64,000 nt of DNA from Clostridia bacterium (lineage in GTDB: Bacteria; Bacillota; Clostridia; JAAYHZ01), in contig JBMNIH010000007.1 in the NCBI GenBank assembly GCA_050950825.1, positions 160,001 through 224,000 on the forward strand, written 5' to 3'. The notes below the pieces were generated by a model. That model saw only the letters and a list, made by a program, of their open reading frames with translations, was not told the DNA's origin and made no database searches. Below are positions 1 to 64,000 of this stretch, piece after piece. A program made the position numbers and the translations under genes. Positions within the stretch are counted from its first letter, which is position 1, and each line of letters starts with the position of its first letter.

Positions 1-644
<644 letters not shown>

Positions 645-653
645 AAGGAATTG

Positions 654-702
654 AAAAAAGATACGGCATTCCAAAGAAGGTTTGCCGTATCTATTTGCTT
701 TT
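654..702. terminator. Probable bidirectional intrinsic terminator
   Basis: AGATACGGCA...TGCCGTATCT inverted repeat flanked by A and T runs between convergent genes. Confidence 0.7.
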
Positions 703-712
703 TCATGTTTTT

Positions 713-1711
713 TTATGCCTTTTTATTCTCCAAGGTCCAACGAATTTCCGTCCAATGCTTTACGCACAGATTGTCCTCCCGCTTGTAGAAGGTTTCCAAT
801 GTGTTGTTCTTTCTATCGAACAAAGAGCGTTCAATTATGGATTCTCCTTGCGCATTTTCTTTATAAGTTTCCGCTATGATGTATTCGGTTTCTTCGGGAG
901 GTACGATTTCTTTGGGCAGCTTCCCCGGAAGGTATTCTTCCTTCCGTAAGAGGGTACCGTCTTTTCCCATATACAAAAGGACGATTTCCGAAGGAGAGTA
1001 CATGGCGGCAACGGTTATAGTAACGGATGTATGGATTTCTTTTTTCCGCTTGTTTTCAATCACGGAAATCGTTTCTTCGCAGGTTTTCGTATAACGCGCC
1101 CCCTCTCCTTGGTCTGCGTCGATGTAAAAGCCGCTGCCCGAGATCAAATAGACGCTTCCGTCGGCCTTTTGGTAAACGGGATTGAAAAAGTAGGTATACC
1201 GATCTTGAGCCGTCGAAGAAACGTAAAGGGTTCCTTCCAAGATGACGGATTCTTTGTCATCGCTATCGTTAAAATGAACCTTCGAGTCGGCGATTCCTTC
1301 TCCGGAGCTTGCGTATCGGTAGCCCGGACCCTCCGGGCCTTCCGGAACACAGGCCGAGAAGAAGTTTATGCCTTGAAGACCCTCAAAAACATATTCTTTG
1401 GTTGTAAAGGTTGTTCCGGTAACCTCTTCGGTTAGAGTTTTTGTAGACAATACGGCATACAAACGGCCTTGGTAATCCTCGCTTTGGAGAGCCTTTCCCC
1501 AAAGGTTCTCCGGCTTATTGCTTGATAACATGTCATCGAAATACTTTTCATGATCGAAAAGGTCCAAGTATTCGTAAGTGATGAAAAAGCCGATGAACCG
1601 ATCTTGACCGTTGAGATCTCCGTCTTCTTGGGCAAGCCGGATGCAGCCGGTTAACGAGAGCAAGATGCCGAAAGCGGCAAAAACGGATAAAATTCTTCTT
1701 AATTTATTCAT
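713..1711 (-). CDS. Hypothetical lipoprotein
   Basis: Start MNKLRRILSVFAAFGILLSLTGC has a signal peptide and lipobox LTGC; GGAGG upstream; overlaps the HTH gene end. Confidence 0.75.
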   Translation of the reverse strand: MNKLRRILSVFAAFGILLSLTGCIRLAQEDGDLNGQDRFIGFFITYEYLDLFDHEKYFDDMLSSNKPENLWGKALQSEDYQGRLYAVLSTKTLTEEVTGTTFTTKEYVFEGLQGINFFSACVPEGPEGPGYRYASSGEGIADSKVHFNDSDDKESVILEGTLYVSSTAQDRYTYFFNPVYQKADGSVYLISGSGFYIDADQGEGARYTKTCEETISVIENKRKKEIHTSVTITVAAMYSPSEIVLLYMGKDGTLLRKEEYLPGKLPKEIVPPEETEYIIAETYKENAQGESIIERSLFDRKNNTLETFYKREDNLCVKHWTEIRWTLENKKA

Positions 1712-1940
1712 GGTCCTCCGTATCCTCCATATCCAAAATTCCGTCAAATTTTAAAATGTCTCCTACATCGCAGTTTAAGTAATAGCATATCTTGTTGATG
1801 GTACTAAACCTTATTCCTTTCGCTTTTCCGCTGCGCAAGATGGATAAATTGGCTTCCGTTATACCCACCAAAGCGCTTAGTTCCTTCGAGGTCATTCCGC
1901 GTGCTTTCAGCACTTCTTCAAGATAAACCTTAATCGCCAT
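1704..1940 (-). CDS. Cro/XRE-family HTH regulator (YozG-like)
   Basis: ELSALVGITEANLSILRSGKAKGIRFSTINKIC...CDVGDIL is the typical YozG-like pattern. Confidence 0.9.
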   Translation of the reverse strand: MAIKVYLEEVLKARGMTSKELSALVGITEANLSILRSGKAKGIRFSTINKICYYLNCDVGDILKFDGILDMEDTEDHE

Positions 1941-1953
1941 GTTTGCCTCCCGG

Positions 1954-2922
1954 TTATATAATCATGTCGTTATCTTCTTTTAACGCTTTGCTTTCTTTGA
2001 GAATCTCCGTTAAAAGCAGGATTGCCGACATGAAAACAACGGACACTATAGGAATTTTTACCGTACCGTGCAAAACTCTAAGTGACCGGAAGAACAAAAG
2101 CTGTAAAAGGTTAAACGCCATATAGGAAATGGCCGTAATCGTCAAAGCCCTTCGGCATGCCTTGGCAAGGCTTCCTGAAGCTTCCACCGCTCTTTCGGAG
2201 TACTTTCCCTCTTTCAACTCATTTATGAGATTTATAGCGAAAAAGATCACCGTGACGTTGAGCATATCGGGCAAGGCGTTAACGACATATTGCAAAACCA
2301 AAAAGAAATAGCTTAATCCCAAACCGCTTTCCGTCCCTTTGTTGCCTTCCCGAAGCGCTCTTATGTTTTCCAATAGGCCTCCGAATTGAAAGCCGAAGGC
2401 ATTAAGGACAAAAAGCGCACACAACAAATACAAAAGAATGTTTAAATACGTAAATAGCTTGCCTGTGTCTGCGGCAAAAAAGAGCCTGAGGACGCGAAGG
2501 ATGATGTACGTGAAAAGTACGGAATATATCATGCTTCCCAACAAAGCTTTTCCCATGCTTTCCCCGAAACCCAAATTCATCGGTGCTTTGATCAGTCCCG
2601 GATTGACCATATAGTAAAGGACAAAAAACAGCAACAGGCTTAACAGGACCAATAGATAATCTTCTCCCTTCGGCTTTCTTTTTTTAAGAGCAAAAAACAA
2701 ATATGCACCGGGTATCAGGCTTATCAGAACGTAAAGAACAAGAGCGAAAAAATTCCCTACGAATCCGGACAAGGAAAGAAACCTCAATCCTGCACCGATT
2801 TGCTCGAATGGAAACGCGATCATGGAAGAAAAAATCCACGGCAGGGATGCTTGTGCCAAGAATAAAACGATACAAAATACGGCTTCCGCGCCTAAGAATA
2901 AAACCAACCCTTTCCTTTTCAT
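1954..2922 (-). CDS. Polytopic membrane protein with DUF2975-like C-terminus
   Basis: Many hydrophobic segments; ends LKEDNDMII like DUF2975 proteins; adjacent to YozG-like gene; GGGAGG RBS before ATG at 2922. Confidence 0.7.
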   Translation of the reverse strand: MKRKGLVLFLGAEAVFCIVLFLAQASLPWIFSSMIAFPFEQIGAGLRFLSLSGFVGNFFALVLYVLISLIPGAYLFFALKKRKPKGEDYLLVLLSLLLFFVLYYMVNPGLIKAPMNLGFGESMGKALLGSMIYSVLFTYIILRVLRLFFAADTGKLFTYLNILLYLLCALFVLNAFGFQFGGLLENIRALREGNKGTESGLGLSYFFLVLQYVVNALPDMLNVTVIFFAINLINELKEGKYSERAVEASGSLAKACRRALTITAISYMAFNLLQLLFFRSLRVLHGTVKIPIVSVVFMSAILLLTEILKESKALKEDNDMII

Positions 2923-2933
2923 AAAACCTCCCG

Positions 2934-2996
2934 AATTATCGTAAAACAATAATTTTGTTATCAGTATATGCTCGAAATTATCGTTTGTCAATAATT
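2934..2996 (-). promoter_or_regulatory. SigA promoter with two operator-like palindromes
   Basis: Minus-strand TTGACA (2986-2991), 17 bp, TATACT (2963-2968); two copies of AATTATCG-N5-CAATAATT at 2934-2954 and 2976-2996. Confidence 0.75.
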
Positions 2997-3121
2997 TTTT
3001 TTAAAATTCGGAATCGCTTCATGTCTTTGTAAAGCCGGTAATTATGTAACCTTTCACAAGATTCCGTCATATATTAAACTGTGTTGCTTATTCTACATAA
3101 ATTTTGATGGAGGTGAAAACC

Positions 3122-3286
3122 GTGAAATACAAAGAATTACTGACCCAGTGCAAACAGAATCCGGGTTGGTTGGCGTCTAGCGAGCAAAAAGACAAGATTG
3201 CTCAAGCTAAATATATGGAATGGATGGACAAAATAGACAAAGAACATATTAAGAAAGCAACACAAAACAAGGATCGGAAAATTTGA
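3122..3286 (+). CDS. Small basic hypothetical protein (54 aa)
   Basis: Strong GGAGGTG RBS before GTG at 3122; sits in an otherwise empty intergenic space. Confidence 0.55.
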   Translation: MKYKELLTQCKQNPGWLASSEQKDKIAQAKYMEWMDKIDKEHIKKATQNKDRKI

Positions 3287-3347
3287 ACGGCTCTGCTCCT
3301 TGATTCTTTTTGAAAAAAACCGTTTACACGGTTTTTTTCTTTGGAAT

Positions 3348-3378
3348 AAAAAATATCCGTACCTTACGTACGGATATT
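3348..3378 (-). terminator. Terminator of tRNA-Gly pair
   Basis: ATATCCGTAC...GTACGGATAT stem followed by a T run on the minus strand. Confidence 0.7.
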
Positions 3379-3451
3379 GGAGCGGGTGAAGGGAATCGAA
3401 CCCTCGCAATCAGCTTGGAAGGCTGATGTTCTACCATTGAACTACACCCGC
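3378..3451 (-). tRNA. tRNA-Gly(TCC)
   Basis: Reverse complement GCGGGTGTAGTTCAATGGTAGAAC...TTCCAA...GGTTCGATTCC...CCCGCTCCA; cloverleaf with encoded CCA. Confidence 0.97.
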
Positions 3452-3454
3452 AGG

Positions 3455-3529
3455 TGGAGCGGGTTACGAGATTCGAACTCGCGACTTTCACCTTGGCAAG
3501 GTGACACTCTACCGCTGAGTTAAACCCGC
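3455..3529 (-). tRNA. tRNA-Gly(GCC)
   Basis: Reverse complement GCGGGTTTAACTCAGCGGTAGAG...TTGCCAA...GTTCGAATC...CCCGCTCCA. Confidence 0.97.
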
Positions 3530-3539
3530 GTGCTTTGTC

Positions 3540-3568
3540 ATTATAAAATACGAAATTCTTCTTGTCAA
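3540..3568 (-). promoter_or_regulatory. Consensus SigA promoter for tRNA-Gly pair
   Basis: TTGACA-17 bp-TATAAT on the minus strand. Confidence 0.85.
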
Positions 3569-3694
3569 CGGGAAATTTTCGATTCTTTTTTGAAAAGGCT
3601 AGCCGTGGGAATAAATCATTCGTATAATTTGAATGTTCATAGTATAATATGTATAAGGAAGTATGTAAATGATTCCGGGAGGATGAGACGAAAG

Positions 3695-4627
3695 ATGATG
3701 GTAGCGGATAAGATGGAGCTGTGTCTGAAAGAAATACGGGAAATCGTAGGGGAATCGAACGTAGAAACCCATGTACCCTTGAAGCAATACACTTCTTTTC
3801 GAATCGGGGGACCTGCGGACATAATGGCCTTTCCGTCGGATATTGAATCCTTGACGCGATTAATACAATATCTTTCCCGAAATCAAATCAACCGGCTGCT
3901 ATTGGGCAACGGAACCAATCTGCTGGTTTCCGACAAAGGGTTCCGAGGAGTGGTAATCCACACCGGCAAGCACTTAAAATCCATTGCGGTAAAAGAGGAA
4001 GAGAACCGAATATACGCCCAATGCGGTGCGTCCTTGGCCGCCGTTTCGGCTGCCGCTTTAAAACACGGCTTAAGAGGATTGGAGTTTGCCTCCGGAATTC
4101 CCGGAACAATGGGAGGAGCTCTTTTTATGAATGCCGGAGCCTACGGGTCCACCATGAGCGACGTAGTGGAATCGACGATCGCTTTGGATGAACAAGGAGG
4201 TCTGTGTACCATTCGAAAAGAGGAGCATGATTTCGGCTATCGTAACAGCTGTTTTCGGAAAAAATGTCTGTTTGTTTTGGAAACCGAATTAAAGCTTGAG
4301 CCTGGCAATTATAACGAAATAAGAGACAAAATGAACGAATTGAATATGAAAAGAAAAACATGCCAGCCCCTGGAATACCCGTCGGCAGGCAGCGTTTTTA
4401 AAAGACCGGAAGGATGCTTTGCGGGAAATTTGATCGAAGATTCGGGATTAAAGGGATATACTATCGGCGGTGCGTGCGTCAGCGAAAAACATGCCGGCTT
4501 TATTATCAATAAGGGATCGGCTACGGCGGACGATGTCAATCGGTTAATCAATCATATCATATCGGTAGTATACGACCGATTCCATGTGACATTGGAGCCG
4601 GAAATCATACGGATCGGGGAGTTTTAA
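3695..4627 (+). CDS. murB: UDP-N-acetylmuramate dehydrogenase
   Basis: TSFRIGGPAD, LLGNGTNLLVSDKG, GIPGTMGGALFMNAGAYG, PSAGSVFKRP, SEKHAGFIIN; start chosen near GGAGG RBS. Confidence 0.95.
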   Translation: MMVADKMELCLKEIREIVGESNVETHVPLKQYTSFRIGGPADIMAFPSDIESLTRLIQYLSRNQINRLLLGNGTNLLVSDKGFRGVVIHTGKHLKSIAVKEEENRIYAQCGASLAAVSAAALKHGLRGLEFASGIPGTMGGALFMNAGAYGSTMSDVVESTIALDEQGGLCTIRKEEHDFGYRNSCFRKKCLFVLETELKLEPGNYNEIRDKMNELNMKRKTCQPLEYPSAGSVFKRPEGCFAGNLIEDSGLKGYTIGGACVSEKHAGFIINKGSATADDVNRLINHIISVVYDRFHVTLEPEIIRIGEF

Positions 4628-4631
4628 TATT

Positions 4632-5498
4632 ATGGAAGGCAAAACAAGGTTGATTATCATTACGGGTATGTCCGGAGCGGGCAAATCCACCGCCGCCAAT
4701 TACTTTGAAGACAAAGGATTTTTCTGTGTGGACAATTTGCCTTTGTTCTTGCTGCCCAAAATCGCCACATTAGGCTCCAACGGAAAGGGCGGATATGCCG
4801 ATACCACCGTTGTGGTGGATATACGGGAAAGGGACCTTTTAAAGGATCTTCCTTCCGTATTGGACGAAATGAAGCAAAACGACATCGACTATGAAATTCT
4901 TTTTCTGGATGCCGACGACAATACCATTATTCGACGGTATAAAGAAACGAGAAGGTCTCATCCTTTGGGAAAAGACTATAGTCTTCCGGACGCCATCGCT
5001 AAAGAAAGAGAGATCTTAGCGGACATTAAAGCCAGAGCCGATTACGTTATCGACAACTCCAATATGCTTACAAGAGAGTTTCTGCAGGAGCTGGATAATA
5101 TTATCTTGAAAAGGCAATACACCGGTCTGGTGATCAATATCATATCCTTCGGCTACAAATACGGAATCCCGGTAGAAAGCGACTTGGTTTTTGACGTACG
5201 CTTTTTACCGAATCCCTATTACGTGCCCTCCTTGAAGCATTTGACGGGAAAAAGCCAAGCGGTGAAAAATTTCATTTTCCGCCATGACGACACAAAAATT
5301 TTTTTGGACAAGCTTACGGAGATGCTTTTGTTTTTAATACCGCGATATATAAAGGAAGGAAAACAGCACTTGGTTATCGGTATCGGATGCACCGGAGGGC
5401 GGCATCGGTCCGTAGCGATTGCCAACGAGGTCGCCGCCTGCTTGAAAAAAGAAGGCTATTCCGTTGTTTGCAGGCACCGGGATGTTCAGGGTAAATAG
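4632..5498 (+). CDS. rapZ: RNase adapter / P-loop protein RapZ (YvcJ)
   Basis: ITGMSGAGKS, CVDNLP, SFGYKYGIP, DVRFLPNPYY, IGCTGGRHRSV. Confidence 0.93.
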   Translation: MEGKTRLIIITGMSGAGKSTAANYFEDKGFFCVDNLPLFLLPKIATLGSNGKGGYADTTVVVDIRERDLLKDLPSVLDEMKQNDIDYEILFLDADDNTIIRRYKETRRSHPLGKDYSLPDAIAKEREILADIKARADYVIDNSNMLTREFLQELDNIILKRQYTGLVINIISFGYKYGIPVESDLVFDVRFLPNPYYVPSLKHLTGKSQAVKNFIFRHDDTKIFLDKLTEMLLFLIPRYIKEGKQHLVIGIGCTGGRHRSVAIANEVAACLKKEGYSVVCRHRDVQGK

Positions 5499-5576
5499 CA
5501 TACGATACATACGTATGATATATATAGTAGAAAAACGGTAGAAAAGAATCAAAAAGAAAGAATTTGAAAGGTTGAT

Positions 5577-6734
5577 ATGAAGGAAATAACATTAACCGCA
5601 ACGTGTATATTCGGCGTGGAATCCATTTTGGCAAGAGAAATTCGGGATTTGGGATACCCGGAGGTTGAAACGAAGGACGGCAGGGTATCCTTTTCTTGTA
5701 ATTATTCGGACATACCGAAAGCCAACATCCGATTGCGGGTTGCCGAACGGGTTTTGCTGAAGGTTGCCGAATTTCCGGCGGAAACCTTTGACGAGCTGTA
5801 TGATCGGATCAAAGGAATCGATTGGGATATGTATTTATCGAAGGAAGCTTCTTTTCCTGTAGACGTAACCAGCATCAACTCTCGCTTGTTCGGTATATCC
5901 GCCTGCCAATCCATTGTAAAAAAAGCCATCGTGGACAAGCTTCGGTCCAAATACAAAATGGAAGTTTTCCCGGAAAGCGGACCCTGCTACAAGGTATCGG
6001 TGGCCTTGTTGAATAATTTGGCCGCCGTATATATCGATACCTCCGGAGTCGGGCTTCACAAAAGAGGCTACCGAACTTTGACGGGCGCCGCCCCCTTGAA
6101 AGAAACCTTGGCGGCGGCAATGATTATGATCAGCCGGTGGAAAAAGGACAGGGTTTTGCTTGACCCTTTGTGCGGAACCGGAACCATCCCCATTGAAGCG
6201 GCTCTTATCGGAAAAAACATCGCTCCCGGATTAGGGAGAAGCTTTGTTTCGGAAGGGTGGCTTCAAATCGCCGAAAAGGATTGGGTACATGCTCGGGAAG
6301 AAGCCCGGGATTTGATCGATAGATCCGTAAAGCTCAATATTCAAGGAACGGATATCGACGATAAGGCCTTGGACATGGCAAGGTATCATTCGCGGATGGC
6401 CGGTACCGAAGGGGATATTCATTTCCAAAGAAGAGACGTAAGAGAAATCTCATCATCCAAGCAGTACGGGTTCATTATATGCAATCCTCCCTACGGAGAA
6501 AGGATCGGAGATAAACGGGAGGTGGAAAAGCTCTACGAAGATATGGGAAAAGTCTTCGAGAAATTCCCGACGTGGTCCAAATATATTTTGACTCCTCATA
6601 AGGAATTTGAGAGGCTTTACGGGAAAAAGGCGGATAAAAGAAGAAAGCTGTACAACGGCATGATCAGCTGTACGTATTACCAATATTTCGGAACAAAGCC
6701 CCCGAAACGACAAAATTTCGAGACGGAAAATTAA
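5577..6734 (+). CDS. THUMP-domain class I SAM RNA methyltransferase (RlmL/YpsC-like)
   Basis: DTSGVGLHKRGYR, APLKETLAAAM, DPLCGTGTIPIEAA, NPPYGER. Confidence 0.9.
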   Translation: MKEITLTATCIFGVESILAREIRDLGYPEVETKDGRVSFSCNYSDIPKANIRLRVAERVLLKVAEFPAETFDELYDRIKGIDWDMYLSKEASFPVDVTSINSRLFGISACQSIVKKAIVDKLRSKYKMEVFPESGPCYKVSVALLNNLAAVYIDTSGVGLHKRGYRTLTGAAPLKETLAAAMIMISRWKKDRVLLDPLCGTGTIPIEAALIGKNIAPGLGRSFVSEGWLQIAEKDWVHAREEARDLIDRSVKLNIQGTDIDDKALDMARYHSRMAGTEGDIHFQRRDVREISSSKQYGFIICNPPYGERIGDKREVEKLYEDMGKVFEKFPTWSKYILTPHKEFERLYGKKADKRRKLYNGMISCTYYQYFGTKPPKRQNFETEN

Positions 6735-6753
6735 AAAAAGTTAAAAAAAGTTC

Positions 6754-6782
6754 TTGCATTGCAAAGAGTGTTGTAGTAGAAT
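6754..6782 (+). promoter_or_regulatory. SigA promoter of S10 operon
   Basis: TTGCAT-17 bp-TAGAAT with A-tract UP element. Confidence 0.75.
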
Positions 6783-6789
6783 ACTACAT

Positions 6790-6965
6790 GCTGTGATGAG
6801 ACATACGATGATTTGGGAGATTGCTACTCTTTGAAGTAGGGAACTTCCAAGGAGAATGTCCGATTCTAGAAACCGGGCGCCTAGTCACTGTGCAATTATA
6901 TGCGGTATGATTATTGAAACGATGGCCCAGGTGAGGTATATCCATTTTTCCCTGGGTTTTTAAAT
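6790..6965 (+). promoter_or_regulatory. Putative S10 operon leader RNA (S10-Clostridia r-leader-like) with terminator-like hairpin
   Basis: About 250-nt 5' UTR; TTGGGAG...CTTCCAA stem enclosing CTAC/GTAG; CCCAGG...CCTGGG followed by a T run. Confidence 0.5.
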
Positions 6966-7041
6966 TGCCTGATATGATACACCCGGTAGAGTGTAAAGAC
7001 TAAGATACGAGATGAAGATAGGAGAACAAGGAGGCAAAGCA

Positions 7042-7351
7042 ATGGAACAAAAAATCAGAATCAGATTAAAAGCATTTGATCACAATTTGCTTGACCAGTC
7101 TGCTGAGAAAATTGTTGAAACCGCGAAAAGAACGGGAGCGAACATATCCGGACCGGTACCCGCTACCCACAAAAAAGGAAGTTATCACGATTTTGAGAGC
7201 ACCTCATAAGTATAAGGATGCTCGCGAGCAATTTGAAATGAGAACGCACAAAAGGTTGATCGACATCTTAAAGCCGACTCCGAAATCAATCGACGCTTTA
7301 ATGAGATTGGATCTGCCTGCCGGTGTGGACATTGAAATCAAGCTGATATAG
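7042..7351 (+). CDS. rpsJ: 30S ribosomal protein S10 (apparent 1-bp insertion near 7160, probably an assembly error)
   Basis: [14 protein letters not shown]...SGPVP in one frame, [15 protein letters not shown]...GVDIEIKL in the next; extra C in GTACCCGCTA. Confidence 0.93.
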
Positions 7352-7415
7352 CTTAAAATAAAAAGGTTACGTTCATTGATTGCGAATGAACCTCTGACCT
7401 AAGGGAGGTAAAAAG

Positions 7416-8048
7416 GTGAGCAAATATATTCTAGGTAAAAAAGTTGGAATGACCCAAGTTTTTGATGAATCGGGATTGTTAATCCCCGTAACGGTCTTAC
7501 AAGCAGGACCGTGCACCGTTGTTGATGTTAAAACCAAGGAAAAAGACGGTTATTCTGCATTAGGAATTGCCTATGAAGATGTAAAAGAAAAAAGGCTGAA
7601 CAAGCCCCTTCTCGGTTTTTACAAGAAAATCGGCGTGTCTCCGAAAAAGTACTTGAGAGAATGGAGAACGGAAAATACGGAAGGTTATGAAATTGGCAAG
7701 GAAATCAAATGTGCCGATATGTTCCAACCGGGTGACAAGGTAGACGTTACCGGAACATCAAAAGGTAAAGGATACCAAGGCGTTATTAAAAGACACGGGT
7801 TCAGCCGAGGAAGAGAATCCCACGGCTCGAAGTTCCACAGAGCGCCGGGAGCCCTGAGTGCGCACTCTGATCCGGGTAAAGTTTTCAAGCTGAGAAAGCT
7901 GCCGGGACAAATGGGGAACGTACAAGTAACGGTGAAGAATTTGAAAGTTGTCAAGGCCGATAATGAGCACAACATTTTACTCGTTAAAGGCGCCGTACCC
8001 GGACCTAAAGGCGGTTTGTTGATTATCAAAGAAACAACCAAGTCTTAA
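7416..8048 (+). CDS. rplC: 50S ribosomal protein L3
   Basis: GKKVGMTQVF, GTSKGKGYQGVIKRH; synteny. Confidence 0.97.
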   Translation: MSKYILGKKVGMTQVFDESGLLIPVTVLQAGPCTVVDVKTKEKDGYSALGIAYEDVKEKRLNKPLLGFYKKIGVSPKKYLREWRTENTEGYEIGKEIKCADMFQPGDKVDVTGTSKGKGYQGVIKRHGFSRGRESHGSKFHRAPGALSAHSDPGKVFKLRKLPGQMGNVQVTVKNLKVVKADNEHNILLVKGAVPGPKGGLLIIKETTKS

Positions 8049-8069
8049 CAAAGGAAAGGAGGAAAGAGA

Positions 8070-8693
8070 ATGCCTAAAGTAGACGTATATGATATGACCG
8101 GCAGCGTTGTTGGCGAATACGATTTGAAGGACGAGATATTCGGAGTGGAAGTCAATGAATACGCGATACACCAAGTCGTTTTGAATCAGTTGGCCAACAA
8201 GAGACAAGGTACCCAGTCCACCAAAACCGTTAGCGAAGTACGCGGCGGTGGAAGGAAGCCTTGGAGACAAAAAGGAACAGGACGTGCAAGACAGGGTAGC
8301 ATTCGTTCCGCACAATGGGTAGGCGGCGGTGTTGCATTAGGCCCGAAGCCCAGAAGTTACAAATATACTCTGCCTAAGAAGCTGAAGAGATTGGCTTTAA
8401 AATCCGCTTTATCCGGTAAAGTAGCGGATAACGAACTTATTTTAATCGACCAATTGACGTTAGATGAAATTAAAACCAAACACATGGTTGAAATCTTAAA
8501 GAATTTAAACATTAATGAGAAGGTGCTTGTTGTCATCGATCAGCCGGACGAAAAGATTCAAAAATCGATTCGCAACATTCCGGATACCAAGATTGCTTTT
8601 GTAAATACCATTAACGTATACGACATTTTGAAATATGAAAAATTCTTGGTAACAAAAGCTGCCGTCTCTAAAATCGAGGAGGTGTACGCATAG
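8070..8693 (+). CDS. rplD: 50S ribosomal protein L4
   Basis: [15 protein letters not shown]. Confidence 0.97.
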
Positions 8694-9046
8694 TGAAAAC
8701 CGCGGAAGATATTATCATCAGCCCGTATATAACCGAAAAAAGCAATGATGACGTTGCGGAAGGTAAGTACACGTTCATCGTAGATAAGAAAGCGACGAAA
8801 GTCGAAATCAGACAGGCGGTAGAAAAGCTGTTTTCCGTTAAAGTATTGAAAGTGTATACGATGAACTACCGTGGAAAGAAAAAGAGAAGAGGTGCTATAG
8901 AAGGACGCACTTCTCATTGGAAGAAAGCAATTGTGAAAATTGATACCGAAGCCAAACCCGAAATTTACTTGACCGAGGGTGGTAAGGAAGTCGTAAGCAA
9001 TCGTAAATACAAGACCGAGATCGAAGATTTCGGATTCAGCAACTAA
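8693..9046 (+). CDS. rplW: 50S ribosomal protein L23 (C-terminally extended)
   Basis: PYITEKS, YTFIV, WKKAIVK; synteny. Confidence 0.95.
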   Translation: MKTAEDIIISPYITEKSNDDVAEGKYTFIVDKKATKVEIRQAVEKLFSVKVLKVYTMNYRGKKKRRGAIEGRTSHWKKAIVKIDTEAKPEIYLTEGGKEVVSNRKYKTEIEDFGFSN

Positions 9047-9092
9047 AACAAAGTATGAAGTAGTGTTCACGTTTGGATAAGGAGTGAAACAA

Positions 9093-9923
9093 ATGGCAAT
9101 AAAAACATACAAACCTACAACTCCCGGGAGAAGAGGGATGACAGGTAACGCCTTTGCAGAAATTACGAAAAAAGAACCCGAAAAATCCCTTCTTGCCCCG
9201 TTAAAGAAAACCGGCGGTAGAAATGCAAACGGTAGAATAACGGTTCGCCATCAGGGTGGAGGAGTTAGAAGAAAATATAGAGTAATTGATTTTAAGAGAG
9301 ACAAGGACCATATTCCGGCAACGGTTAAAGCAATAGAGTACGATCCGAATCGCTCGGCATTTATCGCTTTGTTGTACTACGCAGACGGTGAAAAAAGATA
9401 TATTGTTGCTCCCGACGGATTGAAGGTAGGAGATACGGTTCTTTCCGGAGAAGGCATTGATATTCGCGTCGGCAACTGTTTACCTCTTTCCGATATGCCT
9501 GTCGGTTCCATTATTCATAACATCGAATTGAAGCCGGGTAAAGGCGGACAAATCGCAAGATCGGCCGGAAATGCCGCTCAATTAATGGCAAAGGAAGACA
9601 AATACGCACAGGTTCGTCTGCCGTCCGGTGAAGTGAGAAGACTGCCCATTAATTGCAGAGCGACCATTGGTACGGTAGGTAACATCGAGCATGAAAACAT
9701 TACCATCGGTAAAGCAGGTAGAAAACGTTGGATGGGCATCCGACCCACCGTTCGCGGTAGCGCTATGAACCCTGTTGACCATCCTCATGGAGGAGGAGAA
9801 GGCAGATCTCCTATCGGAATGCCCGGACCGGTTACGCCGTGGGGTAAGCCGACTCTTGGATACAAGACTCGTAACAAACAAAAGAGCTCTGATAAGTATA
9901 TCGTGAAGAGACGTAAAGGTTGA
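9093..9923 (+). CDS. rplB: 50S ribosomal protein L2
   Basis: [25 protein letters not shown]. Confidence 0.98.
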
Positions 9924-9944
9924 TACTTGAAAGGAGGATGACGA

Positions 9945-10220
9945 ATGAGCAGGTCGTTAAAAAAAGGACCGTATATAATGCCCAAACTGTTGAAGAAGAT
10001 TGAAGAAATGAATGCCAAGAACGAGAAGAGAGTAATCAAAACTTGGTCGAGGGCATCTACGATTTTCCCGCAGATGGTCGGTCATACTATAGCCGTACAC
10101 GATGGTAAGAAACACGTTCCTATTTATATAACAGAGGAAATGGTAGGCCATAAGTTAGGCGAATTTGCTCCTACCAGGACTTTCAGAGGTCACGCTAAAG
10201 GTGAAAAGACCAGCGGCTAA
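9945..10220 (+). CDS. rpsS: 30S ribosomal protein S19
   Basis: [20 protein letters not shown]. Confidence 0.98.
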
Positions 10221-10262
10221 GTAGAGTACAAGAAATCCTGAGACCTAAAGGAGGTATTGAAT

Positions 10263-10742
10263 TTGGAAAAGAAAGTTATGTCCAAAGAGGAACTTCTCGA
10301 AAAGAAAGACTCTTTGCTTAAAGTATATAATGCAACACATGCAAAATCCAAGAGGCCTGCCCTCTTAACCAAAAAAGAAAAGAAGATCCTCGGCATCGGT
10401 AAGGATGAAGGCCGTGCATCGGTAACGAATGTCCGCATTCCCGCTACCAAAGCCAAGCTGGTTATTGACTTGATCCGAGGGAAATCCTTAGATACGGCAT
10501 ACGGAATTATAAAGAACGTACCTAGGGCAGCTTCGGAAATTCTTTACAAGCTGTTAAAGTCTGCGGAAGCCAATGCCGTTAATAATAACGAGTTGGACAG
10601 AGACTTGTTGTATGTAGCTGAAATTTACGCAAACCAAGGTCCTACGCTGAAGAGATTCAGACCGATGGCACAAGGGAGAGCCGGAAGAATCAGAAAACGC
10701 ACAAGTCACATTACTGTAGTTTTAAAGGAAAAGCAAGCTTAG
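10263..10742 (+). CDS. rplV: 50S ribosomal protein L22 (N-terminally extended)
   Basis: KSAEANA, QGPTLKRFRP, KRTSHITVVL; TTG start at 10263 or 10257 after AAGGAGG. Confidence 0.95.
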   Translation: MEKKVMSKEELLEKKDSLLKVYNATHAKSKRPALLTKKEKKILGIGKDEGRASVTNVRIPATKAKLVIDLIRGKSLDTAYGIIKNVPRAASEILYKLLKSAEANAVNNNELDRDLLYVAEIYANQGPTLKRFRPMAQGRAGRIRKRTSHITVVLKEKQA

Positions 10743-10753
10743 GAGGGTGAAGC

Positions 10754-11413
10754 ATGGGACAGAAAGTTAATCCGCATGGTATGAGGATTGGAATTATCAA
10801 GGACTGGGATACAAGATGGTATGCTTCAAAGAAAGAATTTTCTAAATTACTTGTAGAAGACGTTCAAATTCGTAAATACATTAAAAACGCTTTATACCAA
10901 GCAGGAATTGCAAGAATAGAAATCGAAAGAGCGGCAAACAAGCTGAAGCTGAATATTAGCACGGCGAAGCCCGGTATTGTCATCGGTAAGGGCGGAGCAG
11001 GCATCGAGCAGCTGAGAAAAGAAGTGGAAAAACTCACCGGCAAGAGCGTTCTGATTAACATTACCGAAGTGAAAAAGCCGGATATCAATGCGCAATTGAC
11101 AGCGGAAAACATTGCTGCACAAATTGAAAGAAGAATCAGCTATAAAAGAGCGATGAAGCAAGCTATGATGAGAGCAATGAAGGCCGGAGCGAAAGGAATC
11201 AAGGTTCAAGTGGGCGGACGCTTAAACGGTGCCGAAATTGCAAGAAGAGAACATTATAGCGAAGGGACCATTCCCTTGCAGACCTTGCGTGCCGATATCG
11301 ACTACGGTTTTGCCGAAGCTAACACCACCTACGGTAAAATCGGTATCAAGGTTTGGATCTTTAAGGGAGAAGTTCTTCCCATCAAGGAAGAAAAAGAGGA
11401 AGGGGGCGTTTGA
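10754..11413 (+). CDS. rpsC: 30S ribosomal protein S3
   Basis: [18 protein letters not shown]. Confidence 0.98.
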
Positions 11414-11415
11414 TT

Positions 11416-11853
11416 ATGTTAATGCCCAAGAGGGTTAAATACAGAAAAACTCAAAGAGGAGTTATCAAAGGAAAAGCAAATAAAGGGAACACCATCACTT
11501 TTGGTGAATTCGGTTTAGTAGCTATGGAACCCGGCTGGATCAAGAGCAACCAAATTGAAGCGGCACGTGTCGCCATGACAAGACGTACCAGCAGGGGCGG
11601 AAAGGTTTGGATCAAGATATTCCCGGATAAGCCCATTACACAAAAGCCCGCCGAAACCAGAATGGGTAGCGGTAAAGGAGCACCGGAATATTGGGTAGCA
11701 GTCGTAAAACCGGGCAGAGTTATGTTTGAAATCGCCGGCGTTCCCGAAGACGAGGCGAGAGAAGCATTCAGGCTTGCATCGCATAAACTTCCCATTAAGT
11801 GCAAAATAGTGAAGAAAGAAAAAGAAACGGATGGTGAAGCGAATGAAGGCTAA
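11416..11853 (+). CDS. rplP: 50S ribosomal protein L16
   Basis: [20 protein letters not shown]. Confidence 0.98.
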
Positions 11854-12049
11854 TGAATTGAGAGAAATGACAATGGGTGAACTTAACGAGGAATTGAGAG
11901 AGCTTAAATCGGAATTGTTCAAACTCAGATTTCAGCATGCTACAAGCCGGTTAGCGAATCCTATGCAAATTAAAGCGGTTAAAAAGGATATAGCTCGGAT
12001 TAAAACGATTATTAGGCAACGAGAAATCGAAGGAATGAAAGCACAATAG
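11843..12049 (+). CDS. rpmC: 50S ribosomal protein L29
   Basis: [17 protein letters not shown]. Confidence 0.96.
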
Positions 12050-12092
12050 CTGCTAAGATCCCTTACGAGCATGGGAAGGAGGAAGAACTTAA

Positions 12093-12350
12093 GTGTCTGA
12101 AAGGAATTTGAGAAAAACCAGAGTAGGAAGAGTTGTCAGCGATAAAATGGATAAAACCATTGTGGTTTCGGTAGAGGACATCGTAAGACACCCTTTATAT
12201 AATAAAACGATTAAGAGAACAAGCAAAATTAAGGCCCATGACGAGCATAACGAGTGCAGAATCGGGGACAAAGTATTGGTTATGGAAACCAGACCATTAA
12301 GCCGTCAAAAAAGATGGAGACTGGTAGAAATTTTAGAAAAAGCTCGTTAA
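12093..12350 (+). CDS. rpsQ: 30S ribosomal protein S17
   Basis: [17 protein letters not shown]. Confidence 0.97.
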
Positions 12351-12371
12351 ACGGCTAAGGAGGTATTCGTA

Positions 12372-12740
12372 ATGATACAACAGCAAACAATGCTCAAAGC
12401 AGCCGATAATACCGGCGCTAAAGAATTGATGTGTATAAAAGTTCTCGGCGGCTCGGGCAAAAAATATGCGAAAATCGGCGACGTAATAATCGCCAGCGTT
12501 AAAAGCGCAACGCCGGGCGGAGTTGTTAAGAAAGGTCAGGTCGTTCGCTGCGTTATCGTAAGAACAAAGAAGGAATTGAAAAGAAGCGACGGATCTTATA
12601 TCAAATTCGATGAAAATGCCGCCGTTATTATCCGAGAAGACAAAAATCCGTTAGGAACTCGTATTTTCGGGCCGGTAGCCAGGGAGCTTAGAGATAATGA
12701 CTATATGAAGATACTATCTCTTGCACCTGAAGTACTGTAG
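12372..12740 (+). CDS. rplN: 50S ribosomal protein L14
   Basis: [26 protein letters not shown]. Confidence 0.98.
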
Positions 12741-12755
12741 GAAGGAGGAAACCAA

Positions 12756-13103
12756 GTGAATATCAAATCTCATGTTAAAACCGGAGACACTGTATTGGTT
12801 CTTACAGGAAAGGATGCAGGAAAAAAGGGAAAAGTGCTTGACGTACTTCCGAAGGAAGGAAAGGTTTTAGTGGAAGGAGTAAACATCCGGACGATTCACA
12901 AGAAACCTCGAGGAATGAACCAAGAAGGCGGAAGAATCGAGCAACCGGGGCATATCCATATATCCAATGTTATGCTCATCTGCCAAAACTGCAAGCAGCC
13001 GACCAGAATAGGAAGAAAGTATTTGGATGACGGTTCGAAGGTAAGATACTGTAAGAAATGCAGTGAAATCATAGATAACATTAGCAAAGGAAAAAAGGAT
13101 TAA
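12756..13103 (+). CDS. rplX: 50S ribosomal protein L24
   Basis: KOW motif GDTVLVLTGKDAGKKG, IHISNVML. Confidence 0.97.
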   Translation: MNIKSHVKTGDTVLVLTGKDAGKKGKVLDVLPKEGKVLVEGVNIRTIHKKPRGMNQEGGRIEQPGHIHISNVMLICQNCKQPTRIGRKYLDDGSKVRYCKKCSEIIDNISKGKKD

Positions 13104-13122
13104 AGAGAGGAGGTTTCGGTAA

Positions 13123-13665
13123 ATGTCAAGATTGAAAGAAAAATATATACAGGAAGTAATGCCTGCATTAAAGGAAAAGTTCGGTTACTCGGGACCTATG
13201 GAAATACCCCGGCTTGAAAAGGTCGTCATCAATATGGGTCTTGGAGAGCTGAAAGAAAATCCGAAAGCCCTCGAGTTTGCCATAAACGACTTAATGACCA
13301 TTTCGGGTCAAAGACCGGTCGTAACCAAAGCGAAGAAATCTGTTGCAAACTTTAAATTGAGACAAGGCATGAACATTGGATGCAAAGTCACTTTACGGGG
13401 AGACAGAATGTATGATTTCGTTGATAAATTGATCAATATCGCACTTCCGAGAGTGAGAGACTTAAGAGGCGTGAACCCGGCATCCTTTGACGGCAGAGGG
13501 AATTATTCCTTAGGCGTTAAAGAGCAGTTAATTTTCCCCGAAATCAATTACGATAAGATCGATAAGATTCGTGGAATGGATATTACCATCGTGACGACTG
13601 CAAAGACGGATGAAGAGGGCAGAGCTTTATTGGAAGCACTCGGAATGCCTTTCCGTAAGAATTAA
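13123..13665 (+). CDS. rplE: 50S ribosomal protein L5
   Basis: LPRVRD, FDGRGNY, QLIFPEI. Confidence 0.98.
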
Positions 13666-13677
13666 GGAGGAAATGTC

Positions 13678-13863
13678 ATGGCAAAGAAATCTTTGATCAA
13701 TAAACAGAAAAGAACCCCGAAGTTCAGCACTCGTTCTTACAACAGATGTCAGCTTTGCGGCAGACCGCATGCCTATATGCGTAAATTTGGGGTTTGTAGA
13801 TTATGCTTTAGAGAATTGGCATACAAAGGACAGATTCCCGGTTTGCGTAAAGCCAGCTGGTAA
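13678..13863 (+). CDS. rpsN: 30S ribosomal protein S14, zinc-binding type Z
   Basis: 61 aa, CQLC and CRLC. Confidence 0.97.
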
Positions 13864-13901
13864 GGATACAAAATGCCAATTTGGGTTAGGAGGTAGAGTA
13901 A

Positions 13902-14300
13902 ATGCAGATAACTGACAGTATTGCCGATATGATCACCAGAATCCGTAATGCAGGTTCTGCAAGGCACGAGTTTGTAGATATTCCGGCATCGAATACGAAA
14001 AAAGCCATTGCTGAAATATTGTTTAATGAAGGGTTCATCAAAAAGTATGAAATCATCGATGACAATAAGCAAGGCATCATTCGGATCACACTGAAATACA
14101 CCAAAGACAAGAAGAGTGTAATTTCCGGAATTAAGAGAATAAGCAAGCCGGGTCTTCGCGTATATGCCGGTAAGGACGATATTCCGAAGGTTTTAGGCGG
14201 TTTGGGAATAGCCATTATTTCTACGTCGAAGGGTATTGTTACCGATAAGGTTGCAAGAGAAAACAACGTAGGCGGCGAAGTAATGGTTTATGTATGGTAA
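13902..14300 (+). CDS. rpsH: 30S ribosomal protein S8
   Basis: [21 protein letters not shown]. Confidence 0.98.
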
Positions 14301-14376
14301 TTAAAGAGACGCACCTAGCGTATCTGAAAAAAACCGAATAGAAGGTTTTCAATCTGAAGAACAGGAGGTGTTGAAT

Positions 14377-14919
14377 ATGTCAAGAATCGGACGTTTGCCG
14401 ATTAACATCCCGAGCGGTGTTACGGTTAAAATTGATAACGGTAATTTTGTAACGGTTAAGGGACCGAAAGGTACTTTGACACAAACGTTTCATCCGGATA
14501 TGACTATTGAACAAGAAGAGAACACATTGTTGGTAAAAAGACCGACCAATAACAAGAAACACAGAGCATTACATGGCTTAACCAGAAGCTTGTTAAAGAA
14601 CATGGTTGTCGGTGTTACGGAAGGATTCTCTAAGAAATTAGAAATCAACGGTGTCGGTTACAGGGCACAAAAACAAGGTAAGAAATTAGTTTTGACAGTT
14701 GGTTACTCCCATCCCGTTGAAATGGAAGAACCGGATGGAATAACTTACGAAGTTCCTGATGCGAATACCATTATCGTAAAGGGTATCGACAAACAGCTCG
14801 TAGGTGAAATGGCGGCTAAGATCAGATTTACACGTCCGCCCGAACCTTATCAAGGTAAAGGTATCAAGTATGCGGATGAAGTTATCATTCGCAAGGAAGG
14901 AAAAGCCGGTTCGGTATAA
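14377..14919 (+). CDS. rplF: 50S ribosomal protein L6
   Basis: [15 protein letters not shown]. Confidence 0.98.
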
Positions 14920-14948
14920 CGGGTTAAAGTGAAAGGAGTGAAACTGAG

Positions 14949-15311
14949 ATGATAAAGAAGCCTGATAAAAACGAAGAAAGAAAAAGAAGGCATGAACGGA
15001 TTAGAAAGAAAATTTCGGGTACGCCTGAAAGACCGAGATTATGCGTATACCGTAGTTTAAAACATATATATGTACAAATCATCGACGACAGTACGGGTCA
15101 TACCTTAGTGGCTGCTTCAACTCTGGATAAAGAATTAAAAGGCATGTACGGCGGTAATATCGAAGCCGCTATCGCTGTGGGCAAACTGGCTGCACAAAGA
15201 GCTCTTGAAAAAGGCATTACGGATGTCGTATTCGACAGAGGCGGATATTTGTACCATGGCAGAGTAAAAGCGCTGGCCGATGCTGCAAGAAGCGCCGGAT
15301 TGAACTTTTAA
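14949..15311 (+). CDS. rplR: 50S ribosomal protein L18
   Basis: [21 protein letters not shown]. Confidence 0.98.
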
Positions 15312-15331
15312 CGCAAAAGGAGGGAAAGTAC

Positions 15332-15832
15332 TTGCAACGTAATTATTCCAATGAATTAGAATTGAAAGAAAAACTGGTGCACGTTAATCGTGTTACCAAG
15401 GTTGTTAAGGGTGGAAGAAACTTCAGGTTCAGCGCCTTAGTAGTTGTAGGTGACGAAAACGGACACGTTGGTGCAGGTTTAGGCAAAGCGGCCGAAATAC
15501 CCGACGCGATTCGAAAAGGTATTGAAAAGGCAAAGAAGAATTTAATCAAAGTTCCTTTAATAGATACAACTATCCCTCACGAAACCATCGGTGAGTTCGG
15601 AGCATCGAAAGTGCTGATCAAGCCGGCGAAACCGGGTACCGGAGTTATTGCAGGCGGAGCCGTTCGTGCCGTTGTCGAATTGGCCGGTATCAAGGATATC
15701 AAGACGAAGTCTCTGGGATCGAATAACAGTAATAATTTAGTAAATGCTACGTTGATTGCTTTGAAGCAATTAAAGAGTGCAGAAGATGTTGCCAAGCTCA
15801 GAGGAAAAGCCGTCGAAGAAATCTTAGGGTAG
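15332..15832 (+). CDS. rpsE: 30S ribosomal protein S5
   Basis: [19 protein letters not shown]. Confidence 0.98.
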
Positions 15833-15844
15833 GAGGAATCTGAA

Positions 15845-16030
15845 GTGGCAAAGTTGAAAATAACACAGACAAGAAGTATAATTAAGTGCAAAGATTATCA
15901 GATCGCTACATTGAAAGCTCTGGGGCTTAAGAAAATCGGTAGTGTAGTAGTACATGAAGACAATGATGGTATTCGTGGAATGATCAATGTCGTATCTCAT
16001 CTTGTCAAAGTGGAAGAAATAGAAGGGTAG
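15845..16030 (+). CDS. rpmD: 50S ribosomal protein L30
   Basis: [18 protein letters not shown]; synteny. Confidence 0.95.
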
Positions 16031-16043
16031 GAGGTGTGCATCA

Positions 16044-16490
16044 ATGAGATTGTCCGAATTGCAATCTCCTGCAGGAAGCAGGAAAGAGGGCAAGAGAAAA
16101 GGCAGAGGTCGCGGTTCAGGTCTTGGCAAGACTTCAGGAAGAGGACATAAGGGCCAAAAAGCGCGTTCCGGAGGCGGTATCAGAATCGGCTTCGAAGGCG
16201 GTCAAATGCCTTTGTACAGAAGAATTCCTAAAAGAGGATTCAACAACAAAAGGTTTGCTAAGCATTACACCGAAGTAGACCTGTCTGCTCTCAATTATTT
16301 TGAAGACGGTGCTGTTGTGGATGCACAAGTATTGTTAGAAAATAATATCATTCGCAAATTGGAAGACGATGGTATCGTCATTTTAGGCAACGGAGAAATC
16401 GAAAAGAAGATTACCGTTAGAGCCAATAGATTTACCAAGTCGGCAGCCGAGAAAATAGAAGCTGCAGGTGGAAAGGCAGAGGTGGTATGA
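16044..16490 (+). CDS. rplO: 50S ribosomal protein L15
   Basis: [29 protein letters not shown]. Confidence 0.98.
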
Positions 16491-16491
16491 C

Positions 16492-17778
16492 ATGGCAAAT
16501 ACTCTGGAAGCAGTGAGAAACGTATGGAAAATCAAGGACCTTAGGAAAAAGATTCTCTTTACACTGTTGATGCTTCTCATCTACAGAGTCGGATCTTTTA
16601 TCCCCATCCCCGGATTGCGGGCCGAAGAATTCGCCGCACTGGTTCAAAAAGGTCAGTTGTTTGGTTTTCTCGATATAATTTCGGGTGGAGCGTTCCAGAA
16701 TGCATCTATCTTTGCCATGAATATCACGCCATATATCAACTCATCCATTATTATGCAGCTTTTAACCATAGCAATTCCCGCTTTAGAGAGGCTGCAGAAG
16801 GAAGGAAACGAAGGAAGAAAGAAGATACAGCAGTACGTCCGTTACGGAGCAGTGCTGCTGGGATTCTTCCAGGCTTCCATGCTATATATCGGCATGAGAA
16901 GAGCCGTCTCCGACGGTGGATCCGTAATTTCCTTTTTTACCGTCACATTAACGTTTACGGCGGGAACGGCAATTTTGATGTGGTTAGGTGAGCAGATTAC
17001 GGAAAAGGGAATCGGAAACGGAATATCCTTAATCATTTTCGCAGGGATTGTTTCCAGAGGACCCCAAGCCGCTGCAACGTTATATAACTTATACGTGAGC
17101 GAACAACTTGGTGCCGGTATTCTTGGTATTATCGGAATCATATTCATCCTTGCTATGTTTATAGCCGTGATTGGAGCCGTTGTCTATATCCAAGAAGCGG
17201 AACGTAGGATTCCTATCCAATATGCCAAGAGAGTCGTAGGAAGAAAAATGTACGGAGGACAAAGTACACACCTTCCTATTAAAGTGAATATGTCCGGTGT
17301 AATACCCATTATTTTCGCCATGTCCATTATGGCATTTCCGCAAACCATTATCGGGCTGGTAGCCCCGAACACGACGAGTAAAATATTGATTGCGCTGTCC
17401 AAACAGGGCGGCCCCATTTATACCGTTTTATACGCACTGCTGATTTTGTTCTTTACCTTCTTCTATTCCGTTATCCAGTTTAACCCGATCGAGGTAGCGA
17501 ACAATTTGAAGAAGAACGGCGGATTTATTCCGGGAATCAGACCCGGGAAGCCGACGGCCGATTATATTTCCGGCATATTAAACAAGCTGACATGGATCGG
17601 CGGTATCTTCCTTGCCTTAATCACCATATTCCCCAGCATAATGGGAATCATTTTCGGTATACAAGGCATTTGGTTCGGCGGTACGTCCGTGTTGATTATG
17701 GTTGGTGTTGCGCTGGAAACTGCACAGCAAATTGAATCGCAAATGCTGATGAGGCATTATAAAGGATTCCTGGAATAG
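16492..17778 (+). CDS. secY: Preprotein translocase subunit SecY
   Basis: ITPYINSSIIMQLL, GIGNGISL, FIPGIRPG, GGTSVLI. Confidence 0.98.
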   Translation: MANTLEAVRNVWKIKDLRKKILFTLLMLLIYRVGSFIPIPGLRAEEFAALVQKGQLFGFLDIISGGAFQNASIFAMNITPYINSSIIMQLLTIAIPALERLQKEGNEGRKKIQQYVRYGAVLLGFFQASMLYIGMRRAVSDGGSVISFFTVTLTFTAGTAILMWLGEQITEKGIGNGISLIIFAGIVSRGPQAAATLYNLYVSEQLGAGILGIIGIIFILAMFIAVIGAVVYIQEAERRIPIQYAKRVVGRKMYGGQSTHLPIKVNMSGVIPIIFAMSIMAFPQTIIGLVAPNTTSKILIALSKQGGPIYTVLYALLILFFTFFYSVIQFNPIEVANNLKKNGGFIPGIRPGKPTADYISGILNKLTWIGGIFLALITIFPSIMGIIFGIQGIWFGGTSVLIMVGVALETAQQIESQMLMRHYKGFLE

Positions 17779-17808
17779 GAATGAGGATTGTTTTGGCAGG
17801 TGATTAAA

Positions 17809-18447
17809 TTGAAAATTATACTGTTAGGTGCTCCGGGAAGCGGAAAAGGCACTCAAGCCGGTTTGTTGTATGAAAAGCTGGGTATCCCCCACATTTCAAC
17901 CGGAGAGATCTTTCGCAATCATATCAAGAACAATACTCGGCTGGGCCAAAAGGCCGGCGAGTATATGAAAGCGGGGCAATTGGTTCCGGATGAGCTGACA
18001 TGTGAAATGCTTTTCGAAAGACTGGAAGAAGAGGATTGCAAAAACGGCTTTATACTGGACGGGTTCCCGCGGACCATCAACCAAGCGGAAGCTTTGGACC
18101 GGTACTTTAAAGAAAAGGGACAGGAAATTGACAAGGTAATCAACATCATCGTTCCCGACGAAGAGGTCATAAGACGTATCGGCGCAAGAAGAGTTTGCTC
18201 CAATTGCTCGGCAACCTATAACCTCGACTACGATAAGCCTGCTGACGAACTGTGCACCGTATGTCGTTCTCCGTTGATACAAAGAAAGGACGACTCGCCG
18301 GAAATCGTTAAAGCGCGCCTTGTGACTTATCATGAAATGACCGAACCGTTGATTAAGTATTATAAGAAATCGGGTAAATTTGTAGCCGTCGACGGAATTC
18401 TCGGCAAGTGGAATGTAAACAAGGTGATTATGAGGATATTAGGTTAA
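17809..18447 (+). CDS. adk: Adenylate kinase with zinc LID
   Basis: GAPGSGKGT, LDGFPRT, CSNC...CTVC. Confidence 0.96.
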   Translation: MKIILLGAPGSGKGTQAGLLYEKLGIPHISTGEIFRNHIKNNTRLGQKAGEYMKAGQLVPDELTCEMLFERLEEEDCKNGFILDGFPRTINQAEALDRYFKEKGQEIDKVINIIVPDEEVIRRIGARRVCSNCSATYNLDYDKPADELCTVCRSPLIQRKDDSPEIVKARLVTYHEMTEPLIKYYKKSGKFVAVDGILGKWNVNKVIMRILG

Positions 18448-18502
18448 AAATACAATAAATGTTAATAATAGTATGATGCAGCTATATACGGAGGAACAAA
18501 GA

Positions 18503-18778
18503 ATGGATTTCCAGCCCGGAGATTCGGTTCTTTCCAGAGCCGGAAGAGACAAAGGCAGAGTCTTTGTGGTATTGGCTGTGCGTGAACCGGACTATATCAC
18601 CATCGCGGATGGAGATCTACGGAAAGTAGAGAATCCGAAGCTGAAAAAGGTGAAGCATGTGCGCCATACCGGTATTCGGATAACGGCCATTGCAGAGAAA
18701 ATCAAGGCCGGAGAAAGAATAACCAATTCTGATATTCGGAAAGCATTGGATGCCGCATTTAAAAACGGCAACACTTAA
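18503..18778 (+). CDS. KOW-domain RNA-binding protein (L14e-like)
   Basis: SRAGRDKG, IADG.LRKVENPKLKKVKH; usual clostridial position before infA. Confidence 0.85.
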   Translation: MDFQPGDSVLSRAGRDKGRVFVVLAVREPDYITIADGDLRKVENPKLKKVKHVRHTGIRITAIAEKIKAGERITNSDIRKALDAAFKNGNT

Positions 18779-18793
18779 AAGGAGGGTTATAAT

Positions 18794-19015
18794 TTGCCTA
18801 AAGAAAGCGTTATAGAAGTAAAAGGCACTGTGACCGAAGCATTGCCGAATGCGATGTTCAGAGTCAAATTGGAAAACGGTCATGAGATACTAGCACATAT
18901 ATCCGGTAAGTTAAGAATGAATTACATTAAAATTTTGCCGGGTGATACGGTAACGGTAGTATTGTCGCCGTATGATCTGACAAAGGGCCGAATTGTATGG
19001 AGAGGTAAGCAATAA
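18794..19015 (+). CDS. infA: Translation initiation factor IF-1
   Basis: [25 protein letters not shown]. Confidence 0.97.
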
Positions 19016-19037
19016 GATACCTTAAAGGAGGTTTCAA

Positions 19038-19154
19038 ATGAAAGTTAAACCGTCTGTTAAAAAAAGATGCGATAAATGTAAAATTATTAAACGCAAAGGA
19101 CGAATCATGGTCATTTGCGAAAAAGAACCTAGGCACAAACAAAAACAAGGGTAG
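19038..19154 (+). CDS. rpmJ: 50S ribosomal protein L36 (not in the supplied ORF track)
   Basis: Manual translation [38 protein letters not shown]; AAGGAGG RBS. Confidence 0.97.
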
Positions 19155-19274
19155 TCGACATATTGCATAGCAGTATGACATGAATCACCGTATAGCGCGG
19201 CTGCGGAAATCTAAAATTTCCGGCTATTTGGTGTGAATATATAAAAAAGTCAAATAAACGGAGGTGCTCATTGA

Positions 19275-19640
19275 ATGGCTCGTATTGCCGGAGTGGATTT
19301 ACCCAGGGAAAAGAGAGTTGAGATCGGTCTGACATATATATTCGGAATCGGCAGAACATCTGCAAAGAAAATTTTGGCCGAAACCGGTATCAATCCCGAT
19401 ACAAGGGTGAAGGACCTGAATGATGATGAAATTACGAAATTAAGAAATACGATTGAAAGAAATTATGTCGTCGAAGGTGACTTAAGACGCGACATCTCGT
19501 TGAATATTAAGAGATTAATCGAAATCGGTAGCTACAGAGGCAGAAGGCATAGAGCCGGTTTACCGGTTAGGGGTCAAAGAACAAAGACCAATGCCAGAAC
19601 CCGTAAGGGACCGTCGAAAACCATAGGAAGAAAAGCATAG
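19275..19640 (+). CDS. rpsM: 30S ribosomal protein S13
   Basis: [25 protein letters not shown]. Confidence 0.98.
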
Positions 19641-19657
19641 AAAAGGAGGTAGGTTGA

Positions 19658-20050
19658 ATGGCACCTAGAAAGGTCAAAAGAACAAAACGGAGAGAAAGAA
19701 AAAACATTGAACACGGCGCTGCACATATCAGTTCATCGTTTAACAATACCATCGTAACGATTACGGATACGGCGGGAAATGCGTTGTCATGGTCTAGTGC
19801 AGGATCTTTAGGATTCAGAGGGTCCAGAAAAAACACTCCTTTTGCGGCACAGTCGGCAGCCGAACAAGCGGCCAGAGCAGCTATGGAACACGGTTTGAGG
19901 ACCGTTGAGGTTTACGTTAAGGGTCCCGGCGCAGGACGTGAAGCTGCGATCCGCGCACTGCAAGCAGCAGGTCTGGAAGTAAGTATGATTAAAGACGTTA
20001 CTCCGATTCCCCACAACGGATGCAGACCGCCTAAGAGACGAAGAGTATAA
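19658..20050 (+). CDS. rpsK: 30S ribosomal protein S11
   Basis: [26 protein letters not shown]. Confidence 0.98.
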
Positions 20051-20068
20051 GGGAGGTGTATTAGATCA

Positions 20069-20698
20069 ATGGCAAGATATACAGATGCTTCCTGCAGACT
20101 ATGCAGAAGAGAAGGGGAAAAACTGTTTTTAAAAGGTGACAGATGCTATTCGGATAAGTGTTCCGTAGTAAAACGCCCCTCTGCGCCCGGTCAACACGGC
20201 AGCCAAAGGAAAAAGGCTTCTGAACACGGGCTTCAAATGCGTGAAAAGCAAAAAGCAAAGAGATTTTACGGAATTTTGGAAAAGCAATTTGAAAGATATT
20301 ACGAAATCGCTTTTAATCAAAAAGGCGTTACCGGCGAAAACCTGTTAAAATTATTGGAAAGCCGTTTGGATAACGTTGTATATAGAATGGGTATCGGTGC
20401 TTCCAGAGCCGAAGCCAGACAAATCGTAAATCACGGACATATTATGGTAAATGGAAAAGTAGTCAATATTCCTTCTTACAGAACCAAACCCGGTGATGCG
20501 ATTGAAGTAAAGGATTCAAGCAAGGGATTAACATACTTTAAGAACTTGATTGAAGCGGGAAATACAAGGAATTTACCGAGCTGGTTGTCGTTCGATATGG
20601 CAAGTCTCAAAGGTGCCGTTTTAGCGGAATGCCCCAGAGAAGAAGTCGACCTGAATGTCCAAGAACAGCTCATTATCGAATTCTATTCGAAGAGCTAA
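20069..20698 (+). CDS. rpsD: 30S ribosomal protein S4
   Basis: [25 protein letters not shown]. Confidence 0.98.
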
Positions 20699-20810
20699 AA
20701 TACGGTTGATCGGTTGCTTATTGCCAAATGAAATATTTAGGCAAAGTATTGTAGCATTGAAAAACTAAATCGGTCCCCGGATATCCGGGCTGATAGAGGA
20801 GGGTTTATAT

Positions 20811-21758
20811 TTGATAGAAATTGAAAAGCCAAAGATCGAATGTGTAGAAATGAACCAGAATAATACGTACGGAAAATTTGTAATCGAACCCTTAGAAAGA
20901 GGATACGGGATTACTTTAGGTAACTCTTTGCGAAGAATACTCCTGTCTTCTCTGCCGGGTTCCGCCGCTACGTCGATTAAAATTGACGGCGTGCTCCATG
21001 AATTTTCCACGATCCCGGGTGTAGTAGAAGATGTAACCGAAATAATCCTCAATATTAAGTCTTTGGCGTTTAAGATGTATACAGATGAACCTAAGACCGT
21101 ATATATTCAAGCTGAAGGTGCCAAGGTGATTACAGGTGCTGACATCAAGACAGATGCCGACATTGAGGTTTTGAACCCGGATGCGTATATCGCAACGTTA
21201 AATGAAAACGGCAAGCTGTACATGGAGATAACGGTGGAAAAATCCAGAGGCTATGTACCGGCCGAAAGAAACAAGGTACCGGGGCAGCCTATCGGAGTCA
21301 TCCCCATTGACTCGATATTCACTCCTGTAAAGCACGTAAACTACCGTGTGGAAAACACCCGTGTAGGAAAGGTTACCGACTATGACAGACTCATACTGGA
21401 AATAACGACGAACGGTAACATTAAGCCGGACGAAGCAATGAGCTTAGGTGCCAAGATTTTAAGCGAGCACTTAAAGCTGTTTATTGATTTGTCGGATCAT
21501 GCGAAGAACACCGAAATCATGGTCGAAAAAGAAGACGACAACAAGGAAAAAGTCCTTGAAATGACAATCGAAGAATTGGATTTATCGGTGCGCTCATACA
21601 ACTGCTTGAAGAGAGCAGGCATCAATACGGTCGAAGACTTGACCAACAAAAGTGAAGAAGAAATGATGAAGGTTCGAAATCTGGGTAAGAAATCCCTTGA
21701 AGAGGTATTAGGTAAGCTGGCCGAATTAGGCTTATCCCTCAGAAAAGACGAAGATTAA
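20811..21758 (+). CDS. rpoA: RNA polymerase alpha subunit
   Basis: [37 protein letters not shown]. Confidence 0.98.
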
Positions 21759-21796
21759 CCCGATTTCAAAAAGACCTAAGAAAGGAGTATATGACA

Positions 21797-22348
21797 ATGG
21801 CCTCACACAGAAAACTTGGGAAGCCTACGGATCAAAGAATGGCTCTTTTAAGAAACCAGGTTACGGCTTTATTCGAAAACGGACGAATTAAAACCACTGT
21901 TACACGAGCAAAAGAGGTGCGCAGCATCGCCGAAAAGCTGTTAACTCTTGCCGTGCAAGAGTGCGATAACTATACAACAAAACAAGTAAAGGTGACGAAA
22001 GCCAAGCTCGATTCTTCAGGCAAAAAAGTTTTGAAAGAAGTCGAATCGAAACACGGAAACAAATACATGGTCGTTGACCGCGAAGAAACCACGGAATTGA
22101 GAACCGTTGACAGTCCCTCCAGGCTGCATGCCAGAAGACAGATTTTAAGATGGATTAATGACGTTAAGGACGAAAACGGCGCTCGTAAAAAGATCGTTAA
22201 CAAGATCTTTGACGAAATCGCTCCCCGTTACAAGAACGTCAACGGCGGTTACACAAGAATTTATCAATTGGGACCCCGTAGAGGAGACGCTGCGGAAATG
22301 GCAATTCTCGAACTGGTATCCGTTGAAACCGAAAAAGCGGCAAAATAG
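21797..22348 (+). CDS. rplQ: 50S ribosomal protein L17 with internal insertion
   Basis: [27 protein letters not shown]; start 21791 or 21797. Confidence 0.95.
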
Positions 22349-22351
22349 ATG

Positions 22352-22395
22352 ATGAGAGGGACTTGCTCCTAAAAGACGGTCCCTTTTCATTTTAT
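22352..22395 (+). terminator. Terminator after rplQ
   Basis: ATGAGAGGGAC...GTCCCTTTTCAT followed by a T run. Confidence 0.7.
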
Positions 22396-22435
22396 TATCG
22401 GCGGATGACTGACATAATTTCACACCGAAAAATTA

Positions 22436-22464
22436 TTGACGGATGTGAAAAAATCCGCTATAAT
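22436..22464 (+). promoter_or_regulatory. SigA promoter for tRNA-Leu
   Basis: TTGACG-17 bp-TATAAT. Confidence 0.8.
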
Positions 22465-22485
22465 AAACACGCAAACGAGAGTTGT

Positions 22486-22568
22486 GCGAAGATGGTGGAA
22501 TTGGCAGACACGTACGTTTGAGGGGCGTATTCGCAAGAGTGAGGGTTCGAGTCCCTTTCTTCGCACCA
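22486..22568 (+). tRNA. tRNA-Leu(GAG)
   Basis: GCGAAGA/TCTTCGC acceptor stem, GGAATTGGCAGAC D-arm, TTGAGGG anticodon loop, long variable arm, GGTTCGAGTCC, ACCA end. Confidence 0.96.
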
Positions 22569-22572
22569 CAAC

Positions 22573-22617
22573 AAATACGGTACCGAACTCGAAAGAATCG
22601 GTTACCGTATTTTTTTA
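22573..22617 (+). terminator. Terminator after tRNA-Leu
   Basis: AATACGGTACCGA...TCGGTTACCGTATT followed by a T run. Confidence 0.75.
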
Positions 22618-22700
22618 TTGCCGAAAATAACGCCGGCATGACGAACGAAAGCTTGCCGTGGTATACTAAAAATATCATGAAGGGTACCGGAGATTTGGAA

Positions 22701-23183
22701 ATGATAAACGGAATCATACATTGGTGTAATGCCAACAGCGGCTTTCTTTTGGCCGTATTATCATTCATAGGTCTTGTTCTAAGCGCTACGGCAATTATCG
22801 TCTCAATTCGTACCGCCAAGCTCCCGTATATGAAAAAGCTGCTATTATCGGGTTCGATTCGGATCGACTCCGCCGGTAAAGAAGCGGAAATTTCCGCTGC
22901 CAATGTGGGCAACCGAGCAATCAAGCTTACATATATAGGCTATGCAGTGAAGAGAAGCAATGAACTCTGTAAAATAAACAGCTTGGACGGTCTTGATTTT
23001 GACGGCTCCGTTATGCCTGCCGATTTAATAAGCTTTCGATTTCATGCGGATGAAATTATTAAAGATTTATCCGGGGATGGCGAGAGTGTGCCCTTGTTTC
23101 TTTACGCAACGGATACGGAAGGAACGGAATATGTGAAACGATACGGAACCGTAGGAGAGCTTTCAAGGAAATTAAAAGAATAG
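22701..23183 (+). CDS. Hypothetical protein with one N-terminal membrane anchor
   Basis: GGAG RBS before ATG at 22701; one hydrophobic helix; the longer ORF call overlaps the tRNA. Confidence 0.65.
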   Translation: MINGIIHWCNANSGFLLAVLSFIGLVLSATAIIVSIRTAKLPYMKKLLLSGSIRIDSAGKEAEISAANVGNRAIKLTYIGYAVKRSNELCKINSLDGLDFDGSVMPADLISFRFHADEIIKDLSGDGESVPLFLYATDTEGTEYVKRYGTVGELSRKLKE

Positions 23184-23242
23184 CAAAGCATAAATCCTTT
23201 TGCCATATTTTTATTTTAAGATACAAGAAAACCGGAGGTAAT

Positions 23243-24007
23243 ATGAAAGACATCAATGGGAATAAGATAAAGGTGCTATCCATTGGCAACAGCTTTTCAA
23301 GGAATGCACAGACCTATTTGCACAAAATCGCCGAAGCGGACGGCGTGGATATGATCGTTGCCAATCTGTACATCGGAGGTTGTCCGTTGGAGCTTCATTG
23401 GATGAACGCATCGACGGATAATAAAGCGTATCTTTACACAAAAACGTACGTGGAACCGAGAGAGGCCGCAACCATTAAAGAGGCGTTAATCGACGAAGAA
23501 TGGGATTATGTGACGTTTCAGCAGAAAAGCGGCTACAGCGGTCTTGTGGAAACGTATTTTCCGTATTTGACGAACCTTATTGAATATGTGAAGGAATACG
23601 CGCCTTCCGCATGCCATGTTATCCACCAAACGTGGGCGTATCAAGAAGGGTGCGACTGGGAAGGGTTTTCTTTCTACGGCAGATCGCAAAAAAGGATGTT
23701 TCAAGCCTTGAAAAAGGCATACGGTTTTGCCTCGGAAAGAACCGGCATCGATATGATTCTTCCGGTAGGGGAGGCTTTTCAAATTGCACGAGAAAGATTG
23801 GGCGATTGCTTGTGCTTGGAGGACAAATCCCATGCGGCAGCCAACGGCTGCTACTTGGCCGGGTGCGTTTGGTACGAGGTTTTAACCGGCAATCTTGTCA
23901 AGGATAATTTTTTTGTACCGGAGGAGGTCGCCCTCGATCAAATACCGATTTTGAAAGCATGTGCTCACGAAGCGGTATCTTTGTACAGGAACGGTTATCC
24001 GAAATAA
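23243..24007 (+). CDS. SGNH/GDSL-like hydrolase (DUF4886-like)
   Basis: KVLSIGNSFS block I, LYIGGC.L..H, WDYVTFQQ, HQTWAY, late D..H. Confidence 0.75.
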   Translation: MKDINGNKIKVLSIGNSFSRNAQTYLHKIAEADGVDMIVANLYIGGCPLELHWMNASTDNKAYLYTKTYVEPREAATIKEALIDEEWDYVTFQQKSGYSGLVETYFPYLTNLIEYVKEYAPSACHVIHQTWAYQEGCDWEGFSFYGRSQKRMFQALKKAYGFASERTGIDMILPVGEAFQIARERLGDCLCLEDKSHAAANGCYLAGCVWYEVLTGNLVKDNFFVPEEVALDQIPILKACAHEAVSLYRNGYPK

Positions 24008-24070
24008 AAAGTATCTCAAGCGTTGTTTGCTATAAGTAAATAAAATAAAGCGGAGTAGGAAAGGGCGGCT

Positions 24071-25329
24071 ATGATCCAGCATAAAAAGCTTGTGATTGCC
24101 GGCCTTTTACCAAAAAAACATTTTATTAAATCACTCGAGAAAAAAGGCTTTATTTTGTTTAAGAAGGAAGCCTACGGTATATAGATATTCTAAAGCTTGT
24201 AAGCGAAGGTAAATGCGATACGTCTTTGGGGAATATCGTAGGAGCGCCGTATGCAACCTGTATTCTCCCTCCGGCACCCAATCAAATGCCGTCTTCCGGG
24301 CAGAGACCGTCAAAAGACTATGATTCTGATCACCGGCATTATCCGCCCAATGTGGATTTTGTCATGCCGGAGGTACACTATAAGCTGCGTCCGGACGAGG
24401 CTATAGTTCTGATCGGACAAACGCCTCCGCCGGCAGTCTATTTTGGCTTCAGAAGCTATCTGGCGTTAGTTGAAAATAAGCCTGATAAAGACTACCGGGA
24501 TACCGTTACGGCAGGCGATAGCCGCAAGGGTTATTACCACTTTATAGGAGCCGGTTTAGGCGACCGGATTAACGATGACTCTATCCGGACCGATAAGACT
24601 CTCTACGGAGCCCCCGGAAATCTTTCAACGCTTCAACAATCATAATCACCACTGCCGATAAAAAAATAAACCGGCATATGCGTGATGCTTTGAACGATTC
24701 CGGCTTTAGCCCCGGTATTATTAATGATGACAATATTCCCATAGACTCGGTTAATATGGGATTGGAAAAGGTAAAGATCACTTTTCGTTTGTTATGAGGG
24801 CTAACATTTTTCAAGATACGGAAGTAGGCCGGGATTATATCTATAACTTGGAGAGATATTTTACGGTGTTACGCATTACCCCAAAAGGTCGTACACGCCT
24901 TCACACTCATGGCCCATACCGGAGCTTAAAGCGAAAGAAGTTTGTACGACTGAATTCAGAGTTATTCCTACTGCAAGGAATACGTTGGATTATCTTAGAA
25001 ATCAAATTATTTGTAAATATAAAAATATGGGATATGATGCCATTGATTTGAACTTTAATATCGCGGTTCCTGATAACTATGAGGGTATATTACAGGATGT
25101 TAACCTTTGGATCGATAATAGAGATACGGTCTATATTAAATCGGAAAGCTTCGAATTAGCTACCGGAGATGATTTTGTAATTGTATATGGCGTCGATAAC
25201 ACACAAACGGGATTTGCGACTTTCATTAACATTAGCTTGTATGGGGAGGAGCTTTGGAACGGTGTGGCAGGAACCGTGTTTACAAATGAACACCGGTACC
25301 CCGCCGATGAATATTACCATACCTTATAG
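24071..25329 (+). pseudogene. Fragmented hypothetical protein gene
   Basis: Consecutive + strand fragments in different frames (24226-24645, 24794-25051, 24985-25329); protein-like coding also upstream of 24226 (GSLRYIDILKL). Confidence 0.65.
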
Positions 25330-25533
25330 TACCGACAACCCCAAAGGGTCGGCTTATTGATATTATATGAGGCCACGCAATCCTATTTACAAAAGAGAAA
25401 AGACACAGTCCGGCTCACTGAAAGCTTAAAGACGTTCCCTCCCGGAAAAGAATGAAAAATCGGCATTGTAGGTAATGCCTTCCATACTATGCCGATTTTT
25501 GTACTATCCAATTGAGGATATTTTATTTTATCG

Positions 25534-27438
25534 TCAAATGGTATTTGCCACTTCAAAGCCTTCCGAGGATGCATCCAAGACTCTTCTCGGAGACAAGGCG
25601 TCTCCTACCGTATACACTTCCTTGAAATGCTTCTTCAATTCTTCCGCTAAGGCCGTGTTGGCTCGATAGCCTACCGCCACCACGATACTGTCTACGGCGA
25701 TGGAGCCGTGTTCCAAAACGACTTTTCCTTTTTCCGCCCCGACTACCTTGGAGTTTAAGTGACTGATTACGCCTTTTTTCGTTAAGAAGGAAAGGTTATG
25801 CCCGATGTATGTGGCACCGTAATCCTTGCCGATGGCGTCAAGCGCTTCCACGATGTGAACGTTTTTGTTTTGTGAACATAAGAACTTCGCCGTTTCCGCT
25901 CCCACCAAGCCGCCGCCGATTACCGCAACGGTATTACCCACTTCTACCTTTTGAGTAAGAACATCCTCCGCCATAACGACATGAGCACCCGGAGCGATGG
26001 GGAAATTAGGAGGTGATTGGGTAGCGCCGGTAGCGACGATGACCACATCCGGATTGTAGGGCTTTAGCTGTTCGGGAGATGTGACGTTAACCAATTCGAA
26101 CTTCACGCCCAACCGGACCATTTGGTTGTAAAGGTAATCTCTGAATTTGATAAAGGTATCTTTTTCGGGAGGAATGGATAAAAGCTCCAATTTTCCTCCG
26201 ATGCGGTCCACCTTATCCAATACGATAACGTCATGGCCTCTTAATTTGGCAATTCTTGCGGCTTCCAAGCCGGCGGGTCCTGCACCGATAATGACCACTT
26301 TCTTTTTGTGTTTTGCCGGGATGACCTTTCTTGTCAATTCGTATCCCGCTCGAGGATTTACCAAGCACTTGGCGCCTTGCCCTATGAATACTTTATCGAT
26401 ACACCCTTGGTTGCAGGCGATGCAGTAGCGGATGGATTTATAATCCTTGTTCTTTATCTTTACTACCAATTCTTCATCGGCAATAAGTCCGCGGCCGATC
26501 GCTACCATATCCGCCTTGCCCGATTCGACGATATCTTCGATTAATTCCGCGCTGTTTAATCGTCCCGCCACGATGACCGGTATTTTCACCTGCTTCTTCA
26601 CTTCTTCGGCATACTTGACCAAGAAGCCTTGGGGGATAAACATGGGCTGAATAATGTATTCCACGCTGTCGTAGCTTGCGGCGGATATACTGATGGCATC
26701 TACGCCAAGTTCTTCCGCCATGATGCATATCTTTTTCGCTTCTTCGAAGGTAAGACCGTCATTCAAAAATTCATCGATACTGATACGTATCGTAACGGGA
26801 ACTTGTCCCTTCACTTCGTCCATAACGGCTTTCAGTACTTGGAAAGGATAACGGGCACGATTTTCCAAGCTGCCTCCGTATTCATCGGTCCTTTTGTTGC
26901 TATGAGGAGATAAAAAGCTGTGCAGCAAATAACCGTGAGCAAAATGTACTTCAATTAAGTCGAAGCCGATATCTACCATACGCCTTGCGCCAATTACAAA
27001 GGCATCTAAAATACGTTTGAAGTCCTCCTTGTTCATTTCTCGAGGATCATTGCCCAAGATGGCACAAGGAATGGCGCTGGGAGCTACCGGTTGAATTCCG
27101 GTAACGGCTTGGGTAGCCTGTCTTCCTGCATGATACAATTGTGCTCCAAACAGAGAACCGGCTTCATGAATTTTGTCAACGAGGGTTTTCATGCCGGGTA
27201 GCAAAGATTCGTCGTAAGAACAAAGCTGAGTCGGAAGGCCTCTGCCTTCGGGAGTTACGGCGATGGAACCGGAGATAATGATACCCACGTCATTCTTGGC
27301 CCTTTCCACAAGAAATGCAGTTATACTGTCGTTAATACCTCCGCCGAATGAAGCATGGCCGTTTTCCATAGGAGCCATCATGAACCTGTTTTTGATCTCG
27401 AGATTTCCGATCTTAATGGGAGTAAATAACTTTCTCAT
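25534..27438 (-). CDS. NADH:flavin oxidoreductase (Old Yellow Enzyme TIM barrel, Fe-S and FAD/NAD domains)
   Basis: QLYHAGRQ, HFAHGYLLHSFLSP, NKRTDEYGGSLENR, CIACNQGC...C cluster, GAGPAGLEAA, GGGLVG. Confidence 0.9.
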   Translation of the reverse strand: MRKLFTPIKIGNLEIKNRFMMAPMENGHASFGGGINDSITAFLVERAKNDVGIIISGSIAVTPEGRGLPTQLCSYDESLLPGMKTLVDKIHEAGSLFGAQLYHAGRQATQAVTGIQPVAPSAIPCAILGNDPREMNKEDFKRILDAFVIGARRMVDIGFDLIEVHFAHGYLLHSFLSPHSNKRTDEYGGSLENRARYPFQVLKAVMDEVKGQVPVTIRISIDEFLNDGLTFEEAKKICIMAEELGVDAISISAASYDSVEYIIQPMFIPQGFLVKYAEEVKKQVKIPVIVAGRLNSAELIEDIVESGKADMVAIGRGLIADEELVVKIKNKDYKSIRYCIACNQGCIDKVFIGQGAKCLVNPRAGYELTRKVIPAKHKKKVVIIGAGPAGLEAARIAKLRGHDVIVLDKVDRIGGKLELLSIPPEKDTFIKFRDYLYNQMVRLGVKFELVNVTSPEQLKPYNPDVVIVATGATQSPPNFPIAPGAHVVMAEDVLTQKVEVGNTVAVIGGGLVGAETAKFLCSQNKNVHIVEALDAIGKDYGATYIGHNLSFLTKKGVISHLNSKVVGAEKGKVVLEHGSIAVDSIVVAVGYRANTALAEELKKHFKEVYTVGDALSPRRVLDASSEGFEVANTI

Positions 27439-27620
27439 CGTATGCCAACTCCTCCTTCTCAAGAGTTATAGACCGGGGTGGGAACCCGATATGCTTACTA
27501 TTAGTATACCATATATGAGCTATAAGGTATCATTTACAGCACGCTTTATTTTATTCGCCGGAAAAACGAATACAATGGTATAATGATGATCGATGAAGAA
27601 GACATATAAGGACGGTTTTT

Positions 27621-29033
27621 ATGGATATAAAAGAGATTGTAAAAAGCTCCGGAGTCGATCGCGGGACGATTCGATTCTATGAAAAAGAAGGCTTGATTAC
27701 TCCAAGGGAATCCGAGGACGGGCGCAAGGATTACTCGGAGGAAGACCTTCAAAGGATTTTGAGAATCAAGCTTCTTATCGGTCTTTTGGTTCCCGTTGAG
27801 GACGTGAAAGGGCTTGTTGAGGGCACCAAGGAATTGAAAGAAGTCTTGGAAGCTCAAATTGAAAAGCTGGAAAAGGAAACCTTCGATGTTGCTTTTGCAC
27901 CGGATATATGCCGAGCCGTATTGGAAGAAAACGTGTCCTTCGACCGGTTGGATGCGAAAAAATATATCCGTCGAATCCAAAAAGAAGTCGAAGAAAAGTA
28001 CCGAAAAAAGGATGAGAAGAAAGAAGCGACGGAAGGAGCCCAAAAACCTTGGCTTCGGTTTTTGGCTCGATTATTGGACTATTTTTCCTATGAAGTGTTA
28101 TGGTCCGTTCTCCTTGTTTTTGTATTTCATGTTCGCTTGTCGGATCGATCCGTAGGAGGAAATATACTGGATACGGCAATATCGGTTATTCTGATGCTAT
28201 TGATCGAACCCCTTTGGCTTCGTTTTATTGGGACAACCCTTGGAAAAGGAATTCTCGGAATTCGGATTACGGCAAAAAATCAAGAGCATCTTACCTATAA
28301 ACAAGGATTTATCCGTACATGGAAGGTAATCGGCAGTGGGTTAGGGTACTTATTCCCTATATACAACTTGGTTTGTCTTTGGAGAAGCTACAAAATGTGC
28401 AGCGCCAAAGAGACCTTACCTCAAGATAAAGAAGTTCGATATACCGTAAAAAAATCAAAATGGTTTCGAGGAATTTTATATATCTTGGTTTTTTGGGCTC
28501 TCATCGCTCTTCTTTTAACGTCGGACGCTTACCAAAAGCTTCCGCCTCATCGAAGGGATTTGACCGAAGCGAAATTTTCGGAAAATCGAGAATTTTATGC
28601 GATGATGTTAACCGATGAGGATATGCTCAACAGCGCTCCCGAATACGAGCTTATTATTGAAGGCGGTTACGTGACCGGTATCGTATGGGAGACGGATATT
28701 CGGAATACGAATGAAAAGATCTACTCCTACGACGCATATATGATACCCGGTGCTCTCGCTCTTTTAGGAGCGCAGGATGAAGCGGGTTTGTTTTCGGAGA
28801 TCCCCGATAAAGTAAAGGACTTTATCGCTTCCCATCCTTTTGAGAATTTTGAGATTGAGGAAGCGGGAATCCGAATTAAAAATGAAGTTACTTATTCGGG
28901 TCTTTCCTTGGAGGTTACGAATAAAGTCGGGAAGGGATATAGCAAAATCGTCTATTGTCTATACCCGGAAGAATATGAACCCGAAAACCGTTATTTTCAA
29001 AGGTTTGCCGTAATGAAAGCCGACAATCACTGA
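27621..29033 (+). CDS. MerR-family HTH fused to an RDD-family membrane domain
   Basis: N-terminal TIRFYEKEGLI.P; PWLRFLARLLD and GTTLGKGILGIRI RDD motifs. Confidence 0.8.
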   Translation: MDIKEIVKSSGVDRGTIRFYEKEGLITPRESEDGRKDYSEEDLQRILRIKLLIGLLVPVEDVKGLVEGTKELKEVLEAQIEKLEKETFDVAFAPDICRAVLEENVSFDRLDAKKYIRRIQKEVEEKYRKKDEKKEATEGAQKPWLRFLARLLDYFSYEVLWSVLLVFVFHVRLSDRSVGGNILDTAISVILMLLIEPLWLRFIGTTLGKGILGIRITAKNQEHLTYKQGFIRTWKVIGSGLGYLFPIYNLVCLWRSYKMCSAKETLPQDKEVRYTVKKSKWFRGILYILVFWALIALLLTSDAYQKLPPHRRDLTEAKFSENREFYAMMLTDEDMLNSAPEYELIIEGGYVTGIVWETDIRNTNEKIYSYDAYMIPGALALLGAQDEAGLFSEIPDKVKDFIASHPFENFEIEEAGIRIKNEVTYSGLSLEVTNKVGKGYSKIVYCLYPEEYEPENRYFQRFAVMKADNH

Positions 29034-29052
29034 AATATCATTTAAAAATACG

Positions 29053-29083
29053 AAAAGAGCCGAAAGAATTCGGTTCTTTTTTT
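29053..29083 (+). terminator. Intrinsic terminator
   Basis: AAAAGAGCCGAA...TTCGGTTCTTTTTTT. Confidence 0.75.
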
Positions 29084-29252
29084 GCAACGACGTTACGGAT
29101 AATTGCGAGTCGGGGATTCGAAAGGCGAGTATTTCAATATATTGAAATCTTGGTAATAGTATTATGAAATTCATATGTGTTTGGATTCTTCGGATTAACT
29201 GTCCGATATAGGCATCGATCATCATATGGATAGATAGTAAGGGATAGACGTA

Positions 29253-31055
29253 ATGAAAAACAATAAGCCTACTCATTCGATTATCAGCAATGTGAAATAC
29301 TTTTTCGGACTGCAATGGTCGTACAGCAAGCTGTCGGTAGTGTTTCTTATTTTACTGATTCCTATTAATATCTCTATTTCTTTCATTAACATTTATCTGC
29401 CCAAGCTTGTGGTAAGCGAAATTATCAACCAAAGACCTTTTGAGCATATCGTCTTTTCTCTTTTGACGATAGGAATAATCCTCATTCTATTAAACATTTC
29501 GAATAAAGCCATTAGCAGCAGCAACTCTGCGCTTATGCTGAAATTCCGTTACGGTTTACTGAACAGGAAGGTAAGCAAGGCTTTTAAGACGGATTACGAA
29601 AATATAGAAGCACCTCAATTCCGATACTTAATGAGCCGAGCCGACGAGTCCCTTTGGGGGTCCGGAAAGGGCTCCATTGTAGAAAGGATGACAAGCGGAA
29701 TTACGGAGCTTATAACAAATATCTTAGGATACATATTATTCGGTTCCATTCTTTCCGTTATTAATCCGTGGATTGCCGTGGTGCTCACGTTATTTTCCTT
29801 GATACATTATTTTTCTCTTCGCCGAGTAAGGAAATTTCAACATGCAAACCGCGAAGAAATATCGAAATTGGATTATAAGCTTTGGTACATCGCTTCAAAC
29901 AGCTCCTCCTTTGAGGGAGCCGCCGATGTCCGCATTTACGGAATGAACCGGTGGTTTATCAATATGTTTAAAACGTTAACGAAGGAACGTCTCGGCTGGG
30001 ATCGAAAAATTTTATGGAGGACTTATATTACCCATATTATCGACGCATTGATCATTATTTTGCGAGACGGCTTTGCGTATGCGATTCTAATTACCAAGGT
30101 TTTGAACGGCGATTTGTCGATTGATAATTTTATATTCCATTTTGCCGCGGTAGGAAGCTTTGCACGCTTGGTGGGCGGTATTTTGGAAAAATATAACGAT
30201 ATCTATTCCGTCAGCCTTACCTCATGCGATTTACGTGATTACTTGGAATATCCGGAAAAAGAAAACCGCGGAGAAGGCGTTCAACCGCCGTCTTTGTCCG
30301 TACCATACGAAATTGAGTTACGGGATGTCTCTTATCGGTATCAAGGTGCCGAGGAAGACACCTTACGCCGCCTTTCCCTTAAGATCCGTAAAGGCGAAAA
30401 AGTGGCCATAGTAGGTTTAAACGGTGCGGGAAAAACCACGTTGGTTAAAATCATATGCGGCTTATACAACCCCACCCAAGGCAAAGTGCTCATAAACGGT
30501 ATTGAAAAGCAAAGGTTTAATATTTACGATTATTATTCGTTGTTTTCAACCGTTTTTCAAGATTATCATTTTCTTCCCGTCTCCATTGCATGTACCGTTT
30601 CCGGCAAATCGAAAGAGCAAACGGATACCGAAAGGGTTAAAAAGTGCCTTGAAGCCGCCGGGCTATGGGAAAAGGTTTCCAAGCTTGAGAAGGGAATGGA
30701 TTCGATGCTCAACAAGCAGCTGAACGCCGACGGAATCGAGTTATCGGGCGGTGAAAAGCAGAAATTGATTTTGGCTCGTGCAATTTATAAGGATGCTCCC
30801 ATTCTCATTCTTGACGAGCCGACTGCGGCACTTGATCCGATTGCGGAAAGCAATCTTTATCAAACATACAATGAGCTGTCCAAGAATAAAACATCGATTT
30901 TCATTTCTCATCGGTTGGCTTCAACCCGATTTTGCGACCGCATCATCTTCATGGAAAACGGCGAGTTTGTTGAAACGGGTACTCACGATGAGCTGATGAA
31001 AAAAGACGGAAAATACGCGGAATTATTTAAAATTCAAAGCCGGTATTACAAATAG
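29253..31055 (+). CDS. ABC exporter, fused permease and ATPase
   Basis: N-terminal TM domain; GLNGAGKTT, LSGGEKQK, ILILDEPT, SHR. Confidence 0.92.
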   Translation: MKNNKPTHSIISNVKYFFGLQWSYSKLSVVFLILLIPINISISFINIYLPKLVVSEIINQRPFEHIVFSLLTIGIILILLNISNKAISSSNSALMLKFRYGLLNRKVSKAFKTDYENIEAPQFRYLMSRADESLWGSGKGSIVERMTSGITELITNILGYILFGSILSVINPWIAVVLTLFSLIHYFSLRRVRKFQHANREEISKLDYKLWYIASNSSSFEGAADVRIYGMNRWFINMFKTLTKERLGWDRKILWRTYITHIIDALIIILRDGFAYAILITKVLNGDLSIDNFIFHFAAVGSFARLVGGILEKYNDIYSVSLTSCDLRDYLEYPEKENRGEGVQPPSLSVPYEIELRDVSYRYQGAEEDTLRRLSLKIRKGEKVAIVGLNGAGKTTLVKIICGLYNPTQGKVLINGIEKQRFNIYDYYSLFSTVFQDYHFLPVSIACTVSGKSKEQTDTERVKKCLEAAGLWEKVSKLEKGMDSMLNKQLNADGIELSGGEKQKLILARAIYKDAPILILDEPTAALDPIAESNLYQTYNELSKNKTSIFISHRLASTRFCDRIIFMENGEFVETGTHDELMKKDGKYAELFKIQSRYYK

Positions 31056-31061
31056 ACAGGG

Positions 31062-32885
31062 GTGATGGCGTTGTTCAAGAAATTCATCGAAAATGTTTCC
31101 CTTATAAAACGCGGTGTTAAAATGCTGTTTCAAATAGAGAAAACCTATATGATTTTGTTGATTTTAACATCGGTGATATCGGTCATCCCGAACTATATAA
31201 ACATTTATTTCATGGCAAAAATAGTCGACGAATTGGTCGAGGGGAAAAATATAAATCGCATAATCCTGTATGTGCTCGTTACCTTGATCGGAAATTTTGT
31301 GTTGTCTTTGCTTATCGGCGGATTAACGCAGCTTCGCGGTTACCGGCACAACCAATTCTTTAAAAACGAGCAAATGTTTCTTGCCGACAAGCTTTTATCC
31401 ATGGATTACAGTGATATTGAAAACAGAGAGACGAAAATGCTGTTTGAACAGATAAAAGCGGAAAGCCGTTCAGGGTATAATACCTTTTACCTATACACAT
31501 ATTTCGGATCTTTAATTACAAGCGTTTCCAATATCATCGCATCCTTTCTTCTGACGTTTAACTTGTTTTTCGCTGCCGATATCTCAATCGCCGGCAAGCT
31601 GCTTTCGGTTGCTTTTATCATCCTTACGATATGCATTAATTTTTATACGACGAAAAAGCAGAATGAATATAATTACATCATGTCGGCAAAAAACGTTATT
31701 TCCAATGCTTTTTCAAATTTTTATGACGGTTTTTACAGCGATTATAATGCCGGGAAAGACGTAAGAATCTATCAAATGGAGAATTTCGCTGCTGCCGAAC
31801 ATCAAAAACAATGCGAATATTCATATAACCTGATCATGGAGAACAGAAAAAAGACTCTTCCCTTCATTCTTACGAATAGCATTTGTAATGATGTACTCAA
31901 TCTTGTGATTTACCTATTTATAATCCGGGCTTGTGTTGCAGGAAGCGTTACCATAGGAAGCATTGCGAAATACATAACCGGTATCACGCTTTTCATCAAC
32001 GCAACGAAGGGACTCATTTCGCAAACGCAGTCTTTGTTTAATAATAATAAGTACTTGGTTCGATATTTTTCGTTTTTGGATATTCCGTCAAAAATGAGCC
32101 AAGGCGAGCGGCATCTTTACTTTTTACCGAATAAAGACCACATATTGGAGTTCCGCAATGTCTCGTTCAAATATTCGGGTTCGAATGCATACGCCGTAAA
32201 AAATCTGAATTTAAAAATAAACTTCGGTGAAAAAACCGCGATTGTGGGATTAAACGGAAGCGGGAAAACCACTTTTGTGAAACTGCTTTGTCGATTGTAT
32301 GATCCTACCGAAGGTGAAATCTTGCTGGACGGGGTCAATATCAAGAACTACAGATATGAGGAGTATAAGGCACTTTTCTCGATCATCTTTCAGGATTTTA
32401 AGCTTTTCGCCTATCCGTTGGCTCAAAACATCGCGTGCAGTATGAGCTATTCGGCAGAGCGTGTCCATGAATGCTTGGATAAAGCGGGATTCGGCAACAG
32501 GCTTGCCGCAATGAATAACGGCATCGAAACCTGTTTGTATAAAGACTTCGACCGGGACGGCGTTGAAATTTCGGGAGGGGAAGCACAAAAAATAGCATTC
32601 GCAAGATCTTTATACAAGGACGCTCCCATATTGATTTTTGACGAGCCTACCGCCGCCCTCGACCCCATTGCGGAATACGAATTCTATTTGCATCTGAATG
32701 ATACGGTCGGCGATAAAATGGCCATTTACATATCTCACCGTATGGCTTCATGCAGATTTTGCGATCATATCATTGTATTTAACGACGGTGAAATCGTCCA
32801 AAAAGGCAACCACGAATCCCTTTTGAGAGACGAAAGCGGTAAATATTTTGAGCTTTGGAACGCGCAGGCGCAATATTATGTTTAA
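31062..32885 (+). CDS. ABC exporter, fused permease and ATPase (partner subunit)
   Basis: GLNGSGKTT, ISGGEAQK, LIFDEPT, SHR. Confidence 0.92.
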   Translation: MMALFKKFIENVSLIKRGVKMLFQIEKTYMILLILTSVISVIPNYINIYFMAKIVDELVEGKNINRIILYVLVTLIGNFVLSLLIGGLTQLRGYRHNQFFKNEQMFLADKLLSMDYSDIENRETKMLFEQIKAESRSGYNTFYLYTYFGSLITSVSNIIASFLLTFNLFFAADISIAGKLLSVAFIILTICINFYTTKKQNEYNYIMSAKNVISNAFSNFYDGFYSDYNAGKDVRIYQMENFAAAEHQKQCEYSYNLIMENRKKTLPFILTNSICNDVLNLVIYLFIIRACVAGSVTIGSIAKYITGITLFINATKGLISQTQSLFNNNKYLVRYFSFLDIPSKMSQGERHLYFLPNKDHILEFRNVSFKYSGSNAYAVKNLNLKINFGEKTAIVGLNGSGKTTFVKLLCRLYDPTEGEILLDGVNIKNYRYEEYKALFSIIFQDFKLFAYPLAQNIACSMSYSAERVHECLDKAGFGNRLAAMNNGIETCLYKDFDRDGVEISGGEAQKIAFARSLYKDAPILIFDEPTAALDPIAEYEFYLHLNDTVGDKMAIYISHRMASCRFCDHIIVFNDGEIVQKGNHESLLRDESGKYFELWNAQAQYYV

Positions 32886-32923
32886 TATAAAAAACATACG
32901 GAACAAATGATGTCTTTAAAAGA

Positions 32924-32952
32924 ACGGCCAAGAGTACCGTACTCTTGGCCGT
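32924..32952. terminator. Perfect 14-bp inverted repeat between convergent genes
   Basis: ACGGCCAAGAGTAC-C-GTACTCTTGGCCGT; T-rich tail on the minus strand. Confidence 0.65.
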
Positions 32953-32980
32953 AGTCGTAAAATGCTCTTTGCAGCAAGAT

Positions 32981-34201
32981 TTAAGCTTTTTTTGCTTTCG
33001 TTTTAACAAGCAGAACCAGAACAACGCTGACAAGGGCACAGCCTGCGGCAATGATAAAGGCAGGGGTCATTAAAGAGATGTCCTGAGCCGCTACGTTTTT
33101 ATAATGTCCGGCAATATAGGATGAAACGACGGCACCGAGTCCGAATCCGGTCAATACCATTCCGTAATTGGTAGCCATGTGGGTAGGTCCGAAAAGCACG
33201 GCTGTCAGGGTAGGGTAATTGCTCAAAAAACCGCCGTAGAAGAATCCGATCAATCCGATCAGGACGTATATAAAATAGCCGTTGGCATTGTTGACTAATA
33301 TGGAGAGAACTCCGGAGCCGATGAGAAGAACCAAAATGGTTTTCTTCGGACCCAGTTTGTCGGCGACAACACCCCAAGTCAAGCGGCCGAAGGAATTGCA
33401 CATGGATATGACCAAAACACCGATGGTCGCCGTTTCGCCCAAGCCTTTGGCAACGGCAATGGGTTTGGCAAATCCGATCATCATCAACCCTCCCATACAA
33501 GCCAATGCCATGGAGATCGTGATCAAATAGAAACGGGCATCTTTCAATACTTGACCGGGAGACATGTTGTTGGGGTCATTAGCAAGAGCCGATTCTTTTT
33601 TGCTTTGCTCGCTATTTTCCGGCGGGTTTTTAAGAACAAGTCCCCCCAATGTGCAAACAACGAAAAAGATACCGCTTAGTACCGCAAATGTTTTCAGTTC
33701 GCCTACACCTTGGCCGCCGAAGTTTTTAATCAAGCGTTCAACGATGGGCGTGAAAACAACACCGCCAAAACCTAAGGCGGAAACAATCAAGCCTGTGACC
33801 AAACCTTTCTTTTCAGGATACCATTTTTGAGCGCATGCGATGGTGGTGGAATATGTAAAGCCCATGCCGACACCACCCATAAGCCCGTAGCCTAACCATA
33901 AAATCCAGTAGGCGGACGGTGTGGTAAAGGATGCGAGCAAAAAGCCTGCACTTAAAATAATACCGCCTATAATCACGATGACACGGACGGAAAATTTCGC
34001 CGCAAGCTTTCCTCCTATAACGCTTCCTACGGTAAGCGTGGCTAACAACAGTGAAAAGGCAAGACCGGCAGCGGCATTGTCGCCGTTAAATATGCTGATT
34101 GCAATACCGGTCTGAAAGACACTCCAAATGTACGCCACACCGAGGCAAAGCTGGATGGCTATGGATGCTACGATGGGTATGATTCGTTGATACGTCTTCA
34201 T
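32981..34201 (-). CDS. OFA-family (oxalate:formate antiporter-like) MFS transporter
   Basis: QLCLGVAYIWSVF, KWYPEKKGLVTG, GRLTWG..ADKLG, FGP.H..TNYG. Confidence 0.87.
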   Translation of the reverse strand: MKTYQRIIPIVASIAIQLCLGVAYIWSVFQTGIAISIFNGDNAAAGLAFSLLLATLTVGSVIGGKLAAKFSVRVIVIIGGIILSAGFLLASFTTPSAYWILWLGYGLMGGVGMGFTYSTTIACAQKWYPEKKGLVTGLIVSALGFGGVVFTPIVERLIKNFGGQGVGELKTFAVLSGIFFVVCTLGGLVLKNPPENSEQSKKESALANDPNNMSPGQVLKDARFYLITISMALACMGGLMMIGFAKPIAVAKGLGETATIGVLVISMCNSFGRLTWGVVADKLGPKKTILVLLIGSGVLSILVNNANGYFIYVLIGLIGFFYGGFLSNYPTLTAVLFGPTHMATNYGMVLTGFGLGAVVSSYIAGHYKNVAAQDISLMTPAFIIAAGCALVSVVLVLLVKTKAKKA

Positions 34202-34448
34202 ATGATCCTCCTAATAAATATGTAAAAGGGCTGTTTAAGCATATTAGATGCTATAGTAAAGGAGACTTGGCCTTTCGTCAATAGTAAAATGTTTTATTTT
34301 ACGAACAATTTTTGCATAAATATGCTTTTTTCTATGTATATTGTTTAGCCGGAGCTTTCATACGTCTTTCTTTATTGTTTCCATCATGCATAGTTCCGAC
34401 GGATACTGCAAAAAATATGCATGATTACATTGATGAGGAGATGACATT

Positions 34449-34901
34449 ATGCATTTTTGTTTACCGGCTACCGGCATACGAATTTGGCTTAACACCGATC
34501 CGCACGTGAATAATTCCATATTGGAAGGAGTAATCAATAATATTCGTTATTACATGAACAGAAGCAAAGACGAAATTATCGAAAGGCAATTGGAATTGGA
34601 CGAAGAATGGGATATTGAACGGGTCGTTGAAACCGGTGCGGGAGCATTGACGGTTCTCGGAGCCCTTATGACTTGGATTACCGAAAACAAAGGGTGGGCG
34701 ATTTTGATGGGAATAAGCGGTGCTCTTTTGCTGCAGCATGCACTCCATGGCCGGACTCCCGTATTGTCTTGTATTCGTAAAAACGGTATTCGAACACAAA
34801 CGGAGATCATGGCGGAAAAAACGCTTTTGGAAGTACTGAAGGAAGATCCCCAATTATTAACCGAGGAAAGAATCCGCGAAATCGTAAGAAGCGTAATATA
34901 A
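34449..34901 (+). CDS. Membrane protein, DUF2892/YgaP-like
   Basis: LDEEWDIERVVE, two hydrophobic helices, LLQHAL.G; GAGGAG RBS. Confidence 0.65.
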   Translation: MHFCLPATGIRIWLNTDPHVNNSILEGVINNIRYYMNRSKDEIIERQLELDEEWDIERVVETGAGALTVLGALMTWITENKGWAILMGISGALLLQHALHGRTPVLSCIRKNGIRTQTEIMAEKTLLEVLKEDPQLLTEERIREIVRSVI

Positions 34902-34917
34902 ATATATGGATTTTGAT

Positions 34918-34944
34918 AAGGGCCAAAAAAAGGCCCTTTTTTTG
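34918..34944 (+). terminator. Intrinsic terminator
   Basis: AAGGGCC-loop-GGCCCTT followed by a T run. Confidence 0.75.
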
Positions 34945-34981
34945 TACAAGGCTTCTTTAACAAAATTGTAAAACAAGCGAC

Positions 34982-35010
34982 TTGTCCAAGATTGCCGTAT
35001 AAGGTATAAT
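34982..35010 (+). promoter_or_regulatory. SigA-like promoter
   Basis: TTGTCC-17 bp-TATAAT. Confidence 0.65.
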
Positions 35011-35016
35011 AAACCC

Positions 35017-35129
35017 ATGTGGGTAAATTAGGTAACGGATATTAAAAGGCGGCATGCAAACGACGGATCCTAAAACCGATGGGGGGAAATTCGGGAAGTC
35101 GATAGGGTCATGCGTTTCCCACATTTTTT
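35017..35129 (+). ncRNA. Candidate structured RNA (sRNA or cis leader), family not recognised
   Basis: Begins at the predicted +1; 5' ATGTGGG pairs with CCCACAT followed by a T run; nested stems GCATG/CATGC and ATCCT/AGGGT. Confidence 0.45.
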
Positions 35130-35218
35130 GAATCGGAGCAAATATTCTATTCTTTTGTTTCATTGGAACTGAATAGGTTTGTGTCCGAAGTTTTTTATTT
35201 ATCTTAATGGAGGGAAAT

Positions 35219-36838
35219 ATGAAAAGGGTAAAAAAGGGGATTTTGTACATATCTATTATCATGCTTATGTTTTCCATGATCATTACGGAGCCTGTTCCGG
35301 TTCATGCCTATATAAACGTGCCGAGTACGGTCCGAGTAGGCATCTATTATGTGAACTCCTACCAAAACACAACCGTAACAAGCTTTACCGCATCGGCGTC
35401 AGGGGGAATTAATGTAGGCGTGAATATCAGCGGCAGTTATTATCCTCTGTACGAGCATTACGGCTCCGATAACTTAAGCGTATTCTTGGATTCACCCGGA
35501 AGCAAATACTTTGTGCGCATCGGAGGAGTCTATTCCGATCGTAATTCGGCGGTTTCCGTTTTAAATATATGCAAAGCCAACGGTCTGCCTGCGTACCTGG
35601 TGTTCGACAACAACTGGCAGGTTTGGGCCGGTTGCTTTAACGACGCGGCTTCCGCAAGCAATGCCGCAACCGGCACATATGCTTCGAAAACGGGAGGCCA
35701 GCCCGTAACCGTTGTTACGTCACCGGTGAGAGACTTAAGAGTTACCCGATCCGACGGAACCGTGGTAGCGGTGTTGGTGAATTGCTCCGGCAACTTCCGA
35801 ATCAATCCTAACAATTCCTACGACGTCGTTCGAATCAACGGAAAAGGCTATCGCGGCTACATCGACTGCTTCCGCTATTCCGACTCCCATATTACCGTGG
35901 TAAACGTTGTGGATTTCGAGGAGTATTTATACGGGGTGGTTCCTAATGAAATCGAAGGGGCTTCTCATCCGGAGGCTTTAAAGGCTCAAGCGGTGGCCGC
36001 AAGAACCTATTCGATCACCCAATTGGGCAAGCATATGAAATACGGATTCGACTTGTGCAACTCCGAATGCTGCCAAGTGTATAAAGGGTACGACAGCGAA
36101 TATCCGACCACCAATGTTGCCGTTGATCAAACAAGAGGGGAGGTTGTTACCTTCCTAGGCGAGCCGGCCACCATCTACTATTTCGCATCAAGCGGCGGTA
36201 TGACGGAAAATTCGGAAAATGTCTGGTATTCGCAGGTTCCATACTTAAGAGCCGTGGAAGATCCTTACGAATCTCCTTCCTATGCGTACTCGAATTGGAG
36301 CTATGAATACACTCCGCAGCAGATTAAGCAAATGCTAATCGATAAAGGCTACAATATCGGTGATATTCTTAATATCGAAATATCCCAAGTGACCGAATCC
36401 GGCCGCGCATTGGAATTAATCGTCACGGGAACCCAAGGAAAGGCGATTTTCACCAAGGAAAAGACCAGACTAATGACGTCGCCTTCGCTGCCGAGCCAAA
36501 AGTTTTACATAGCCAACGACGCGGTATTGACGGTACAAAACGGGGAACACCAGATTTTATCCATTGATCCCGGGTCCGTCCGTATACAAACCTCTTTAAC
36601 AAGCTATACTACAATTGATGCAAGAACGGCGGGCTTGACCGTTGCGGGAGCAAATTTGACTTTGGAATACGTGCATTTTAACGGCAGTCCTTCTACGTAT
36701 ATCTTTATCGGAAAAGGAAAGGGACACGGTATCGGTATGAGCCAAGTAGGGGCAAAAGGATTGGCGGAAAACGGATATACCTACAGACAAATCCTTACCC
36801 ACTACTTCCAAGGTACCGAGATTCAAGCCTTGTCATAA
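35219..36838 (+). CDS. SpoIID/LytB-domain protein
   Basis: Signal peptide; EEYLYGVVPNE, EALKAQAVAARTY, CCQVY.G, GHGIGMSQ.GA. Confidence 0.9.
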   Translation: MKRVKKGILYISIIMLMFSMIITEPVPVHAYINVPSTVRVGIYYVNSYQNTTVTSFTASASGGINVGVNISGSYYPLYEHYGSDNLSVFLDSPGSKYFVRIGGVYSDRNSAVSVLNICKANGLPAYLVFDNNWQVWAGCFNDAASASNAATGTYASKTGGQPVTVVTSPVRDLRVTRSDGTVVAVLVNCSGNFRINPNNSYDVVRINGKGYRGYIDCFRYSDSHITVVNVVDFEEYLYGVVPNEIEGASHPEALKAQAVAARTYSITQLGKHMKYGFDLCNSECCQVYKGYDSEYPTTNVAVDQTRGEVVTFLGEPATIYYFASSGGMTENSENVWYSQVPYLRAVEDPYESPSYAYSNWSYEYTPQQIKQMLIDKGYNIGDILNIEISQVTESGRALELIVTGTQGKAIFTKEKTRLMTSPSLPSQKFYIANDAVLTVQNGEHQILSIDPGSVRIQTSLTSYTTIDARTAGLTVAGANLTLEYVHFNGSPSTYIFIGKGKGHGIGMSQVGAKGLAENGYTYRQILTHYFQGTEIQALS

Positions 36839-36862
36839 AGGCGGTAGGTAAAAAACAATATC

Positions 36863-39132
<2,270 letters not shown>

Positions 39133-39162
39133 TAAATAGTTAAAATTGGAGGTACAAAATTT

Positions 39163-39507
39163 ATGAATTGGTTTTTAACCAGGGTGTATGCGGAAACGGC
39201 AGGCACGGCACCTGTTGAAGAAGTAAGTATGGGAAGTTATTTATTATCGATGCTGCTGCCGGTAGCCATCATTATCGGCCTTATGTATCTTATGGTATTT
39301 CGTCCCCAGAAGAAAAAAGAAAATGCTTTGAGGGATATGATTAACAACCTGAAGGTGGGAGATGAAATAACCACCATCGGCGGTATTGTAGGCAAAGTCG
39401 TAGCGATCAAAGACGAAGAAGTAACCATTGAATCGTCCATTGAAAGAACCAAAATCCAAATGAACAAATACGCCATCAAAGACGTAAAGCAATACGAAAA
39501 AGCTTAA
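39163..39507 (+). CDS. yajC: Preprotein translocase subunit YajC
   Basis: FRPQKK, LKVGDEITTIGGIVG; follows tgt. Confidence 0.93.
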   Translation: MNWFLTRVYAETAGTAPVEEVSMGSYLLSMLLPVAIIIGLMYLMVFRPQKKKENALRDMINNLKVGDEITTIGGIVGKVVAIKDEEVTIESSIERTKIQMNKYAIKDVKQYEKA

Positions 39508-39551
39508 AAACCTACAATAAAAAGAAAAACATTGGAAAAGAGAAAACCGGC

Positions 39552-39989
39552 TTACGCCGGTTTTTTGGCATTTGTTTTTCCTATGAAGGTACGGTTTCTT
39601 TTTGCCCTTTTATGGTCCATTCGGTTAATGCATAAAATTCCGCCTATGGTTCCCGCCGCAGCGCCGATGACCAAAAGAAACAGGGTATTGTAGCCCACGG
39701 AAAAATCCTTATTCATTACGGAGCTTATGATATAGAGGATGATGATATAGAGCAGGCCGCACCAACAGCCGACGGAGGCTTTTTTCTGTCGGCTGAACAA
39801 AACGGCGGCATAGCCCGCTATGGGAACACTGATAATCAATCCGACCAATGTTGCAGGATACGTGTATTTGTTCGGAGACTCGAAGGTGGACATCAGGATG
39901 GAAAAGCCGGCATACAAAATGACAATGGCCGTGATTCCGGCTAAAAGCCCTTTCAATATCGCTACCAGACCGCTTGTAAATTTATTCAT
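39552..39989 (-). CDS. Four-helix membrane protein (TIGR04086-like)
   Basis: Four hydrophobic helices, GLLYIIIL, GTIGGIL; next to yajC. Confidence 0.6.
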   Translation of the reverse strand: MNKFTSGLVAILKGLLAGITAIVILYAGFSILMSTFESPNKYTYPATLVGLIISVPIAGYAAVLFSRQKKASVGCWCGLLYIIILYIISSVMNKDFSVGYNTLFLLVIGAAAGTIGGILCINRMDHKRAKRNRTFIGKTNAKKPA

Positions 39990-40131
39990 ACAATCCCTCT
40001 TGTTCTTTCATTGTTATTAATACTTATGGCATGGCAAAAGGATTTATGACTTGTCTTTTTGAGGAAATCGTTTTGTACGGCGGGAAATTTGAGTATAATA
40101 ATGGTAACGAATGAGAATGAGAGGGATCCGT

Positions 40132-41613
40132 ATGAATAAATATATTCTATCGCTGGACCAAGGAACCACCGCTTGCCGGTCGGTGATTTTTGACTTAAAC
40201 GGCCGATTCGTTGCCATCTCCAAAAAGGAATTCAGGCAGATCTATCCGAAACCCGGGTGGGTGGAACACGACCCGATGGAGATATTGGAAACCCAACTGG
40301 AAACCGTAAGAGAAGCGGTAAAATCGGCAGGTATCGAATTTGATCAAATAATGTCCATCGGAATCACCAACCAAAGGGAAACGACGATCGTATGGGACAA
40401 GGATACGGGAAAACCCGTATACAACGCCATTGTATGGCAGTGCAGGCGAACCGCCGACATCTGCCGGCAAATGCTGGCATCCGGTATGGAAGAATATATC
40501 CGAAACAATACCGGGTTGGTGATCGATGCCTATTTCAGCGCCACCAAGCTTAAATGGATCTTGGATAACGTACCGGGAGCAAGAGAAAAAGCTCTTTCGG
40601 GAAAGCTTTTATTCGGTACGGTGGATACTTGGCTTTTATGGAACTTATCTTCCGGTAAATGCCACATGACCGATTATTCCAACGCTTCGAGAACCATGAT
40701 GTACAACATCAAGAAGCTGCAATGGGACAAGGACATATTAAAAGAATTGGACATTCCGGAAAGCATGCTGCCCTCCGTTCACCCCTCTTCTTACGCTTAC
40801 GGCAGTACGAAAAAAGAGCTATTCGGCGTATCCATACCCGTAGGAGGCATAGCGGGAGACCAGCAGGCCGCTTTGTTCGGACAAACCTGTTTTTGCGAGG
40901 GAGAGATCAAAAACACTTACGGTACCGGCTGCTTTATTCTCATGAATACCGGTAAAAAACCGGTGGTCTCTCAAAACGGTTTAATTACGACTCTTTGCGC
41001 TACCGACGGAGAAATCCAATACGCATTGGAAGGAAGCATCTTTACCGCGGGATCGGTAATCAAATGGCTTCGAGACCGGTTAGGCATTATATCAACCGCC
41101 GAGGAAAGTGAAAAAATGGCGAAGGAAGTAAAGGATACTAACGGCGTCGTGTTTGTACCGGCTTTCGTGGGCTTGGGTACCCCGTATTGGGATATGGGAG
41201 CAAGAGGAACCATCGTAGGCATTACGGAGGGCGTTAACAAAAACCATATCGTAAGAGCCGCATTGGAGTCCATTGCATGGCAGTCCGTGGATGTGATCCG
41301 ATTGATGGAGAAGGAGGCAGGCGTTCAAATCCCCAAATTGAGAGTGGACGGCGGGGCCAGCGCCAATGATTTTCTTATGCAGTTCCAAGCGGACACGGCT
41401 TCCGTAACCGTGGAACGACCCCTTATACGGGAAACCACCGCTTTAGGAGCGGCATACCTGGCAGGATTAAGTGCGGGAGCATACGATAAAGACAAGATTT
41501 GCACCGCTTGGGAAGCGGATGCCGTATTTACGCCGAAAAGATCCCGTTTGGAGGTCGAACGGGAATATGTACAATGGAAAAAAGCCGTATCAAGGGCAAC
41601 GGGGTGGTGTTAA
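40132..41613 (+). CDS. glpK: Glycerol kinase
   Basis: LDQGTT, GITNQRETT, YFSATK, TDYSNASRT, GDQQAALFG, KNTYGTGCF. Confidence 0.96.
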   Translation: MNKYILSLDQGTTACRSVIFDLNGRFVAISKKEFRQIYPKPGWVEHDPMEILETQLETVREAVKSAGIEFDQIMSIGITNQRETTIVWDKDTGKPVYNAIVWQCRRTADICRQMLASGMEEYIRNNTGLVIDAYFSATKLKWILDNVPGAREKALSGKLLFGTVDTWLLWNLSSGKCHMTDYSNASRTMMYNIKKLQWDKDILKELDIPESMLPSVHPSSYAYGSTKKELFGVSIPVGGIAGDQQAALFGQTCFCEGEIKNTYGTGCFILMNTGKKPVVSQNGLITTLCATDGEIQYALEGSIFTAGSVIKWLRDRLGIISTAEESEKMAKEVKDTNGVVFVPAFVGLGTPYWDMGARGTIVGITEGVNKNHIVRAALESIAWQSVDVIRLMEKEAGVQIPKLRVDGGASANDFLMQFQADTASVTVERPLIRETTALGAAYLAGLSAGAYDKDKICTAWEADAVFTPKRSRLEVEREYVQWKKAVSRATGWC

Positions 41614-41616
41614 AGC

Positions 41617-42312
41617 TTGAAAAAAATAATAAAGACCTTCTTGGTCCTTCTCATGACGGTATCCGGTATTGTTGCGATTCTTCTTTTGACGCTCCGGCTT
41701 TACGCTTACAACGTATCTTGGTATACGAGCCGTATGGACAAGCTGGGTGTCAGCTTGGAGACGGGTATGAGCATAGAAGACATTGAGAGGATTAATGTAA
41801 AGCTTACGGACTATTTAAAAGGAAAAACCGACGATATTCGCATAACGGCAAAGGTATACGGGGTCGAAAGAGAAGTATTCAATGAAAAAGAAAAGGCGCA
41901 TATGGTTGACGTACGTAAGCTTTTTGACCTGGTACGCATCCTGACTCCCTTATCCATCGTTCTTTTTGTATTATCCGCCTTTGCTTTGGCAAAGGGATAC
42001 GGCAAAAAGCTGTTTTACAAAGGGTTTCTTTTCATCGGCATTGTACCTTTTGCATTAATGGTTGTTCCGGTTATAGCCGCCTTCATTGACTTTCACGGCG
42101 TGTTTACGATTTTCCATGAGATTTTCTTTACCAACGAGTTGTGGATATTGGACCCGAGAACCGATATTTTAATTCAAATGATGCCCCAACCCTTTTTTGA
42201 AAGCACCGCACTTGCTTGGGGGATATCGGCGGGATTTTTCTTCATCCTCTTTGCCGTTGTCGGGATTACGGGGCTTTTGAAGTTAAAAGGGAAAAAGAAA
42301 AACATCCGATAA
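41617..42312 (+). CDS. Integral membrane protein (TIGR01906/DUF1461-like)
   Basis: HMVDVRKLF, FHEIFFTNELWILDP.TD.LIQMMPQPFF. Confidence 0.8.
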   Translation: MKKIIKTFLVLLMTVSGIVAILLLTLRLYAYNVSWYTSRMDKLGVSLETGMSIEDIERINVKLTDYLKGKTDDIRITAKVYGVEREVFNEKEKAHMVDVRKLFDLVRILTPLSIVLFVLSAFALAKGYGKKLFYKGFLFIGIVPFALMVVPVIAAFIDFHGVFTIFHEIFFTNELWILDPRTDILIQMMPQPFFESTALAWGISAGFFFILFAVVGITGLLKLKGKKKNIR

Positions 42313-42423
42313 CGGGAGGTCCGGAAGGAGAAAGCAAAGTTCATGTACAAACCCTTTCCTCTCTGTGCTATAATGAGAGATGATGGTCTTCTTGATATCA
42401 ATGGGTGATAGGAGTGAAACCGT

Positions 42424-43371
42424 ATGTATTATTTGGGTATTGATGTAGGAGGTATGTCCGTCAAGGTCGGTATCGTCGACGAGAAGGGCAACATTTTATT
42501 GAAAGACAAGTTCGAGACCGGAAGAGATCGAAGCTATGAAGAAATCATTCGGGATATTGGCGAGTTTTCCGTAAAGATGATTGAAAAGTCCGGAGTCGGC
42601 ATGGAAAACATTAAAAGCGTCGGTATCGGTATTCCCGGAACGCCGGACTGTAAAAACGGCCTGTTGGTTTATGCCAACAACTTAAGTTTTCGTAATGCCC
42701 CCTTCCGCGCAGACTTGAAGAAATACTTCGACTGCCCCATATACATTGACAACGACGCCAACGTAGCGGCGTTAGCGGAAGCCGTTGCGGGGGTTTGTAA
42801 GGGTGTTTCCGTTTCCATGACCATAACCTTAGGAACCGGTATCGGAAGCGGTTTGGTTATCGACGGTAAGATCTTTGGCGGCTTTAACTACGCGGCCCCT
42901 GAGATCGGCCACATGGTCATCGTTCAGGACGGATACCCTTGTACCTGCGGTCGATACGGCTGTTGGGAAGCGTACGCTTCGGCGACCGGCTTGATTCGTA
43001 TGACGAGAGAATACGCACAAAGATTCCCGGATTCCGAAATCCACCGCATTTGCGGCGGAGATTTATCAAAGGTAGACGCTCGTACGGCTTTCAAGGCGAA
43101 AAGAGCGGGAGATTTTGCGGCCAAGCTGGTTATTCAAGACTTTACAAAGTATTTGGCTACCGGAATCGTAAACTTAATCAACCTTTTCCAACCGGAAGTG
43201 TTGGCCGTAGGAGGCGGTCTTTCTCATGAGGGAGACTATTTAATGGACGATGTGAAGAAGATTGTGTACAGTGAAATTTACAGCAAGGACCCTGTACCTC
43301 AATGCCGAATTGAGTACGCGAAGATGGGAAATGACGCCGGTATTGTCGGTGCGGCATTCCTCGGACTCTAA
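42424..43371 (+). CDS. ROK-family sugar kinase (glucokinase-like)
   Basis: GIDVGG, DNDANVAALAE, TLGTGIG, EIGH, CTCGRYGCWE. Confidence 0.92.
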   Translation: MYYLGIDVGGMSVKVGIVDEKGNILLKDKFETGRDRSYEEIIRDIGEFSVKMIEKSGVGMENIKSVGIGIPGTPDCKNGLLVYANNLSFRNAPFRADLKKYFDCPIYIDNDANVAALAEAVAGVCKGVSVSMTITLGTGIGSGLVIDGKIFGGFNYAAPEIGHMVIVQDGYPCTCGRYGCWEAYASATGLIRMTREYAQRFPDSEIHRICGGDLSKVDARTAFKAKRAGDFAAKLVIQDFTKYLATGIVNLINLFQPEVLAVGGGLSHEGDYLMDDVKKIVYSEIYSKDPVPQCRIEYAKMGNDAGIVGAAFLGL

Positions 43372-43426
43372 AAACGTGGTAAAATAAATATCAATAAAAT
43401 ATAAGCATAACAAACGGAGGTAATTT

Positions 43427-44824
43427 ATGTCCATAAAGTTACTGGGAAATCCAAAGGTTTTACCGCCGCTGGACCCGAATTTCAAACCTGTGATTTTAGA
43501 AAAAATCGCCTATGAAAAGCTGGTGAAAGAAAGCGGAAAAGAAGCCGTTTTAAAGATCGCCGTTGAAAGAAGCGGCGGAATGATTTCGGTAAAGGAAATC
43601 ACCGTATTTGCAGATGACGCCCAATATGCCGATTTCTCCTGTTTCTATGCCGAACGCTACGTAAAAACACTCCTGTGGGTTATGGGAGGTTTTAAAGTAT
43701 ATTTGTCCGGCCCGAGATATATATGCGATTATGTGAAGAAAGCCTTTGTTTTAGGCGGGTTGAGAGATTTTGACGTTAAAACCATGAGCCGCATCTACGA
43801 AAAACCTTTTGAGGTTGTTGTAGTGGAAGACAAAGATTTTCCGGAAGCAAAGGAACAATCCATCCCGGTAGGAAGACACTTGAACGGATGCCGTATCGGG
43901 TTTGATGCCGGCGGAAGCGATCGTAAGGTATCCGCCGTAATCGATGGGGAAGCGGTTTACAGCGAAGAAGTCATTTGGTACCCGAAAATACAGTCGGATC
44001 CGGATTACCATTTCAATGAAATCGTCAGCGCTTTTAAAGCCGCCGCCGCTCATATGCCCCGCGTAGACGGTATCGGAGTCAGTGCAGCCGGCGTGTATGT
44101 AAACAACAGAGCCATGATCGCATCCTTGTTTATTAAAGTGCCGGATGATTTGTTCGAAAAGAAGGTAAAGGATATCTTCTTAAGAGCTGCGAAGGAAATC
44201 GGAGATGTGCCCATTGAAGTGGCCAACGACGGCGACGTTACCGCCTTAGCCGGAGCCATGAGCTTGGAGGACGACTGTGTTCTGGGTATTGCCATGGGTA
44301 CCAGCGAAGCCGGCGGATATGTAAACGAACAAGGCTCGTTAACCGGCTGGCTGAACGAATTGGCCTTCGTTCCCGTGGACTTTTGCCAAGACGCTGCCGT
44401 TGACGAATGGTCCGGCGATTTCGGTTGCGGAGTGAAATATTTCTCCCAAGACGGAGTCATTAAATTGGCTCCCGCAGCGAATATTAAGCTGGACGGAAGC
44501 TTAAGCCCGGCGGAAAAGCTGAAGATTGTTCAAGAAGAGCTGGCAAAAGGAAACAAGGAAGCCGAAAAAATCTTCGAAAGCATCGGCGTATATTTAGGAT
44601 ATGCCGTGGCATATTACGCGGAATTCTACAAAATAAAGCACGTTCTGGTGTTAGGAAGAGTCACCTCCGGAAAAGGCGGAGATTTGATTATCTCCAATGC
44701 AAAGAAAGTGTTGGAATTGGAATTCCCCGAGCTAGCAAGCAAAATGGAACTGCAATTGCCGGATGAAAAATCCAGAAGAGTAGGACAATCCATTGCGGCC
44801 GCAAGCTTGCCGAACATTGAATAA
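43427..44824 (+). CDS. Atypical ROK-family protein with long N-terminal domain
   Basis: IGFDAGGSDRK, NDGDVTALAG, GIAMGTS; lacks the CxCGxxGC zinc motif. Confidence 0.8.
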   Translation: MSIKLLGNPKVLPPLDPNFKPVILEKIAYEKLVKESGKEAVLKIAVERSGGMISVKEITVFADDAQYADFSCFYAERYVKTLLWVMGGFKVYLSGPRYICDYVKKAFVLGGLRDFDVKTMSRIYEKPFEVVVVEDKDFPEAKEQSIPVGRHLNGCRIGFDAGGSDRKVSAVIDGEAVYSEEVIWYPKIQSDPDYHFNEIVSAFKAAAAHMPRVDGIGVSAAGVYVNNRAMIASLFIKVPDDLFEKKVKDIFLRAAKEIGDVPIEVANDGDVTALAGAMSLEDDCVLGIAMGTSEAGGYVNEQGSLTGWLNELAFVPVDFCQDAAVDEWSGDFGCGVKYFSQDGVIKLAPAANIKLDGSLSPAEKLKIVQEELAKGNKEAEKIFESIGVYLGYAVAYYAEFYKIKHVLVLGRVTSGKGGDLIISNAKKVLELEFPELASKMELQLPDEKSRRVGQSIAAASLPNIE

Positions 44825-44872
44825 ATATGGGAAACCATATTCGAATTTTCGATAAAGGAAGTGTGAAACAAG

Positions 44873-45721
44873 ATGAAGCTATATAACGAAAGTGCGGAAT
44901 TTTTTGTACCGGACGGGAAAAGCGTAGAAGAAGCATTGAAGAGAACTACCCATATGGGGATTTCCGCTCATCAAGACGACATTGAAATCATGGCGTATGA
45001 CGGAATATTGGAATGCTTCGGAAAAGACGACAAATGGTTTTTCGGAGTCGTGGTAACCAACGGAGCCGGAAGCCCGAGAGCCGACTTGTATGAAAAATAC
45101 ACCGACGAAGACATGATCATTGTCAGAAAGAAGGAGCAAAAAAAGGCCGCCTTCATAGGCGAATATTCCGGAGTAGCCCTTTTGGACTACACCAGCTCCC
45201 AAGTCAAGGACGCGAATAACGAAAAGCCGGTAGACGAATTGGAAGCACTGCTTCGCAAGGCCGCTCCGAAGGTTGTTTATACCCATAACTTGGCGGACAA
45301 ACACGATACCCATGTAGGGGTAACCTTAAAGGTTATCAAAGCCATTCGCCGACTGCCTAAAGAATTAAGGCCGGAAAAGCTGTACGGCTGCGAAGTGTGG
45401 AGAAATTTAGACTGGATGTTGGATGAAGACAAGGTTTCATTCAATGTCAGCGGCCATCCGAATATTGCCTCCGCTTTAGTGGAAATACACGATTCCCAAG
45501 TATGCGGCGGAAAACGGTACGATTTGGCTACCATGGGCAGAAGAAAAGCTCATGCCACCTATGCCGCTTCTCACGGAACCGACGATGCCGAATACTTGAT
45601 CTTCGGTATGGATTTGACCCCGTTGATTCAAGACGATTCCTTGGATGTTCTTGAGTATGTCCAAAGCTACATCAACCGCTTTGCAAACGATGTGGCAAGC
45701 AAGATAAAGAAAATGTCATGA
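44873..45721 (+). CDS. PIG-L/LmbE-family deacetylase
   Basis: SAHQDDIE, VVVTNG, R.KEQ..AA, THN..DKHDTH. Confidence 0.82.
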   Translation: MKLYNESAEFFVPDGKSVEEALKRTTHMGISAHQDDIEIMAYDGILECFGKDDKWFFGVVVTNGAGSPRADLYEKYTDEDMIIVRKKEQKKAAFIGEYSGVALLDYTSSQVKDANNEKPVDELEALLRKAAPKVVYTHNLADKHDTHVGVTLKVIKAIRRLPKELRPEKLYGCEVWRNLDWMLDEDKVSFNVSGHPNIASALVEIHDSQVCGGKRYDLATMGRRKAHATYAASHGTDDAEYLIFGMDLTPLIQDDSLDVLEYVQSYINRFANDVASKIKKMS

Positions 45722-46455
45722 CCAATATTAAGCTCGTTATAGCCTATGACGGGACGAATTATCACGGATGGCAGAGCCAGGCCAATGCAGTTACCGTGCA
45801 GGACACCTTGGTCTCTGCCATTTATCGTGGAATAGGGGAAAAGCCGATATTGATCGGAAGCGGCCGAACGGATGCCGGTGTCCATGCCATAGCGCAAGTA
45901 GCCAACTTTCACACCGAGTCCGATGTACCGCCGGATAAAATGAAATACGTTATCAATGCCTATTTGCCCAACGATATTCATGTTATGGATTCGTCCCAAG
46001 TCCCCGACGATTTTCATGCCCAATTCAGTGCGGTAAGAAAAGAATATATGTACAAGATTCTCAATGCTCCCGATCCTTCGGTGTTTCATACCAATTACGC
46101 GTATTGGGTAGGCCGAAGGCTGTCCTTTGAAGATATGGCTTGTGCCTGCAAGGACTTTTTAGGAGAGCATGATTTTTCGGCGTTTTGCGCCACGGGAAGC
46201 AAGGTTACGGATTTCACCCGCCGAATTTTTCGTTCGGAGCTTGAAAAGGACGGGGATTTTATTATCTATACCGTCCAAGGAAGCGGCTTTTTGTACAACA
46301 TGGTTCGTATTATCATAGGGACATTAATTGAAATCGGGATGGGGAAAATACCGAAGGACGCCATACCCTCTATTATTAAAGGTAAAGACCGAAGAAAAGC
46401 CGGACGAACGGCACCTCCTCAAGGATTGTACTTGAAAAACGTATATTATGAATAA
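45718..46455 (+). CDS. truA: tRNA pseudouridine(38-40) synthase
   Basis: AYDGTNYHGWQ.Q, SGRTDAGVHA, FLYNMVR, TAPPQGLYL. Confidence 0.97.
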   Translation: MTNIKLVIAYDGTNYHGWQSQANAVTVQDTLVSAIYRGIGEKPILIGSGRTDAGVHAIAQVANFHTESDVPPDKMKYVINAYLPNDIHVMDSSQVPDDFHAQFSAVRKEYMYKILNAPDPSVFHTNYAYWVGRRLSFEDMACACKDFLGEHDFSAFCATGSKVTDFTRRIFRSELEKDGDFIIYTVQGSGFLYNMVRIIIGTLIEIGMGKIPKDAIPSIIKGKDRRKAGRTAPPQGLYLKNVYYE

Positions 46456-46553
46456 TAAATTGGGATGACGCACGATTAAACGAGAGAATACGAGAACTAT
46501 TCTTTAAAAAACGAAGTATTCGGAAGGTAAATTAAATTTTTAAAAATATACCC

Positions 46554-46582
46554 TTGACACGGAATAATCCATATATTAAAAT
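46554..46582 (+). promoter_or_regulatory. SigA promoter of rplM-rpsI
   Basis: TTGACA-17 bp-TAAAAT. Confidence 0.8.
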
Positions 46583-46644
46583 ACATGAGTGTCCTCGGGC
46601 GGGGAGACTAAAATTGATAAGACACCTTGAAGGAGGTTAGATAT

Positions 46645-47073
46645 ATGAAGTCCTACATGGCAAAAGCAGAAAACATCGAACGCAAGTGGTACGTCATCGA
46701 TGCGGAAGGCAAGGTATTAGGTAGATTGGCTTCGGAAGTCGCTCGAATTTTAATCGGTAAACATAAACCTGAATATACTCCTCATGTAGATACCGGTGAT
46801 TATGTCATCGTTATCAATGCGGACAAGATCCAATTGACCGGCAAGAAGTGGGATCAAAAGACCCATAACTATTTTACGGGGTATGTTGGCGGTTATAAAG
46901 AAGTGTCCTACAAGCACTTACTGCAAAAAAATCCCGTTAAGATTATCGAACTTGCCGTAAAAGGCATGCTTCCTAAAAACGCTTTGGGAAGAAAAATGTA
47001 TAAGAAGCTGAAGGTTTATGCAGGAAATGAGCATCCTCATCAAGCCCAACAACCTCAACCTTGGGAAATATGA
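46645..47073 (+). CDS. rplM: 50S ribosomal protein L13
   Basis: [27 protein letters not shown]. Confidence 0.98.
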
Positions 47074-47092
47074 GAAAGGAGGAGTAGCATAA

Positions 47093-47485
47093 ATGGCTAG
47101 TGTACAATATTACGGAACCGGAAGAAGAAAAAAATCGGTAGCACGTGTAAGATTGGTACCGGGAGAAGGAAACTTTGTAATCAATGAACGTTCCTTAGAC
47201 GAATATTTCGGATTGGAAACGCTGAAGGTTATCGTTAAACAGCCTTTGGTTTTGACCAATACGCTGGACCGCTTTGATGTTTTGGTTAACGTAAAAGGAG
47301 GCGGTTTCACGGGTCAAGCGGGCGCTATTCGCCACGGTATTGCAAGAGCTTTGCTGGAAGCCGACGAAGCATACAGACAGCCTTTGAAAAAAGCCGGTTT
47401 CTTGACAAGAGATCCGAGAATGAAGGAAAGAAAGAAATACGGTCTCAAGAAAGCAAGAAGAGCTCCTCAATTCTCAAAGAGATAA
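47093..47485 (+). CDS. rpsI: 30S ribosomal protein S9
   Basis: [41 protein letters not shown]. Confidence 0.98.
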
Positions 47486-47546
47486 AAAATTGTTTCATTA
47501 CACACGAGTTTGTTTACAATTACAAAGTTTGCTTATCGCAAGCGCC

Positions 47547-47583
47547 AACCGTCAGGGGGGAGAATTCCCTTTGGCGGTTTTTT
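47547..47583 (+). terminator. Intrinsic terminator downstream of rpsI
   Basis: AACCGTCAGGGGG...CCCTTTGGCGGTT followed by a T run. Confidence 0.75.
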
Positions 47584-47731
47584 GTTGTGTAAAAAAGCAT
47601 ATAAGAATGTATAAATTATTAAATCCGGACGCAGTTTTAATCCCTCGTAAGCCTGTATAATTCGTATGTGTAGGTGGTTTCGATATTTCCTCCCGTAGGT
47701 TATACCCTGCGTATGAATACTCATTACCTTC

Positions 47732-47938
47732 CACGAGCAAACTTTGTCATTCTTCACTGCTCACGAGCAAACTCGCTTGTCATTTTCTCATTTTTTATAT
47801 CTTTTTTTATATTTTTTAAGGTAATAAAACCCGAGAGCAAACTTTGTCACTACAAGGGAAGAAACAGCGAGAAGCCTTGCAACAACTACATTTCAACACG
47901 AGCAAACTTTGTCACTCCGTGAGCAAACTTATTTGTAA
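47732..47938 (+). repeat. Five direct copies of (CAC)GAGCAAACTTTGTCA
   Basis: 47732-47749, 47762-47782 (3-nt longer variant), 47835-47849, 47897-47914, 47921-47938 (longer variant); inverted copies at 47498-47515 and 47520-47534. Confidence 0.9.
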
Positions 47939-48022
47939 CTACACATAGTAATAAATAAAAAATGAAATAAAAATAAGGGTAAATCTCAGAAAAAAATTTC
48001 AAATAACCAAACGCCAATATTA

Positions 48023-49414
48023 GATAGTGTCTTGTCAAGTGGTGTAAAATGATTTCTACTTTATCTTCCCTTCGTTTCATTTATGTAAGATAGCAATCGG
48101 AGCTAATGAAAACCCATTAGCCTGTGTAAGCTTTTCCATAGATTCTAAACTGAAGTATCGCCGCCCTACCTGCCATTCATCGTTCTGCTCCATAAGCATA
48201 GTACCTACAAGGCGAATAACGGCATCACGATTAGGAAATATGCATACAACATCAGTCCGACGGCGTATCTCACGATTAAGCCGTTCCAATGGATTCGTAG
48301 AATGAATCTGTATCCAATGCTCACGGGGAAAGGCCATATACGCCAATATATCCTCTTCGGCTGCTTCAAGGATTTCCATTGCTTTCGGAAAACGCCCCCT
48401 CAGTTCATCTACCACATGTCTTAGCTGTTCCCTTGCGGATTCCTGATCATTTTGTGCAAAAATGGTGCGTATGATTGAGGAGACCATTCCTTGGCACTTC
48501 TTCGGCACTTGGCTTAATACGTTCCGCATAAAATGTACTCGGCATCTTTGCCATGTGCTCCCGGTTAAAACCTTCTTTATGGCGGATTTTAACCCCTCAT
48601 GGGCATCACTTACAACTAACTTCACCCCTTTAAGTCCCCTTGCTACAAGCTTTCTCAGAAACTCTTCCCAAAAAGCTCCGTCTTCACTCATGCCGACATC
48701 AAAACCTAGTATCTCTCGTTCACCGGACTGATTTACACCTACGGCTATTACAAGTGCCATACTGCATACTCTTCCACCTTCACGAACCTTAGGAAAAGTA
48801 GCATCAAGCCAAAGATAAGGGTATTCTCCTTCGAGTATGCGGTTCTTGAACTCGGTGACAAAGCCATCCAATTGCTTGCTGATCCCGGAAACTTCGCTTT
48901 TATCCATCCCTTTAATTCCGAGAGATTCTACCAACTCATCTACTTTTCTAGTGCTGACACCGTGCACATAAGCTTCCTGCACCACATTTAATAAAGCTTT
49001 TTCTGACATCTTCCGAGGCTCTAATAAACTTGGGAAATAGCTTCCATGCCTCAATTTGGGTATGCTTAACTGTAACGTACCAAGGCGAGTATCCCATTCT
49101 CTTTGTCGGTATCCATTACGATGATTGTTCCGATTCTCACTTCGTTCATACTTTTCCGCACCGATCATCGACGTAACTTCCGCATCCATCAGAGCATTGA
49201 TTAACAGCGTAAGCGCTTCCTTTAAAAAATCCTTATCTTTTTCAACAACATACTTGCTAAGTTGCTCTAAAAGTGACATTCTATTTTTAGTAGCCACGGT
49301 ATGACCTCCTTTACTTTATCTTTTTTGTTTGAATCTAATAAAGTAAAAATCATATCGTGGTTACTCTTGTCAAGCATACTCCACGAAATTTACACCACTA
49401 CTTAAGACTATAAC
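48023..49414 (-). mobile_element. IS256-family insertion sequence (1392 bp)
   Basis: Imperfect 26-bp terminal IRs GATAGTGTCTTGTCAAGTGGTGTAAA and GTTATAGTCTTAAGTAGTGGTGTAAA; single transposase; flanks CAATATTA and TGTAAGCC do not match. Confidence 0.88.
48077..49297 (-). CDS. IS256-family (Mutator-like) DDE transposase
   Basis: RNGYR, GVSTRKV, YLWLDAT, VVSDAHEGL, WQRCRVHF, STNPLERLNREIRRRT; GTG start with AAGGAGG RBS. Confidence 0.96.
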   Translation of the reverse strand: MATKNRMSLLEQLSKYVVEKDKDFLKEALTLLINALMDAEVTSMIGAEKYERSENRNNHRNGYRQREWDTRLGTLQLSIPKLRHGSYFPSLLEPRKMSEKALLNVVQEAYVHGVSTRKVDELVESLGIKGMDKSEVSGISKQLDGFVTEFKNRILEGEYPYLWLDATFPKVREGGRVCSMALVIAVGVNQSGEREILGFDVGMSEDGAFWEEFLRKLVARGLKGVKLVVSDAHEGLKSAIKKVLTGSTWQRCRVHFMRNVLSQVPKKCQGMVSSIIRTIFAQNDQESAREQLRHVVDELRGRFPKAMEILEAAEEDILAYMAFPREHWIQIHSTNPLERLNREIRRRTDVVCIFPNRDAVIRLVGTMLMEQNDEWQVGRRYFSLESMEKLTQANGFSLAPIAILHK

Positions 49415-49743
49415 TGTAAGCCTGTTAGATAGTGGTTAATAACAGTTAAGAACCATTGTTAGTAGTTATTACTGGGTATAAACTGTTAAGGGCTATTAGT
49501 GATAATTATTAACTTTCAATATTGGCGGATATACTGAGATATACTGCCTGCTTAAGCGTAGAGGGAGTTGATTTTCCTAATTATTTTATTCGTGCCGAAA
49601 AAAATCGCTATAGAGGATGACTATGCTATAAATAAAATAATTAAAAGGAACAAAATCAAAAGAAATAGAAAGAAATTGATATAAAATCCCAGTAGGCTAA
49701 TATAGGGCTAAATCAGTATAAATCGGCTAAAATAGACTTTTTT

Positions 49744-49788
49744 AAAATAACCATTTTGTTTATCAACGTACAAAACGGTTATTTTTTT
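49744..49788. terminator. 16-bp inverted repeat, probable bidirectional terminator
   Basis: AAAATAACCATTTTGT...ACAAAACGGTTATTTT with one mismatch. Confidence 0.6.
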
Positions 49789-50083
49789 GACTCAATTTTC
49801 GATGTGCTCCTAAAATATAATGGAAGATTACATCAATGAAAAATCCTATCAAAAATAAATAAAATAGATTTAATGAGGAAAAAGGAAGAAAAAAATTGAA
49901 TAAAGGAGATAAAAAATCTAATCACCTAATAATCGCAGTATATCAAGTTTCTATAAGGGGAGGATTTTATATTAAAGAATTAACTCACAATTAATTCTGG
50001 TTTTTCAATGCATTTATGATTAAATAGTGGTATAATGTTTATATAAAAGAATGGCCACGAGAAAGAGGCGATGATGGTAAAAC

Positions 50084-50680
50084 ATGTTAGAATATAAGTC
50101 AACAATTAAGGCTAGATCTTATCTTTATTTAGAGTTGAAAAAGGCATCAAACCTATACTTACAAGGATTTTCTATAGATGACATAAGACAAAAAGCATTA
50201 GATGAAAATATATTTTCATTAAATTCAGAGAGCAGAATTAAGGAAATTGCTTCAACCGTCTCGGAAAGACTAGAAGCCTTGGATGAAATGTTACTTGATA
50301 AATTAGTAAATGGAAACCTTGAAACAAGCAAACAGGTAGCCCTATATGCTATTTTGAAAACAGACAGGCTTTTTTTTGAGTTCATGCAGGAGGTATATAG
50401 AGATAAATACCTTATAAGAGATTATTTAATTACAGATAAGGATTTTGCTATTTTCTACCAAAGAAAAGCAGAACAAAGTCAAAAAGTGGCAGAGTGGAAA
50501 GATTATACCTTTTATAAATTAAAGCAGGTTTACAAAAGAATCTTAACTGAAGCCGGATTTGTAAAGAAGAATAAAAAAGATGTTGAAATAACCAGACCCT
50601 TAATGGAGCAAGAATTAATAGAACATTTAAATGCAAAAGGTGATGGCATATACCTGCAGGCTATGTTAGGAGGGATATAA
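50084..50680 (+). CDS. brxA: BREX protein BrxA (DUF1819)
   Basis: 198 aa, LFFEFMQEV...W.D.T..KLKQ...LTEAG pattern; first gene of a canonical BREX-1 order. Confidence 0.88.
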   Translation: MLEYKSTIKARSYLYLELKKASNLYLQGFSIDDIRQKALDENIFSLNSESRIKEIASTVSERLEALDEMLLDKLVNGNLETSKQVALYAILKTDRLFFEFMQEVYRDKYLIRDYLITDKDFAIFYQRKAEQSQKVAEWKDYTFYKLKQVYKRILTEAGFVKKNKKDVEITRPLMEQELIEHLNAKGDGIYLQAMLGGI

Positions 50681-51262
50681 ATGAAGACCATTTATGAAAG
50701 GCTTGATGAGATTCTACCTATTATTACAGATAAAAGATTTAGGGAGAACAAAGGATTAGGCAATGAAATAGGCTACTACATTTTTGATTATGATCCTGAA
50801 CATGAAATCATTGTTAGAGAACATATAAAGTTCTTAAAGCAGAAAATAAATAATGATGGCATGGATTTTTCTATTAGAGAAATTGACCTTTATGAAATAA
50901 TGATTGAAATATTAGCGGAAAAGGGATATTTGAAGAAAGTCTTTGAAATGGAGAAGAAAAAAGGTACAGATGCAATCCTTAAGCCTATAAAGAATACTTT
51001 AAGACTCACCCAGAAAAATGATTTAGTTGTAGAGTATATCAGGGAAAGAGTACAGGAAAATGATATTGTTTTCTTAACAGGTGTGGGGAAAATATGGCCA
51101 ATTATCCGATCTCACACTATTTTAAATGTTCTACATTCTGTAATAGATCATATACCTTTAATCATGTTTTATCCTGGGACTTATTCAGGACAAGACTTAA
51201 ATCTTTTTGATGAAATTTCTGACCAAAACTATTATAGGGCTTTTAAACTGGTAGAAAGATAG
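50681..51262 (+). CDS. brxB: BREX protein BrxB (DUF1788)
   Basis: GLGNEIGYYIFDY, LTGVGKIWP.IRSH, MFYPGTY, NYYRAF. Confidence 0.92.
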   Translation: MKTIYERLDEILPIITDKRFRENKGLGNEIGYYIFDYDPEHEIIVREHIKFLKQKINNDGMDFSIREIDLYEIMIEILAEKGYLKKVFEMEKKKGTDAILKPIKNTLRLTQKNDLVVEYIRERVQENDIVFLTGVGKIWPIIRSHTILNVLHSVIDHIPLIMFYPGTYSGQDLNLFDEISDQNYYRAFKLVER

Positions 51263-51278
51263 GGGAGGGAATTGGACT

Positions 51279-54200
51279 ATGAAATTAAAGAAAATGTTTT
51301 ATAAGGAAATTGATAGGGATATTAAGGGCGTTATTAAGATTGGACAAGATGATGATACCAATGTTCACCAAGAGTTGGAGGAATATGTAGTTACTCGAGA
51401 ATTGGCTAGACATTTTAGCACTTTTTTTGAGGCCTACAGAGAAGCGATTAATAATTATACTGACAAAATGGGAGTCTGGATATCAGGATTCTTTGGTTCT
51501 GGTAAATCCCATTTCTTAAAGATTTTATCTTATCTTCTTGAGAATAAAGAGGTAAAGGGTAAACGTGCTATATCCTATTTTGACGATAAAATAGAGGATG
51601 CTTCCGTTTTAGCAGATATGAAAGCCTCAGGGGATGTAAGTGCCGATGTTATTTTATTTAACATAGATTCAAAAGCCGATTCAGATTCTAGAACTAATAA
51701 GGAATCAATAGTTAATGTATTCAATAAAGTGTTCAATGAAATGCAAGGTTTCTGCGGATCTTTGCCATGGCTTGCAGATCTTGAAGCACAAATGGTTAAA
51801 GAAGGTTCTTATGAAGCCTTTAAGTCAAGATTTGAGGAATTATCAGGGGAATCATGGATTGAAGCAAGAGAAGATTTTTATTTTGAAGAAGATAATATAG
51901 TTCAGGCACTGGCAGATACAACTAAAATGAGTATAGAAGCAGCCCGAAATTGGTACAACAAGGCTGAAGATAACTACTCTTTAAGTGTTGAAAAGTTCGC
52001 TAACAAAGTAAAAGAATATATTGAGTCCAAGGACAGAGAGCACCATGTCATCTTTTTGGTGGATGAGATGGGTCAATACATAGGGGATGATGTAGGTTTA
52101 ATGCTTAACCTGCAGACAGTTGTTGAAGATTTAGGAACTTATTGTGGGGGTAAAGCGTGGGTTATTGTAACCTCACAGCAAGATATAGATACTGTTACGA
52201 AGGTAAGGGGTAATGACTTTTCTAAAATCCAAGGTAGATTTAATACAAGGCTTAGTTTATCCAGTGCCAACGTGGATGAAGTAATTAAAAGGAGAATCCT
52301 TTATAAAAACGAAACCGCTAAAGAGACTTTAAAACTCTACTATGCAGACAAGGAAGCAATTATAAAAAACCTTATTACCTTTTCTGCTGATACACCGGAA
52401 ATGAAAATCTTCAAAACAGCAGAAGACTTTATAGATGTGTATCCCTTTATACCTTATCAATTTAGATTGCTGCAGTCTGTTTTTACAGCAATTAGACAGC
52501 ATGGTGCTAGTGGAAAACATCTTTCAGAAGGAGAGAGGTCTCTTTTATCTGCATTTCAAGAGGCTGCTATCAAATATATGGATAAAGAAGTGGGAGCATT
52601 AGTACCATTTTCCGCATTCTACGAAACTATAGAGACTTTCTTGGATCATAATATCAAGACAGTTTTTATTCATGCAGAAGATAACGATAGGCTCAGTAGT
52701 ATGGATGTAGAAGTACTGAAGGTCCTATTTTTAATAAAATGGGTAAAAGAAATGCCAAAGAACTTGGAAAACATTGCAACATTAATGGTTTCACATATTG
52801 ACGAAGACAAAATTGAATTAAAGAAAAAAATAGAAGCCTCTTTAGACAGGCTTGTAAAAGAGACACTGGTTCAGAAAAATGGAAATGAATATATCTTCTT
52901 AACTCATGAAGAACAGGACGTAAATAAAGAAATACAGAATATTTCAATTGATATCAGTGAAATAATACTGAAGATTGGTGAGGAAATATACACAGGAATT
53001 TACAGTGAAAAGAAGTTTCGCTATAACGTTAGATACCATTTTGATTTTAACAAAATCATAGACGATAGGTATATGTCCTCCCAAAAACACGATATAGGAG
53101 TAAAAATAATTACCCCTTATTATGATACTGGTGTTGAACTTACTGACCATGAATTAAGAATGATGTCAGCCAGAGAGAATAATCTAATAATCAAACTACC
53201 TCAAGATACTTCTTTCCTTGAAGAGATGGAGAATATATTAAAGATACAGACCTACCTTACAAGGAAAGCAGGGACTATACAAACGGAAGAAATTGAGGAA
53301 ATAAAGATACGAAAATCAAGAGAAGTTGCTGAGAGAAAGGACAGAGTTGTATCCTTACTTAAGGAAGCATTGCAAGAAGCAGACTTCTATGTAAATATGC
53401 AAAAAATTGATATAAAATCAAAAAATCCTGTTGAAAGAATAAACAGTGGGTTGAAAATACTTATTGAAAATATCTATGACAAGTTAAACTATATTACTGA
53501 TTTTATTGAAAGCACCAAAGAACTTCATGACCTGCTGTTTGATGAAAATACTCAGATAAATATATTTGGGGAAGAAGAAATCCCAAACAAACTAGCCATA
53601 GATGAGATGCTCCACTATATCGAAAGAAACACCCAACGGCATATTCCTGTAACTATGAAAACTCTATTGGAACTATATGATAAACCGCCTTATGGCTGGC
53701 TGCCAGATGATATCAGGGGGCTAGTGATTAGATTATTTAGAGCACAGGAAATTAAGATACAATTAGGTAGCGAATATATTAATCCTTCGGATAAAAACCT
53801 AATCCAATATATGACGAAAAAAGATTATATAGATAGATTGCTAATAAAGAAAAGAACTAAAACCCCTGAAAAGTATTTGAATAATGCCAGGATGTTGATT
53901 AGAGAAGTTTTCAATTATGCATCAGTGCCAGGGGATGAAGATGGATTAATGATTCGTTTCAAGGAGTTATCTAACTATGAATTATCAAATATAAGAGAAC
54001 TATTAGTCCGTTATGAAGAGAGAAACTATCCCGGCAAAGATGTGTTAGAAAGAGGCAAGAGTCTTTTCGAGGACATTTTGCAGATTAGTGATGCTACAGC
54101 CTTCTTTGAAAAACTATATGAAGTAAAAGAAGAATTAATGGACTATGAGGAAGAAGTTTTTGACGTTAAAAAATTCTTTAAAAACCAAAAAGAGCAGTTT

Positions 54201-54833
54201 GATAAAGCCCTTAAACAACTCAATATATATGAAAAGAACAAAACCTATGTTTTAGATCCGGAGACTATAAATATCGTTAAGGAAATAGAAACAATAGTTA
54301 AATCACCAAAACCATATAATCAGATTTCAAAACTGCCTAGCCTAATAAATGACTTTGTTGACAAATTTGTTATGTTGTTAGAAGAAGAGTGCAAACCTGT
54401 AAGGGCTGTGATAGAAAGTGATTGGAACAAGGTTAAGGATGAACTTGAATTATATGATTTTAAGGATGAATTGGCAGGTGCGTTTAACAATAAGTTTAGG
54501 GATCTTTTGGTCAGATTAGATTCATCCCACAATTTCTATGAAGCCATCGCCATGAAGGAAGAGTCAGATAGGCTGAAAATGAGATGTTTTGAGGAAATTA
54601 AAAAAACTGCCTTGGAAAAGAGAAAAAAAAGGGACAGTGAAAAACAACCAGTTACCACTAGGGAAGGCAATGGAGTTTATGTTACCAAAAAAACAGTCAA
54701 TATAAGCATAGCAAATATATTCCATGGAGCAAAAACCATTGAAAGTGAAGAAGATATAGAAGAATTACTTGATTATTTAAGAAAGCAATTAAAAACGGAA
54801 CTAAAGGAGAATACCATATTGAAATTAATTTAA
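51279..54833 (+). CDS. brxC: BREX P-loop ATPase BrxC
   Basis: ELEEYVVT, WISGFFGSGKSHFLK, LVDEMGQY, FSKIQGRF, YPFIPYQ. Confidence 0.94.
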   Translation: MKLKKMFYKEIDRDIKGVIKIGQDDDTNVHQELEEYVVTRELARHFSTFFEAYREAINNYTDKMGVWISGFFGSGKSHFLKILSYLLENKEVKGKRAISYFDDKIEDASVLADMKASGDVSADVILFNIDSKADSDSRTNKESIVNVFNKVFNEMQGFCGSLPWLADLEAQMVKEGSYEAFKSRFEELSGESWIEAREDFYFEEDNIVQALADTTKMSIEAARNWYNKAEDNYSLSVEKFANKVKEYIESKDREHHVIFLVDEMGQYIGDDVGLMLNLQTVVEDLGTYCGGKAWVIVTSQQDIDTVTKVRGNDFSKIQGRFNTRLSLSSANVDEVIKRRILYKNETAKETLKLYYADKEAIIKNLITFSADTPEMKIFKTAEDFIDVYPFIPYQFRLLQSVFTAIRQHGASGKHLSEGERSLLSAFQEAAIKYMDKEVGALVPFSAFYETIETFLDHNIKTVFIHAEDNDRLSSMDVEVLKVLFLIKWVKEMPKNLENIATLMVSHIDEDKIELKKKIEASLDRLVKETLVQKNGNEYIFLTHEEQDVNKEIQNISIDISEIILKIGEEIYTGIYSEKKFRYNVRYHFDFNKIIDDRYMSSQKHDIGVKIITPYYDTGVELTDHELRMMSARENNLIIKLPQDTSFLEEMENILKIQTYLTRKAGTIQTEEIEEIKIRKSREVAERKDRVVSLLKEALQEADFYVNMQKIDIKSKNPVERINSGLKILIENIYDKLNYITDFIESTKELHDLLFDENTQINIFGEEEIPNKLAIDEMLHYIERNTQRHIPVTMKTLLELYDKPPYGWLPDDIRGLVIRLFRAQEIKIQLGSEYINPSDKNLIQYMTKKDYIDRLLIKKRTKTPEKYLNNARMLIREVFNYASVPGDEDGLMIRFKELSNYELSNIRELLVRYEERNYPGKDVLERGKSLFEDILQISDATAFFEKLYEVKEELMDYEEEVFDVKKFFKNQKEQFDKALKQLNIYEKNKTYVLDPETINIVKEIETIVKSPKPYNQISKLPSLINDFVDKFVMLLEEECKPVRAVIESDWNKVKDELELYDFKDELAGAFNNKFRDLLVRLDSSHNFYEAIAMKEESDRLKMRCFEEIKKTALEKRKKRDSEKQPVTTREGNGVYVTKKTVNISIANIFHGAKTIESEEDIEELLDYLRKQLKTELKENTILKLI

Positions 54834-54850
54834 GTTGAGGAGGGGATATA

Positions 54851-57800
54851 GTGGATAAAACAGCCATTAGAAACTTTGCGGTAAAAGCAAGGCGTAAACT
54901 AATAGAAGATATAACCCATAAGGCCTATGAGATAGGGATAACAAAAGATAAAATCTTAGATATTGAAACCTTTGAGGGTGGTTTTAGAGTAAAGGGTAGA
55001 GAAAACGGCAAAACCTTTAAGAAATATGAATTAAAGCAGCGTAATAAGTTGATTCAAAATATTAAACATAAAGGCTTTGAGCAAGTTATAGAAGAGGTTG
55101 CCTATACATGGTTTAACCGTTTTATTGCTCTGCGTTTTATGGAAGTTAACAACTATCTTCCTACTGGGGTTAGGGTATTATCCTCAATAGAAGAAGGTAA
55201 GACTGAGCCTGATATTATCCAAGAGGCTCTAAACATAGACTTAGATCTTGATCCTGAAATAGTGTATAGACTTCAAGACAGTAACGATACAGAGGATTTA
55301 TATAGATATTTGTTAGTTAAGCAATGCAATCAATTAGGAAAAATTATGCCTAATGTTTTTGAGGAAATCGCTGATTATACAGAATTACTCCTTCCTGACA
55401 AACTTCTTGCTGAAGGTTCTGTAATTAGAGATTTAGTGGAAGAAATAGAGGAATATGATTGGAAAATAGAACTGAATGAGGAAGAACAGAAGCGGGAACC
55501 AGAAAAGGGAGAACACGGTATAGAAATTATTGGTTGGCTATATCAGTATTATATTTCTGAAAAGAAAGACGAAGTTTTTGCTGGCCTTAAAAAGAATAAG
55601 AAGATTACCAAGGAAAATATTCCTGCTGCCACCCAACTCTTTACACCTAAATGGATAGTAAAGTATATGGTAGAGAATTCATTAGGCAGGCTATGGCTGG
55701 AATCTCATCCAAATGATCAATTAAAGGCTCAATGGAAATATTATTTGAAAGAAGCCGAACAAGAACCGGAAGTTCAAAAACAATTAGATGCACTCAAAGA
55801 CCCCAACTTAAATCCAGAAGATATTAAGGTATTGGATCCTGCCATGGGTAGTGGCCATATTTTAGTTTATGCTTTTGATGTTCTATATGAAATATACCTA
55901 TCTACAGGTTATTCAGAAAGGGAAATACCCACTCTTATATTGGAAAAAAACCTTTATGGTCTTGATATAGACGATCGTGCAGGCCAATTAGCCACTTTTG
56001 CCATTTTAATGAAGGCAAGAAGTAAAAATAGAAGGATTTTTAGACACAAATCAAGGATGAACTTGTGCTCCATTCAGGAAAGTAACCATATTCCTAAAGA
56101 GGCTATCGAATATTTGGTTAATCCAAAAGAGACTGAACTAGAAAAACATATTCACAGGGAGGACGTTGAATACCTAATAGAAGTTTTTCATGATGCAAAA
56201 GAATATGGCTCAATTTTAGATGTGAAAAAAATAGATTTTGACGCTTTAGAAAAAAGGATTGAAGAGATAAGGAATAATGTTCCAGAAGACCTATTTGAAC
56301 TGCAATATAGAGAGATAATATTAGAAAAAATTCCACCATTGATTCAACAGGCAAAGATAATGAGTCAAAAATATGATGTTGTGTGTACAAATCCGCCGTA
56401 TATGGGGAATAGGGGGATGAATTCTAAACTATCAAAATACATAGGTCAACATTTTCCAAACACAAAAACTGATTTTTTCGCAGTATTTATAGAAGTATGT
56501 GGTGCTTATACACGAGCCAGGGGATTGTTTTCATTGATTACACAGCCTACATGGTTGTTTTTAAGTGCTTTTGAAAAATTAAGAAAAAGTATAATTGAAA
56601 ACAAGTCTATTTGTAGTCTTCTACACATAGGGAGAGGTATTTTTGGAATAGATTGGGGATCAGTTGCCTTTACATTAAGAAACATACTGGTAAATAATTA
56701 TTATGGTCAATATTTTAGGCTACATACGAGGCTATTCCAGTATATAGATCCAAATGATATAAAAGACTTGTTTTTAAAAGCCAAGAATGACCATAGTTTT
56801 AAATTCAATTTTGATAACTATGGAAACAATTCTGAATTATTTAATGATGGCAAATTAAGAATGATAGGTGACTGCAATGGTCAAAAAATACACTACATTT
56901 ATAATCAAGAAAACTTTAAGTTAATTCCAGGATACCCTATTGCGTATTGGGCAAATTCTAACCTACTTGATGCATTTAGATCTAAAAAAATTATATCTAA
57001 AATTGCCATACCAAGAACAGGTATTATGACTGGAGATAATGCTAGATTTTTACGATTATGGTGGGAGCCTTACTATGGTAAATTAAACTTGGATGCAAAA
57101 GACTATGAAAGTGCGATAAAATCAAAATTAAAATGGTATCCATATAACAAGGGGGGAGATTTTAGGAGATGGTATGGAAATAATGAATATGTAGTTAATT
57201 GGGAAAATGGAGGATATGAAATATTTGGGTGTGCAAAATTAGATAGCCGAAACTCACAGGACTATCCAAACGAACTTAAATTTAAAAGGGCAATTTCATG
57301 GGCACTAGTATCATCTAAGAAACCATCTTTTAGAATAATCAATAACAGTTTATCAGATATTGGTGGGCCTTCCTTGTTTGTAAGTAGTAATAATTTATAT
57401 TATATTTTGGCATTTTGTAATTCATTAATAGCCATAGAAATATTAAATATATTAAATCCAACAGTAAACTTTCAAGCAGGGAATATAGGAAATTTACCAA
57501 TAATTTTAAATAAGGACAATTTTCATGTTGTTACTTCAAATGCTATGCAGAATATAAGAATTTCACAACAAGACTGGGATTCTTTTGAAACCTCATGGGA
57601 TTTCAAAGTACACCCATTAGCAAACTTTAATAAGTACATGGATAATTATTATGATACCTTATTAGAATCAGGTATATTGGCTGATAAGGAGCCTATATAT
57701 GTAGCCAATTTGGAACATGCCTATGAACAATATAAAGAATTTACTGAGGTTCAATTCAACCAACTTAAATCCAACGAAGAAGAACTAAACCGTATTTTCA

Positions 57801-58740
57801 TTGAAATCTATGGTCTCCAGGACGAACTAACTCCTGATGTAGATGACAAAGACGTAACTATTACAAGGATATATGATTCTAAAGAAGATATCCCAGAGTG
57901 TATGAAGGGAAATAAATATGTACTTACAAGGGAAGATGTAATAAAATCCTTTATCTCTTATGCTGTTGGCTGTATGTTTGGACGCTACTCTTTAGATGAA
58001 GAAGGTCTAATCTATGCTGGTGGAGATTTTGATGACAAGTTTAGGTTGCGTGATGGACAATGGGAGATTAAGACTAAAGAAGGTTGGAAAAAGTCGATCG
58101 ATAAACATAGTAGAACATAATGTTATTCCTATTGCTGATGGAGATTATTTTGAAGATGGTATACTGGAGCGTTTTGTAGACTTTGTAAAGGTATCTTTTG
58201 GTGAAGAAACATTGGAGGAGAATCTAGATTACATTGCTGAAACTTTAGGTAGGAAGGCCAATGAAACTTCAAGACAGGCTATTAGAAGATACTTCTTAAA
58301 AGATTTCTATAAAGACCATGTAAGAACATATAAAAGTCGTCCTATTTACTGGCTCTTTGATAGTGGAAGACAGGACGGGTTTAAAGCCCTTATTTACATG
58401 CACCGTTACGAGCCTTCTACTGTTGCAAGGGTGAGGACCGATTATTTGCATAGTTTGCAGAAAAAGTATGAAGCAGAAATAAACCATCTTGATATTTTAA
58501 TAGATTCGGATATCTCTCAAAGGGAAAAGGCTGCTGCAAGGAAAAAGAAAGAGACAATTTTAAAGCAGATTGAGGAATGCAGGATTATATGATGAGGCTA
58601 TAGCCCATGTGGCCAATCAAAGAATTGAGATTGATTTAGATGATGGCGTAAAAGTTAATTATGCTAAATTCCAAGGGGTTGAGATTCCTCAAGGTAAAGG
58701 CAGAAAGCCACTAAAAGCAGATTTATTAGCAAAGATATAA
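54851..58740 (+). CDS. pglX: BREX adenine methyltransferase PglX (BrxX), split by two apparent frameshifts near 58097 and 58587
   Basis: [31 protein letters not shown]; continues [11 protein letters not shown]...RPIYW, then [28 protein letters not shown] to TAA at 58740. Confidence 0.9.
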
Positions 58741-58753
58741 AGTAGGTGAACAT

Positions 58754-61309
58754 ATGAATTTTTTAGAAGTTAAAAAGAGGTTAGAGGAAATCTTTAATAA
58801 AGAACCTATGGATGGGAAAAAGAGACATATAGTTTTTTGGTATGATGATGAGGGAGAATTCATTGAAGACATTAACGAACTTAAACTAGATAATGCCAAG
58901 ATTCTCAAACTTGCTGATAATAATTCTTTCTATATAAAGTATCTTCTTGAAAAAGAAGATATTGAATCTAATTATCTTTTATATTCTCCTTCATCTAAAC
59001 CAATACCACGGGATAATTGGGTGTTGGATATTCTGAAATATAGTGAGGAGTTTTCAACTGACAAGGCAACTTTAATTATGAGGGACTTCAAGGTGGAAGA
59101 TCCCTCATTAAGAAATGTGTTTAAGGGATATTTAAAGTTCTTTGGAAATAAAGAGAGATATAAAAAATTTGCCTCATACAATATAGATAAATTTACTAAA
59201 GAAAAGGTAGATATAGCAGTTCTATCTGCTCTACGCAGATTACCCGTAGCAGATTTTGAACAAGTTGTAAAAAAGATTCTGATTGAAGAATTAGAAGGAG
59301 AGAACAAATATCTAGAGGCTATTGAGAACGTTGGTAATATAGATGCCTTTTGGGATTTAGTTGAGAAAAGATATGGTTATAATTTCGAGGAGAGATCATT
59401 AGAAAAATTAACGATTATGCTTCTTGTTACTCATTTATCCTATACTCTCGAAGAGGATATGCCAACTACATGGGTAGAGTATGTATCTCCTAAAAGATCA
59501 GATTCTGTAGTGTTTATAAGTAATTTTATGAATCATGCTACCGACGGTAAATACTATGATTTATTGGCGGATAAAGTCCAAGAGACATTAAATGTAAGAG
59601 TGTATTTAAATAAATGGGATATAGATAAGTATATTGAATGTGATACATTTAGGGCTTTTGATGAAGCAATAATGGAAAGGATAATTGGCAACTTAGTAGA
59701 AGGTGTCGGAGAATTTGAAAGATACCGTAAACTGATTAATAGAAGAAGGACAAGTCATTGGTTTAAAACCTATAGAAACGAATATGAAGCCCTATATTTT
59801 GCTAATGAACTCCTTGAAATGGAAAAGAGAATGGGTGGAGTTATTAGAGGTGGATCTGCCTATGATTTGATCAATGCTTATGTTAAAGAATATTATCTGT
59901 TTGATTATTTCTATCGGAAGTTTTATTACTATTACGATAAAATTACTGACAAAGATCCATTTGAAAAACTAGCAGAGAGAATTGAAAACACCTATACTCA
60001 CTGGTATCTAAACGAACTTTCAATAAAATGGTCTGCAGCGGTTCAGGAGGAATTACTAGAAGACTACTCTTTGGCAGGTATTAGGCAGCAAAAAGATTTT
60101 TATAAAGACTTTGTTTTGCCATTTATAAGGAATAATGAAAGATTATTTGTAATTATTTCTGATGCTTTAAGATATGAAGCAGCAAGAGAACTCCTTAATC
60201 TAATTAATAAAGAGGTGAGGGGTATGGCAGAGATTGGCTTTATGCAAGGAGTCATCCCTTCAAATACAAAATATGGTATGGCAAGTTTGCTTCCAAGAAA
60301 GGAATTGGTAGTCAATGATAAATCAGATATTATTATTGACGGTATAAGCACCCAGGGGACAGTAAATAGGGGGAAAATAATCGCCAATTATAGTGATAAT
60401 GCTCAGGCAATATCATTTAGTGACATGGTAGATATGCGTAGGGCAGATTACAAGAAAGCCTTTGAAGGGAAAAAACTAATTTATATATACCATGACACAA
60501 TAGATGCCGTTGGGGAAGTGCCTCAGACGGAAAGAGAGGTTTTTGATGCCGTAGAAAAGGGTTTTGAAGATTTAGTATCGCTAATCAAAAACCTAATAAA
60601 CCATGTAAGTGCTACAAACATAATAATTACTGCAGATCATGGTTTCATATACAGACGTTCTCAATTAACAGAAGTAGACAAGATTAGCAGATTTAATGCT
60701 GAAACCATAGATGCCGGCAGGAGATATATGCTTGCAGAAATTGATGAAGATATTCCAGATACATTACCTATTTCTATGAAATATCTTTTGGGACAGGAGA
60801 CAAAATTAAAAGCCATTGTTCCAAAAGGCATGATTAGATACAAGGTTCAAGGGGCAGGAGCAAATTATGTCCATGGAGGAGCATCTTTGCAGGAGATAAT
60901 TGTTCCTGTAATAAGATTTAAGAATATCCGTAAAGATGAGTATAAAGCCACTAAGGTCGAAGTGAAGTTAACCAATATTTCAAGGAAGATTACAAATAGA
61001 ATCACCTATTTGGAGTTTTTCCAAACAGAAGTGGTAGACGAAAAGAAAGTGCCATTAAAACTAAAACTTTATTTTGTAGATAAAGAAGGTAACCGTATCT
61101 CTAATGAAAACATTATAATTGCTGATAGTAGGTCGAAAAATCCTGAGGATCGAACCTTTAGGGAGAAGTTTACATTAAGAGATATGGCTTATGACAAGAA
61201 CAAGGAATATTATTTAATTTTAGAAGATGAAGATGAAACCGTAGAAAAAATATATGAGCGAATACCTTTTAAGATAGATTTGCTATTTACAGATGACTTT
61301 GGTTTATAG
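58754..61309 (+). CDS. pglZ: BREX PglZ (alkaline-phosphatase superfamily)
   Basis: IVFWYD, VIISDALRYE, GMASLLP, ITADHGF, YVHGGASLQE. Confidence 0.94.
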   Translation: MNFLEVKKRLEEIFNKEPMDGKKRHIVFWYDDEGEFIEDINELKLDNAKILKLADNNSFYIKYLLEKEDIESNYLLYSPSSKPIPRDNWVLDILKYSEEFSTDKATLIMRDFKVEDPSLRNVFKGYLKFFGNKERYKKFASYNIDKFTKEKVDIAVLSALRRLPVADFEQVVKKILIEELEGENKYLEAIENVGNIDAFWDLVEKRYGYNFEERSLEKLTIMLLVTHLSYTLEEDMPTTWVEYVSPKRSDSVVFISNFMNHATDGKYYDLLADKVQETLNVRVYLNKWDIDKYIECDTFRAFDEAIMERIIGNLVEGVGEFERYRKLINRRRTSHWFKTYRNEYEALYFANELLEMEKRMGGVIRGGSAYDLINAYVKEYYLFDYFYRKFYYYYDKITDKDPFEKLAERIENTYTHWYLNELSIKWSAAVQEELLEDYSLAGIRQQKDFYKDFVLPFIRNNERLFVIISDALRYEAARELLNLINKEVRGMAEIGFMQGVIPSNTKYGMASLLPRKELVVNDKSDIIIDGISTQGTVNRGKIIANYSDNAQAISFSDMVDMRRADYKKAFEGKKLIYIYHDTIDAVGEVPQTEREVFDAVEKGFEDLVSLIKNLINHVSATNIIITADHGFIYRRSQLTEVDKISRFNAETIDAGRRYMLAEIDEDIPDTLPISMKYLLGQETKLKAIVPKGMIRYKVQGAGANYVHGGASLQEIIVPVIRFKNIRKDEYKATKVEVKLTNISRKITNRITYLEFFQTEVVDEKKVPLKLKLYFVDKEGNRISNENIIIADSRSKNPEDRTFREKFTLRDMAYDKNKEYYLILEDEDETVEKIYERIPFKIDLLFTDDFGL

Positions 61310-61333
61310 AATTACAAAGGTGGTGAAAAGGCA

Positions 61334-63376
61334 GTGGACAGGGAGAATAGAGATTTAAATGAAAAATTGAACAAATATTTTCCAGGCAGAGTTGTCCGTA
61401 AGGATTTGACTCAAAAAATAAAGGAAGGGGCCAATGTACCAGTATATGTCCTTGAATATTTACTTGGTATGTACTGTGCTACTGATGATGAAGATTCCAT
61501 AAATGAAGGAGTAAATAGAGTAAAAGCAATACTTGCAGAAAATTATGTAAGGCCCGATGAAGCGGAAAAGATTAAATCTAAAATTCGAGAATTAGGCCAG
61601 TATACAGTTATTGATAAACTGACAGTAAGGCTAAATGAAAAAAGAGACATTTATGAGGCGGAGTTTTCTAATTTAGGGTTAAAAGGTGTAGAAGTAGAAG
61701 CAGATTATGTTAAAAAATTTGAGAAACTTCTTGCTGGAGGTATATGGTGTATTCTTAAAATACAATACTATTATGATGAAGAGTTAAGAAATGCTAACCC
61801 TTTTATCATAAATAGTTTGAAGCCCATCCAAATTCCAAACTTGGATATGGATGAGATATTGAATGGAAGAAAACATTTCACCAAAGATGAATGGATTGAT
61901 ATCCTTTTAAGATCCGTGGGCATGGAACCTACACAATTGGAGGAAAAAGTTAAGTGGCACCTTCTTGCTCGCATGATTCCTCTTGTTGAGAATAATTATA
62001 ATCTTTGTGAGTTAGGGCCAAGAGGGACAGGTAAATCACATATATATAAGGAAATATCACCTAACTCTATTCTAATATCCGGTGGGCAAACTACTGTAGC
62101 CAATTTATTTTACAATATGAATACCAGAAAAATCGGATTAGTTGGCTTATGGGATGTAGTAGCATTTGATGAAGTGGCTGGAATTACCTTTAAAGATAAA
62201 GACGGCATTCAGATTATGAAGGATTATATGGCTTCAGGCTCATTTGCCAGAGGAAAAGAATTAAAAAATGCTTCTGCTTCTATGGTTTTTGTTGGTAATA
62301 TCAATCAATCAGTGGACGTTCTTTTAAAAACATCCCATTTATTTGAACCATTCCCAGAAGCAATGGCTTATGACACGGCTTTTTTTGACAGGATGCACTG
62401 TTATATTCCCGGCTGGGAGATACCTAAATACAGACCGGATTTTTTCACTCACGAATATGGCTTTATTACTGATTATATTGCAGAATTTTTCAGGGAAATG
62501 AGAAAAACATCCTATGGCGACAGCATAGATAAATACTTTAGACTTGGAAATAACCTTAATCAAAGAGATGTTATAGCGGTAAGAAAGACTGTATCGGGAT
62601 TGGTCAAACTAATTTATCCTCATGGAGAATTTAACAAAGAAGATATAGAAGAAATCCTAAGGTATGCCTTAGTTGGAAGAAGACGAGTAAAAGAACAATT
62701 AAAGAAAATTGGTGGTATGGAATTTTATGATGTTCATTTTTCTTACATAGATAATGAAACATTTGAGGAAGAATTTGTATCGGTTCCAGAACAGGGTGGC
62801 GACAAACTGATACCTGAAGGAATGGGAAAACCAGGACATATATACACAGTTGCCCATGGTGATTCAGGGATGATTGGAGTATATAAAATAGAAACCGAGG
62901 TTGTCTCTGGAACAGGAAAATTTGAAAGAACAGGATTGGGGACTAGCAGGGAAGCAAAAGAGAATTTGAATACAGCCTTCAACTATTTTAAAGCAAACAA
63001 AAAGAATATCAGTGGAACAATTTCCTTAAACAATAATGATTTTTTAATGCATGTTCAAGATTTACAGGGAATTGGTATGACTTCTCAATTGACATTAGCA
63101 GCCTTTATTGCCCTTTGTTCTGGAGCATTAAAAAAACCTGTATTAAGTCAATTGGTGGTATTAGGGTCAATGAGCATAGGGGGAACCATTAATAAGGTGG
63201 AGGAACTGGCATCCACACTTCAAGTTTGTTTTGATGCAGGAGCGAAAAAAGTACTCCTACCTATGGCTTCTGCCGCAGACATTAACACAGTTCCGCCAGA
63301 ATTATTCTCTAAATTTCAGATATCCTTTTATCAAAGCCCTGAAGATGCGGTATTTAAAGCATTAGGAGTTGAGTAA
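61334..63376 (+). CDS. brxL: BREX Lon-like AAA+ protein BrxL
   Basis: VVRKDL, ANVPVYVLEYLLG, ELGPRGTGKS, VAFDEV, KDYMASGSFARG; Lon-like C-terminus. Confidence 0.95.
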   Translation: MDRENRDLNEKLNKYFPGRVVRKDLTQKIKEGANVPVYVLEYLLGMYCATDDEDSINEGVNRVKAILAENYVRPDEAEKIKSKIRELGQYTVIDKLTVRLNEKRDIYEAEFSNLGLKGVEVEADYVKKFEKLLAGGIWCILKIQYYYDEELRNANPFIINSLKPIQIPNLDMDEILNGRKHFTKDEWIDILLRSVGMEPTQLEEKVKWHLLARMIPLVENNYNLCELGPRGTGKSHIYKEISPNSILISGGQTTVANLFYNMNTRKIGLVGLWDVVAFDEVAGITFKDKDGIQIMKDYMASGSFARGKELKNASASMVFVGNINQSVDVLLKTSHLFEPFPEAMAYDTAFFDRMHCYIPGWEIPKYRPDFFTHEYGFITDYIAEFFREMRKTSYGDSIDKYFRLGNNLNQRDVIAVRKTVSGLVKLIYPHGEFNKEDIEEILRYALVGRRRVKEQLKKIGGMEFYDVHFSYIDNETFEEEFVSVPEQGGDKLIPEGMGKPGHIYTVAHGDSGMIGVYKIETEVVSGTGKFERTGLGTSREAKENLNTAFNYFKANKKNISGTISLNNNDFLMHVQDLQGIGMTSQLTLAAFIALCSGALKKPVLSQLVVLGSMSIGGTINKVEELASTLQVCFDAGAKKVLLPMASAADINTVPPELFSKFQISFYQSPEDAVFKALGVE

Positions 63377-63416
63377 CATAGATATAAATGGAGTTAAATA
63401 TAGTTTATGCAATATT

Positions 63417-63457
63417 AAAGTCAAAGGCAAAATTTGCCCTTGGCTTTTTATTTTTTG
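63417..63457 (+). terminator. Terminator of BREX operon
   Basis: AAGTCAAAGGCAA...TTGCCCTTGGCTT followed by T runs. Confidence 0.7.
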
Positions 63458-63476
63458 TGTTTACGCTGAGTTAAAA

Positions 63477-64000
63477 TGTCCAAAAACTGATGGAATTGCC
63501 TGTCCAGATATTGCTGGTATATAATGGCCATATACATTCTATAGAAAGAAAAAAGCGTCCTTGTTTCAATGTGATACTGTTACAGCAGTAGCACCAAGGA
63601 CGTCCCCAAACTATGATCATTATATCAAAATATGAACTAGAAGAAAAGGCAGAAGAACAAGTTTTTATGTAAGAAGTTTGGAGCAGTTTCTATGTCCCTG
63701 CTGCAGGAGTAACCGTATGAAGGTTGTAGGGAGCAGGCCCAGGAAGTACCTGCAGGAGGATGCCTCGCAAGTGATATTGATAATACGCAGGCTGCGCTGC
63801 CTGGAATGTAACAAGATACATCACGAATTGCCCGATATACTGGTTCCATACAAACGGTACAAAAGCGAATGCATAGAGACAGTTGTAGCAGAAGATAACA
63901 ACACTCCGCTAGCAATAGCATGTGATGAATCTACGCTATACCGGTGGAAAAAGTGGTTTAACTCTTTAAGCAGGTATTTTGCAGGTTGCTTGCAGTCCAT
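63477..64000 (+). mobile_element. Left end of a probable DUF6431-associated transposable element, truncated by window edge
   Basis: Starts TG; TGTCCAAAAACTGATGG and TGTCCAGATATTGCTGG repeated 24 bp apart; GC content visibly rises; DUF6431-like gene follows. Confidence 0.5.
63613..64000 (+). CDS. DUF6431-like zinc-finger/HTH protein, partial, frameshifted at 63661-63667
   Basis: Manual translation MIIISKYELEEKAEEQVF then FYVRSLEQFLCPCC...IRRLRCLECNKIHHELPDILVPYKRY...DESTLYRWKKWF. Confidence 0.7.

Follow-up and report, generated by a model that had tools for sequence, protein, structure and literature searches.

A gene-less Tn7-type module behind rpsI, very probably the proximal end of a decayed BREX island in a clostridial genome

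In Tn7, TnsD recognises the end of glmS and directs insertion by TnsABC behind the gene, about 25 bp past its stop codon. The gene for ribosomal protein S9, rpsI, appears in excerpts of two reports on Firmicutes as a site of islands that are mobilised by tyrosine integrases (PMC2858755, PMC5341023). As a site for Tn7-type elements rpsI was not named in the literature that we searched: it was not found together with TnsD, nor was TniQ found together with "attachment site" and "ribosomal protein S9", and "Tn7-like" and rpsI co-occurred in one paper, a review on mobile elements of streptococci. Neither "ribosomal protein" nor "rps" appears in the main text of Benler et al., 2021 (PMC8649781) or of Faure et al., 2023 (PMC10293859); their supplementary tables may list rpsI. 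MITEs and Tn3-derived TIMEs (PMC4133298) are miniature non-autonomous elements, and natural miniature derivatives of Tn7 did not turn up in the literature search.

This work concerns a stretch of 64,000 nucleotides from a Clostridia bacterium (assembly GCA_050950825.1, contig JBMNIH010000007.1, positions 160,001 to 224,000), referred to as the window. The segment at 47491-47945 of the window is with high probability a non-autonomous module of the Tn7 family that homes to rpsI in a fixed orientation and constitutes the proximal end of a decayed BREX island. The rpsI gene (47093-47485, plus strand; Pfam Ribosomal_S9, 1.3e-51) ends in TAA and is followed by the 5-nt spacer AAAAT (47486-47490), the would-be left copy of a target duplication, and by a 455-bp mini-element on the plus strand with TGT...ACA termini, just where the first-pass annotation, made from the sequence alone, had placed such a segment. 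The module starts with TGTTTCATTACACACGAGTTTGTTTAC at 47491, ends in ...GTGAGCAAACTTATTTGTAACTACACA at 47945 before TAGTA, and has imperfect inverted termini of about 46 bp. Its rpsI-proximal end (47491-47536, plus strand) consists of the terminal 8-mer TGTTTCAT and two abutting repeat sites, putative TnsB sites, whose units span 47499-47536 and which match our degenerate end pattern at 47499-47531. The distal-type end (47730-47945, minus strand) combines five repeat sites in the opposite orientation with a terminal 8-mer ending ...ACTACACA. The asymmetry noticed earlier, two inverted repeats on the left and five direct ones on the right, is therefore real: the five direct CACGAGCAAACTT-type units (families D1 and D2) start at 47730, 47760, 47830, 47895 and 47916 within the far 215 bp, and the two left copies are inverted relative to them, with arms such as 47518-47533 and 47736-47751 being 94% complementary. 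By analogy with Tn7, these repeats would be bound by TnsB.

The exact 15-mer GAGCAAACTTTGTCA occurs three times within 180 bp. When up to three mismatches are allowed, the whole window holds seven matches against 2.25 expected, a number reached by 2 of 100 shuffles and by itself a weak measure. A scan of the whole 3.55-Mb genome for the GAGCAAACTT-type motif with up to one mismatch gave 154 matches in total, and the module is the sole place where at least three of them cluster within 200 bp. The 455-bp module is present as a single copy in its own genome, and a blastn search of a plasmid collection with 465 bp gave no match.

The module is devoid of a credible gene or coding signal, as had been proposed. 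Neither of its two internal ORFs (82 aa on the plus strand, 74 aa on the minus strand) matches a Pfam family, and comparison with 13 other copies distributes the variable sites evenly over the codon positions (18/20/17 and 22/18/20) and reveals frame-breaking indels of 1, 7 and 10 nt. Rfam searches of 47000-50500 returned nothing beyond two sub-threshold chance matches. The flanks AAAAT and TAGTA do not form a 5-bp target duplication, which had been pointed out as a caveat. The reason lies in TAGTA, which belongs to the beginning of the tnsA leader in a larger element and not to the chromosomal target, and the insertion of the window's own copy is accordingly not directly documented.

Within the proximal end, a terminator scan located an intrinsic terminator (47547-47585, plus strand) that is directed against transcription from rplM-rpsI and comprises a 15-pair stem (47547-47579) followed by a T run. 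The hairpin is kept with 12 pairs in 31 variants, and at one of these pairs a compensatory change has replaced GC by UA in 13 sequences. As the element pushes the native terminator downstream, we infer that the terminator of the proximal end serves to end the rplM-rpsI transcript; it would thus take over termination for the operon and shield the element from read-through. A built-in terminator of this kind would explain how termination is kept when an element lands 5 nt past the end of a ribosomal operon with high expression.

To find related stretches, contigs from one genome per species were scanned with a degenerate pattern that spans the two outermost units of either end. At least 120 were found in diverse Firmicutes. 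The hosts among the matches listed belong to Tissierellia, Peptococcaceae, Desulfitobacteriia, Syntrophomonadaceae, Limnochordia, Thermoanaerobacterales, Oscillospiraceae and others, and most of them are MAGs from digesters or bioreactors. After removal of duplicates and addition of the window, the matches listed amount to 102 distinct near-type and 42 far-type ends, of which 98 and 42, respectively, carry the terminal TGT when read inward. Among these listed matches, 76 of the 102 near-type ends lie 4-8 nt past an rpsI stop codon, always in one orientation, with spacers of 4 nt (19 cases), 5 nt (28), 6 nt (23), 7 nt (4) or 8 nt (2), and not a single one of the 42 far-type ends is found at an rpsI stop. 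The remaining 26 near-type ends are located away from rpsI, six of them directly behind the far-type end of another copy, that is in tandem. Near and far ends pair to complete units in 17 listed cases, 13 of which measure 454-473 bp. The S9 C-terminal peptide encoded next to the insertions is identical or a one- or two-residue variant at 75 of 77 sites. Together with the linkage to tnsABCD genes described below, the position of the 76 listed near-type ends bears out the earlier proposal of a clostridial Tn7-like family that homes to the 3' end of rpsI.

The module has spread horizontally. The copy in the window is 92-98.5% identical to nine full-length copies in genomes whose rpsI genes are just 67-77% identical to the one studied here, and the two closest relatives, G001 from the same genus and G002 from the same family, possess empty rpsI sites with a native terminator straight after the gene. 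Perfect 5-bp duplications surround the solitary mini-elements (minis) L046 (GTTTA/GTTTA) and L137 (ACAAG/ACAAG), which are two of the six solitary minis with non-tns sequence on both flanks; in the others the duplication is preserved in three of five bases (L097), matches only with a one-base shift (L023) or is absent (L042, L034). Other genomes carry up to three minis. Tandem minis stand 4-5 nt apart in L036, L040, L090, L105, L124 and L133, and the spacer is 5 nt long in five of the seven tandem junctions read. Tandem insertion at an occupied site suggests that target immunity is weak or bypassed.

Solo left ends that run into host genes, for example one for a cwlD-type amidase, are common. 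A transposase gene just inside near-type ends with long interiors was considered and dismissed, as the ORFs found there are host genes (cwlD-type amidase, AMMECR1/radical SAM, permeases) or cargo (type I R-M, GmrSD). As only host or cargo ORFs lie inside the near-type ends inspected, many of these ends are solo remnants. The first-pass annotation had regarded repeats behind rpsI in relatives lacking any island as speaking against Tn7-type homing. Such repeats do occur, but as mobile DNA, either as solitary minis with 5-bp duplications or as solo ends. In a Tepidanaerobacter genome (L066, 375-5780), the near-type end at rpsI leads into genes for a type I R-M methylase, a specificity subunit and a GmrSD nuclease, which is another defence cargo at the rpsI site. 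In L110 (1501-4700), a near-type end with about 190 bp of mini is followed by an operon with an ArsR-type regulator and a second near-type end, with no far-type end in that interval; this arrangement shows that recombinant or deleted forms exist.

The transposition genes of the family were reached by searching five mini-bearing genomes in full for the Mu/TnsB C-terminal domain PF09299. A tnsA-tnsB-tnsC-tnsD cluster follows the same module in at least ten genomes or metagenome contigs, so that the expectation of tns genes downstream of rpsI-linked modules proved correct. In L150 (G061), rpsI is followed by two tandem minis, the flank known from the window (TAGTAATAAAT...) and the genes for TnsA (PF08722 and PF08721), TnsB (PF09299), TnsC (AAA_22/TniB) and TnsD (PF15978, 2.7e-59, and TniQ); tnsD is frame-shifted in this assembly and intact, encoding 420 aa, in L192. 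Searches against the PDB matched proteins of the family to Tn7 TnsA (1.3e-34), to Tn7 TnsB over nearly the full length (2.3e-109) and to Tn7 TnsD (1.5e-19). The order rpsI, module, tnsA-B-C-D is realised in L150, G122, G064 and L129 as well as in the metagenome loci L213, L217 and L220. TnsD with at least 65% identity is encoded in three of 400 genomes of the class, among which only G122 provides upstream context; this genome, reached through the TnsD protein, exhibits rpsI, a mini and tnsA-B-C-D. A TnsD-based search of metagenomes yielded 14 loci, and all three with enough upstream DNA show the same succession. A far-type terminus is situated about 150-170 bp before tnsA in all seven metagenome loci that cover the region upstream of tnsA, and the junction ACA|TAGTA is found as in the window in L053, L124, L127, L129, L130 and G122.

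In Tn7 TnsA, E63, D114, Q130 and K132 are active-site residues. In 12 of 14 proteins of the family, the residues aligned to them read Q, T, T and K. As an argument for replicative transposition these residues were discarded, because distant outgroup TnsA proteins lack D in the D114 column, too. In 110 more distant TnsA proteins from Firmicutes (P0011-P0120) this column holds T in 45, N in 21, S in 44 and D in none; the active site of this clade may be a different one, unless the alignment is off at this column.

Comparison with these relatives reveals what has happened to the island in the window. The module is followed by a 77-bp remnant of the tnsA leader (47946-48022, plus strand), which is conserved in relatives from the ACA terminus to tnsA; window positions 47489-48021 are 93.5% identical to L150 4881-5415, where tnsA starts at 5504. 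Next comes a 1392-bp insertion sequence (48023-49414, minus strand) with a transposase ORF at 48077-49297 (Pfam Transposase_mut, 3.5e-137, a family that we take to be IS256). Homology to G122 ends at 48021 and picks up again at 49415, and the skipped part of G122 (18482-25808, 7.3 kb) holds tnsABCD; this block has been deleted from the island. From 49415 on, the DNA shares 93-95% identity with the cargo located behind tnsD in G122 and G064. This cargo (49415-63455, plus strand, assigned by Pfam matches) contains a complete BREX system of six genes at 50084-63376, namely brxA (50084-50680), brxB (50681-51262), brxC (51279-54833), a gene for a pglX-type methylase (54851-58120), pglZ (58754-61309) and brxL (61334-63376). 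Right after brxL, an ORF with a DUF6431 domain (63678-63998) runs off the end of the window.

Homology to the G064 element continues past the window to C7:234544, beside a second copy of the insertion sequence (G000 C7:234662-236053), one of seven full-length copies in the genome. Neither this copy nor the one at 48023-49414 has a target duplication, an absence suggestive of deletions that the IS mediated on either side of the cargo. Synteny with G002 sets in with a gene at C7:248032; between rpsI and this point no far-type end was found, nor was the far boundary of the island found in its own genome. With TnsA, B, C and D of the family, tblastn gave no match in this genome, and profile searches with PF06527, PF09299 and PF08722 gave none either, though their controls were silent everywhere, so that the absence of tns genes rests mainly on tblastn in a genome that is 97% complete. 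The IS transposase gene is the sole protein-coding gene between rpsI and the BREX system. About 19 kb downstream, a tyrosine recombinase known from the distal part of related elements persists as two pieces (G000 C7:226804-229236); these are separated by about 1.6 kb with a 466-aa ORF on the other strand in between. In the G064 element (L155, 7775-13461), the region from BREX to the distal mini holds more cargo of the defence type, namely genes for a protein kinase, for an SF1 helicase and for a CBASS-like pair of SMODS nucleotidyltransferase and 4TM effector.

The proposal of an internally deleted or non-autonomous copy thus holds in that the genome yielded no tns genes, but not as far as a free-standing mini is concerned: judged by its right-hand neighbourhood, the 455-bp unit appears to be the rpsI-proximal end of a dead Tn7-like BREX island. 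For annotation this means that the BREX genes here are the cargo of a dead transposon and not a native locus.

The layout of the autonomous relatives deserves separate consideration. In every tnsA-bearing locus with its upstream region present (L053, L074/G064, L124/G061, L127/G408, L129, G122, L033/G065, L039, L134 and seven metagenome loci), a complete far-type terminus facing rpsI lies between the near-type end and tnsA; in L033, L039 and L134 it adjoins codon 22-25 of tnsA instead of the leader. The canonical Tn7 layout, in which a near-type end leads straight into tnsA, was not encountered in any of these loci. Where the far side was traced (G064, G065, G408 and, over two contigs, G122), the element ends in another complete mini that is oriented like the first, and a tyrosine recombinase gene (Phage_integrase, 2e-29) is conserved near this distal mini. 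The outer 5-nt flanks of the four mini-body-mini units read AATTT/AATTT, CATAT/CATAC, ATTTT/ATATT and TCGGT/GGTGC. Judged from these arrangements, the movable unit looks like a mini, tnsABCD with cargo, and a second mini. Such a mini-backbone-mini structure with an outer 5-bp duplication resembles the cointegrates described in the consulted portions of PMC8188705 and PMC11406308. Within single elements, identity between the proximal and the distal mini amounts to 97.4, 95.2, 89.2 and 80.6%, and a fresh cointegrate with newly replicated duplicates was rejected because the two minis differ by 2.6-19%. A Campbell-type crossover was likewise set aside, as variant blocks alternate in the minis like a mosaic and do not reveal a clean crossover. 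In an outgroup element (G129), no flanking direct repeats of at least 200 bp were found. In L207-L210 (G311 C1:2037448 and 2073369), a 254-bp direct repeat pair of 89% identity brackets a different Tn7-like tns cluster.

The element of G065 is represented by at least 55% of sampled words in 19 public runs from ten studies, and a circular form was not seen in contigs from public runs. One contig joins 4732 to 14570, which fits an element-free allele, and one joins 14447 back to 5100, which fits a circle junction; in both the short side extends for 26-33 nt inside repeated DNA, so that neither joint carries weight. Over L149 4000-16000, the summed contig word depth, which is not a copy number, reached about 1,500-3,200 on the two minis compared to 3-10 on the host flanks (X1, X2) and about 70-560 on the minis in X5 and X11; it also exceeded the depth of tnsA and tnsB.

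As a first guess, the unit may move as a composite by cut-and-paste, the alternative being cycles of cointegrate formation and recombinase action. It is also conceivable, albeit rather unlikely, that the true transposable unit is the 455-bp mini alone and that tns genes, tyrosine recombinase and defence cargo reside outside its ends, between two direct minis. It would then act as an integrative element that arrives at rpsI either in cointegrate form or through recombination with a mini already present there, exits via recombination between its two minis and in each cycle leaves a solitary mini behind rpsI as both footprint and landing pad. The excess of minis that stand alone or in tandem would thereby be explained, as would the missing arrangement of an end followed directly by tnsA. 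If the mini-genes-mini layout reflects the mechanism, defence islands would be carried in a manner that is unusual for a relative of Tn7.

Other origins of the segment must be weighed against the reading as the proximal end of a Tn7-type island. Solitary copies with their own 5-bp duplications and native flanks exist elsewhere (L046, L137), and two IS256-type copies bracket the BREX region here, which would agree with a free-standing, MITE-like insertion next to a BREX island that arrived separately, be it as an IS256 composite or as an integrase-borne island. We consider this improbable, as the unit continues on its right into 77 bp of the conserved tnsA leader, at least six other genomes have the ACA|TAGTA junction with tnsA next to it, the DNA beyond the IS has 95% identity to the post-tnsD cargo of G122 and G064, and the absence of target duplications from both IS copies fits deletion over composite insertion. 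Another explanation takes the repeats to be arm-type or core sites of an integrative element whose tyrosine recombinase would have its attachment site at the 3' end of rpsI. TGT...ACA ends with 5-bp duplications and adjacent tnsABCD genes with strong matches to structurally solved Tn7 proteins make this explanation very improbable; moreover, the recombinase lies far from rpsI, beside the distal module, no integrase gene is present at the attachment site, and tandem units are 5 nt apart instead of being separated by repeated att cores. This is so despite the conserved Phage_integrase match (2e-29) in the distal part of related elements, two pieces of which survive here, and despite the rpsI-linked islands that excerpts of the literature name for enterococci and Macrococcus.

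A native, vertically inherited terminator or regulatory region of rplM-rpsI with sites for a host regulator is hardly credible in view of same-genus and same-family genomes that lack the segment and have terminators of their own. The working-looking terminator in the left part and the frequent solo left ends directly before host genes such as that for the cwlD-type amidase would suit this explanation, yet across families the segment is far more conserved than rpsI, is linked to tns genes and is also present in places other than rpsI (26 of the 102 near-type ends among the matches listed).

If the segment is read as the proximal end of a Tn7-type island, its history can be sketched by analogy with Tn7 at glmS. 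In this family of elements from anaerobic Firmicutes, a selector of the TnsD/TniQ type would presumably read the conserved 3' coding end of rpsI and recruit TnsC and TnsAB, leading to insertion a few bases past the stop codon with a 5-bp duplication. The IS256-type element now occupies the place from which the 7.3-kb tnsA-tnsB-tnsC-tnsD block was lost, the far end of the island is lost as well, and the remnant is an immobile fossil unless transposition proteins are supplied in trans. With this family, rpsI joins the ends of essential genes that serve as safe landing sites for Tn7-type transposons. The less expected parts are the abundance of minis, the built-in terminator and the mini-genes-mini layout; gene-less Tn7-type minis are abundant across bacterial families in digesters and sludge, and surveys of transposons that are based on genes would miss them.

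Among described systems, the tyrosine-integrase islands at rpsI share with the module the chromosomal landmark at which foreign DNA lands but differ in enzyme class and end structure. Replicative relatives of Tn7 (Tn5053, type V-K CAST and TnsA active-site mutants), as portrayed in the excerpts consulted, resemble the family in the cointegrate-like mini-backbone-mini structure and a site-specific recombinase gene in the body; in contrast to Tn5053 and type V-K CAST, the rpsI family has a gene for TnsA, its two minis differ by 2.6-19% and no circle was seen. Like MITEs, TIMEs and laboratory mini-Tn7, the mini is short and gene-less and consists of two transposon ends only, and as with MITEs and TIMEs, solitary copies have target duplications and pairs of units can bracket other DNA. 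It differs from MITEs and TIMEs in being derived from Tn7, in being site-specific rather than dispersed and in occurring once instead of in many copies in its own genome. The closest counterpart is Tn7 itself. Family insertions lie 4-8 nt past the stop of rpsI instead of about 25 bp past that of glmS, and TnsD of the family comprises 420 aa compared to about 500 aa in Tn7. Unlike in Tn7, the proximal end carries a terminator, an inverted far-type end precedes tnsA, placing the tns genes outside the smallest pair of ends, and tandem insertions are common, which would speak against strong target immunity. Common to both are TGT...ACA ends with several repeat sites in an arrangement that differs from one end to the other, a 5-bp duplication in the family, orientation-specific insertion just behind a conserved essential gene that stays intact, and the gene order tnsA-tnsB-tnsC-tnsD reading away from the target gene.
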